Source: Mobula birostris
Lineage: Eukaryota
Assembly: GCF_030028105.1 (NCBI RefSeq)
Contig: NC_092378.1
Location: forward strand, 125,601,731-125,665,730
Direction of reading: 5' to 3'
Length of the DNA: 64,000 bases
The notes beneath the pieces are model-generated. The model was not told the origin of the DNA and did no database searches. It was given only the letters and a program-made list of their open reading frames with translations. Every line of letters starts with the position of its first letter. Position 1 is the stretch's first letter. Position numbers and translations under genes: made by a program. Below, in pieces: positions 1 to 64,000 of this stretch.

Positions 1-343
1 AACCAAAGGGGATAACTACACTCAATTTCACTTGCCCCATCACTGAAATGCTTCCACAACCTCTGGACTCATGTTCAAGAACTCTTCATCTCATGTTGTC
101 AATATTTATTGCTTACTTGCTTGCTTGCTTATTTATCAATTAATTAATTTATTCTTTCTTTCTTTTTGTATTTGCACAGTTAGTTGCCTTTTCCACACTG
201 GTTGAACACCCAAGTTGGTGCAGTCTTTTATTGATTCTATTATGGTTATTATTCTATTATGAATGTATTATGTCTGCAAGGAAATGAATCTTATGGTTGT
301 ATATGGTGACACATATGTACTTTGATAATATGCTTTGAACTTC
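1..343 (+). mobile_element. 3' tail of a Rex1/Babar-like non-LTR repeat family
   Basis: T-rich 3' UTR ending ...ATAATATGCTTTGAACTT. Similar to the tails at 12930-13335 and 59340-60022; the latter retains RT C-terminal coding sequence. Confidence 0.55.
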
Positions 344-945
344 ATAAGTAAGCTATCTTATGCATTTATATTTTTGTGTTCTTTATCTTATTTTGTTTTT
401 TTTTGTGCTGCATTGGAGCTGGAGTAACAATTATTTAATTCTTCTTAACACTTGTGTACTGGAAATAACATTAAACAATCTTGAATCTTGAATTACTGTT
501 TCTGACTTCATGATTCATGGAAGGTAATTGCAGAAACAATTGAAAATGGCTCTCCTTGGTTCCTGCACTGAGGAAGACTTACAAAGATGTTACATTGCAG
601 AAATGATGAGTTTTAACAACCTCAGTCATTTCCTTTGTGCTAGCTATGATTCCAGCTAATAAATTGTCTGCTTAATTCCCATTGAACACGCAATTTTAAA
701 CTATCCCGTTGGTGGCACATCCTGTAAAATGCTGCCTTGATATCAAGGACAGCAACTTTTACATTGGTAGTACCAATGAAACATTTAAGAACATTTTCTC
801 TCTAAAAACAGCAATATATAAATTTAGGTTATATATTTACCAACCTTTTAATCCTAGTTATTGTGGCTCTAATAAATCAAAGGTGGCATAGTAAATTTAC
901 TCTGAACAATTGGAAAACTAGTTTTAAAAATGGTTCTTTTTGCAG

Positions 946-1061
946 TCAGGATTGCAAGAAAGCTACATGAAGATGGATAGCAATCTTAAGAAGTTCGCAG
1001 ACTCATTTGCTCATAACATGAATTTGATAGAAAAAGTCCTCAAAGCAGAAATACTTGAAAG
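946..1061 (+). CDS. CCDC154: CCDC154-like coding exon (SGLQESYMKMDSNLKKFADSFAHNMNLIEKVLKAEILE-R)
   Basis: tttttgcAG acceptor and AG|GTtagg donor; 116 bp open frame with coiled-coil character; phase 2 end matches the exon at 8265. Confidence 0.75.
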
Positions 1062-1880
1062 GTTAGGAAGCAAATTCCATTTTTATAAAATCTCAGCATA
1101 ATACGCACTTATCCATGAATGAAGTATAGATTTTTATTATTACAGTGACTAATTTGAGGATAAGATGTAGGTCAGTGGTGGGCTGGTTTCTGTTGCTGGT
1201 GTTTGGAATGCACTGTTTACTGTAGGTGCCCACTGCTTAGAACATATGCTCTTATAACTTTGCCATTAACATAATTTTTGATGTGGTTTGGGTGGGATAG
1301 TTGTGGTTAACTGCCACCCCAATCTTCCCCACAACCCATGCTGCTGACTCCATTTGTGATTAAATCGATTTTTTAAAAAATTGCTTTAGTTATATAAGTT
1401 TGAATTTAAAAATACATGTATAACTATAAAAGCAACGGAGAAGAATCTGTTATACTTACTGTACCTGATATGGGACAGTTAGTTCCATACTACTTCTCTT
1501 TCCGTATAGTTATACAAACTTCTCCTTTTTATGTAGAGCTCCTGTTTAATACTTCCACCACTCCTTCAGGTGGTGCATTCCAACTCACAGCAAATTACTG
1601 AGTAATAACATTTCTTTCTATCTCTTCTCAGCCTTCTTGGAATTTACTTTAAATTTGTATTCAGTGGTTGCTCCCCCTTCTACTTCTGGAAATAGTTTTC
1701 CCCAAACTTCTTTATATCAAAATCCACCATACTTTTGTAAAAGTCTCCTAAGATTTTCTTTGTTTTAAGAGTGATCCTAGCTTCTCTCAGCTTTCCAGAT
1801 TATAAAAAAAACTCTCATACATGGTGCTATGATGTTAAAACCTGACCCCTTGCTACGGTCTTTATGGACATTTTAAATGT

Positions 1881-4800
1881 CATAGAAACATAGAAAATAG
1901 GTGCAGGAGTAGGCTATTTGGCCATTCGAGCCTGCACCGCCATTCAGTACGATCATGGCTGATCATCCAACTCAGAACCCTGTACCAGCCTTCCCTCCAT
2001 ACCCCCTGATCCCTTTAGCCACAAGGACCATATCTAACTCCCTCTTAAATATAGCCAATGAACTGGCCTCAACTGTTTCCTGTGGCAGAGAATTCCACAG
2101 ATTCACCACTCTCTGTGTGAAGAAGTTTTTCCTAATCTCGGTCCTAAAAGGCTTCCCCTTTATCCTTAAACTGTGACCCCTCGTCTGGACTTCCCCAACA
2201 TCGGGAACAATCTTCCTGCATCTAGCCTGTCCAATCCCTTTAGGATTTTATACGTTTCAATAAGATCCCCCCTCAATCTTCTAAATTCCAATGAGTATAA
2301 GCCTAGTCGATCCAGTCTTTCATCATATGAAAGTCCTGCCATCCCAGGAATCAATATGGTGAACCTTCTTTGTACTCCCTCTATGGCAAGGATGTCTTTC
2401 CTCAGATTAGGGGACCAAAACTGCACACAATTCTCCAGGTGTGGTCTCACCAAGGCCTTGTACGACTGCAGTAGCACCTCCCTGCTCCTGTAGTTGAATC
2501 CTCTTGCTATGAATGCCAGCATACCATTTGCCTTTTTCACCGTCTGCTGTACCTGCATGCCCACTTTCAATGACTCGTGCAATAATGACACCCAGGTCCT
2601 GTTGCACCTCTCCTTTTCCTAATCGGCCACCATTCAAATAACAATCTGTTTTCCTGTTTTTGCCACCAAAGTGGATAACCTCACATTTATCCACATTAAA
2701 TTGCATCTGCCATGAATTTGCCCACTCACCTAACCTATTCAAGTCACCCTGCATCCTCTCAGCATCCTCCTCACAGCTAACACTGCCGCCCAGCTTCGTG
2801 TTATCCACAAACTTGGAGATGCTGCATTTAATTCCCTCGTCTAAGTCATTAATATATATTGTAAACATCTGGGGTCCCAGCACTGAGCCTTGCGGTACCC
2901 CACTAGTCACTGCCTGCCATTCTGAAAAGGTCCCGTTTATTCCCACTCTTTGCTTCCTGTTTGCCAACCAATTCTCTATCCTCATCAACTCCTTATCCCC
3001 TAATACTGTGTGCTTTAAGTTTACACACTAATCTCCTGTGTGGGACCTTGCCAAAAGCCTTCTGAAAATCCAAATATACCACATCCATTGGTTCTCCCCT
3101 ATCCACTCTACTAGTTACATCCTCAAAAAATTCTATGAGATTCGTCAGACGTAATTTTCCTTTCACAAATCCGTGCTGACTTTGTCCGATGATTTCGCCA
3201 CTTTCCAAATGTGCTGTTATCACGTCTTTGATAACTGACTCTAGCATTTTCTCCACCATTGATGTTAGGCTAACCGGTCTATAATTCCCCAGTTTCTCTC
3301 TCTTAAAAAAGGAGAGAAAAAAGTGGGGTTACATTAGCCACCCTCCAATCCTCAGGAACTAGTCCAGAATCTAAAGAGTTCTGAAAAATTATCACTAATG
3401 CATCCACTATTTCTTGGGCTACTTCCTTACGCACTCTGGGATACAGACCATCTGGCCCTGGGGATTTATCTGCCTTTAATCCCTTCAATTTACCTAACAT
3501 TACTTCCCTACTAACATGTATTTCGCTCAGTTCCTCCATCTCACTGGACCCTCTGTCCCCTACTATTTCCGGAAGATTATTTATGTCCTCCTTAGTGAAG
3601 ACAGAACCAAAGTAGTTATTCAATTGGTCTGCCATGTCCTTGCTCCCCAGAATCACTTCACCTGCTTCTGTCTGTAGGGAACCTACATTTGTCTTAACCA
3701 ATCTGTTTCTTTTCACATATCTATAAAAGCTTTTACAGTCAGTTTTTATGTTCCCTGCCAGTTTTCTCTTAAAATCTTTTTTCCCTTTCCTAATTAAGCC
3801 CTTTGTCCTCCTCTGCTGGACTCTGAATTTCTCCCAGTCCTCAGGTGAGCCACTTTTTCTGGCTAATTTGTATGCTTCTTCTTTGGAATTGATACTATCC
3901 CTAATTTCCCTTGTCAGCCACGGGTGCACTACCGTCCCTGATTTATTCTTTTGCCAAACTGGGATGAACAATTGTTGTAGTTCATCCATGCGATCTTTAA
4001 ATGCTTGCCATTGCATATCCACCCTCAACCCTTTAAGTGTCATTTGCCAGTCTATCTTAGCTAATTCACGTCTCATACCTTCAAAGTTACCCTTCTTTAA
4101 GTTCAGAACCTTTGTTTCTGAATTAACTATGTCACTCTCCATCTTAATGAAGAATTCCACCATATTATGGTCACTCTTACCCAAGGTGCCTCTCACGACA
4201 AGATTGCTAATTAACCCTTCCTCATTGCTCAATACCCAGTCTAGAATAGCCTGCTCTCTAGTTGGTTCCTCGACATGTTGGTCCAAAAAACCATCCCGCA
4301 TACATTCCAAGAAATCCTGTTCCTCAGCACCCTTACCAATTTGGTTCACCCAATCTATATGTAGATTGAAGTCATCCATTATAACTGCTGTTCCTTTATT
4401 GCACGCATTACTAATTTCCTGTTTAATACCATCCCCAACTGTTAGGTGGCCTGTACACAACTCCCATCAGCGTTTTCTGCCCCTTAGTGTTATGCAGCTC
4501 TACCCATATCGATTCCACATCCTCCTGGCTAATGTCCTTCCTTTCTATTGCGTTAATCTCCTCTCTAACCAGCAATGCTACCCCACCTCCTTTTCTTTCA
4601 TGTCTATCCCTCCTGAATATTGAATATCCCTGAATGTTGAGCTCCCATCCTTGGTCACCCTGGAGCCATGTCTCTGTGATCCCAACTATATCATATTCAT
4701 TAATAACAATCTGCACTTTTAATTCATCCACCTTGTTACGAATGCTCCTTGCATTGACACACAAAGCCTTCAGGCTCGCTTTTACAACACTCTTAGCCCT

Positions 4801-5865
4801 TATACAATTATATTGAAAAGTGGCCCTTTTTGATTTTTGCCCTGGATTTGCCGGCCTGCCACTTTTACTTTTCACCTTACTACTTTTTGCTTCTACCCTC
4901 ACTTTACGCCCCTCTGTCTCTCTACACTTGTTCTCATCCCCCTGTTGTGAACTAACCTCCTCTCTCCTAGTCTCTTTAATTTGATTCCCACTCCCCAACC
5001 ATTCTAGTTTAAAGTCACCTCAGTAGCCCTCACAAATCTCCCCGCCAGGATATTGGTCCCCCTAGGATTCAAGTGTAACCCGTCCGTTTTGTACAGGTCA
5101 CACCTGCGCCAAAAGAGGTCCCAATGATCCAAAAACTTGAATCCCTGCCCCCGATCCAATCCCTCAGCCACGCATTTATCCTCCACCTCATTGCATTCCT
5201 ACTCTCACCATCGTGTGGCACAGGCAGTAATCCCGAGATTACTACCTTTGCGGTCCTTTTTCTCAACGCCCTTCCTAGCTCCCTATATTCTCCTTTCAGG
5301 ACCTCTTCCCTTTTCCTACCTATGTCATTGGTACCTATATGTACCACAACCTCTGGCCCCTCACCCTCCCACTTCAGAATATCTTGGATGCGATCAGAAA
5401 TATCCCAGACCCTGGCACCAGGGAGGCAAACTGTCACCTGGGTCTCTGGACTGCATCCACAGAATTGCCTATCTGACCCCCTTACTATTGAATCCCCTAT
5501 TACAACTGCCCTCCTCTTCCTTTCCCTACCTTTCTGAGCTACAGGGCCGGACTCTGTGCCGGAGGCACAGCCACTGTCGCTTCCCCCAGATAAGCTGTCC
5601 CCCCAACAGTACTCAAACAGGAGTACCTATTGTCAAGGGGCACAGCCACTGGGGTACTCTCTATTACCTGACTCTTCCCCTTACCCCTCCTAACCGTGAC
5701 CCACTTGTCTGCCTCCCGTGTGACCACCTGCCTGTAACTCCTCTCTATCAACTCCTCACTCTCCCTGACCAGACGAAGGTCATCGAGCTGCAGCTCCAGT
5801 TCCCTAATGCGGTCCCTGAGGAGCTGCATCTCGGTGCACCTGGCGCAGATGTGGCCGTCCCCACC
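1881..5865 (-). mobile_element. Near-full-length, frameshifted CR1 LINE (ORF1 zinc finger/leucine zipper + SGNH esterase; ORF2 APE endonuclease + RT)
   Basis: ORF fragments: HICARCTEMQLLRDRIRELELQL; VCLPGARV..HIGTND..DGLHLN (esterase); LCVNARSI..GITETWL (APE); YLDFQKAF, GVPQGSVLGP, FVDNTKL (RT); 3' end (TTTCTATG)n microsatellite. Confidence 0.95.
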
Positions 5866-5974
5866 TCCTTTTCTTGCTTTCTTCAAAATAAGTCTCTAAT
5901 GGTCTTTATGTTGTATGCTTTTTGATTTTTGATTTAGATTAAATCATGAATGTTGTTGTTAAGACTTCTTTATG

Positions 5975-6200
5975 AAGGTGGTGGTGAATCTGTGGAATTC
6001 ATTCCTACATGAAGCTGTGGAGGCCAAGTCCTTGGGTATATTTGAAGTGGAGGTTGATAGGTTCTTAATTAGTAAGGGTGTCAAAGGTTATGGGAAGAAG
6101 ACAGGAGAATGGGGTTGAGAGGAAAAATAAATCACCCATAATTGAATGATGGAGCAAATTCATTGGGCCAAATGGCCTAATTTTGCTTCGACGTCTCATG
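5975..6200 (+). mobile_element. CR1 3' fragment
   Basis: GTGGTGAATCTGTGGAATTC...GGCCAAATGGCCTAATT, homologous to the CR1 3' end at 10850-11085. Confidence 0.75.
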
Positions 6201-6942
6201 ATGACTTTCATTTTATTTGGTGATGCAGCAATACCCCTGGTACTAGGCAGTTTCAATCATGTGTGGCTTCACCTGATCTATGGATGTTCTATGGATCACA
6301 AAGGAAAGATGCCACACATCACTCTGTAAAACTATGCAATTACACAAAAGTCTAGAATAAGAATCACCTCCAATTTTAGAAACCTGGCTGTAAAGAAATA
6401 TACAATTTGGATTGACACTTTACTGATTTTCTGATTGAAAAACGAGTGTCTGAGCATTCAGTGTAGTAGAGCACACACTGAAAAGGAGACCATAATTGTT
6501 CCTCAAGAAACAATTTTCTTACCAAATTTCACTATGGTCAGGCCTTTTAAAATGGCTGTTGTCTGTTATACCCATAGCATCACCCGAATTAGGATCTGTG
6601 CAACACAGTAATTTTGGGAGAAAAAATAGACTTTAAAGTTTGCTCAACTTTTCAAGTTAATGAAAATGACACCAAATGACACGTCATTTGCAGCTAATTA
6701 TTGGACTGGGGAAGATGCACTCACTAATTCAGGGAACATTTCCCATGACCTTCCCTGCATTGAAGACTTGACTGAATGTTTTATGTGCTTCCCATGAGGA
6801 TTCTGGAATTATTTTGATTTAGAAAGCTTTCTACTACAGTATTTAGCTTTTTTTACAACAGCAGATGGTAAATTCCACATGAGTTTGCCAGTTTCCAGTC
6901 AGCAGTCATGATCCACTCCTTCTGAGCTAGAACTCATATTGC

Positions 6943-7574
6943 CAGACATCCTACCTCTCCCAGAAGTTCCGGGAGTCTCCCGCATATTGATAGCGGCTCC
7001 CTGATGCCTGGAAATTATATACAATATCCCGCAAATCGATTTTTTTGAGAGGGAGAGGGAGGGCGAGAGTGAGCAACCTGATTGGTCTCTCTTCGTGCTA
7101 AGTAGACCTATCAGATTTCTCTGTGGGTTGGCTTTACAGTCGATCTCAAAAATAATGGCAGTGTTGCTCGCTGCACTGTTTGCAACAGTGACTTTTCTAT
7201 TGCCCATGGTGGGTTAAAATGTAAAAGACATGTTGAGGTGAGTTTAACAGGTGTCATTCGTTCATTAGCGTAGCTAACATTATTTAAACTAGCTGGCCAG
7301 CTGCTAAGGAGCTACTCTATAGATGTCGTACGTGATGAGGCCAAACTCCATGTAGACTTGCTTAAAGTTGTAATAGAATAAACATGATAATATAAGTACA
7401 TATTTTAATGTCACATTTTCTGCATATACCCAACTTGGTTTACAGATTAGACAAAATCACTAAGCAAAGTATTACATACACCCTTGGAGGTCGACCGGTA
7501 GGGGGGTATATGGGGTTGCGGGGGGGCGGGGGTGCTACCTCCCTGAAATGAGTTTTTGCAGGGTGGGATGTCTG
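6943..7574. mobile_element. Non-autonomous DNA transposon (MITE)
   Basis: 13-bp terminal inverted repeats CAGACATCCTACC / GGTGGGATGTCTG (1 mismatch); flanks TATTGC / AATTGC; CpG-rich interior; no transposase ORF. Confidence 0.7.
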
Positions 7575-8264
7575 AATTGCCATTATTCCAGTCAGGGGGA
7601 AAATGGTTGTTGGACAATAATAGCTGACTCCTGCATAGGCGTTTCAAGATTCCTGCCAGCAAACCATGTACAGCTGATAAGGTGGCCAACAATTTTTATT
7701 GGTCACTACAGAAATGATTAAGCAAACAATTAGCATGTTGAAGCAGCTCTTATGGCCCTTAGACTATTCATATCTTATAGCAGGCCTTGTACTTTTAATT
7801 GCTAGAGATCATCTTTGATAAAGAAGCACATCCCTGAATTTGATGGGACAATATTACTTTAGGAAACTGGGATGAGATTTAGCCAACAGAGCAACTGCAT
7901 ATATATGATTTCTGCAGCCATATATATGTCTCACAGCAATTAATTATGTAAAATTTTATTTTCTTGCTTATTTGCAAGTTTTTATATTCTCTGTGCACGT
8001 TTTGGACTGTTTTAGTAATAATTATATGATTGAACAAAGGTTGCTTGGTTCCTTTAGAGTAGAAATGATGAGGAGCATCTTTTTTTTCCATTACCTGTTC
8101 CATTAATGTTCAGTATGAATACTGTTTCAGCATTGCATTAATTCTCTTCATACATATATGCTGTTATTTGCTGACTGGTTTAGTCAATGGATAGGAAAAC
8201 TATTTGCTCAATGGGCTGCTTGCTATTCCAAAATTAACTTAATCCTATAATTCTCTTATAACAG

Positions 8265-8391
8265 GAATAAACAAGAAACCCAACTAGAAAATAATATTGA
8301 AGTTTTACATGAACGTGTGAGTCTTGCATTACTAACTCTTCAGGAAGCAATAGGCATCCTACAGGAAGATATTAATAATGAGAAGCGAAAG
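8265..8391 (+). CDS. CCDC154: CCDC154-like coding exon (NKQETQLENNIEVLHERVSLALLTLQEAIGILQEDINNEKRK)
   Basis: ttataacAG acceptor and AAG|GTaaag donor; 127 bp; phase 2 to 0 fits both neighbours; heptad pattern. Confidence 0.85.
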
Positions 8392-9239
8392 GTAAAGGTT
8401 TTGAACCTAATTCAAACATTAAATATTTGTCTGCTGTAATAATATCAATCCATAGCAGATTAATTTAGTACCCTCTTGTTCGTTGAACAATTAAAATGGA
8501 AGTGAAATTCACAGTGAATAGTAGAGTTTTTGCTTTTCTTTTTATTTTCAGACATCAAAAGCATCAACTAATGTATGGATCTGGTTTGATGTGTGCTAGC
8601 AATCTCCTGGTTCTTCAGCAGTGGTTCTACACATCATGCCTATAGTGCCTTTGATAATGTAGATTTTCAGCTTTCACTTCCTGACCAGCCTAAGATGAGA
8701 AGATATCTTATCAGTTGTTTCTACATTACCTTCCTTGGATGATCATCTGATATTTAGAGATTTCCAGTCTAGTGCTCTCTCTTTGTTCAGATAAAGTCTT
8801 GGCTACCATGGTGATGGTATTAGAAACAGTTCTGTTACTTCCAATTACCACACTCCTCATTGGGACCTTTTAGTATCTCTTATTTAACACTTCTTTTGCA
8901 TAGAATATGCCTGACTTGCTTAATAGATGGAGATTCTCTGTGATATACTTCAAGCTTCATAATATAACGTGCAAGCTAACTCTTGAGCCAATATCCCTGA
9001 TCCAACAACTTGATTCAAAACAAAACATGGACTTAAGACTGGCCAGTTCACTTTGGTCCTCTTACACTACAACCTCCTTCTAGGTTACATCAGGAACACC
9101 TCATCGTTTACAGCGCCTTGTTATAATTGGAGTATCAGCTGAAGTCTCTCTGCCAAAAGAACCAAGATTGTAGGATTAGTAGGAAAGTATGGTGCCGTAG
9201 GTTGGTTAGTGTTCTTCCTTCACTATCTCAACATCTTTG

Positions 9240-9335
9240 ATAATGGAAAGAACTCAGCAGGTCAAGCAGCATTCATGGAGGCAAAATATTTCGGGTTGTG
9301 ATCTTGCATCAGGTCCTGCTGAGTTCTTCCAGCTT
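9240..9335. repeat. Short decayed fold-back remnant of the Penelope-like tail
   Basis: GGAAAGAACTCAGCAGG...CCTGCTGAGTTCTTCC inverted repeat enclosing a degenerate minus-strand hammerhead (CTGATGC...GAAA). Confidence 0.55.
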
Positions 9336-9446
9336 TATATTTTTGTTTTATATTCTAGCATCTACAGTTCCTTTTGTCCTCTTTTGAAAGCTTTTTATGT
9401 AAACAATGTCTCTAATCCCCAAAATTCCAACAGTTTCATGATTATA

Positions 9447-11085
9447 ACAGTCACAATTACAACAGAGAAAGTACTCAGGAAGCTGAATAGTCTAAAGGTA
9501 GATAAATCTCCTGGACCAGATGGAATGCACCCGTGTGTTCTGAAGGAAGTAGCTGTGGAGATGGTGGAGGCATTAGCAATGATCTTTCAAAAGTCGATAG
9601 ATTCTGGCATGGTTCCGGAGGACTGGAGGATCGCAAATGTCACTCCGCTATTTAAGAAGGGGGCAAGGAAGCAGAAAGGAAATTATAGACCTGTTAGCTT
9701 GACATCGGTGTTTGGGAAGTTGTTGGAGTCGATTGTCAAGAATGAGGTTACAGAGTACCTGGAGGCATATGACAAGATAGGCAGAACTCAGCATGGATTC
9801 CTTGAAGGAAAATCCTGCCTGATAAACCTATTACAATCTTTTGAGGAAGCTACAAGTAGGCTAGACAGGGGAGATGCAGTGGATGTTGTATATTTGGATT
9901 TTCAGAAGGCCTTTGACAAGGTGCCACACATGAGGCTACTTAACAAGATAAGAGCCCATGGAATTACGGGAAAGTTACATACGTGGATAGAGCGTTGGCT
10001 GATTGGCAGGAAACAGAGAGTGGGAATAAAGGGATCCTATTCTGGTTGGCTGCCGGTTACCAGTGGTGTTCCACAGGGGTCCGTGTTGGGACTGCTTCTT
10101 TTTACATTGTACATCAACGATTTGGATTATGGAATAGATGGCTTTGTGGCTAAGTTTGCTGATGATACGAAGATAGGTGGAGGGGCCGGTAGTGCTGAGG
10201 AAACAGAGAGTCTGCAGAGAGACTTGGATAGATTGGAAGAATGGGCAAAGACGTGGCAAATGAAATACAATGTTGGAAAGTGTATGGTTATGCACTTTGG
10301 CAGAAGAAATAAATGGGCAGACTATTATTTAAATGGGGAGAGAATTCAAAGTTCTGAGATGCAACAGGACTTGGTATTCCTCGTACAGGATACCCTTAAG
10401 GTTAACCTCCAGGTTGAATCAGTGGTGAAGAAGGCGAATGCAGTGTTGGCATTCATTTCTAGAGGAATAGAGTATAGGAGCAGGGATGTGATGTTGAGGC
10501 TCTATAAGGCGCTGGTGAGACCTCACTTGGAGTACTGTCGGCAGTTTTGGTCTCCTTATTTAAGAAAGGATGTGCTGACGTTGGAGAGGGTACAGAAAGG
10601 ATTCACCAGAATGATTCCGGGAATGAGAGGGTTAACATATGAGAAACGTTTGTCCACTCTTGGACTGTATTCCTTGGAGTTTAGAAGAATGAGGGGAGAC
10701 CTCATAGAAACATTTTGAATGTTGAAAGTCATGGACAGAGTGGATGTGGCAAAGTTGTTTTCCATGATAGGGGAGTCTAGTAAGAGAGGGTATGACTTAA
10801 GGATTGAAGGGCACCCATTCAGAACAGAAATGCGAAGAAATTTTTTTAGCCAGAGGGTGGTGAATCTATGGTATTTGTTGCCACGGGCGGCAGAGGAGGC
10901 CAAGTCATTGGGCGTATTTAAGGCAGAGATTGATAGGTATCTGAGTAGCCAGGGCATCAAAGGTTATGGTGAGAAGGCAGGGGAGTGGGACTATATGGGA
11001 GATTGGATCAGCTCATGATAAAATGGCGCAGCAGACTTGATGGGCCGAATGGCCGACTTCTGCTCCTTTGTCTTATGGTCTTATA
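9447..11085 (+). mobile_element. 5'-truncated CR1 LINE with a long open RT frame
   Basis: ORF 9237-10718 contains KSPGPDG, NYRPVSLTS, YLDFQKAFDKV, GVPQGSVLG, FADDTK; 3' end TCTTATGGTCTTAT. Confidence 0.95.
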
Positions 11086-11892
11086 ATCTTTATTCTTAAT
11101 ACAGCTATTTGTTAACTTGCTTCAGTGTGATCCTTACCATCTTTTCCTCACTTAAACACAAAGGTAAACAGCAAAATCAAGTGGCATCTACCAACATAAG
11201 TGACAAATTGATAAAAAGCTTAATTGCAGTTTTATCCCTCCTTTGTATTGATCTCTTGACCCACTTTTATACTTGTGTTCAGAAATCCTTCCAAGAATTG
11301 CTTTCTCTGTGGTGACAAGTTGCCGGTCACGATGGTGCCAAGCTGTAATGTCTGTTGAGGTTGTGACTCAGACCTAGTTGTTTTATAAGTTTGTAGGGAT
11401 ACTTTTGGGCTCAAGCAAAGGGAGTTAGGGGCCAGGTTAGAATTTAGGGACAGGGTTGAGGGAAAGTGAGTGGTCAGGACGGTAAATGAAAAGTCAGGGA
11501 CAGGAGCGGATTGGATTGCTTTGTGGTGGAAGGCCAGCAATCCCCAAGGATGGAGGTTGGATCGGCAGGTGTTGAGGACAGAGATCAGTTCTCCTGGTGG
11601 CCAAGGGCCAAGGTCGAGGTTCCCCTAGGACAAGGGCCTGTGACCCCTGAGATTGGCAAGTCCCAGGTTTGGAGTTCCATGCAGTCTGGATGCACCAAGT
11701 CAATTGGCAGGACTGGATGTCAGACTCCAGCGATCTGCAGGGGACGTTAGGTTGGTAGGTACTGAGGGCAAAGACCAGGGACCCCTATGGACAAGAACTG
11801 AGATCAGTGGGCTCTGAGGAATAAAGGCTGGTGACCTTTGAGGCCAATGAGTCTGGGGATTGGACGTCCATGTTGGCACGTCTGGATGCTGG

Positions 11893-11944
11893 TCAGCACG
11901 GAATGAGGACAAAGACAGCATCAGCACGGAATGAGGACAAAGAC
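11893..11944 (+). repeat. 24-bp direct repeat TCAGCACGGAATGAGGACAAAGAC x2 within an unclassified repeat (~11300-12215)
   Basis: Copies at 11893-11916 and 11921-11944. Confidence 0.8.
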
Positions 11945-12929
11945 TTGTGATCCCTGAAGTCAAGGACTACAGTCCATGGGGTCCTGAGATTGAGGGCAGT
12001 TAATTCCCAATGGGGAATGAGATGAACATAAAAGTTTGTTTTGCTATTGTTGTGTCTCTTTTGTTGTATGTTGGCTGTGTATTGAACATTGTGGGCATGC
12101 TGGAAGTGTGGTAACCCTTGCACATCTTCAGATTGTATTGGTTGTTAGCACAAACAACTCCTTTCACTGTATATTTCAATGTACATGTGACTAATAAACC
12201 TAAGCTAATCAAAGTTGCAAATTGCGAATCCATTGAATCTCCATTAAGGACATTTTAAATGGGCATGATGTGATTTGTGGAGCAATTCTGGGCTTTAGCT
12301 CAACCATTTCTGGATGGGTAGGCCAGTCTGAAATAGTTAGTTGTGGAGCATTAGGAGAGAACTAACAGAGCAGGTAGTGAGGAGGCAGGCACTCAGTTAT
12401 CCATAGGGATCAACCCGTTGACACTTGGAACAGCACCTTGTCATTCCCATGACTCTATCTGATGTGACACCCAGTGAAGTTGAAAACTGTAGCCCCTGGA
12501 GCCAAAATGCAGTCTTAGTTTGAAGGGTCACTATCTGCAAAGGTTCCATCTGGATTGTGAATGCAGCAGTGGGGCTTGAGTTGACCAATCAATTGTTCAA
12601 CAGAAGGATCTCTATTCTTTGGGGATCTCATTGACATGTGGGCCCATGTCCCCAGCACTTCCTGATGAAAGTTATTCAGAGTTCTGTGCAGCAGAATTAG
12701 TAACCAATCTTTCTCTATAGCAATTGGAAGGCCGACTGACTTAACTCAAAAAGTTTTATGTCTACAGGTTCACCAAGTTTAGAGTTGTTTACAGTTTTGT
12801 CTCTAAGGAGCACAGTATGCCAGCCTCTGAGCCCTAGTTTGTGAGGCCTGATTGAATATATTGGATCCTGGCAGAGATGGGACTGCTTTTCTTGAATTGG
12901 TTGATGTGCTTTCAGTTTTCAACAGCTGA

Positions 12930-13335
12930 CATCCAAGCCATGCTTTCTGTTCACTGCTGTCACCAGGAAGGAGGTACAGGAACCTTAGGTCCCACACCAC
13001 CAGATTCAGGAACAGTTATTACCCTTCAACCCTCAGACTCCTGAACCAGCATAGATACACTTCACTCATCTCAACTCTGAACTGATGCTGCAACCTATGG
13101 ACTCAATTTCAAGGACTCTACATTTCATCTTCTTGATATTATTTATTTACTTAAATATGTTTTTATTTTCACAGTTCATCTTCTTTTGCATATTTGTTGT
13201 TTTTCTTTGAGTGTAGTTTTTTTTGATTTTATTGTATTTCTTTGTTATACTGTGAATACTTGCAAGAAAATAAATCTCAGAATGGTATACGGTAACATAT
13301 ACTTTTTTAAATAATAAATTTACTTTGAACTTTGA
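12930..13335 (+). mobile_element. Rex1/Babar-like LINE 3' fragment
   Basis: GGAGGTACAGGAACC...TTCAGGAACAG shared with 59720-59775; ends AATAAATTTACTTTGAACTTTGA. Confidence 0.7.
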
Positions 13336-14719
13336 GGTCAGGAACTGATAAGCTGAGCTAGACAGTTACATGAGGAGATGGAAAATGCAAAGTTTGTCAT
13401 GCAAAGTGAAGTAGAACTGAGAAAGAAAAGACATGAAAATATGACGTGGAATTATTCCTCTAGCATTGCACTTCCCATCACCATAACCACTCCCTGTCCT
13501 GCAATTCTTAGTATATTTTATTTTACAGAGGAGATGATATACTGGCAGATGTCAGCTTGTTTGTTAGCCAGTATTCTGTATCCGGTTATGTACCCCTTAT
13601 CCTGCAAGAATTAAGAATGTGTGTTAATGATATTCAAAGTTCAAAGTACATATATGTCATCATGTACAACCCAGAGATTAAATTTCTTGCGGGCATACTC
13701 AACAAATGCATAGATAACAACAACTACAGAAACAATGAAAGAATGCAGCAGTTTGGGCGTTCAACCTGTGTATATTTATTCATGCCTGCAGGTTCATGCA
13801 GCATGTGACTGTCTTATTGGTGTAGTTTTTAGTTGTACTAAGGCGTAGGAGCATGGATAATGATTTGGGTGTTTGTGAATGAGAAGAAGGTGACAGATTT
13901 GAAGTGCGGTGCAGTGACGGTAGAAAAGAGAAAGGGAGGAATTTACTGTGAATTGTAACACTGTAGTTGTAGTCAAAGGCTGAGAGAGCAGTTTCCACAG
14001 ATGAGATCTTAGAAATTATTTTGCAACTGGAACAGTATCCTTTGGGGATATCTTTGGCATCACCTACTCTGCAAACTCAACCATTTGGTGGTGCTGGTAT
14101 TCCCTGTCAGGCTGCTTATTTGCTGGGTAAACTACATTAGGGTCCTGAATGGAGCATCACCCTCTCTGGATCTCTCCTGTCATTTATATTTAAGTAATTT
14201 TCCCACAGTACACAGCAATAAAGCTCCTTTCCTTTCACAAAAAAATGTTTACCTTTAAGTGGCTTCAGTGCTGCCAAATGTCAAACTGCGTTGCAAGTGG
14301 TAAGTACCCAATCAGTGACGTTAGCTACATGCCTGGAGCATTTTAATGAGGTCAAATTTGATATTCTGGCTTGGACTACATGAACAGGTACAGTACATGC
14401 CCCCTGCAGGCCTGGTTAGATAACCAAATGGAGTTCTAGACCAGTGTTTAGAAACTGAAGATTGTTTTACAAAGCAATTGCGATGGACCTGAACTAATAG
14501 ATCTGGTTGCACTTATAATTCCAGCCGCACAATTTAGAGTAATAATGACCTGAAGAGCAATAAAGTAAAACCTGAGAGAGGAACGTGGATGGAAAAGACA
14601 TCCAAGTTATTTATCCTCTCCAAAGATAAAATAAGCATCCTTTACAAGTTAATTTATAAGGAAATTAATTATGCTTGTTTAATGAGCAGTAAATTTGCTT
14701 AATATATTTTTCTCATTAG

Positions 14720-14772
14720 GCTGATACAGCGCATGCTGAGGTAGAAACTGAGAAGAAAGATGTCCAAGACAG
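14720..14772 (+). CDS. CCDC154: CCDC154-like small coding exon (ADTAHAEVETEKKDVQD-R)
   Basis: tctcattAG acceptor and CAG|GTaacc donor; 53 bp; phase 0 to 2 bridges the exons at 8265 and 19149. Confidence 0.75.
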
Positions 14773-15039
14773 GTAACCAGATAACAATTACGTTTGTACA
14801 TTGCTAACTAATAAAATTGAATTTAAACATCTCCTTTCCCATTTCCACAAATTCCACTTTGATTCAATAACTAGAAGGAAGTGAAAGCAACTTAATTATT
14901 CCTACACTCACAGTCAAAATATTTTAAGAGTAGCAGCAGTCTCTTCCCAGGTTACATTCAGATTGTATTACATAAAACATAAAAGTTACACCGTAGCAAC
15001 AAATCGTTTGGCCAATAAATGAAAATAAGTAAAAAAAGA

Positions 15040-16960
15040 GAAATAAACACTGAAAACCTGAACTAAAAACAGGAGACACTCAACAGATCAGACAATATCT
15101 GTGGACAGGGAAACAGTTCACATTTCTGCTCTGGGAACCTTGATCAGAACTGAGGAGAGAAACAAGTAATTTTAGCTGCCAGAGAAAGAGGTAAGGAAGA
15201 ATAGGTGGGACAAAGGGAATTTTTCTCATCGATTGACAGAGTGGTAGCTAAAGGGCTGTTAGATTCGGATTCAGCTATTTGCATGTGTAACATATTGTTA
15301 ATGGCAAGCATATGGGAAAAAAGGAAGGAGAAATAACAAGATGATTGAGTGAAGTAATGGCTGGCAAAAATAACCATTATTCATATGGAGAGAGAAAAAT
15401 AGTGAATAATTTATAATTTTGAATCCAGTCAATCCTGTGAATTGAGCACAGAACGACCGCTTAGTCTACATTTGGCTTCTCAGACCTGGAGGTGGCCATA
15501 TTGTGAACACAGAATGCAGGACACTAAGATCAAAAATTTGCAAGAGAACTGCTGCTTGACCTGGAAAGGTTGTTTGGGTTCCTGAATGTCAGGAAGGAGG
15601 AGATGAAAGGGCAAGTATTGCATCTTCTTTGATGGCATGATAAAGGGGAGTGATTATATGGGGATAGAAAAGTGACCAGGGACTTGTGAAGGGAGCAACC
15701 CTTTAAAATGATGAACGGAGGCAGGGAGTAGTATTTGGATCTGATGGTGGAGATGGTGAAAATTATTCATTGAATGCAGAGACTCGTGGGGTGAAAGATA
15801 AAGAGCAGCAAACCCTTTTCTGTAACTTCTGCCTTCTCCAATGGGATTCTATCACCAATCATATCTTTCTCTCCCCCCACATTCTGCTTTCTGCAGGAAT
15901 CACTCCCTACATGACTCATTTGTCCATTCGTCCATTCCCACTGTTCTCCCTCCTGACACTTATCCTTGCAAGCGGAACAAGTGCTACACCTGCCCCTACA
16001 CCTCTTCCCTCACTACCACTCTCGGCCCCAAACAGTTGTTCCAGGTGAGGCGACATTTCACCTGTGAGTCTGTTGGTGTCATTTACTGTATCTGGTGCTC
16101 CCAGTGTGGCCTCCTGTGTAATGGTGAGACCTAACGTAGATTGGGAGACCACTTCATTGAGCACCTTAGCCCTGTCCGCCGCAAAAAATGGGATTTCCTA
16201 GTGTCCACCTATTTTGGTTCTACTTCCCATTCCTATTCCAACATGTCAGTCCATGGCCTCATCTGCTGCCACAATGAGGCCACACTCAGGTTGGAGGAGC
16301 AACACCTTGTATTCCGTCTGGATAGCTTCCAACTAGGTGGCAAGAGCATCAATTTCTTGAACTTCTGGCAATTGCCTCCTGCTCCTTCACCATTCCCCAT
16401 TCTTGTTTCCCTCTCACACCTTCTCTGCTCACCTACCCAGCACCTGCCTCTGGTGCTCTTCCCCTTTCCCTTTCTTCCATGGTCTTCAGATTCCTCATTC
16501 TCCAGCCTGTTATCAATTTCACCAATCAACTTCCCAGCTTTTTACTTCACCCCTTCCCCGTCCCAGTTTCACCTATCACCTACCACCTTGTACTTCTCCC
16601 TCCCCCTCATCCCCTCCCCCCCCCACTTCCTATGTTCTGGCTTCTTATCCTGATGAAGGGCCTCGGCCCAAAACAATGACTGTTTACTCTTTCCCATAGA
16701 TGCTGCCTGGCCTGCTGAGTTCTTCCGGCAGAATGTGTGTGTTGGTTTGAATTTCCAGCATCTGCAGTTTTTGTCATGTTAGCAAACCCGTTATTCCAGG
16801 AAGAGAAGTGGTGAAAGCAGATATTCAGGATGAGGTGTGACCAAGGTTCTGTCCATGGTGGCTGAAGGGAGGTCGTGATTCATGAAGGAGGATATATTTG
16901 GACAATAAGCCAAGAATGAGAACTCTAAATGAATCAGTGCTAAAGGAAGTCACTGCATTA
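15040..16960 (-). mobile_element. Old decayed Penelope-like element on the minus strand, interrupted at 15816-16780
   Basis: Reverse complement resembles the tail (15040-15150) and GIY-YIG region (15420-15800, e.g. ACCTGGAAAGGTTGTTTGGG) of the 51514-52850 copy. Confidence 0.5.
15816..16780 (+). mobile_element. Penelope-like element 3' part (Cys-rich linker, GIY-YIG, degenerate hammerhead, tail)
   Basis: TYPCKRNKCYTCPY, VIYCIWCSQCGLLCNGET, LRLEEQHLVFRL; CTGATGA-AGGGCCTCGGCCC-AAAA at 16650; 9-bp TSD AGCAAACCC (15807-15815 / 16781-16789). Confidence 0.9.
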
Positions 16961-17539
16961 TTATATTGAAGGATTGACTCTACAGATGTCGCACCGCCCC
17001 ATGAATCTGTCCACACATCCAGTTCCCTTCTTATTCCATGGCTCCAACTGCAAACCTAATTCCCAATTCCCAACTCCTGCCACACACTGAACCACGTTTC
17101 CAATCCTAGCTCCAGTTAGAAACCTCACCAAACCAAACCCAACCTTGCTCGTCTACCCCACATTAAAAGTAACCACATACGGGTAACTCCACAATAGAAG
17201 TTCAGGACTTGGGCTGTCGGGATCCTTGAGCAATCCCAACAATGACAGAATTGAATATTGCTCAGGTTGTCATAGCCGGGGAACTTACATGCTTTGATGT
17301 CAATATTGCTGCACCGATAGAGAAATGATGGGCAGAGAAGGCAACTTATAAAATAAGGCCATATATACACATTGTAAGGACAAATGGGAAGGGGGCCTCC
17401 ATCTTCATAGAATGAGCTTTGCTATCAAGATAATCTAGTTCTCTATCTCAGTGACGACTCCTAGAGGATTAGCAATCATTTTATAAAACACTGGCTCTTC
17501 TAAAGTGCTACATATGCCCCAAATCTGACACCTTCAGAT

Positions 17540-18390
17540 GAGACCAAGGAGGACTTCTGCTTCAACTTTCAAAAGTCCTGGTCTGCATCCAACGAGAGAC
17601 ACTGTGTGACTTCAACAGCTTGGAAAGTTGGAAAGAGACAAAACCCTTTGGTAAACTGTCACTCAGCGATTCAGGAATAGCTTCTTCCCCTCTGCCATCT
17701 GATTTCTAAGTGGACATTAAACCCATGAACACTACCTCACTACTTCTTATTTCTGTTTTTTTTTGTGCTACTTATTTTAACCTAACCATTATATATATAT
17801 AATTACTGTAATTTATTTTTTCTATATTTATCATGGATTTCATTGTATTGTTACTGTTAAGTTAACCAAACTTCACAACATGTGCCATTGATATTAAGCC
17901 TGATTCTGATTCACAAAGAGGAGTAGGGTTGGCTAACTCCAGCAGGAGGCTATTTTTGATAGAATTCTTGGAATAGATCCATGTCATAAGTACAACTTGT
18001 TTTGACTGAAGAGCGTATTGTCCACATCGCCTCCGCTATGGCAGGTACTGATATCTGGTGGACTGACTGCTGCCTTATCTGCTCCGTTATCTCCACCAAA
18101 CTGAACACAAAGCATCAGCATTAACAGAATCATTGATGTTAAAAAGATCAATGTTGAAGTTCTCAAAGAGCCCGCAAACATGGCTCTTCTCAAGCAGCAC
18201 CTCACACACAACTTGCCAACTTCCAGCGTGCAACAGCTACAGAGCGTTCACAGATTATGGACAGCCTTGAACTTCCATCATAATTGTTGCCTGCAAAGAG
18301 CATCTTGGCTTATTTACTAAGAGGAACAAGAATTGATTTGATGACAATGACCAGGTGATGAGGAGCTGACTGACAACGAACGTGCTCCTG
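17540..18390 (+). mobile_element. Decayed RTE-like LINE fragment interrupted by a Rex-type tail (~17660-17911)
   Basis: Translatable remnants such as INVEVLKEP and FDDNDQ; the insert ends in CCTGATTCTGATT like 60010-60021. Confidence 0.45.
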
Positions 18391-19148
18391 CTTCAATTTC
18401 TTATGTATTGATGATCAGAGACATTTAAAAACAGATCCAGCAGATTTAAATAACTTACATTTTTTTTGTAAATTTATTTTGTTTAAAAATTGCTTTACAT
18501 TTATTGAAATATTGCAATTAAGTAAAATGAAGGGAAAAAAAAACACCTTTTTAATCAAGGTCGACAAACCCATTGAAATGAGGTCACTCACAGACACAGA
18601 AGGTCAGGAACAAACTGGCCAACAGGTTCTTAGTGAAAGATTTCACGTAAATATGGGAAAGGTCAGATTTCTCCTTAACGAACTGAACCCACAGTTATCT
18701 TGAAACAGATGTCAAAGCTGTTTATCTAAGGAGTTTAAAGTTCTCTCTTTTCTACATGCTTTGCCTATTTTCTCTTTCAGTCTTTACTCAAGTTATGTTT
18801 TAGATTTTTTTCTAAGAATTTAAGTCTTCATACATGCAGCATTTTGGGTCTTAAGCGTTTGTTTTATTTGATTTTTTAGTATTGATACAAATAAATTAAA
18901 ATACAGTCGTATCAGCAAATACTTTGAAAAAATTAGAACATAGCAGTTACTTAAACAGAAACCACTTTTTAAAATTATGCTTTTACATATTTCTTAAGAG
19001 ATTTTAATGAGGGCACTTATTAATTTAGACTTTTTGTACTTTTTTTGATAAAGCAAAATATTTATGGGCAGGTCAATTCCCAGTAGTAACTCTAATACAC
19101 AACACTAAGCAGAAAATTTTAATTCAGATTTGGGATTTGTTTCTTTAG

Positions 19149-19263
19149 GGTGTGGAATATTGAATCAGTACGAAAGACTATGGGAACCTTATTGGCAGAT
19201 ATTCATCAAATTAAAGAGGACACGCCTGAAGAAATTGCAAAGATCAAAGATGATCTGATAGTT
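19149..19263 (+). CDS. CCDC154: CCDC154-like coding exon (VWNIESVRKTMGTLLADIHQIKEDTPEEIAKIKDDLIV)
   Basis: tttctttAG acceptor and consensus GTAAGT donor; 115 bp; phase 2 to 0. Confidence 0.88.
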
Positions 19264-21059
19264 GTAAGTTTACAACTGGTTACATTTATTTTGTCTTTTA
19301 AACTCAAAAATTGAAAATCACATGTCTTAAGGCTGCAATTAATGAAGAATTTTGTAAATATTAACCTAGTTTATGTGCATTTGAATCTTAAGCATGTGTT
19401 TCAGTCACGTTTTGAACTCTTGCTGGGACAATTCTATAACTGAAATGGCATTTAAATTGACTTGACTGAAGGGATATAATATTGCTTGCAGGTCATGACC
19501 AAGTTGTGAATATACAACCACTTAAACAAGTAGTGAGGAAGTATATTAGCTTCTTAGTCGAGCGAGATGACAGTAATCAGAACAAATTTTAATTTTAAAA
19601 TGATCTAAAATGAACTAAAAGTTAGAGTAGCCAGGTCTGAGTCATTATAAGAAGTTTCACTGTTTCAGTTGCTCAGAAGCAGTCTAGGGAAATGCACAGT
19701 GCTGCATTTCTCTCTATATTGGTACAGAGGGAAGCAGAGTACTTGCTCACAATGTTCCCAGATGATTGATGTAAAACTTTATATGTGATTATTGTGTACC
19801 TACAATAGCACTATCATGATAAATTTACAACACATACAAATACAGTAAATGCAGAAATGCTCTGTGCAAGGTTTACTAACTTTATCCAAATGAAAACAAT
19901 GTCAATTAATTGCTCCTTAAGTTGATAGAAACTTACACTTAATATTGACAATGTGACATGATTTTTGACCTACATTTTCCTTCGATTCTGTTTACAACTT
20001 GTGGCTAATTTAGAAATATTAACTTGCAAGTTTCAATATTTAAAATTCACAGCAGATCGATTTTATAATTACCTCTTGACAGCATCAATGTATATTTTTT
20101 ATAGAATCAAAATTTTAAGGGATGCTATTTTTCACAACACCGTATAATTGCAAAAATAGCAATTAATTATTTCTAAAGCTGTTTTGGAAGGTTGATATTA
20201 CAGAATTTAACATGTTTATTATAAAGTACTTTAAGCAAGGAACAAAATATATTTAAAAGCTTAAAAGATTCTTGAGAGTGTAAAAGTTAAGGGCATTATA
20301 TTGGACAGCTTTATGCTTATATTTGTTATTCTACATCTTCAAGATTGTGGGTGAAATGTTTTAAAGCTTCTGCCATACCTAGGGGAGGGTGGTGGTGTGG
20401 GGGATGGGTAATAAATATTAAGTGATAATTTTTATAACAGTTTTCCAGAGGTTACAGTTTAACCAAGTGTTAGACTTTGGAATATTATTTGAAAGTAGCT
20501 TAAGCAATTAAGTATAATAAGTCTGCAATTTGATACAAAAGTCTGTCATTTTAGCACTATTGAACCAAAGTACCAAAACCTCTCTGATTTTATATCTGCA
20601 AATTCTTCTAAGCAAGGATCTTGACTTTATAGTGTATCTAATACAATGGTCAGTCCTTTGCATATTTGTGGTTTTAAAAATTATTGTTGGTTAAATCAGT
20701 GAAAATATGAAATTTATGGCTGTCCTTATTTTAAACAATCTACAGAAAAATTTGGTGAATTAATTCATGACTCTCTGCACTGTGGTTGAACTGCAAAACA
20801 AATTAAAATCTGGTTATCTTAGGTAAAAGCTTGTTATCTTAATCTTTAAAGTAAACAGTTGAAATGGAAGTCGGCATGACATTTGAAATGTACGTGACGC
20901 CTAATCTGATATATAAAATTTTAAAAGACCTCTGCAAGAAACAACTGCAGAATCAATACTCCACATTTTTTCTGAATTTTTTTCTTGGAATTAAATAAAC
21001 TAGATTGTTTAAATTTCTGAAGTAAATGGAATAATTAAAATATAGACATTTAGTGTTAA

Positions 21060-22082
21060 GAGTGTATGCTGACTGAGCTAGTCTCAATTTCCTGCATTTG
21101 GGCCATACCCCTCAAAGCCTGTCCCCTCCATGTACTTAACCAAGTGCTTCTTAAATCATACTTGCCTCAACCACTTCTTCTGGCAGCTTGTCCATAAACT
21201 CACTACCCTCTGTGTGAAAAGGTTGCCCTTCAGGTGCCTTTTAAATCTTTCCCCTCACACCCTAAGTCTATGCCCTGTAGGTTTGGTCTCTGCAGCACTG
21301 TTACCACCCACCCTATCTATGCCTCTCATAAATTTAAACATTTCTATAAGGTCACTTCATTCTCTTATGTTGCATGGAATAAAGAGTTTGAATGATCAAC
21401 TTCGCTCAATAATTCAGACCTTCTAATCCTGACAACATTCTCATGATCTTTTCTGCACTCTTTACGGTTTAACCATGTCTTTGCTATAAGCAGTACACAG
21501 TGCTCCGTGTGGCCTCACTGATGGTTTATACAACTGCAGCATAATGTCCCAACTCCAATACTGATGCCTCAACTGATGACAGCCAGTGTGCTAAACGCCT
21601 TTTTCACCACTCTGTCTACCTGTGACGTTGCTTTCAATGAATTCTGCACTTGTACTCTTAAGTCCCTCTGTTCCATTACATTCCCTTTTCCACTCCTCAA
21701 TCCATCTCCGAGACTGATCAAGATCCCCTTGTTAACTTTGACAACATTCTTCACCATCAACAACATGTACTAATGTCATGTCATCTGCAAGCTTACTGAT
21801 CAAGCCTTTTACATTTGCATCCAAATCATTTGTATAAATAACAAATAACAAAAGATCCAGCACCGATGCCTGTAGCAGACTAATAGTCACAAGCCTTCAT
21901 TCCAAGAAACAACTTTCAATCCTCACGCTGTTCTTCCCGCCCCTGAGCTAATTTTGAATCCACTTAGCAAGCTCTCCCTGGATTCCATGGGACTTAATAT
22001 TCTAGACCAGCCAATCATACGAGACCTTGTCAAAGGCCAAATAGACAACATTCATTGCCCTACCCTCATTTTTTTTTGTTAC
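21060..22082 (-). mobile_element. Old CR1 fragment, 3' part; continues at 28035-28290 beyond the Gypsy insertion
   Basis: EQRDLRVQVQNSLKATSQVDRVVKKAF remnant; RT sequence resumes colinearly after the LTR element (compare 3060-3180). Confidence 0.8.
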
Positions 22083-23263
22083 TGTTATAATTTATAACTC
22101 CAAAACATAAAATTAATTGAAAGAAAGCAAAGCTGGGAGATGCTGGTGCTTAGTTCTGTTTTTACTTGTAACAAGGCACGCACTTATGATGTGGTAGTGT
22201 GATGATGGATTTCATTCACATACTTTTACATATAACCTGTAATTAATTAATTATTTAAATAACAAAGAATTTTCAATCAATATCACTCAAATATTATTGA
22301 AATATGAAATGCACAGCACTCCTCCCTGATCAGCTATAAACTCCAACTCAATATCTGCTTGGTGGGTGAGACTTATGGCGGTGAAACAATCTCAGGCTCT
22401 GGGGCCTCTGTGGTCCTTTCAGGGGTTGACTTGTGGACTGCAGGAAGTGGCTCTGACAGCTAAGGATATCTTTCTTCTCCAACAATTGACTCTGTACTCC
22501 TTAACTGATCAACGTGTCATCTCCAGATGACATCAGACGCAATCTACACTGTGTTGGAGAGTGGCCCAGTTCTGTCCTTAATCTCTCTAAGTACCCATTT
22601 TTGATTATCTCTGTGGTCCCTCGCCGGCACTGCTTGTCCAAGAGTGAAACACTGGGCCCTCCTCATTTGAGGAGCCCTCAGTTTGTCTCAGCTGTTTGTG
22701 CTGCATACTCCCTCTGAGAGGATCCAAGCATGAGCATGAGGGACGACCAAGGAACAGCATAGTTGGTGGGTGGTTGGTTGCTGCATTGCGATGCAAGGAG
22801 GACATCGGCACGATTCTGATTCAGTGTGTGTGTGGTGTGTTATGCTGACATTGCTTACAGCTTATTTTTTAGAATCTGGACAAACCTTTCCACCAAGTCT
22901 TTTATAGCTAGGTGGTACGGTGCAGATGTAATATGTCTTATTCCATTCTTTTTCAGGAATGACTGAAATTGTTACGCAGCAAACTGTGGTCTCTTGTCAC
23001 TGACTAAGTGTTTTAGAAGACCAGTCCTTGAGAAGAGGCTTCTCAACACATCAGCAGTGTGTGGCAGTAGTGGAGGCTTTTGAGAACACCATTAGCCACT
23101 TTGCATCCACTACTACCAAGAAATTTGTGCCCATGAATGGACTGGCGAGATCCACATGAATCCTCTGCCAGGACAATGCAGGCCGTACCCAGGGATGGAG
23201 AGGCGCTGCTCTTGGCATCTTCTGGACGTGTTGGCATCCTGAAAAGTACATGGCAAGCTGCTC

Positions 23264-23838
23264 ATTCCCATTCCCATTCTGACATGTCTATCCACGGCCT
23301 CCTCTACTGTAAAGATGAAGCCACACTCAGGTTGGAGGAACAACACCTTATATTCCGTCTGGGTAGCCTCCAACCTGATGGCATGAACATTAACTTCTCT
23401 AACTTCCGCTAGGCCCCACCTCCCCCTCGTACCCCATCTGTTACTTATTTTTATGCACACATTCTTTCTCTCACTCTCCTTTTTCTCCCTCTGTCTCTCT
23501 GAATATACCTCTTGCCCAACCTCTGGGTCCCCCCCCCCCTTGTCTTTCTTCCCGGACCTCCTGTCCCATGATCCTCTCGTATCCCCTTTTGCCAATCACC
23601 TGTCCAGCTCTTGGCTCCATCCCTCCCCCTCCTGTCTTCTCCTATCATTTTGGATCTCCCCCTCCCCCTCCAACTTTCAAATCCCTTACTCACTCTTCCT
23701 TCAGTTAGTCCTGACGAAGGGTCTCGGCCTGAAACGTCGACTGCACCTCTTCCTAGAGATGCTGCCTGGCCTGCTGCGTTCACCAGCAACTTTGATGTGT
23801 GTTGCTTGAATTTCCAGCATCTGCAGAATTCCTGTTAT
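23264..23838 (+). mobile_element. Young 5'-truncated Penelope-like element inserted in the Gypsy integrase
   Basis: LRLEEQHLIFRLGSLQPDGMN; pyrimidine-rich linker; hammerhead; perfect 13-bp TSD TGGCAAGCTGCTC (23251-23263 / 23839-23851). Confidence 0.93.
23707..23742 (+). ncRNA. Minimal type I hammerhead ribozyme (intact core)
   Basis: AGTC-CTGACGA-AGGGTCTCGGCCT-GAAAC-GTC/GACT: stem I AGUC:GACU, CUGANGA and GAAA core boxes, stem II hairpin, palindromic ACGU stem III, GUC cleavage triplet. Confidence 0.85.
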
Positions 23839-25969
23839 TGGCAAGCTGCTCGATCTGCTGATCTATCCCAGGCCACCAGGCAATGTTTCGAGCCAACGCT
23901 TTCATTTTAACCACGTCTAGATGATCTGTAAATAGTTGCCCCAACACTTCAGCTCTGAGATTGAATGGTACATTTCTCAATCCCCGCATAAGTCAACCCC
24001 CATCAAGGGCAGGTCCATCCCAGCGCTGGTAAAAATGGGGAACTGGGATTTCTGCTGCACATTCCTGCCATTTTGGGTGGCCATGTAGATGTGAGACAAT
24101 GTGGGATCTTTTCTGGTTTCCGTTTGGATTATGTCTGCCATAATAGGGAGACTTTCTATTTGTGTTAGGGAGAATACGTCAAAAGGAGTGTCATCTTTTG
24201 TAAATTTTTCAGTTATTTCCTTTTCCAAGGGTAAACAAGGCAATCCATCAGTACTCCCATGAATAGCTGTCCTCTTGAATTCAATCCTATGATTGAACCC
24301 TCCAAGAAGCAGAGGCCATCTCTGCATTCGTGCCGGTGTTGTTAGTGGAACACCCCTCAGTGGACTGAAAATGGACACTAGTGATTGATGATCAGTAATG
24401 AGGGTAAACTCTTTCCCATTCAAGTACTGGTTGAAACATTTTACATCCCAAACCAGACTCGAGTCCTCTCTGTCAATCTGTGCACAATATTTTTCTGCAG
24501 CGATAAGGGAACATGATGCAAAGGTTATGGGGCGTTCATTTCCATCACTCATAACTTGTGACATCACTGCGCCCACGCGAAAAGGCGAGGCATCACTGGA
24601 TGATGTGAATCATAATGTGTGACTATAGTGTCTGACATCACCATTTCCTTTGCCTTTTGGAAAGCCACCTCACACCGCTTTGTCTATTGCCATTTCTTTG
24701 TGCTCTGTAGTAATGAGTTCAAGGGGTGAAGCACAGTAGCTACTTTTGGCAGGAACCAGTTAGAGTAATTAACAAACCCTAAAAAGGGTTACAACTCTTT
24801 TGGCCTTGGGGCATCCACCACCGCTTGAATTTTCTCAGCACATTTGTGTAATTCTAGTGTGCCAGTGATGTGACTACATTAAGTGATGCTTGGTTTAGAG
24901 TTCACACTTGTCATGTCGTGCTCTGAGCCCATAATTTTCTTGAGATTTTGGAGATGTTTCTGTCATCGCCACTGGTAATGATGATGTCATCCAGGTAACA
25001 GTGAGTGCCCGTGAAGCCTTGCAGCACCTGGTCACGAGCTTTTCGCCAGAGTGCAGGTGTAGATGCTACTCCAAAAATAAGCCTATTTTTACGATAAAGC
25101 CCGACATGTGTGTTTATGGTGAGAAACACTTTGGACTCTTCTTCATCTCCATCTGTAGGTAGGCCTCAGCTAAGTCCACATGCTGAAGTGTTTCTGTCCA
25201 GAAAAATTTGCAAAGATATCCTCTATCTTGGGCAGAGGGTATTGATCTACTTTCAGTACTGGATTGATGGTGACCTTAAAATCACCACAGATTTTGATAG
25301 ACTCATTCTTTTTGGCTGCTGGGACCATTGGCATTGCCCTTGAGCTCCACTTAACTTTGGAAAGAATTCCTTCTGCTTCCATGTGATCTAGCTACTTTAT
25401 CACAGATGGTATATAGGAACTGGATGAACTTCTGAAATTTGGGTGTGGCATTTTATTTTAACACTAATTTATCCTTGATATGTTCGAGTTTTCCACTGAC
25501 ATCCTTGAACAGTGCTGTGGCATCATTCAGTGCCTTTCTTGATTCAGTTTCAGTTGACTCTGTTGCAGGCAATGTGGGACGCAAATGGCGGCTGGATCTC
25601 CAATCAAGCTGTAGTTGTCTCAGTCACTCAAGTCCCCACAATACTGACCCTCCTGTTTTTAACCACATACAAGCCCAGTGTGGCTTGTTGGTTGTTGTAT
25701 TTCACTATTAGGAATGTCATTCACACAGGATTTATCTTTTCTTCGGTATAAGTTCTTAGTTGGATATCTGCAGGCTTCAGTTTAGTATCTTTGAAATGCC
25801 TCTCAAACTCATTTTGTGGAATCACTGAAACAGCTGAACCAGTGTCCAATTCCATTTTAATTAATTTGCTGTTCACTTCTGGTGTAAGCCATATTGCTAG
25901 TCTATTGTTAGTTTTCACATTGTAAATCTGAAGGCTACACAGTCCTGTCACTCTCATCATTAGCAGATT

Positions 25970-26815
25970 TTTAGAGTCATAGAAAAGTGCAGCACAGAAA
26001 CAGCCACTTTGACCCATCTAGTCTATGCCAAACTATTTAAACTGCCTTCTCCCATTGATCTGCACCCATATCATATCCCTCCATACCCCTACCGTTCATG
26101 TACTTCTCCCAACTTCTCTTAAATGATGAAATCAAGCTCACATGCACCACTAGTGCTGACAGCTCGTTCCACTCTCTCACCATACTCTGAGTGAAAAACT
26201 TTCTCCTCATGTTCCCCTTAAACATTTCACCTTTCATCCATAACCCATGACCTCCAGTTAATCAATTACAGTACTGTATACATGTATAGAATAGATTAAA
26301 AAACATGCAAAAATCAGAAATACTGTATATTAAAAAAAATGAGGTAGTGTCCAAGGGTTCAATGTCCACTTAGGAATCAGATGGCAGAGGGAAAGAAGCT
26401 GTTCCTAAATCACTGAGTGTGTGCCTTCAGGCTTCTGAACCTCCTACCTGATGGTAACATTGAGAAAAGGTAACAGTGAGAAAACCTTATTTACATCTTT
26501 CCTGTATATAGGTGACCAAAGCTGTACGCAATTCTCCAAATTAGGCCTCACCAATGTCTTATAGAACTTCAACATAACATCTCATTTCCTGTGCTCAATA
26601 TTTTAATTTATGAAGTCCAATGTGCGAAAAGCTTTCTTTACAACCATATCAACATATGTTGCCACTTTCAGTGAATTATGGACCTGCATTCCCAGATCCC
26701 TTTGTTCTACCACACTCCTCAGTGCTCTACTATTCACTATGTAAGACCTACCCTGGTTGGTCCTACCGAAATGCAACACCTCACACTTGTCTGCATTAAA
26801 TTCCACCAATTTTTC
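25970..26815 (-). mobile_element. CR1 3' fragment inserted in the Gypsy gag-pol, itself interrupted by a Rex-type fragment (~26255-26480)
   Basis: FNADKCEVLHFGRTN and KFFTQSMVREWNEL; the inner piece is the reverse complement of 59710-59880. Confidence 0.85.
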
Positions 26816-28299
26816 ACCAACAGCATGCAGATTAGTGCTCTTTTTGTTCAGTCAATTTATCTTGTCTGCCTGCCATCCTTTTTGTATGTGTCGTACTTTG
26901 TTGCTTTTTCTGCAACTTCGCCTTTGTTTCTGCCTGCATAAGTTTGGTATTTGTGAGCCCTAGTCACAACAGTAACACAATTTGGTCAGCCAGGCAAGTT
27001 CTGTTTAGACGTTGCAACTTTGTTCATGCTCACTTTCATTCCTGACTGCAACTCAATTGCATTTCTGGTTGTTGTTTCCATTGAAACAGCAATTTCAACT
27101 GCTCTTTTCAATGTGAGTTGCGCTTCTGTTAGGAGCCTTTTTTGAATGCTTTATTGTACGATTTCACAAACTAAATGATCTGTCAGTGCGTCATTAGCCC
27201 ATTACTGAACTGACAGTGCTCAAACAGTGTCTTCAGTTCTGTCACGTCAGCTGAAATGGACCCCCCTTCCTTTTGACTCTGCTAATGAAACCTAAAAAGT
27301 TCTACAATCCATGATGGTTTCTGTTTTAAATGTTCTCACATTATTTTCATGATATCAGCAAAGCTGATTTCGACTGGTTTGCTTGGAGCAGTTCAATGTT
27401 TAAGCAAATCGAATGCTTTTCCACCCACTGCACTCAGCAAAACTGGCACTTGCTTTTCATTGGCTATTTTATTTGCTTCAAATTACTGCTCCATTTGCTC
27501 AGTATACAATATCTAATTACTTTTGTGCAATCAAATGCATCTACCTATTTGATGTAGCCAACTATTTCTGTTCTTTTTTCAATATTTTGGATAGTTATCA
27601 CCTGATACTCACTGTTTACAAACCAGTGATTTCATCCATTTTCTGCCTTTTTAAAAAATTCTACTGTCTTTTCTCTTCCCCTTGCGAAGAAATGATGTGT
27701 TGTGCTTTCTTCACACTCAAACAACTTGCTGTGTTTCAACGAGCAGGTAGACTTCTTGGGTTTGTTTAAAACATCCACATTGCCATTGTTATGTTTACAA
27801 CTCCGAAACATAGAACTAATTGAAAGAAAACACAGAGTCAGGAGATGTGTGTGCTATGTTTTGTTTTTACTTTTAGCAGGGCACACATTTATGACATGGT
27901 GGTGTGATGACATATGCCATTCATATACTATTATATATAATCTGTAATGAATTATTTAAACAATAAAGAATGCTTAGTCAAACAATATATTTACAATACC
28001 ACTCAAATATTATTGAAATACTAAACACACAACAATTACCTTTTCAAGAAACTCTATAAGGTTCATCAAGCATGATTTTCCATGCACTCCTAATCAGTCT
28101 TGGTATAATCAGATGTTGGGGTAGATTCTATCCCTCAGAATTCCCTCCAGTCACTTCCCTACTACATGTCAGGCTGACTGGCTTGTCCTTGTTACCTCCC
28201 TTAAACAATGGAACAACATTAGCCACCCTTATAATGTGGCTAACAGTGAAGTACATAGCTCTGCAAGGGCCTGCATAATTTCCTCTCTGGCCTCCCAGA

Positions 28300-28760
28300 G
28301 GGATGTGAACGCACTGGAGAGAGTTCAGAGCAGGGCAACGAGACTCTTTCCAGGTCTACAGGGTAGGAGTTTTGAAGAAAGACTGAAAGAATGAAATCTT
28401 TTTTAGCCTAAGTAGACATAGAATGAGAGGAGACATGATAGAAGTGTTCAAAATCATTAAAGGTATCAGAAGGTGGATGCCAGCTGCTACCTCAAAATTA
28501 ATCCATCAATGAGGACACGGGGCCATAGGTGGAGACTGGTTAAAGGGAGGTTTCGGACTAACATCAGGAAGCATTTCTTTACACAACGAGTTGTGGACAC
28601 ATGGAACAACCTACCTAGTTGTGTAGTTGAGAGTAGTACCTTAGAGACTTTCAAATCTAAACTTGATAGTTATTTCAATGCACTATGTGAATAGGAATTT
28701 GGCGAGCTTTGTTGGATCGAATGGCTTGCTCTTGCCAAATACTTTTTAATGTTCTAATTT
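28300..28760 (+). mobile_element. CR1-clade 3' fragment (different subfamily)
   Basis: RTRGHRWRLVKGRFRTNIRKHFFTQRVVDTWNNLP; ends TAATGTTCTAAT. Confidence 0.85.
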
Positions 28761-29244
28761 CCACTTGTTTCCATCATATCTTGAGTAACTACAATTTGCT
28801 CCTGTAAACACCAAGGAGAAATATTTGTTAAAAATTTCATCCTTGCGCATTTCCTTGCTCACATCACTTCACTTCACTCTCCCTCATTACAAACTTCTCA
28901 AAAATGAAATTCTTGAATAAATTCCTGCTCACTTTTCCTATCCTCTTCCAGTTATCCAACTTTCTTATGGAATTAGAGACATGTGGTACTCAGTAAAGAG
29001 ATTTCAGCAGAAAAACAGTGTGACTGAAGTTAGGATTTAAATAAACAATGCAGGTTTAGGATTTAAAGTGTCTGACTAAGTAACACCATTGGAAATGTTT
29101 ATAAAAGGTTTTACTAAAATACTGAATTAAATCTAGTATTTGTGAAGAAATTAATGGAGCCAGAAATTCTTGTATCTTCATTAGCCACAGGTGAGATACC
29201 AGAAACATTGGGGATACAGATAATCCTTGGGGATAAGTATATAG

Positions 29245-29870
29245 TACCCTAAAAGTAGCGACCCAGTTGGACAAGATAGTGAAGAAGGCATGTGGGATAC
29301 TTGACTTTGTTGTTTGTGGCATTGAGCATAAGAGCGCCTCATCATGAAGCAGTTGCCCAAGATGAAGGTGAGATTGCATAAACTATTGAGTACAGTTCTG
29401 ATCATCACACTGTAGGAAGGATGTGATTAAACTAAAGAGCATTTAGGAAAGGTTTGCAAGTACTGGAGGGCTTGAATTATGAGGAAAGACAGGACAGGAT
29501 GTGATTGTTTACCTTGCAATGAAGGAGGCTGAAGTTTGACTTTGTTGAGGTTTACAAAATCATGAGGGGCATAGATAAGGTGGATTGTTGCTGCCTTTAT
29601 CCCAGGTAGGGAAGTCTGAAATGAGAGGGCATATGTTTAAGGTGAGAGGAGACTGATTTAAAGAGGATCTTCATGGCAAATTTTTCATATAGAGTGCAAT
29701 GGGACTATGCAGTGAACTTTGAGAGGAAGTGGCATGTGCAATAACTAATGTTTAGAGAAAATCACTTAGGCATGTGTCTGGAGAGGAAAAGTTTGGAGAG
29801 ATATGGGCTGGCAAATGGGACTCAGTTAGATAGGCGCCTTGGTCAGCATGAACAAGTTGGGCCAAAGGGC
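29245..29870 (+). mobile_element. Old CR1 3' fragment
   Basis: Degenerate homology to CR1 RT C-terminus and 3' UTR (GGTCAGCATGAACAAGTTGGGCCAAAGGGCC). Confidence 0.7.
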
Positions 29871-29885
29871 CAACTTATTTATTTA

Positions 29886-30140
29886 TTTAGAGATACAGCA
29901 CAGAACTGGCCTTCTGGCCCAATAAGTCCCACTGCCCAGCACCCCACCTATTTAACACTGGCATAATCACAGGACAGTTTACAATGACCAATTAACCCAC
30001 TAACCAGTATGTTTTTGGAGTGTGGGAGGAAACCAGAGCACCCGGAGGAACTCCACACGATTTACAGGGAGAAAGTGTAAACTCCTTGGAACTAGCTCCA
30101 GACTTGAACTCTAAACTCCGGAATGCACAGATCTGTAATA
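29886..30140 (-). mobile_element. V-domain SINE (HE1/HER1-like elasmobranch SINE)
   Basis: Reverse complement of the V-SINE core GGGTGCTC(C/T)GGTTTCCTCCCACA; homologous to 41768-42050. Confidence 0.8.
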
Positions 30141-30918
30141 GCTGTTTCTGTGCTGTATCTAACAGGTCATCTTGTTAACATTCAAATAAAGATAATGTAT
30201 AATTTTTATTCAGTATAGGTTTTCTTAATTTTGCACTATATCACTATGAATCTTTCTCTTACTCTGTTTTGGCAAGTAAATTGAAATATGTATCCTAATT
30301 TTGCTCTGTTAAAACCTTTTTTGTTGACATCACTTGACCTCTTAGTTTGGATGAAAATGTGAAATCAGGCCAAAGATTAAAATATGTACAATGTTGATAT
30401 ATTGAACATTTACTTTTTGCAAATAATTGGATGCAGAAATGATATAGATTTTAAGTATAAATAACTTAATTTGAGAGTTGACATCTTCATTATTGAAAAT
30501 TTTGATGAGGTAAGTGCATACATTCAATTTATCTTTACAGCATTAAGACTAACTAAACTAAAGATCAAGGAAGTTTGTTCATTATGAAACTAACAAAATA
30601 GATATTCAGTGTTGAGTGTGTAAAAGTAAATCTGACTATTCAAATTTACTGACAACAAAGGGTGAATTTATTTGCTATTATTATGGATTCACTAAAAGGA
30701 CAGCCAACAATTGATAAGATTGGAAATTCTTTGTTAGCATTAATGCAGATAATCATCCTTGCTTAAATAAAGAGTGTACTTAACCTCAGATTACAAACAA
30801 TGTTGTTTATCCTTTTATGCTATTTCTAATGTTTCATTTCTCTCTCTCTGACCATGTGTATTTTGATTGTCTGACTTTTAAAAAAAATTTGCTTCTCACT
30901 TTACCATTTATTCACAAG

Positions 30919-31082
30919 TGGATTGCAGAAATTGAAAGACTAAAAGATGATTTAACCTCATTAAAGACAAAACCAACTCAGGAGAAGGAAAATGACACAC
31001 CTAGGAGGAACAAGCTATTTATTAAGGAAACTGAAGAGGACAACATAGACATTAACAGATGGGGCATCTATCAAGCTAGCAG
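30919..31082 (+). CDS. CCDC154: CCDC154-like penultimate coding exon (WIAEIERLKDDL...KLFIKETEEDNIDINRWGIYQAS-R)
   Basis: cacAAG acceptor and CAG|GTatga donor; 164 bp; phase 0 to 2. The FIK..NxWG(I/V)YQA motif matches my recollection of the CCDC154 C-terminus. Confidence 0.85.
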
Positions 31083-31936
31083 GTATGAAGGGGGAACACA
31101 AGAATAACAAAAGAAGTACGTGTTAATCTGACTTCTGTCAGACTTATTTATAGATTTATCCTAACATTTTCTATCATTTTACTACTATTCGTATATTAGA
31201 ACATTGTGCAATAACTGGTTTGCCATGGTTTTAGTTTTGGTGGCAAGAGAGCCGACTTGTTTGTTTTTCAGGCTGGGTGATATGTAAAGTTCAAAGTTCT
31301 TAGTGCAGGAAATACGGTACATTTTTAGACACTTTTTAATGTAGCATTTATTAGAAAACTGTTGTAGAAGTGGAGTGTATGTATTAATTGGATATAACAA
31401 ATTTAATTTGTTTTGCTAAACTGGAAGTAAATTGATTCTACATCATGCTGATTTCTTTAAGTTTTATATTTCTCTTTATAAACTTGTTTTATCTATTGAT
31501 AATTGACAACTATGATAAATCTAATGGTCAGTTCACTTCTTTTGCTCTTTATTGCAGTGCTCTCCCACGGCATTGGTATTGTCTTTTTGGTATTTGCTTT
31601 TATGTAATGTAAAAACAATTATAAAACTTTATGTCTTTTGCCAATGGCTTGCTGAACTACTCAAATTATAATCAGTTCTTCAAAAAAATCTATCCATAAT
31701 CCAAGTAAGTTACAATTGTCCACATTCAGTAACTTACTTGTGTTCATTTTTGGGATGGTGAAAGGCCGTCAGTTATTCTCCATTCCTAAGCCCTTTTGAG
31801 AAGGTGGTGGCATGTTGTCTTCTTGAACTGCTCCATTATTCTGTTGAAACCCTCACATTGTGGTTGGGTGTTCCAGAATTTACACTGAGTGACAATGTAG
31901 GACAGGTGATACACAGTATTGCCAAGTCAAAATCCT

Positions 31937-32086
31937 TTCTTTTTCAATCTTTTTATTAATTTCAAAATATAGAAACAAAACATAGCAATAATACAGATAA
32001 TATGAGATGTATTGTTACATTTAAAAAAAGAGTAATTGCAAAACCAAATAGTGGAAATTACCAAAACTCCCATACATGTAGAACTG
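31937..32086 (-). mobile_element. 150-bp retroposed 3' tail (L1/Tx1-like) inside an older decayed LINE (~31750-33240)
   Basis: 16-bp TSD GCCAAGTCAAAATCCT (31921-31936 / 32087-32102); minus-strand AATAAA and A-rich end. Confidence 0.7.
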
Positions 32087-33389
32087 GCCAAGTCAAAATC
32101 CTGGTGCACCCATGTAACTGACCTTCTTAGTGATTGAGTTCAAGGTTTGGGGTGATACCTCTGGAATAGCCTAGCAAATAACTGCATCGCACGTTTGTAG
32201 GTGGAATGCACTATATTTATTGGAGATGGTTATTATCTGGGACGTTAATGTAAATTTTACCAATCCATACCTGGATGCGTTGGCTAGGTCTTTCTACTTT
32301 TGAGTATGGATTATTCATTGTGCACCAGTGGTACAGGGAGTTAATATTTTGAGTGGTTAATAGAGTACCCATCAAATGTTCACTCTGATGTTGAGCTGCT
32401 TTAGAGTTGTTGGTGCTGCAAGGAAATGGAAATTTTTCCAACATGTTCCTGAATTTTGGCTGGTAGAAGCTTTGTGATGTCTGGAGGCAAATCACTTACT
32501 GCAAGATACCCAACTTCTGACCTGCAGTGATGGTTATACTATACTTCTGACTGATCAGTGATCCTAGATATTAATGGTAGGAGGTACTGAATCTAAGGGA
32601 TGGGTGGCGAGACTTTTTTACTTGCAGTTAGCAATCCATACCTGGGTGCTGTTGAGATCTATCTGCTTATGAGCATGGATTGCTTCAGTTACTGAGAAAT
32701 CATCAGTAATTATTTCAGTTTTGACCTTATGATGGAAGGTCATTGATGAAAAGCTGAAGATTGGTTGGAGCAAGCATATTGTTGTATGGAAGAGCTACAA
32801 CAATGTCCTGAACCAGGCATAATTGACCTCCAACAACTGCACTTCTTTCTGTGTGTGAAATATGATTTTCCTTCAATGCCCATTGATTTCAGCTTTATCA
32901 GAGTGTCACGATACCAGGTTCATTCAAGCACTGTCCTCACTTCAGGAATTCAGCTTTTGTCCTATATTTGGACCAAAGCTGTGAAAGAGGTATGGAACTG
33001 AGTGGTCCTGTCTAATCCCAAAATGGGCACCTGTGAGTAGATTACTGGTGACTAATTGCTCCTTGCAGCACTATCAAACATTCTGTGATTGATAATTGAC
33101 AGATTGCGAGATATTTAACCAAGCTGGATTTGTCTTGTATTTAGTGAGCATTAACTACCTTGACATTTGTCCACACTGTTGGCTACATGCAGTATTGTAA
33201 CTACTAAATCAGCTATTTAGAGGCATAGTTTGTTCTGGAGCAAGGCTTTTTAAAGTCAAAATCAAATTTATTGTCCTCTGTAGAAGTACACCATAAGTAG
33301 AGGTGTGATGAAAAATTTACTTGCAGCAGTTTCACATGCATGTAACATCATATAAGCAGGCCTTAGCAAGAAAAACATTTAAAAATAAA

Positions 33390-34395
33390 TTACTCCAAAT
33401 GTGGTCTGACCAATGTTTCATAAAGCCTTAGCATTACATCCCTGCTTTCATATTCTAGTCTTCTCAAAATGAATGTTAACATTGCATTTGTCTTCCTATT
33501 GCAGACTCAAACTGTAAGTTAACCTTTCAGGAATCCTGCACTAGCACTACAGCTCCCTTTTCTCCCTGTTTAGAAAATAGTCAACACCTTTATTCCTTCT
33601 ACCAAAGTGCATGACCATATACTCCTTTACCCTGCATTCCATCCGTCACTTCTTTGCCCGTTCTCCTAATCTGTCCAAGTGTTTCCGCAAACTTCCTGCT
33701 TCTCAACTCTCCCTGCCTCTCCACCTATATTTGTATCATCCTCAAACTTGACCACAAAGCCATCAATTCCATCATCCAGATCATTAACATATAACGTGAA
33801 AAGTAGCAGACCCAACACTGACAACTGTGAAACACAACTAATCACCAGCTGCCAAACAGAAAAGACCCCCTTTATTCCCATTCTTTGCCTTGTCAGTCAG
33901 TACCTTGTCAAAGACCTTCTGAAAATCCAACCACCACTGACTCACCTGTTACTCCCTCCCTTCTTAAAGAGTGGAGTGGCAATTGCATTTTTCCAGTCCT
34001 CCAGAACCCATTCCGGAATCTAGTGATTCTTGATGGATCATGACTAACGCTGCCACAGTCTCTTCAACTACCTCATTCAGAACCCTGGGTGTAGTCCATC
34101 TGATCCAGGAGATTCATCTATCTTCAGACCTGTCAACTTTCCAAGCACTTCCTCCTTAGTAATAATGATTACACTCTCTTCTGCTCCCTGGCTGTCTTGA
34201 ATTTCTGGCATGCTATTGGTGCCTTTCACAGTGATGACTGATGCAAAATACTTATTCAGTTCATCTGTCATTTCTTTGTCTCCCATCACAACCTCTCTAG
34301 CATCATTTTTCAGTGGTCTAATGCCCACTCTTTCCTTTCTTTTACTCTTAGTATATCTGAAAAAAAAAGCCTTTTGGTATCCTCTTTTGTATCAA
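33390..34395 (-). mobile_element. Internally deleted CR1 ORF2 fragment
   Basis: LLFTLYVNDLDDGIDGFVVKFEDDT; ELNKYFASV..ESPGSDGLHP. Confidence 0.88.
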
Positions 34396-34866
34396 ATGTC
34401 TAGTTTCTTGCTGCCAACAAAGTTAAATCTATGCTGGCTAGGACATCAAGTGTTACTTAATAGCTTTCAGTGTACCTGACTGTTCTGAGAGGATCATTGC
34501 TAAAACAGACTTAATGGAGCTAAAAGTTTTCATTTAATGCAAATGCAGAGTGACTAAAACATTTTCAAACAATTATTCGGAAATAACGAAACTAGGTAAG
34601 GTGGTGACAATAGTTTTTTTATGCATTACTGTTATTTAAATAGCTTTAATTTTATTGAAGCTTCCCCTGAAGAGGCTGTGGAGGCATTAGTTGTGATATT
34701 TCTGCAGTATCTTGTTTTCCTGATAGTACAACTAAGTAATGACATGTTATTCATTGTAATTAAACACATTTATATATGGTGCAAAGTATATGCTGTAATT
34801 AAATCAGTAATTATCATATTACATAAACAATATTACTAATATATACTGTTCATTAATGATTTTTAG

Positions 34867-34933
34867 GTGGATGTCATGGAAGCAAAAATTGAAAAAGCTG
34901 GCAAAACCAAATTCAAAAGTAAAGGATGACTAA
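34867..34933 (+). CDS. CCDC154: CCDC154-like terminal coding exon (WMSWKQKLKKLAKPNSKVKDD*)
   Basis: tttttAG acceptor; phase 2; splicing gives WGIYQASRWMSWK, the conserved W-x-x-W-K C-terminal motif; TAA at 34931-34933. Confidence 0.88.
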
Positions 34934-35214
34934 AATGTTAATCCTACATGATTTCAAGTAAAGAAACAGTATGAAAGAGCAAAACCTGTTATGAGAACCA
35001 TTAATTCTTCTTCCTCACATATTAGAGGTGATGGGCAGTGTGTTATCATGAACTAGTGACCAAATAATATCAAATACTAGTAGCTGTTTTTATAAAAGTG
35101 CAGCTGTTACAAAGTTCAATGATGTTATTTGCTTATTTTGATTAGGTTTTGATATCAAAGGGGCACAGAAATTTGTAGCAAAAACTACGCTCTTTGCCTT
35201 CTTTTTTAATAGTT

Positions 35215-35450
35215 CTGTGAGACAGACCCTGGTTTTGACTGTTCTGAAGTGACTAATGAGGCCAGTGTGGGAACTGTAAGCTCCTCCACAGATGGGGCAG
35301 GAGAGCACTACTGGGGGCTGGTGAATAATTTGGGAGGTAATTACGTGTACTCCTGACATTTGTGGTGAACTTCTAGGTGCTTCCAATGTGTGGACTTGAA
35401 GTTCTTGGTACCAAACAGAATGTTCCTTTCCATTTTGTAAGGTTACAGGT
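35215..35450 (-). mobile_element. RTE-like LINE 3' end fragment
   Basis: C2H2-like CPICGGAYSSHTGLISHFRT, typical of the C-terminus of some RTE-clade ORFs. Confidence 0.55.
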
Positions 35451-35729
35451 ATTAGTATAACTTGTTATGTTTTATTCAAACAAAACATTGACATCCTAGA
35501 AAGACTAAGCTGTTATCCTGAATATCTTTTTCCATCTGGAGATATCAGAAAGTTATTGATAGATGTATAAGTCAACTTAATGGAATGAAATTATTAAATA
35601 ATTCTTACTTACTTGCAGTAATTGCAGATCAGGTGGAGATCAGGTTTGGAAGTGTTTAGCTTAAGGTTAGATATTTAATAATCACAGGCCAAATAGAATA
35701 AATAGTTGCATGTTTATATGAAACCACAT

Positions 35730-35926
35730 CACTTGTACTGTTGTTCCTTTTCGCACGTTGGGTGGCACTTTTTTTTTGCCATTTCCTTAGCATTTGTCTG
35801 CTTTTTACAAGGCCAAGTTGCTAGCTTGACCTTCAACTCAGCATGGATGGAAAGCCAGCCAGATTCAAACCTGGAACCATTTGCCTCGAAGTCTGGTACT
35901 GATACCACTACACCACCAGCCAGCAA
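35730..35926 (-). mobile_element. tRNA-derived SINE (older copy of the 43072-43346 family)
   Basis: TGGTGTAGTGG A box and GGTTTGAATCT B box; body GCTTTCCATCCATGCTGAGTTGA shared with the 43072 copy. Confidence 0.75.
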
Positions 35927-37141
35927 ACATTAATTGTATAGGAGATAAATCATGCGAAAACTGAATTCCATCATTATAGAAGATTACAAAAGTCAGAGTA
36001 CCAGGATTACAAAGTTCGAGACCATAATTTAAGGGGTTGAATTAATTCAAATACTGTACACAAACTAATATGTTATAAATTACACCATTCTGGTGAAATT
36101 ATAGTATATGTTCAGTAATGCCCATCTGAAATGTACAGAACTGTCAAATAGTGAAATCAATCCGCATGTAACTTTGACTTGACCGTAGCACTGAAGCTTT
36201 GGATTTGTGCCCACTTTTAACTGAACACATTTCACAAGGAGGATTTTCCCTTCCCTGATTGTGTTGTTTAAAGGGATTGCAGATTAGTTGCCAAATGATC
36301 TCTGGTGGCTTCTGATGCCATTGTAAAGGAGTCTGGTGCTCTTTAGAAGTTATTTAAGTCTAAATGGCATGGTGAGGCAGGTGTGGATTTCAAGGCCTCT
36401 GTGGAAACCAGTTTCACCCTGTATTAATAGGCATTCCCTTTAGGGTGCAAACACCTTACTAATTCTTGCAGATAAGGTAAATGTGGAGAACTCCTACTCC
36501 AGGAATGTGAGAGCAAAACAACCAATACCATTTTTACAAAGAATAGTTTACTGAGTAAAATAGTGACATTGAAAAGCTTGAGAACAATCAGATATGTTCT
36601 TATGATAGTTTTACATAAAGATCTGCTGTTTTTTTCAGGCCTGAATTTCCCTTTCCCTGATCTCAAACACAATCAGGTGTCAGCTATAGCGGATCTCTGA
36701 TAACCCGCAACAACAATCAATCAAGCCAGCCAGACAATCAGACTGACGACTTTCCAGAGGCAGTAAACTCTAAGGTTTAACCTTTTAAATGTGAGCATAT
36801 ACAAAAGATCAGAACATTGACATGAGATTAAGATGGAAGGTGAAGTTTTACTAACAACATTTCGTCCTTGCAAAAGGATTGTAATTTTAAAATATTTTAC
36901 TGAGCAACGTAACACCCACGGGCTTTTTCTCTGAGAGGGTCTTAAGGGTCTCTGCAGCATTGAGGTTCTACACCTGGACTGACCAAATGTGCTTTGATAA
37001 ATGCAAAGGTAGAACACAGCCTTGATTCATATTAAAGCTAATATAGATCTTAATAAAATTTAATTAATTCTGACATTGAGAAATTTACAAAATGGTAATA
37101 TTGGAATAGGATTAATACAACCTTATGAAATACTTTTAATT

Positions 37142-37820
37142 GCAAACAAGTGAAAATCTGCAGATGTTGGAAATCCAAGCAACTCACACAAAATGCTGGA
37201 GGGACTCAGAAGGCTGGGCAGCAGCTATGGAAAAAAGTATATTCAAGGTTTTGGGCCAGGACCCTTCGACAGGATTGGAAAAAAAAGATGAGGAGTGCAT
37301 TTAAAAGGTGGGGGGGGAAGGTGAGTGAAACCCGGAGGGGAGGGATAAATTAAAGTGCTGGGAAGTTGATTCGTGAAAGAGATACAGGGCTGGATAAGGG
37401 GGACTCTGATAGCAGAGGACAGAAGGCATTGGAAGAAAGAAAAGGGGGGAGGAGCACCAGGGGGAAGCGATGGGCAGGTAAGAAGGTAAGGTGAGAGAGA
37501 TAAAAGGCGATAGGGTATGGTGAAGGGTGGACATTACTGGAAGTTCAAGAAGTCAATTTTCATGCTATCAGATTGGTGGCTACTTCAGTCCTGTATCTCT
37601 TTCAACAATCAACTTCCCAGCTCTTTATTTCCTCCCTCCCCCTCCTGGTTTCACCTATCACCTTGTGTTTCTCTCTCCGTCCCCCACCTTTTAAATCTGC
37701 TTCTCATCTTTTTGTTCTCCAGTTCTGCCAAAGGTTCTCGGCCTAAAACGTCGACTGTACTTTTTACCCATAGATGCTGCCTGGCCTGCTGAGTTCTGCT
37801 AGCATTTTGTGTGTGTTGCT
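37142..37820. mobile_element. Inverted (head-to-head) pair of Penelope-like 3' ends within one TSD
   Basis: Minus copy ~37142-37580 and plus copy ~37580-37820; flanking duplication TGAAATACTT(C)TTAATT at 37126-37141 and 37821-37837. Confidence 0.8.
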
Positions 37821-39044
37821 TGAAATACTTCTTAATTAAAGCAAAACAATTAAAAAAATAAACTTGGCTCCTATATTCAGGTCCAAACTTAACCACATAA
37901 ATCAGTAAGTTTTAGATCCAATATTTAGTCTAACATTTCTTGAAGGCTCAGAGGCAATTCTCCTGTGTATTGGTGGTGGGTTCATTAAATTCCAGATTTG
38001 TATGTACATTTTGGTTCAGCACATAGTTTTATTTGAATGATTAAATACACCATTTACAATCAGAAGATTTGGAGAAGGTTGTATCAGTGTACTTTGTGGA
38101 GGAATACAAAAGAATCTGGTATCATGTTTAGTTATGAATGTTCACCTTCAAGAAGTTCCTGCCATATTTCCTCCATTACAATGGTGAATGGTTTTGAGAG
38201 AATCCTTACCACAAATTCCAAGCCAAAGTGTTGTACTCTCCGTTTTAACTGTTCTTAGAATTGAACCCCTCTTTGTCTGTAATACTATACTTTTCATGCC
38301 TTTGAGCAAATTTTGTGGCTAACATCATAATTAACATTGAAAATGATCTTATTAACTTCAGCAATAAGTTAAAATATATTTAGAGTAATCACAGGGCAGT
38401 TATCCTTGCAGTATAAGTTTAAGATATAGCCAACAAAGTCAAATCCCTGTGGGGACGTTTAGCAGATTTTCAGTATTATCTGAGTCATAAGTCATGGCCA
38501 ACATCACATCATATGTTCCAAGGTCTATTAGTGTTTGTCTGTAAGTATGGCAGGTGGCAAAAAGGATAAAGGAAACCACAGGATATCTCACTTTGCATGA
38601 AATATTGTATGATGAGTAGTAAACCACTTTGTTCCTAGTAACCTAAATGGTTATCAGGCATGAATTTGCTTTGCTACTGTTTTTTTATGACCCTGTAATA
38701 TGGCATAATGGAGTCTTGTTGAATAACAGAAAATAAAAATCAATCAATAGTCTTGCTCTTTTGTACTTGTTGTACCATCCCAACCCGATAAAGTAAATCC
38801 AATCACACTTTGAAATTTGACCAGAACAGGCTTAACTTGAGTTTGAATCATTACCTAAAACAGTGTATGTATTAGAAGCTATTCATTGCATTTGGAAGTT
38901 TGAAAGAAAGAGGGAAATAAATTATTCTAAAAAATTATATTGAAAATATATTGTATTATTCACAAAAGGCACACAACCTTTTGTTAGACTTTTAAAATAC
39001 ATTTTACAAAGACAAAAAACAGGAAATGTTCTCATTGTTCAAAA

Positions 39045-39385
39045 GTAAAATGTTTAAAGTACATTTATTATCAAAAGTATGTATACTATATACAACCTTG
39101 AGATTCATCTCCTTACAGACAGCCACAAAGCAAAGAAACCCAACAGAACCCATTAAAGTTTGTACCTTGCTCTTGGGCCTGGGCCCTGCTACTTCAATTT
39201 GGCCCATACCCAACCATTCCACTTCGGCCCAGTGCTCTGCCTCGATTTGGCCTGCACCCAACCTTTCCAATTTGGCCTGGCGCTCAAATAGATAAAGCCT
39301 TGGGTCCATCCTTGCTCTCAGGCTCGGCCTCTGCCTCACCTCGGTTCTGCACATTGAAAGGCCTCCAAGTCCGCTCCAGCAGTGA
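39045..39385 (-). mobile_element. Non-autonomous repeat with a Rex-type tail
   Basis: AAAGTACATTTATTATCAAAAGTATG is the reverse complement of the tail at 300-343 and 13270-13335; similar copies at ~13645-13770, ~55390-55540 and ~57015-57190. Confidence 0.55.
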
Positions 39386-40449
39386 GGGATAAAAATATTT
39401 TATTGATGACTTTTTTCAGGTGCCACTTGAGCAAGAATAGAGCAGATCATTCTGTGCTTGGGAATATGCAATGGAGAGTTAATTTAATGGAGAAGGAAGT
39501 ACATTTTCAATAAAAAGCACGAGAGACTGATCTATTCTCTCATTTCCCCTGCTTTAATCTGCACTAACCACTGCTGATTTGCTGAGTATTTTCAGCATCT
39601 TCTGTTTTTTTTTAATTTTCTGCATGTACATTGCTTAATTCTCCTGCTGCTATTTAAATTAGTTAGGCAAGCAAGCATTTTATTGCCCTCATTAATCATA
39701 TATACCTTGATATGATCACCTTGCAAGTGGCGCTTTTCTAGACTGATCGTTCTAAGCTTTGCCATTGTGTCTTCATAACTCTGAGATCAGCCTTATCTCT
39801 TATCTTCACAATTGAAAGTGCCTTAGTTACAGTATTTTGGTGATATTAGTGACTCAGGACATGCCCAATTTCTACAAAGGAAGAATGGTGGTTAGTATTA
39901 ATAGGACATTCAAATAACACTCATCTATATGCTGAACATGATGCATGAAAGTGCTGACATTCTGTTCACTCTTTCCACTGTCAATCTATAGTTCTAACCT
40001 TATTCTTGGATTTTGTGTTAAGTGTTCTTGGCAGATCACCTTAAAAATGGAATGGCAACACATTTTGACTGGCTGCAGCATTTAAGTGATTCTGTCAGTG
40101 GTTTTGAGACCAACAACTTTGTATTACCAACTAAGCATTACATGTTTCCCTCCTGCTCAGCCAAAAAATATTGTGTTTTGTAGCCTGTGACCAGGCTGCT
40201 ATCGATAATGATGTAAAATCATAAAATGCTGGAAGCACTCTGCAGGTCAGGCAACAACTGTGGAAAGAGAAACAGAGTTCACTTCTCTGGTCATCACCAC
40301 TGCAGGAAACAGTTTAGGTGTAAGTCTCAGCTCCCCCACATTGTCAACAACTTAAAACCAGCCTTTTTTTTTGGTCTCTGGTGACAAAGGGTCTACAATC
40401 TGAAATGTTAACTCCATTTCTCATTCCACAGATGCTGCCTGACTTGCTG

Positions 40450-41090
40450 TTGCTCTGTCCGCCAGAGAAAGCAGGATCTCCCAGTGGCCACACATTTTAA
40501 TTCCACATCCCATTCCCATTCTGATATGTCTATCCGCGGCCTCCTTTACTGTAAAGATGAAGCCACACTCAGGTTGGAGGAACAACACCTTATATTCCGT
40601 CTGGGTAGCCTCCAACCTGATGGCATGGACACCGACTTCTCTAACTTCCGCTAATGCCCCACCTCCCCCTCGTACCCCATCCGTTATTTATTTATATACA
40701 CACATTCTTTCTCTCTCTCTCTCTTTTTTCTCCCTTTGTCCCTCTGACTATACCCCTTGCCCATCCTCTGGGTTTCCCTCCCCCTCCCCCTTTTCTTTCT
40801 CCCTGGTCCTCCTGGCTCATGATCCTCTCATATCCCTTTTGCCAATCACCCGTCCAGCTCTTGGCTCCATCCCTCCCCCTCCTGCCTTCTCCTATCATTT
40901 TGGATCTCCCCCTCCCCCTCCCACTTTCAAATCCCTTACTCACTCTTCTTTCAGTTAGTCCTGACAAAAGGTCTCGGCCCGAAACTTCGACTGTACCTCT
41001 TCCTAGAGATGCTGCCTGTCCTGCTGCGTTCACCAGCAACTTTTATGTGTGTTGCTTGAAATTCCAGCATCTGCAGATTTCCTCGTGTTG
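40450..41090 (+). mobile_element. Penelope-like element 3' part, adjacent to older tail remnants (40220-40450, 41090-41160)
   Basis: Near-identical to 52220-52850; hammerhead core mutated (CTGACAA; GAAACTTC). Confidence 0.9.
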
Positions 41091-41524
41091 ACATCGACTA
41101 TCTATTCATTTCCATAGATACTGCCTGATCTACTGAGTTCCTCCAGCATCTTATGTGTCTTACTTAGCAAATATGGCTCTTGGGTATGGATATCTTTCCA
41201 CTGCTTATACTGAGGGAATTCTGCCCTGGCAAGCAATTCCCTCAGTATAAGTAGAAAGCTGCTTCTGACTGCTGCCCAGTTTCCCCCAAGGATGTCTATT
41301 TAAGATCTTATTTCAAAGAGGAGTAAGGGAGTTGTCACTGGCCAGGAATGATCACCATCTCAAAATTACTACCGAAAGGATTAGATATGTAATCATAAAA
41401 CATGGAGACGGGTCCTTTTAGTCCACCACGTCCACACCAGCCATACACTTAATCCTATATTAATCCCCTTATTTTCTCCTGACATTCCCATCAACGCCTT
41501 CCAGATTGTACCACTTCGTCGGCG

Positions 41525-41712
41525 ACGGTGGTAGAGGTGGATACAATAGGGTCTTTTAAGAGACACTTTGATAGGTACATGAAGCTTAGAAAAATAGAGG
41601 GCTATGCGGTAGGGAAATGCTCAGCAGTTTCTAGAGTAGGTTACATGGTCAGCACAACACTGTGGGTCGAAGGGCCTGTAATGTGCTGTAGATTTCTATG
41701 TTTCTATGTTTC
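41525..41712 (+). mobile_element. CR1 3' end fragment
   Basis: VVEVDTIGSFKRHFDRYM; (TTTCTATG)n terminus. Confidence 0.85.
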
Positions 41713-41767
41713 ACTCACTTAAGCAGAACAGGCAATAAACAGTGTCCAGTTAACCTATCACTCTGTG

Positions 41768-42050
41768 TGGGCACCATGGTAACACAACCTATCACAGCTC
41801 AGGGCATCAGAGTTTGGAGTTCAATTCCAACACGGTCTCTAAGGAATTTGTACGTCTCTCTTTGTGAACATTTTGATCTCTTCTGGGTGCTCCGGTTTCC
41901 TCCCACATTCCAAAGACATATTGGTTAGTAGGTTAACTGATCATTGTAAATTGTCCTGTGATTAGGCTAGGGTTAAATAGGGGGGTTTCTGGGCAGTGTG
42001 GCTTGAGGGACCAGAAGGGTCTGTTCTGCTCTGTATCTCTAAAATAAATA
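41768..42050 (+). mobile_element. V-domain SINE (HE1/HER1-like)
   Basis: GAGTTCAATTCC B-box-like head; GGGTGCTCCGGTTTCCTCCCACATTCCAAAGAC V-domain; CR1-like 3' tail. Confidence 0.82.
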
Positions 42051-42147
42051 TATTTTGGATGCCAGAAAACTCAACGGAAACCCATGCTATCACAGGGAGA
42101 AGGTCACACAGAGAGCACCAGAGGTTCGTTTGAACACAAGTCACTAG

Positions 42148-42396
42148 CTGTACTCTCACCCCATCCTCCCGCCACCCCACTAGGAATAGGGTTCCCCTTG
42201 TCCTCACCTACCACCCCACCAGCCTCTGGGTCCAACATATAATTCTCCGTAACTTCCGTCACCTCCAACGGGATTCCACCACTAAGCACATCTTTCCCTC
42301 CCCCCCCCCCCCCGCTTTCTGCAAGGATTGCTCCCTACGTGATTCCCTTGTCCATTCGTCCCCCCCATCCCTCCCCACTGATCTCCCTCCTGGCAC
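42148..42396 (+). mobile_element. Internal Penelope-like fragment
   Basis: Near-identical to 51765-52010. Confidence 0.85.
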
Positions 42397-43071
42397 TTTT
42401 TTTTTACAATCAAAAGACTATACTGGACTCCATGAAACTCAGGTACTGCAAGTCTACCCCATCAGTGAGCTGCTTGTTGATTAAAGTAGCTGGACTGGGT
42501 GTTAGCGAAGCCAGCTGGGATGTCAAAGGAGCCTGTCAGTGTGTTGGAGGAGCTTCTCAAGGTGTTGGAGGAAACAGCTGGTGAGTCAGACTGGGCTCAG
42601 AGGAGCTAGCCATGGTGCAGACCATGCTACATGAAGGCATTAGAGTTGGTGCACGAAAGCAGCATGCAGTGTAATTGTGGGTGATTGTCTTGAATGTTTC
42701 TCTGTGATCGCAGGACCCTTTTGGACATTGATAATGTAAGACGCCAGAGGCCTGTTTCCCTCATTTGTTGGTGCGGCAGGTGGCAGAGAGCTGCATAGCC
42801 TTGGTTGTAGTGAGGACCAGCCCTCAAGCCGTGGGCTTGCCTGCTGCTGCAGCCCAGGTGAGGAGACACCAGAGGCGGTGCAGCATGGCATCCATGCTGC
42901 TCGACTGGGGGCTGGGCTCTCCTGTCGCTGCTTCCCTCCAGTGTTCAATTGGTGGAATGACAGACTGGATTGCGTGTGTCTGCGCACTGCCAATAACTGT
43001 ACTGTGGGACATGTCGCTAAAGGCTCTTGGGCTATATATGTGTTTTTTGCATGACTATTTCTTTTTGTTTA

Positions 43072-43346
43072 TTGATGATGATGATGATGATGATGACATC
43101 GACTCAGGCCTGAGAAGCCAGTGTCAGGCATTTTCATGCCTTACAAGGTGTGGATCAGAAGGCAGTGTGGGGTGCCACTCCTCACACAGACATTTCGCAG
43201 TATTTTTCTTTATTTTACGAGATCGAGTTGTGGGCTCAACACTCAACCCGGCACAGATGGAAAGCGTACTCGGGAGCGACCCGACTGGATTCGAACCCGA
43301 GAACCTCCGTTCCGGAGTCCGGCGCTGATGTCACTGTGCCACCAGT
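43072..43346 (-). mobile_element. Young tRNA(Arg-like)-derived SINE with (TCA)n tail
   Basis: Minus strand: A box TGGCACAGTGA (43331-43341), loop CTCCGGA, B box GGTTCGAATCC (43287-43297); CpG-rich; ends in (TCA)n. Confidence 0.82.
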
Positions 43347-43479
43347 GTTAGTTCACTGATGCTTTAGTGTTTGTTCATTAGTGTGAATGAACTATGTATA
43401 CTTTGCTTCTTGGCCCCAGAATAATGCTGTTTTGTTTGGCTGTATTCATGTATGATTGAATGATAATTAAACTTGAATT

Positions 43480-44592
43480 TGATTGATGGATAGAAGATTG
43501 GCTGACTGGCAGAAAGCAAAGAACAGAAATAAAAGGGGCCTTTTCTGGTTGGCTGCTGGTGACTAGTATTGTTCTGCAGGGGTTAGTTTTGCGACTGCTT
43601 CGGTTTACATTATGTGTCAATGTCTTGGATGATGGAATTAATGGCTGTGTGGCCAAGTTTGTAGGTGATACAAAAATAGGTGGAAAGGTAGGTAACGCTG
43701 AGGAAGCAGGGAGTATATAGAAGGACCTAGACAGATTAGGAAAACGGGCAAGGAAGAGGCAGATGGAATACAGTGTCGGGAGGTGTGTTGTGCACTTTGA
43801 TAGTAGAAATAAAGGTGTAGGCTACTTTCTTAATGGGGAGAAAAATAAAAATTCAGAGGTGGAAGGGGACTTGGGAGTCTTTGTGCAGAATTCCTTAAAG
43901 GTTGACTTGTAGGTTGAGTCAGTGATAAGGAAGGCGAATGTAATGTTAGCATTCATTTTGAGAGGATGAGAATGACATTGCATTAGCAAGAATGTAATGC
44001 TAAGACTTTAGAAAGCATTGGTCATACCTCATTTGGAGTATTGTGAGTAGTTTTAGGCCCCTTATCTAAGAAAAAATATGCTGGCATTGGAGAGGGTTCA
44101 GAGGAGGTTCATGAGAATGATTTTGGGAATGAAAGGATCAACATACTGTATGAGGAGCATTTTATGGCTCTGGGCCTTAATCACTGGAGTTCAGAAGAAT
44201 GGGGAGGGGGGATCTCATTGAAACCTATTGAATATTGAAAGGCGTAGGTAGAATGGACGTGAAGAGGATGTTTCTATAGTGGGGGAGTCTATTACCAGAG
44301 GATACAGCCTCAGAATAGAGGGACGTCCACCTAGAATAGAGATGAGGAGGAATTTCTTTAACCAGAGTGTGGTGAACTTGTGGAATTCAATGCTAAGGAC
44401 GGCTGTGGAGTGTAAGTCATTAAGTATATTTTAAGTGGAGGTTGATAGGTTCCTCATTAGTCAGGGCATCAAAAGTTACGGGGGGAAGGCAGGAGAATGA
44501 GTTTGAGAGGATAATAAATCAGCTATTGTGGAATGGCTGAGAAGACTTGATGGGCCAAATAGCCTAATTCTGCTCCTATGTCGTATGGTCTA
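43480..44592 (+). mobile_element. 5'-truncated decayed CR1
   Basis: Colinear with 9985-11085. Confidence 0.9.
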
Positions 44593-45114
44593 AATCAATC
44601 ACTAATGCTTTAGTGTTTGTCTGTTCTGAAGCCACCGTATATATTTCTGCTATCAATCTCTAATATTCTGTACAAATAAGTTGTTTTTAAACAGTTGAAG
44701 GTTTGACTTAATTTTTTTTTAAAATGACTCATTGATGCTTCTGGTGTCAAGTCTTCTGTCATTTCCAGACTGGAGTTTATTAAATATTTGAGACAAACAG
44801 CAAATGTTGTGTAAACAAGAAGTAATTGTTAAAGTATTCTGTGCTGACACTCCAGAGAAATATCAAATATCTCCCATAGGTAAATTTGCACCTGAAGATT
44901 TAGTTGCTTCCTCTTTAAGTAAACTGATGCTCTGATTCAGACAGGTTACCTGAATCAGAATCTGAATCAGTATTTGTTGTTTTGTGGCAGCAGTACTGTG
45001 CAAAGGCATCCAATTTCACCTCATTTAGGATTTTGATAATTATTCTGATTTTGGTAACTTGCCTGATTCAGGGAATAATTTTATTTAATTAGAAAGCAAA
45101 TCAATCTTCAGTTG

Positions 45115-45290
45115 ACACATATCAAAGTTGCTGGTGAACGCAGCAGGCCAGGCAGCATCTCTAGGAAGAGGCCGGAAACGTCGACTGTACCTCTTCCTAG
45201 AGATGCTGCCTGGCCTGCTGCGTTCACCAGCAACTTTGATGTGTGTCGCTTGAATTTCCAGCATCTGCAGAATTCCTCGTGTTTGCGTTT
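45115..45290. mobile_element. Miniature fold-back Penelope-tail insertion (57-bp hairpin arms)
   Basis: 45115-45171 is the reverse complement of 45190-45246 (1 mismatch); perfect 14-bp TSD TCAATCTTCAGTTG (45101-45114 / 45291-45304). Confidence 0.92.
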
Positions 45291-45803
45291 TCAATCTTCA
45301 GTTGTATGTTTTTATCCATTCTGTTTACCAGAAAAAGATTTTAAAATATTTTCAAATCTCAAATTTTTAATGGAATGTAATATTCTACTGTTTTTCATGA
45401 AGTAGGTAGAATATTGTAGGTCTAAAGTGTTGCAAAGATTGCAATGTTTTATGAAAACCTTGACAGGTAACAATTCATTGAAGGAAAAGGATCTTCTGTG
45501 TTTGATCTGACATTTAAGTAAAAATGCACATTTACAATGCAAGAGAACTGGGTAAATATAAAAAGCCAAATACTGTAGTCATTGAAAACCTGAAACTATT
45601 TCTGGTATTATCCTGGCTCTAAGATAGATTACACGTTGACAATTTGCTTAACTGTTGCTGCTTGTCCTATTATTCTACCTATATGACAACAGAACTCACC
45701 AATGCTAAAGAAAATAGATTGAAATTTGAAAAAATTTTTTAATTTCAACATTAATAATTATATCAGCACATGAACAACTTCATCAAACATGTTCTGGTAA
45801 CAG

Positions 45804-45809
45804 TTTATT
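45804..45809 (-). terminator. Candidate PERCC1 polyadenylation signal AATAAA
   Basis: TTTATT on the + strand about 385 bp after the stop codon, in an AT-rich 3' UTR. Confidence 0.45.
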
Positions 45810-46193
45810 AAAATGCAATGGTCTACGTATTTACGCATCAATATAAATATGTAACAATAATACTTATATTTTTCTCACTTGGTTGGTATCCAAATATATA
45901 AAACACAATGCAAAATTTAAATGCCAATAAATTACAGATAATCTTCAGGAAAATTCAATGGAATGATTGCAGCAAATTTTCTGAGATGCTAGTTGTTTTC
46001 AATTTTCTTTCATTTTCCATTAACCATTCATAGGACATATTCTTCAAATAAGATAGAGAATTACTTTAAAGTTAGCAAAAATAATAATTTTAGGATATAC
46101 CCTTATAGCTAAATACTTAACATCTTAGAAGGATAGCAGAAACATGAGCACTCAGGTGTTTAATAAGAGATTTATGAAAAATTACTATTTGCA

Positions 46194-47039
46194 CTATACA
46201 ACCTGATAAGGTTCAGATTCCAGTGACTGTCTATTTATTTCAGTTGAGATTTCTCTAGTAACTTGGAGTTCTTGTCCATTTGATTCTGAAGTCCAATTGG
46301 CTAAAAGATCACTAAAATCAGGTGTGCTAGTATGAAGGATGCAGCTAGGCACAAGAGAAACAGGCTCTTTCCAAAAAGATGAAGGAAGCTTTCGTCTGTG
46401 CATTGGGATTACATTGGCATACTTTTGATCCAGTTTTTGCATCCTGTTGTCTCTCCTGTTCAAGGTTGATGGTTTCATGTATTTGTACAAACCATATTCA
46501 AAAAGTTCTGCCAGGGGACCTAATTTTTTAATACTTTCTCTGTCACAGATTAATTCCAGTGCCTGAGTGTCTATTTCTTTGGGTTGCAGTAAAGATACAT
46601 TTGGTTCCTCCTCTTCTTGATCTCCATCTTGTGCAATTTTTATGAGGTCTGCATAGTACAGCTCTCTACCTGATTTACCGGAATAAAACCTGTCTTCGTA
46701 GATATTGCAAGAATCAGGATCATCATCTTTGCTTTTCCTACCAAAGTACTTCTGAATATCATTGTTGATTAACTCAGTAAACCTTAGTAGCTGCAACGTG
46801 GTTTTGGTGCTCTTTGCTACAGGTGTAAATGACTGGTGCGTTGCACTGCAGTTTTCACCTCCAGGGCATTTCCTAATGCTTCCTGAATTCTGTTCTTCAC
46901 TGTTATCTTCTAGTTCTTCCTCTTCCTCAGATGTTTCCTGGAAATCCGTGTCCTGGTGAACATCGAGATTTAGAAAAGGAAGCTGAAAGGCTTGCGCTAG
47001 TCTAAAATCAGACATGTTCTTTATCACACCTGCTGCCAT
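46194..47039 (-). CDS. PERCC1: Proline- and glutamate-rich protein with coiled coil 1 (281 aa, single coding exon)
   Basis: Intact ORF in good Kozak context (gcaATGG). MAAGVI start, acidic tract, QLLRFTELINNDIQKYFG, SGRELYYADL, LGPLAELFEYGL, PMHRRKLPSSFWKEP, TPDFSDLLANW. Convergent with CCDC154 as in mammals. Confidence 0.93.
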   Translation of the reverse strand: MAAGVIKNMSDFRLAQAFQLPFLNLDVHQDTDFQETSEEEEELEDNSEEQNSGSIRKCPGGENCSATHQSFTPVAKSTKTTLQLLRFTELINNDIQKYFGRKSKDDDPDSCNIYEDRFYSGKSGRELYYADLIKIAQDGDQEEEEPNVSLLQPKEIDTQALELICDRESIKKLGPLAELFEYGLYKYMKPSTLNRRDNRMQKLDQKYANVIPMHRRKLPSSFWKEPVSLVPSCILHTSTPDFSDLLANWTSESNGQELQVTREISTEINRQSLESEPYQVV

Positions 47040-47656
47040 TGCGTGCTTATCTTGGTTCTGTTTCTGGCTTGTATCTGCCCTGTGTACAATTTAAAAAGAT
47101 ACAGTGTATTGCCATGATTTTGCAATGCTATCAATCAGATCTCAAGATATAACCCCCCCCCCCCCCCCACACACACACAGAAACCACTGCAGGTAACAGT
47201 TGTTTCTACATAGAAAAATCGATTATCAATAAATTTGAATCATTAATCTGGGAGTTGGTGTAATAAAACAGTGACTTCTATGTTCCATTAAAACAGTATC
47301 TATGTTTAATATGAATCAAATAACTTCAAAAGTTATCAGATGTAGACCTCTTAACTAATTCTAATACAGACTTCCATTAGATTTTAACGTGCAAGCCTGT
47401 TACTTGAAAAGTCTGTCTTACATTTGAGTAATTCTCAGGTGTTCTTAAATTGACTTTATGAAGTTCACATTTCCTTAACAACAACACAGTGTGTTTTATA
47501 GTACAACATCTAAAGAATTAAGAAATTTCACCATATTTATCACTATGTCACCGCTAATCCTTAAATCTCATGCAACAGGGGTTGCTGAGAGCTTTACGTT
47601 TGTTTAATGGTTCAGAGGATCTTTTACAAAATTGGTAACAAGGTAATAGCTCTTAC

Positions 47657-47715
47657 CTGAATTATACCGTCACACTGGAAAAGCACACCAAAGAGCTACC
47701 CTGCCTTAATAGCAG
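47657..47715 (-). other. PERCC1: Probable non-coding first exon of PERCC1 (intron 47080-47656)
   Basis: Consensus donor CAG|GTAAGA at 47657/47656; acceptor ttttaaattgtacacAG ending at 47080, 40 nt before the ATG; TATA box about 25-30 nt upstream. Confidence 0.65.
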
Positions 47716-48060
47716 TTCCACACCTGTGATTAATGCATTTATAGTATTGCATGGACTGACTTTTGACAAATATTTGGTGGGAGTATTGTAATAGTAGACT
47801 TTGTAAACAGAGCTTCGGTTTGCTTTAGCACCCAGCAACCAGAGAGTGTTGAAGAAAGCAAATCAGAGGGACGGAAGATAGGCTTTAGCTTAATGGTCTG
47901 CTTGCCAGGGAATTTTCAAGTGCTGTTCCTGTAAATTCAGCTATTAAATCTCCATGTCACAGATGCTAAACTGGCTTCACACTTGGCCAAAGGGTTTTTA
48001 TCAACTCTTCTGATTTGTGCTCAAATCAGGTGAGTCAAATAGGCGTAAAATTGAATTTCA
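47716..48060 (-). promoter_or_regulatory. Putative PERCC1 promoter / proximal enhancer
   Basis: TATAAA (minus, 47738-47743); forkhead-like CAAATATTTG (47767-47776) and GTAAACA (47803-47809); HNF4-like AGACTTTG and GGCCAAAGGG; X-box-like CTTGCCAGGGAAT (47901-47913); CAGATG E-box (47960); TGAGTCA (48031). No repeats recognised here. Confidence 0.55.
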
Positions 48061-49447
48061 TGGTATTTTGACTTATTGAGTAGGCACAGTTAAGAAACAT
48101 AATTGTTATTACACAATCGGTGTTTAAAGAGGATAGGGAGCAGTAATTTAGAAAACTAGTACATGATCAAATGCACTGCCAATGGTTTCAGAATTATGGA
48201 TTCTTCTAAATAGCAAAGCATACAGTATGGCTTAAATTTAAAACATGCTAATTAATGGATGCTTTAAAATCATGTATGAATATTTATTTTACAAAATTGG
48301 TGACCAAAGGATGCAGTTACCTTTTAATAAAAATACAATTAAAAGATACTTCTCAGAATATGAAAATACTACTTTATTTAAAGCATTTTCGTAATTCTGG
48401 CATTGGCCTACTCCTTTGAATGCAAACAAGACCTTTCGATTTCCTATCTTTATGTTGTCCATCATTGACACCTTTAGGAACATATCAGATTCCACACATC
48501 TAGTGATGATTCTTGTGTATCTTTTTTATTTTGATGTGTCACGTAACCTGTCAGTAGATCATAGCCTCAGGTCATCTGTTGCTGAAATCCTTCACCCTTC
48601 ATTAATTCTGTATTTAACTCTTCCATTTCTCTACTGTCTATCTTCTCACTTTATTGCTCTCTGTAAAATTTCAGCTCACTTAAAGGTTTTCTTCCTTTTT
48701 CCCAGGTTGCATCAAGTCTGTCATTCTCCATTGTTGTGCTTGCCAATCTGTATTTGCTCCTGGTTCAGCAGCATTCAATATTAATATTTTCATCTTTTTC
48801 TTCAAAGCCCCTCTTTTTCCCATCTATGAAACCTTCACCAGGCCTACTGCCCATTGAGATTCAAAGAGTGCTCCAAATAGGGCCTCTTGCAAATCATTGA
48901 TTTTTATTGCTCCACTTTGAGAATCATGCATTTGACATTACTGTAAGCTTCAGATTTTCTTTTCTAAACCTCTCCATTTCTCTACCTTTAGAATATTCCT
49001 CAAAGTCCAAGTTCCTGGTCACCTCATTATTTCAATATGTACCTTATGGTGTTTTGCTGCTTTTAAGGTGTTATAGAAAGGCAAATCATTGCTCGTTAAG
49101 TCCCAACCTGTCTTTGACAGGATATTTATTGATTGACTGAAGAATATAACAATGGAAGCAAGTGGAAGAATTTAAATTTTAAGCTGTTATTAAGGGTGAG
49201 GGAGTTTTGAATTTCAAATGTTTATAGTCAAAAATATTATAATTTCAAGCACATTTTAAATAACTAATCTAAGAGAGAGCTTCAATTTAATAATTGTAAA
49301 ATTTTTGTTTTCATAATATGAATCTTATTTAAAACTTAAACTGCCATTTTATGTTTTGAGTTTATAACTCTTGAGTTTTGCCAAAACAGAGTAGATTTCC
49401 TGAAGTTATTGTGGGATAGTCATTTATGCAGATTTATTTCTACTTTT

Positions 49448-49790
49448 GGAGAAGGAAAACTCTGATTTTAAACCTCCGCTGCCTTACGGCCACACCCACT
49501 CATGGGGAAGGATTCAGGAGTAAACCCTGAGGAAGAAATCTGGAGCCGGGGTCCCTAAGGCAGTTTGATGTTGTTCACAACTTCACTCTGACAACTTCTG
49601 TGACAACACTGGTGCCAAGCTGTATCGGCTCTTGCCCTTCCCTTGGACCACATCAGTGACGTGGAGAGGGAGACCTGCAGCATGGGTAACAGCCGATTCT
49701 TCAAATCTTCCTGCCCAGGCTGCACCCTGGAGAGGACACAGTCCACCAGAGGTGTAAACCCATGATCCCCTGGGATCGATGGCTGCCTGC
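49448..49790 (+). mobile_element. Non-autonomous repeat, probably RTE-related
   Basis: GC-rich island starting GGAGAAGGAAAACTCTGATTTTAAACC, a motif I associate with RTE-type 5' regions; no ORF. Confidence 0.4.
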
Positions 49791-49844
49791 TATTTTGACT
49801 ACTTACATAGGCAACCTTTGGAAGAGGTAATTGACTTGTGACTA

Positions 49845-50865
49845 GTGACTAGTGGTGTTCCTTAGGGGTTAGTATTGGCACCACTAATTTTAACATTGTT
49901 TGCCAATGATTTAGACAATGGAATTGATGGCTTTGTGGAAAAGCTTGTGGATGATACAAAGATAAATGGAGGGGTAGGTAGTGCTGAGGAAGGAATGTGA
50001 TTGCAACAGGACTTATATTGGAAGAATGGGCAAAAAAAGTGGCAGATGGAATACAGTGCTGGGAAATGTGTGATAATGCATTTTGGTAAAAGGTACAATA
50101 GTGTGGACTATTATCTAAATGGGGGAGAAAGTTCAAACATCAGAGGGACAGAGGGACTTAGGAGTCCTCGTGCAAGACTCCCAGAAGGTTAATTTACAGG
50201 TTGAGTCTGTTGGCAAATGCAATATTGGCATTTATTTCAAAGGGAATAGAATATAAAAGCAAGGAGATAATGCTGAGCCTTTGTAAGACACTAGTCAGGC
50301 CACACATGGGGTATTGTCAAAGAGTTTTGGGCCCCATATCTCAGAAAGGATGTTTTGTCATTGAAGAGAATCCAGAGGAGGTTCATGAGGATGATTCTAG
50401 GAATGAAGGGGTTAACACATGAGTAGCATCTGGCAGCTTTGGGCCTGTACTCACTGGAATTTAGAAGAATGCAGGGGATCTCATTGAAACCTACTGAATG
50501 TTGAAAGGACTAGATAGGGTAGATGTGAAGAGCATCTTTCCTGTGGTGGGGGTATCCAGAACAAGAGGGCACAGTCTCAAAATTGAGGGCAAATCCTTTA
50601 GAACGGAGGTAAGGAAGAATTTTTTTAGCCAGAGAGTAGTAGATCTGTGGAATGCTCTGCCACAGACTGTGGTGGAGGTCCAGTCCATGAGTATATTTTA
50701 GGCGGAATTTGATAGTTTTCTGATCGGTAAAGGCATCAAAGGATATGGCGAGAAGGCAGGTGTATGGGGTTGAGTGGGGTCGAGGATCAGCCATGATGGA
50801 ATGGTGCAGCAGACTCGATGGGCTGAATGGCCTAATTCTGCTTCGATATCTTATGGTCTTATGGT
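49845..50865 (+). mobile_element. 5'-truncated CR1
   Basis: KWQMEYSAGKCVIMHFG; SRTRGHSLKIEG..RKNFFSQRVV; TCTTATGGTCTTATGG terminus. Confidence 0.92.
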
Positions 50866-51513
50866 AATAACGTTATTTTTATCTCTGATTCTGTAGATGG
50901 ACACACCCACTGAGCTACACTTTATTATTTCAAAATACCCTACGAATTGGATAACAGGCAAACACTGTATGAAAAAGATTTGTGAAGGTAGTGTGGAAAA
51001 TTATTTCAAAATTCAAGTTATAAAACAATCCTTTATGTTCAAGTTGTGGACTACATGTTATACTATCTTGATGTAATAGACTTTCTTATCTCAGATTATA
51101 ATCAATATAGTTTGAGTCTGGATTGAAGACATCTGCATTCCGGTTTTTGAGTTTACAAATTTGGCCTCAGAGTGCTAATTTCATTCTTTCAATTTGTTTA
51201 TTTTGAATAACTATTTATTACTATTTAAGAATACTCAAACAATTTTCATTACTATTTAAGTATACTTTAAAAGAAGATTACATTCCATACCAACCATTCC
51301 GTTCTTTCAGTTTCACAAACAAATGAAAAAGATTCAATAAAGAAGTTCTCCTCAGATTACCTTCTCAATTTCTGTCACAAAGGTCAAATTACTTCATTGG
51401 GATAAGAAGGATTCATTTTGGAGACCAGGCATAAAAATGGAGCTAAAGGAATGTCTGACCTTTGTAACTTTTGGAGGAATAGAGATAAAAAAACAAAGGT
51501 GTTATGATGCACT

Positions 51514-52850
51514 GTTATTATCCACTGAAGTCTACTATAAGCCTACTGACCCTCACAGCTATCTGGACTATTCCTCTTCTCACCCTGCCTCTTGCAAAAA
51601 CGCCATCCACTTCTTGCAATTCCTCCGTCTTCGCCGCATCTGCTCTCAGGATGAGGCTTTTCATTCTAGGACGAGGGAGATGTCCTCCTTTTTTAAAGAA
51701 AGGGGCTTCCCTTCCTCCACTATCAACTCTGCTCTTAAACACATCTCCCCCATTTCACGTACATGTGCTCTCAGTCCATCCTCCCGCCACCCCACTAGGA
51801 ATAGGGTTCCCCTGGTTCTCACCTACCACCCCACCAGCCTCCGGGTCCAACATATTATTCTCTGTAACTTCCGCCACCTCCAACGGGATCCCACCACTAA
51901 GCACGTCTTTCCCTCCCCACCCCCCCGCTTTCCGCAGGGATCGCTCCCTACGCGACTCCCTTGTCCATTCGTCCCCCCCATCCCTCCCCACTGATCTCCC
52001 TCCTGGCACTTATCCTTGTAAGCGGAACACGTGCTACACATGCCCTTACACTTCCTCCCTTACCACCATTCAGGGCCCCAAACAGTCCTTCCAGGTGAGG
52101 CGACACTTCACCTGTGAGTCGGCTGGGGTGATATACTGCGTCTGGTGCTCCTGATGTGGCCTTTTATATATTGGCGAGACCCAACGCAGACTGGGAGACC
52201 GCTTTGCCGAACACCTACGCTCTGTCCGCCAGAAAAAGCAGGATCTCCCAGTGGCCACACATTTTAATTCCACATCACATTCCCATTCTGACATGTCTAT
52301 CCACGGCCTCCTCTACTGTAAAGATGAAGCCACACTCAAGTTGGCGGAACAACACCTTATATTCCGTCTGGGTAGCCTCCAACCTGATGGCATGAACATC
52401 GACTTCTCTAACTTCCGCTAATGCCCCACCTCCCCCTCGTACCCCAACTGTTATTTATTTTTATACACACATTCTTTCTCTCACTCTCCTTTTTCTCCCT
52501 CTGTTCCTCTGAATATACCCCTTGCCCATCCTCTGGGTTCCCCCCCACCCCCGTTTTTCTTCCTGGACCTCCTGTCCCATGATCCTCTCGTATCCCTTTT
52601 GCCAATCACCTGTCCAGCTCTTGGCTCCATCCCTCCCCCTCCTGTCTTCTCCTATCATTTTGGATCTCCCCCTCCCCCTCCAACTTTCAAATCTCTTACT
52701 AACTCCTCCTTCAGTTAGTCCTGACGAAGGGTCTCGGCCTGAAACGTCGACTGTACCTCTTCCTAGAGATGCTGCCTGGCCTACTGCGTTCACCAGCAAC
52801 TTTGATGTGTGTTGCTTGAATTTCCAGCATCTGCAGAATTCCTGTTGTTT
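51514..52850 (+). mobile_element. Longest Penelope-like (Neptune-type) copy: RT C-terminus, Cys-rich linker, GIY-YIG endonuclease, hammerhead, tail
   Basis: STEVYYKPTDPHSYLDYSSSHP..QFLRLRRICS; RVPLVLTYHP; GTYPCKRNTCYTCPY; VIYCVWCS*CGLLYIGET; VATHFN. Contains a frameshift and a stop. 15-bp TSD GTGTTATGATGCACT (51499-51513 / 52851-52865). Confidence 0.95.
52717..52752 (+). ncRNA. Minimal type I hammerhead ribozyme (intact core)
   Basis: Identical to 23707-23742; predicted cleavage after C52748. Confidence 0.85.
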
Positions 52851-52851
52851 G

Positions 52852-53099
52852 TGTTATGATGCACTATCAATTACTCCAAAAGACTGGAAGTAGAGTAAAT
52901 ATTGAAAGGCTTTTATGAACAGTAAATGGACCAACGTCCATGCTGAGTATCGGTCCTGGACTGAGGGAGGAGCAGCGACACAATCACCTTTATTCAGGGA
53001 TCTGTGGGAGGAGCCACAGGAGCAGTCAGCAGAGGGGCGTGTCCAGGCATATCCAGACGGGTAACCAAGTTACAACCTATAGATATATGGTTTACCACA
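52852..53099. mobile_element. Possible solo LTR hit by the Penelope insertion
   Basis: TG...CA ends, GC-rich interior, minus-strand AATAAA near 52990; no convincing TSD. Confidence 0.35.
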
Positions 53100-56000
53100 A
53101 GTTAAAAAAATTATCAGAAAACATAATGCTATACCCATGATTGTCACTCCTGCTTGGCCTTTTTCCTGCTCCTGTTTACTCATGTTCTTATATTGAAAAT
53201 ATATTCAAAAGTATTATAATAATTGAAATCTGAAAGACACACATAACAGTAGTTCCTCTACAAAGTTGTACTTTATTTGCTCTGTTGACATTTATTATTT
53301 CCTTTGGTACAGTAATATACTGGATGTTAAGGATTAACTGGAGTAGGTAGCATATTTTTCATCTTGAGAAGAGACCTAAGAAGATCACAATGGTATTTGT
53401 GTGCACTTGTGGTACAAGCTGTGTCAGATTCCACACTGATGAAGGTACTAATATTACATAATGAACAGTCACAAGAGATATACAATACAATGCAACCAGA
53501 TCAAGACATCAATTAGTATTCATTGGACTTAATATGATTTCCTCTGTTAAACACCAATAGGTCAATACATTGTAAGCAGCAGGAAAGATTCCCTATGTCT
53601 CAATGCCAGTCATTTAAAAAGTATCATGAACAACTCATATGTTAGTGATAAGTAGAGTTTCTGTTAGTTCTACGAACTTTTACTTTCTCCAGATGATTTA
53701 AATCGCAGTAATCTACAAGAAGTGATGGGACAGGTTCAGAAAGGCTTAAAGCTGCGCCTTCAGGCTTTGTTGAAAACCGTTGTTCCCAGATATGGATGCA
53801 ACATCAACCATTTCCCTTGCTGTACAGTATAACTGATAAAAAATATCAACAGAAGGCATACAGAATGAAGTACTAGATGGGAAAGCCTTTCATGTAATCC
53901 CAAATGTGTCTAATAAGTTCAGAGAGGAATCTGTCTACTGAAATTTAATGAGAACAATGTGTATGAAGCCTAGACTTCACCAAGAATGCCTTCATTGAAA
54001 CTTGTCACATATTCTGGCAATAATACATCTTTAAATGAGGATTAGCTCTAAACAATATGTGTTTAGAGATAATCTTCATTTAAAGGTGTATTATTTAAAG
54101 ATGTATTATTAAGTACTAGCCACATTTAATATTGCCCTGGTGCTGTCGTCAAAGAATAGTTTGGTTAGCACTGGCTGGGTGCTGGACTGAACACAAAGTA
54201 ATAAGATTATAAATTGCCTGCACTTCACTGAATGAATTCTAGTTAATCACACATTGTGATTCTCAGGACTATTATCTCAACTGAGACTCCAATTTCTGGC
54301 AAATATTTATATCATTTATGCTTTGCAATCATTCATACACATACATAAGGAATAGCAGTACATCTTTGCAAGTATTTACTTCAAAATGAGAATATATTTT
54401 ATTCGGAGATACAAGTTTTCTTTTTTTATTATTAAAGCATTAGTGCTACATCAGTTTGCACTCATGGTTGAAAGTCTCTCCCTTTTTTTTGTTCAGCGTC
54501 TTGGTTCAAGTATTGCTGTATTCATTGACTGAATATTTGACCATCTGGTGACTATAAAGCTTCTAATGATCCAATAGAGTAACATGTACTTGCTGGAGCA
54601 TATGTCCTAGCAGATGCTGCCCTTGATGTGCTCTCCAATACCTAGTATTTATAACAAAATGAGACATTTGAGCCACATGCCTTATCTTCATATCAGATTA
54701 TGGCTTATACCTCCTCCTTTGCTTTTTGTGTTCCTTTGTCTCAGGAAAGTGCATAGCCTTTTCTGCCCTTCTGTAGGCCTCATTTGTACCTTACTGCATT
54801 CTTGGTTTAAAAAATGTACGCTGCTATTTTATCCAAGATTATGAGAGTTTTAATGATGCATAAAATGCATTTTATGCTATGTTGTTTTTTCAGTTATGAA
54901 TTTTCTGTTTTAATACTCACCTTTGTTCAAGGGGAATGAACATAATAAAATGAAGGAGTAGCCAATAAGCTACTTGATCTTTAATAAGATTATGATCTTA
55001 TCTTAGATCCAATCTTGATTAACTTTCCTGTCCTCTCCCCAAATCCACTTTCCTACACTCTTCCCGCACCCCATGACTCCTTGAGAGATTGAATATCTGC
55101 CAATATTTGTCTTGATTATATTCAATGACTCCATCTTCAAGCCCTCTGAAGAAGAGAATATCAATGATTCACAACACACTGAGAAAAGAAATTCTTCCTT
55201 GTCTTCTTCTGAAACTATGCCCTCTAGTTCTAGATGACCTCTAGGGAAAACATCTTTTCAGTGTCTACCCTGCCAGCCTTTGTTCTGAGGGGTATTCACA
55301 GGGTGGCTCATTTTAGCCATGTTCTGCTGCTGCAGAGAGTAATTTATTTCTCTCTCTCTCAGGTATAGTGAAGAGTTCTTCATCTTGATTGTTCAAAGAT
55401 CAACATAACTTTATTATCAAAGTGTATAAAAGTTGCCATATGCTCCCTTGAGATCAATTTCTTGCAGGCATTTGCAGGAAAAAAACAACACAATAAGCTT
55501 ATGAAAAACTATACATAAAATGACTAAGATTGACAAACATTTGTATTTCACAATGAGAGAATAGCCACAAAGGAGTAAAAAAGTGACATGGAGATTCTCT
55601 CTGACTTTCGTGTGTAACTCTGAACAGTCTGACTTGGAATCAGTACATAGTAGCTAACAGATGAAGTCAATATATGTTTTCGCTGTCATGTGCTATTCCA
55701 TCGCATAGCAGTTAGTTATCCATACATATAATTTTTCGCAACATAATTATTTGTCCTGCCCTGTCTCCCAGCAATCTTGGTCACTCAAATAACTGATAAT
55801 ATTTTCAACTTTGAGAAGTTAATTGTTGCAATTAAAGTTGCTTTTCATGCTTGTTCCATGTTGAATGTTCCATGGTGGTTTACATAATTACATCCCATTT
55901 GTCTTGTCAGATGAAAATAAATGGCTACTTATGTCAAAACTCGGGAAAAACAATAAATTATACGATCAACTGAGTACAGAAAGCTCTGTTAAAAGTTCCT

Positions 56001-56539
56001 TGGCCACCAGTATTTCCTTCACTGATGAAAAGTCTTTTTTTGTTTTATTTTTCTAAGAACCACTTGCAAAAGATTAGCAAAATAAATATCTGTACAGCAA
56101 ACACTAAATGATCAAGATACATTGGAGTAATGTTGTCTGGATGTAGTTAATGCACGGTTTTAACAGCACAGGAGCTGAGCTAGATGGAACTGGGTGATTA
56201 TCTTGTTGAAGGTTGTGAGGGTTGTTATTAAAAAAGAGCTTCAGGTATATTCAAGCAGGTGGAGGACATAGGGTTCAAGGTGCAATATTTTAGGAAGTCT
56301 GAGAAGTATTGAATGTTAGAATGAGAATCTGAAAAGGTAGAGGAATGAGAAATGAAAACAGAAGAGGAGGTGTAAAAATTAAAAATGAGGAAATAGAATG
56401 GGGTTGGATATGAAGAGGCATGCAAGTCAGTCCCTGGATATAAAACTGGGGCAAAGCTAAAGATTCCTATCAGTTCCTGGAGTGGAGAATAGTGCAGGCT
56501 AGAATTTTTAGTCAAGGTTACATGTAGCAAAATTACCTG

Positions 56540-56972
56540 AAGTACTTCTGCCTTTACAAGGAGAGTCAAGTTATTTCTTTTGGCGCTGGGACCAACCAAA
56601 AGTATTTCAGTTTTAACTTCATTTAGTTTTAGGAAATTATAACTCATCCATATGTTTATTGCAGCCAAATCAGAAGTCAGAGAAAATAAGATGTTGTCAT
56701 CATCAGGCACAAATATACAATTGTATATCTCCTGCGTAACTGGGAAAATGTATAAGGAGAAGAGCAGGAAACCAAGACTGCTTCCTTGTGGTACACTAAA
56801 AGGTTCATTGTATCTCTTAGAAAATTGGTCTCCAAGACAGACAAAAATTTTCTCTCTAAGATATATGAACAAAACTATTTAAAGGACAACCAAAGTCCAA
56901 CTACCAGAGGGGCCAACTCAGTTCTCAAGGTGATCTGGGAGAATGTTGTGGTCAATAGTGTGGAAGGTAGCA
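56540..56972 (-). mobile_element. L2-clade LINE RT fragment
   Basis: VPQGSSLGFLLFSLYI...INIWMSYNFLKLNEVKTEILLVGP. Confidence 0.8.
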
Positions 56973-57409
56973 CTTAATTCTGGTAATTCTGGTAACAGTA
57001 GTAATAATGAAGAACGTGAAGATGAAATTTAGTTGTTACATGTACATCAAACCATTGAAACATACAGTGAAATGTATTGTTTATGCAAACAGCCAACACA
57101 GTCTGAGGATGTGCTGGGTGCAGCCCACAAGTGTTGGCATGCTTCCAGCACCAACAAAGCACTCCCATAACTTACTAACCCATACAACCACTACTGTGCA
57201 GCACGGGGCATGGTTGAGATTATAGGATGGATAAAGTTACTTTAAATCTTAAGCAACTGAATTGTGTATTTCATGTACAGCAGTTAAACCTTGTCATGTA
57301 ATGTGGGGACAAAATAGTTCAAGAGAAGTCTGGAAACTTGGATGTCCAACCTGAGCAGAAATCCAGTGCTCACAGATGAAAACTAAGAACAACACCGTGA
57401 GTGTGTGGT

Positions 57410-57600
57410 AAACACAAGATGTTCTGCAGATTTGCAGATTATGCAGATACTTAGCAATACACACAAAATGCTGAAGGAATTCATCAAGTCAGGCAGCATC
57501 TATGGAGGGGAATAAACATGATGTTTTGGTAAGTTAACAGAAGTATTGATGAAGAAGATGAAGATGAAGGGCTCAGCCTGAAATGTCATTGTTTGACTCC
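57410..57600. repeat. Decayed Penelope-tail remnants in inverted arrangement
   Basis: Minus-strand tail ACACACAAAATGCTG..CAGGCAGCATCTATGG followed by plus-strand GATGAAGGGCTCAGCCTGAAATGTC. Confidence 0.5.
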
Positions 57601-58179
57601 AGGGACTTCCGGACTATGTGTTCAACAAGTCCTTTGAGAAGGACAGAGTGAGGATAAGTACAAGGTGAATTATAAAAGAGGAATACAGATGTATATCAAA
57701 GAAATAAAAGTTATTTATGGAACTTAGCATAATCCTCAGAAGTGTCTGTGATTGGGAACAATTGGGAGCTTAAGTGTGCTTGGGAAATTGCTGTTAGCCA
57801 AATGATTTCCACATTCAACACAAATGTGTCAGCGTACAGCAAGCAACCAAATCAACATGGCTGAGTTCAGTTTAGTGAGAATGGCTGCACGTTCACAGGT
57901 CTTCTGAGCTTCCTGAAGCTTGCCTCGGACAGCAAGGTGACAGTGTAATGGATTTGGAGGTTGCCAGGCGAAGACTGACAATTGCTTATTTGAGTGACAT
58001 TTGGAAAGCTTATTTACAGAATTTGCAATGACAGCCAGCATTGGAGGTACATTTGTAAACTATGTATTTAGTTTAAGTATGGAAGCTAAACCTGTTAAAA
58101 TAGCAGCAGCCCCATTGAAATAAATTGGAGAGATAGTTGCTGGGAGGAGCCGGATTGACCTTTTTTATTTGAATTTTTT

Positions 58180-59050
58180 AGAGTCATAAAGTTGGACAGC
58201 ATAGAAATAGGTTCTTTGGCCCAAACATGACAATGCAGACCACCATGCCTATCTGCACATTACTTGCCTGCCTTACGTCTGTATCCCTTTTGCCTTGTTC
58301 ATTTAAATACCTGTCCAGATGCCTCTTAAATGATGTTACTGTTCCTGCCTCTACCACCTCCTCTGGTAACTCATACCAATTACTCCTTGTGAGAAAAATA
58401 TATCTTCACATCTTCTTAAAACCTCTCCCTCCTCACCTTAAACCACTGCCCACTGGGTTTAGACAATCCTACTATAGACTCTGACTATTTACCCTGTCCG
58501 CCTCTCTCTTAATTTTATATATGTAATTTATTTAGTGTCATTGAACACTACAGCACCAAAGCAGGTCTTTTGGCCCATCTGATCTGTGCTAAACTATAAT
58601 TCTGCCCAGTCCCATTGATTTACTCCTGGACAATAGCCCTCCATACCTCTCCCATCCATCTACCTATTCAAATTTCCCTTAAATGTTGAAATCGAACCGA
58701 CATCCACCACTTCTGCTGGCAGCTCATTTCACATTGAAGAAGCGCCCCCTCATGTTCCTGTTAAACATTTCACCTTTCACCCTTAATCCATGACCTCTAG
58801 TTTCACCCAATCTCAGTGGAAAATGCCTGCTGGCCTCGATCTACACCCCTCACAATTTTGTATATCTCCATCATATCTCCCCTTATTCTTCTTTGCTCCA
58901 AGAAATAAAGTCCTGATCTATTCAATTTTTCCCTATAACTCAGATCCTCAAGGCTTAGCAACATCCTCTGCGCTCTTTCAATCTTATTGACATCTTTCCT
59001 TTAGATAATGAGGAAAACGGCACACAGTACTCCAAATTAGGTCTCACTGT
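58180..59050 (-). mobile_element. Two stacked CR1 3' fragments
   Basis: Both homologous to 25970-26600. Confidence 0.8.
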
Positions 59051-59339
59051 TAGGGCGTATTCTGGAGTTATGGTATATAGCAAATACTAATTTCAACAGC
59101 AGCCAGTCTTCAGACCTGAACATGGATTGTAGATTGAATTTAAAGTGCAGCTCTGAACAATGGTCTTCCTGGAGCTGCATTTTGGTGTGGACTGCAAACA
59201 AAGAAACACTGAATTTGACCTCAGATGCCTGCATATACATGATGCAGCCCAGAGTCTGTAAGAATTAACATTCATTTTGGGTGAAGATGGATATGTAATT
59301 CAAAGGAAGCGTTGTAGATACATTGTAACTATAGAATTG

Positions 59340-60022
59340 TGTCAAGATCTCTGAGGATCTAACCTGGTCCCAACATATCGATGTAGTTATCAAGAAGGCA
59401 AGACCGCGGCTATACTTCATGAGGAGTTTGAAGAGATCTGACATGTCAACAAATACACTCAAAAACTTCTATAGTTGTACCGTGGAGAGCATTTGGACAG
59501 GCTGCATCACTGTCTGGTATTGGGGGGGGGGGGGGAGGGCGGGATGCTTCTGCACTGGACCGAAAGGAGCTGCAAAGGGTTGTAAATCTAGTCAGCTCCA
59601 TCTTGGGTACTAGCCTACAAAGTACCCAGGACATCTTCAGGGAGCGGTGTCTCAGAAAGGCAGCGTCAATTATTAAGGACCTTCAGCACCTAGGGCATGC
59701 CCTTTTCTCACTGTTACCATCAGGTAGGAGGTACAGAAGCCTGGAGGCACACACTCAGTGATTCAGGAACAGTTTCGTCCCCTTTGCCATCTGATTCTTA
59801 AATGAACGTTGAACCCTTGGACACAACCTCACTTTTTTTGCATGTTTTTAAAAAATCTATTCAATATTTGTATACTATAATTGATATACTTGTTTATTAT
59901 TATTTTTATTTATTTATTATTATTTCTTTTCCTGCTAGATTATGTATTGCATTGAACTGCTACTGCTAAGTTAACAAATTTTACGTCACATGCCGATGAT
60001 AATAAACCTGATTCTGATTCTT
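59340..60022 (+). mobile_element. Rex1/Babar non-LTR retrotransposon 3' fragment
   Basis: ISEDLTWSQHIDVVIKKARPRLYFMRSLKR..FYSCTVESIWTGCITVWY; ends AATAAACCTGATTCTGATTCT. Confidence 0.85.
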
Positions 60023-60214
60023 ATTCCTGCTGTTACCTTTGATTTTTAGTATATAAAAATGTCATGTAGTATTGGGTCAGATCAGCCTCTTCTTCCAAGT
60101 GTGTCTTGAATATGATGCCTGCTGCTTGTTTTGTTGAATGAAGACTTTTATATCCACCAGCTTCAGTGTATCTCTGGTGACTTTGTTCACAGTCACAACA
60201 CTTACCAATGACTT

Positions 60215-61860
60215 AAAGAGCTTTAGCTTAACATCCCAACTCCTGTACTCAATACTTTGAAAGCCAATGTACCAATAGCTCTCTTTACAACACTATCTAC
60301 TTGTGCTGCCACATTCAAGGAATTATGGATCTTTTTTTCCAGATCCCTCTGTTCCACTGCATTCTTCAGTGCCCTATTGTTTACCAAGTAAGTCCTACCT
60401 TGGTTTGTCCTCCCATAAGTGCACACTTAACATTTGTCTGGCATTAAATTCCATCTGCTATTTTTCAGCCCATGTTTCCAGCTGTTTCAGATCTCACTGC
60501 AAAGCTTTGATAGTCTTCCTCACTGCCTAGTATACCCCCAGTCTAGTGTCCTGTGAAAGTTTGCTGAATCAGTTAACCACATTATCATCCAAATCATTGA
60601 TAGAGATGACAAATAATCGTAGACCTATCACCAAGCTTTGCAGTAAACCACTAGTCACAGGCCTCCAGTCAGTGAAGCAACCATCTACTACCACTCTCTA
60701 GCTTCTCCCAGAAAGCCAATGTTGAATGCCAAGGGAATTCCATGTGGGAAGTTGTTAAAGACTTTGCTAAAGTCCATATAGACAACATCTGTGACCTTTC
60801 CTTCATCAACTTTCCGGGTAACTTAGTTAAAAGACCATAAGACCATAAGTTTTAGGAGCAGAAGTAGGCCATTCGGCCCAGCAAGTCTGCTCTGTCATTC
60901 AATCATGGGCTGATCCACTTCATTCAGTGATCCCCACTCCCCTGCTTTCACCTCATACCCTTTGATGCCCTGGCTAATCAAGAACCTATCTATCTCTGCC
61001 CTGAATACACCCAAAGATTTGGCCTCCACAGCCGCTCGTGGCAACAAATTCCACAGATTTACCACCCTCTGACCAAAGTAATTTCTCCGCATCTCAGTTC
61101 TAAAAGGACGTCCTTCAATCCTGAAGTCTCGCCCTCTTGTCCTAGAATCCCCTACCATGGGAAATAACTTTGCCATATCTAATCTGTTCAGGCCTTTTAA
61201 CATTTGTAATGTTTCTAAGAGATCCTCCCTCATTCTCCTGAACTCCATGGAATACAGCCCAAGAGCTGCCAGACATTCCTCATACAGTAACCCTCTCATT
61301 CCTGGAATCATTCTCGTGAATCTTCTCTGAACCCTAAAAAAGTCTATAAGATCTGTTAGACATGACCTGCCATGCATAAAGCCATGTTGACTATCCCTAA
61401 CAAATCCCTGATTTGTCTATCCAAATACTTACATACGCGATCCCTTTAAATAACTCCCAATAGCTTACCCACCATTGATATCGAACGCACTGGCCTATAA
61501 TTTCCATCTTATTCTTAGAGCCTTTCCTAAACAACGGAACAATTTTTAATATCCTCCAATCCTCCAGCACTTCACCCATGGCTAAGGATATTTTAAATAC
61601 TTCTGCTAGGGCCCCTGGAATTCCTGCACTGGACTCCTACAAGGTCCAAAGGAGCATATTGTCAGGCCCCGTAGATACATCCACCCTAATCTGCCTCAAC
61701 ACAGCAACCACATGCTCCTCTGTAATCCATATATGATCTATGACTTTACACCTTTTATGCTTCATTTCTATAAGATCTTTGTCCTCAGAAAATACAGATG
61801 CAAAATCCATTTAAGATGTCTCCGATTTCCTGTGGCTCCATGTATAGATGGTCACACTGA
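60215..61860 (-). mobile_element. Old CR1 with a younger CR1 3' end (~60832-61335) nested inside
   Basis: Outer RT remnants (EQRDL..HNSLNVAAQV; EDWRILKIVPLFRKG); inner copy similar to the reverse complement of 10585-11085. Confidence 0.88.
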
Positions 61861-61927
61861 TAGTCAAGTAGAAACTGATTTGTTTAAATTAATTTTATTG
61901 TTCAAATGTTGGGAAAAAACTAATTTA

Positions 61928-62285
61928 AACATAGAAAGATAGAAAACCTACAGCACAACACAATACAGGCCTTTCTGCCCACAAAGCTGTGCCGAACATG
62001 TCCTTACCTTAGAAATTACCTAGGGTTACCCGTAGCCCTCCGTTTTTCTGAGCTCCATGTATCCATCCAGGAGTCTCTTAAAAGACCCTATCACATCCGC
62101 CTCCACCGCCGCCGCCAGAAGCCCATTCCACACACTCACCACTCTCTTTGTGAAAAACTTACCCCTGACATCTCCTCTGTATCTACTTCCAAGCACCTTA
62201 AAACTGTGCCCTCTCGTGTTAACCATTTCAGCCCTGGGAAAAAGCCTCTGACTACATGATCAATGCCTCTCATCATCTTATACAC
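61928..62285 (-). mobile_element. CR1 3' end fragment
   Basis: NTRGHSFKVLGSRYRGDVRGKFFTKRVVSVWNGL. Confidence 0.88.
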
Positions 62286-63169
62286 AATTTAAATTTGTTT
62301 ACTTTTTTTTAAAGAAGAGTTTCGACTGTATTTGGCAGGGGTAGTTACAAACATTCAATTTTAGTGAAACTTTGATAGATGGCAAGTGGGAGAATTGGTG
62401 GTGTACAGGGGTGGCCTTTGAAGCCTGTCAAGGGCATCATGAAAGTGCAGATAGTTGCGTGTACTGGGGCAAACTCCACACTGCATTTCACCATACCAAA
62501 TATGGTAGGAATCTGTTTGCTAGTGGTACGCAGGATACAACATAGTCAAAAAGCAGGCAGCAAACTTGGACATCTTTCCCCTCTTCCGTTAGGGTTCTAT
62601 CAGGTGGCAGATCAGAAACAAAGGGGGCTCACCATTGAATGCAAAAGTTCTTCTGGGCATCCTGATGCTGGGGAAAGCTTGATATAAATAGAAGGATCTT
62701 TTTATTTGGTACAGGAATCCTTTCACCTTCCACCTGAATTGCCAGATATCATATATTTTAATTGCTCAAGCTACCTGTGCCACATATTCTCATGATCCTT
62801 TCTACTGCTATAGAGCTTCAAAATGGTAACAACATACAGTTTAAATCCTTGTTTACAATATAGAATATACAGCAAAACCTCTGCAGCTCCGGAGAGGACA
62901 AGGGATTGAGCAACAGGAGAGAGAGTTCAAAAGAGGTGAGAAATTTGGGATATTCTGCAACCACAGTTCCCAAGGAGATGTGCAAAGGGTTGTGCAAAAT
63001 TAGGTACTTGGCAAGGGCCAATAAAAGTAAGTTAGGTTTAAGTGCAGTGGCCACTGTCTGAGTGGGCCAATGTTAGAGTGGGGCGATTACGCTTTGGCTG
63101 ATAGAGGCTTCGGTGAGAAAAGATAAAGGCTGTAGGTAGATTTTTTTCCGTTCAATATTTCTTTCTTTC

Positions 63170-64000
63170 TTCCTCATTGCACAGTTAGAGGAGTGGGATA
63201 GCCAGGCAGAATGCTCCTCTTGCAGGATGTGGGAAGGCAGGGAGACCGCCAGATCCTTTACTCCAAGTTGAAGGAAGGTCAGTGAGCCTCTGGTGGGCAA
63301 AGGAAACACTTCAAAGGGAACGTCAAAGTCAGTCTGAAGAAATTTATCACTGCAGCTAAAAACTGAGAAGACTTTGCACTCAATAGAAGAACCTGGAGGA
63401 AATCTGATCAAGAGGAAGCTATGCTGCATAAGAGCAACCTCTGCTGTGTTGCAGAGAACAAGTGACCACTGCTAAAGGAGAGACCGAACAACCAAAAGAC
63501 TCAACCACTAACTACAATCACCACTTACACACTGCACCAGGATACATGGATCTTGGATCAGCCTTTACTGCCACCTGAGGACCCACCAATAGACACCCAC
63601 TTAGGATACTTAACTCGAGTGACCACACTGATACAGCTACACCAGTAAGGTATGCATCCAGCTGCAGCTTCTTTCAGACCGTGTTAAGGAATTGGAGCTG
63701 GAACTGGATGAACTTGGATTATTCAGGAGGCTGAGGGGGTGATTGACAGGAAATACAGGGTGGTAGCTACCCTCAAGGTGCAAGGCACAGTTAACTGGAT
63801 GACCATCAGGAGGGGGAAGGAGTTAGGCACCCAGTGCAGAGTACTCCTGTACCCGTTCCCCTCAACAACAGGTATACCGCTTTGGATACTGTTGGTAGTG
63901 GTGGGGGGGGGGGGGGGCGGGGTGTGACCTAGCAAGGAAAGCCACAAGGGTCAGATCTCTGGCACTGAATCTGGCTCTGTAGCTCAGAAAAGAAGTGGGG
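63170..64000 (+). mobile_element. CR1 5'/ORF1 remnant interrupted by an RTE-like 3' fragment (~63255-63625); runs off the window
   Basis: ECSSCRMWE and CIQLQLLSDRVKELELELDEL match the ORF1 at 5539-5886; the insert translates to GGQRKHFKG..KVSLKK. Confidence 0.7.

Follow-up and report, generated by a model that had tools for sequence, protein, structure and literature searches.

A devil ray Penelope-like element with a minimal hammerhead motif in its terminal repeat

A 64,000-nt stretch of contig NC_092378.1 of Mobula birostris (hereafter, the window) contains a 36-nt motif that a preliminary description had read as a minimal hammerhead ribozyme at the 3′ end of a Neptune-type Penelope-like element (PLE). 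The locus raises the question of whether this motif belongs to a known class of ribozyme and, if so, which RNA it could cut. The motif adds a further example to a known class, the minimal hammerheads of PLE terminal repeats (pLTRs) described in PMC4209133. Sequence comparison further suggests that it is probably a conserved member of this class, with a putative weak, dimer-dependent cleavage in the transcript of its parent element. The relevant features are collected in Table 1.

Table 1. Features of the hammerhead motif, its host element and related copies in the window.
Feature	Position	Strand	Remarks
Minimal type I hammerhead motif	52717..52752	+	fits the consensus in PMC4209133 Fig S3
Helix I	52717-52720/52749-52752	+	AGUC/GACU
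Hammerhead core, 5′ part	52721-52727	+	C3 52721, G5 52723, N7 (C) 52725, G8 52726, A9 52727
Unpaired extra A between 9 and 10.1	52728	+	favoured register
Helix II, 4 bp	52729-52732/52737-52740	+	from folding
GAAA box	52741-52744	+	G12 to A15.1
Palindromic ACGU, helix III without loop	52744-52747	+	C15.2/G16.2 52745-52746, U16.1 52747
Predicted cleavage site	after C52748	+	C17 52748
5′-truncated Neptune-type PLE bearing the motif	51514..52850	+	
Left TSD, 15 bp	51499..51513	+	perfect
Right TSD, 15 bp	52851..52865	+	perfect
RT C-terminal (thumb) remnant	51515..51922	+	aligns with ray and shark proteins holding upstream RT motifs
CX4CX2C cysteine linker between RT and endonuclease	52017..52043	+	Neptune/Nematis feature
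GIY-YIG endonuclease	52125..52421	+	PF01541
Terminal repeat 3′ of predicted cut	52749..52850	+	includes optional tail of ~38 nt, 52813-52850
Second, shorter copy	23264..23838	+	intact motif 23707-23742
TSDs of second copy, 13 bp	23251-23263 and 23839-23851	+	perfect
Third copy, same subfamily	40452..41090	+	broken motif 40957-40992
Fold-back stump	45115..45290	.	inverted 57-nt arm and direct copy starting inside the hammerhead
TSDs of fold-back stump, 14 bp	45101-45114 and 45291-45304		
Older subfamily copy, 69% identity	15816..16780	+	motif near 16646, G12 to A
TSDs of the 15816 copy, 9 bp	15807-15815 and 16781-16789		
Head-to-head inverted pair of older copies	37143..37826	.	both motifs broken

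The type I core is complete, as had been claimed: the CUGANGA and GAAA boxes, U16.1 and H17 of the minimal hammerhead are all present. Stem III is indeed the loop-less palindrome ACGU, and the cut position given earlier coincides with the site predicted from the core alignment. Helix I stands as drawn, and one further U-G pair is possible, giving an open-ended helix of 4–5 bp. The three-pair helix II of the preliminary description, however, has to be replaced by a register with a bulged A and four pairs, which is more stable (−6.0 versus −4.6 kcal/mol) and reaches pair probabilities of 0.86–0.95 in the bare 36-mer, compared to 0.02 for the three-pair register. An additional nucleotide that separates position 9 from 10.1 is a listed trait of PLE minimal hammerheads (PMC4209133), which share with the ray motif the type I topology, the short helix I, the palindromic A15.1-C-G-U16.1 without loop III, and a site in the terminal repeat behind the endonuclease. 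The first pair of helix II at both 52717 and 23707 is a G10.1-U11.1 wobble, compared to a G10.1-C11.1 consensus that exceeds 80% and is not invariant; G-U is also seen here in several published rows (PMC4209133). C at 52740, which would give the canonical G-C pair, makes up about a third of the depth (32%) of the contig run X1, and the window copies at 40957 and 16646 also have C11.1.

A motif this small could be a chance hammerhead resemblance inside a repeat, and some of the statistics are unremarkable. The bare core pattern alone occurs at chance level (13 matches versus 11.25 expected), neither the motif nor its context stands out in folding z-score (−0.06 to −1.54, one of them −0.37), and the Rfam search proposed earlier returned seven matches in the window at E≤1, none of them to a hammerhead family. 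Features of a canonical type I hammerhead, namely a 6-bp helix I with a loop 1–loop 2 contact and an Rfam match, are absent. The descriptor search that had also been proposed gave a different picture. When the core is combined with helices I and II of at least 3 bp each and a paired 15.2-16.2, the two strands of the window yield only 52717 and 23707, and a single match was obtained in one of 300 dinucleotide shuffles, with none giving two. Since, in addition, motifs of the same type occupy the same place, on the sense strand only, in distant relatives (see below), we regard a chance resemblance as refuted, its probability being negligible.

The second exact 36-mer announced for 23707–23742 was recovered, and allowing up to three mismatches added nothing beyond the two sites in the window (0 of 100 shuffles). 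The identity of the two 36-mers is no sign of selection: 182 of 536 windows between the two copies are free of substitutions, and because the copies are 96% identical overall (23 substitutions in 570 columns), identical 36-mers are unremarkable (P 0.227).

The host of the motif is an EN+ PLE in all the parts that remain. The hammerhead motif forms one contiguous unit with the RT remnant, the cysteine linker and the GIY-YIG domain, and follows the endonuclease stop at a distance of 296 nt. The thumb remnant breaks off where the frame shifts within a run of C near 51910–51927, and the endonuclease frame has a premature TGA (52152–52154) ahead of its terminal stop (52419–52421); with the premature stop read as X, the PF01541 match has an E value of 5.4e-05 (23.9 bits versus a cut-off of 22.6). 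The RT core is missing here by truncation and is retained in the aligned homologues P0128 and P0125, through which the family shows the ORF with a PLE RT and C-terminal GIY-YIG that defines EN+ elements. Compared with 373 candidates, the protein of the element matches 14 longer proteins (E≤0.001). Of these, 11 are named proteins of rays or sharks, and the top match, from Mobula hypostoma, is 91% identical.

According to PMC8557442, a CX2-5CxxC linker is diagnostic of Neptune and Nematis and missing in Penelope/Poseidon; the CX4CX2C linker therefore excludes the latter for the ray element. Together with the kinship with coral-type elements described below, it supports the Neptune-type host of the preliminary description. 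On this sequence comparison, the Neptune placement is supported by the linker and by kinship with Acropora-type elements, and Nematis is a possible alternative. Published Neptune EN+ PLEs (PMC8557442, PMC3846280) resemble the ray element in their RT, linker and C-terminal GIY-YIG with CCHH residues, as well as in 5′ truncation, TSDs, inverted 5′ arms and an optional 30–40-nt tail, whereas the clade of the ray element is judged from linker and coral-type kinship and the element is known from truncated copies.

The perfect TSDs reported for the inserts at 51514 and 23264 were both confirmed. The inserts had also been called young, which holds in a relative sense: the copies are 96% identical to each other and the copy carrying the 52717 motif has a frameshift and a premature stop. 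Likewise, the motif does lie in the 3′ region of the element, but ~100 nt internal to the end rather than at it. The boundary of the optional tail is indicated by the inverted arm at 45115, which ends at the equivalent of 52812, and by loose contig ends behind 52814–52816 and 52851.

The window holds further copies, all of them 5′-truncated. A profile built from six copies, which match by construction, gave 18 matches at E≤10, 15 of these at E≤0.004. The complete core is kept in two of the nine copies that cover the motif and is broken in seven; at 40957–40992 the damage consists of G8 to A, G10.1 to A and G16.2 to U. These nine copies show no significant covariation (47 and 88 of 500 shuffles scored as high). 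No TSD was found around the 40452–41090 copy. Its neighbourhood (40220–41165) is a cluster of four superfamily pieces, with an older terminus on either side of the copy and a third, in inverted orientation, upstream; the arrangement looks as though such elements had inserted into each other. Next to the 15816–16780 copy, at 15447–15844 on the minus strand, is a fragment of a more diverged Penelope-like endonuclease.

Two of the insertions, at 45115–45290 and 37143–37826, combine an inverted 5′ arm with a 30–40-nt tail at one end only, a published PLE insertion pattern in which the tail is optional (PMC8557442, PMC3846280). The inverted arm of the first is 38 nt short, and the + arm of the second is without its last ~31 nt. 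The two arms at 45115–45246 differ at one of 57 positions, and no A-to-G editing scar was found between them. The near-perfect hairpin at 45101–45304 also yields a sub-threshold Rfam match to mir-627, which is spurious. In an old fold-back stump at 9247–9368, the inverted arm joins exactly at the start of the hammerhead core, and contigs repeatedly show opposite-strand joints of 52717–52718 to 52760–52806; inversions may often break at the 5′ edge of the motif.

Since some insertions are little more than a terminus, the motif-bearing unit could instead be a non-LTR retrozyme or a SINE-like element rather than an autonomous PLE. A short terminal-only stump does exist (45115–45290), and hammerhead retrozymes are reported in the single chondrichthyan sampled by the preprint bioRxiv 10.64898/2026.07.22.740005. 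Animal non-LTR retrozymes also share with the ray motif a type I hammerhead, a dimer-dependent model, a circular RNA proposal and a link to pLTRs (PMC7229834; bioRxiv 10.64898/2026.07.22.740005). They are, however, described there as ORF-free tandem repeats of ~170–400 nt, whereas the ray element is a dispersed solo copy with coding sequence. The motif is joined to RT/endonuclease coding sequence in the copies at 51514, 15816, 23264 and 40452, there is no tandem array among the 13 element matches in the window, and the hammerhead is of the minimal form, not the canonical one with a 6-bp helix I. A retrozyme identity is thus largely refuted for the 51514 copy, and we give this reading hardly any credence.

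The placement in a PLE pLTR is reinforced by distant relatives of the protein. A metagenome survey found that 470 of 602 candidate stretches encode a relative, and the best 80 of these 470 were analysed. The endonuclease end is seen in 45 of the 80, and 38 have at least 300 nt behind it. Eleven of these 38 loci carry a strict sense motif behind the endonuclease, compared to none in 50 shuffles of each, and none of the same 38 carries one in antisense. Seven of the eleven motifs are identical to the Neptune hammerhead of Acropora digitifera, whose element is classed as Neptune in PMC4209133, and one more differs at position 17. The coral motif agrees with that of the ray in the core, the extra A, the GGG start of helix II, GAAA-CG-U-C and a helix II of 4 bp with a 4-nt loop. 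It differs in the letters of helix I and loop II; G10.1 pairs with U rather than C at 52717 and 23707, and the motif lies ~300 nt behind the endonuclease in the ray, compared to ~97 nt in coral-type loci.

In a hand-picked set of nine motifs (two from the ray and seven loci, with five rows taken from the pairing-demanding descriptor), C3, U4, G5, A6, G8 and A13–A15.1 are invariant and G12 is kept in eight of nine, while the helix letters and N7 vary; C-G at 15.2-16.2 occurs in seven of the nine. Six of nine pairs are changed on both sides, including all four of helix I, and none of 500 shuffles scored as high; this covariation score is inflated by the choice of rows, some of which came from a descriptor that requires pairing. 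One of these motifs, that of L045, is found 919 nt downstream of its endonuclease and may be part of a different element. All three cysteines of the linker are found in 54 of the 74 related loci covering those columns. A quick tree of 64 rows, built with no named references and leaving out loci that cover fewer than 280 of 366 residues, places the four elasmobranch proteins in a group of 46 rows (SH-aLRT 95) with 14 elements carrying the Acropora-type motif. Degenerate patterns of the ray motif had no exact match in metagenome or viral contigs, and none of 155 candidate stretches in viral contigs encodes a relative of the protein. A separate branch (L040, L062, L065, L070, L071, L079 and L044) has a hammerhead-like core 330–410 nt downstream of the endonuclease, in which A9 is not followed by an extra nucleotide and the letters after GAAA form no palindrome. 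Judged by these letters, the hammerheads of this branch may possess an extended helix III and act as monomers.

The family is represented well beyond the window. Part of the element stretch was found in 20 of 24 listed public runs from eight studies, whereas the raw-read runs X21 and X22 gave no matching reads. One DNA run has 170,434 contigs on 601 nt and 40,206 on a 63-nt stretch, which is not a copy number and yet bears out the abundance asserted by the preliminary description. A rough depth-based bound, likewise not a true copy number, places the related copies between tens of thousands and about a million; it follows from a summed contig depth of 15 million, single loci at ~8–16 and an overcount of up to 31-fold. 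A consensus without the conserved boxes, which would have refuted the ribozyme reading, was not seen: among the 40 best-supported of 92 variants, one falls inside the 36-mer (52740) and none in the catalytic core. The same 40 include five near-private changes of the 51514 copy, with the alternative at 92–99%. On the 63-nt stretch one variant is listed, 52735 C>T at 9% of depth, variants near contig ends being excluded.

Loose contig ends pile up at the outer edges of helix I. The largest piles directly precede 52717 (657 and 629 contigs in two DNA runs) and directly follow 52754 (447 and 465), which we take to mean that divergent subfamilies have the hammerhead in common and diverge immediately beyond it. 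The piles before 52717–52719 may include 5′ truncation points; a pile of 5′ ends at 52749 is not among the loose ends listed. The ratio of depth at 52715–52735 to that at 52757–52777 is 0.51 and 0.59 in two putative RNA runs versus 0.88 and 0.85 in two DNA runs. Since the runs are labelled RNA by a guess, and contigs show neither RNA level, strand nor ends, we give this difference no weight.

How, then, might the motif act? As a monomer it would be inactive, with a helix III that has no loop and a core sequestered in the predicted fold. This fold is a rod in which G5-A6-C7-G8 of the ray motif pairs with C15.2-G16.2-U16.1-C17, and the same rod-like fold is predicted for the coral-type and L001 motifs. 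A second motif could be supplied by a tandem or two-pLTR transcript of the parent element. Two motifs in such a more-than-unit transcript would pair via their ACGU palindromes and cut slowly after C17, and a double cut would free a unit-length RNA. ViennaRNA energies run the other way (−9.5 kcal/mol for the swapped double hammerhead versus −28.3 for a rod-like duplex), with helix probabilities of at most 0.03 in 200–300 nt of natural context, in a model that is poor at hammerhead junctions. Minimal hammerheads of metazoans are described as lacking activity in monomeric form and having little as dimers (PMC4209133, PMC6765202). Among published relatives, a minimal motif of Schistosoma is inactive as a monomer and weak as a dimer or trimer (PMC4209133), one of nine Xenopus dimers was cleaved (bioRxiv 10.64898/2026.07.22.740005), and Naiad PLEs are described as multiplying without canonical hammerheads (PMC8557442).

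Any such cut has to be reconciled with the inserts. Ray inserts keep an intact motif and 60–100 nt beyond the predicted cut, and coral-type copies extend 60–110 nt past it. As the inserts are continuous past the site, their template was uncut or religated there, and as they run 60–110 nt past it, the 3′ terminus of an insert is not determined by the 3′ motif. Reverse transcription would thus start downstream of the cut site, on RNA that is continuous across it. The proposed role in PMC4209133 and PMC6765202 is precursor cutting, perhaps with ligation to a circle for more-than-unit reverse transcription. By analogy with this published model, the cut unit may be religated into a circle, a choice that we make tentatively and at less than even odds; an uncut, linear, more-than-unit template is a possibility that we rank slightly below it.

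The same observations could be taken to mean that the motif hardly ever cuts, and serves instead as a folded handle (for RT or endonuclease, or for defining the transcript end) or simply hitch-hikes. Published relatives cleave weakly or not at all, inserts are uninterrupted across the cut site and the rod-like fold recurs in the ray, coral-type and L001 motifs; PMC4209133, moreover, leaves roles other than cleavage open, and hammerheads may parasitise PLEs according to PMC8557442. The residues that are kept across the aligned motifs are nevertheless the catalytic ones, whereas helix letters and N7 vary. We therefore consider this reading unlikely, though it is the most serious rival to weak, dimer-dependent cleavage in the parent's transcript.

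The two intact motifs in 64 kb and the shared rod-like predicted fold suggest a bolder extension of dimer-dependent cleavage. Devil rays would have at least tens of thousands of intact minimal hammerheads, beyond the published counts of 4,000 in coelacanth and 9,000 in Xenopus, and C7 would be a lock, conserved from coral to ray Neptune elements. By pairing core and cleavage site, it would hold monomers inactive until a second, tandem motif frees them to cut and to circularise the template. All six published rows with C7 have CG at 15.2-16.2, compared to 29 of 56 overall (hand count of the table in PMC4209133); the association has a P of 0.015, with rows that are not independent. We regard this modelled extension as improbable.

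Solo copies, finally, could act on host RNA by cutting ray transcripts that read through them. Two copies do have a complete core, and the family is represented in contigs of the two putative RNA runs, although that label is a guess and the contigs are without strand or ends. The core is broken in seven of nine window copies, the identity of the two intact motifs is expected by chance, the solo copies are 29 kb apart with no close cis partner, and PERCC1, the sole host gene identified in the window, is on the opposite strand. An action on host RNA is accordingly very improbable, and the solo copies at 51514 and 23264 are most likely passengers without a function of their own.

Minimal hammerheads have been described in Xena, Poseidon and Neptune elements of fish, and in coelacanth, Xenopus and reptiles (PMC4209133). 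Fig S3 of that source, with its 56 rows, includes no shark or ray, and a literature search covering few subscription journals found no paper on a hammerhead in a ray PLE. In preprint 10.64898/2026.07.22.740005, Neptune and Poseidon are listed as widespread groups, while Hydra and Naiad are confined to a coral. The ray motif thus extends the class of minimal hammerheads in Penelope-like pLTRs to rays, which are missing from the published motif table; this is a small addition. A recently active and very abundant ray family with a nearly coral-like motif should nonetheless be handy for tests of dimer cleavage and circular RNA.

The elasmobranch origin assigned to the DNA agrees with PERCC1, an intact single-exon CDS at 46194–47090 on the minus strand, which is 99% identical to that of Mobula hypostoma and 95% identical to that of Hemitrygon. 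The element with the 52717 motif lies 4.4 kb upstream of it, on the opposite strand. Pieces of the element are also fused into annotated ray gene models (proteins P0124, P0125, P0129 and P0133), under the names mucin-2, divergent protein kinase domain 1C, receptor-transporting protein 3-like and chitinase domain-containing protein 1; these are probably annotation artefacts or exonised copies.

Other retroelements are present in the window. Decayed LINE-type elements lie at 2166–5626 (−), 9210–10718 (+), 43378–44600, 49845–50872 and 60830–61416, and the frame at 9210–10715 contains an RVT_1 domain (E 2.4e-30). The copy at 2166–5626 looks nearly full length, and its upstream frame may resemble an esterase-type ORF1. 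An RNase H-like domain (PF17917, E 3.2e-22) at 23977–24609 on the minus strand marks the remnant of an LTR retrotransposon.
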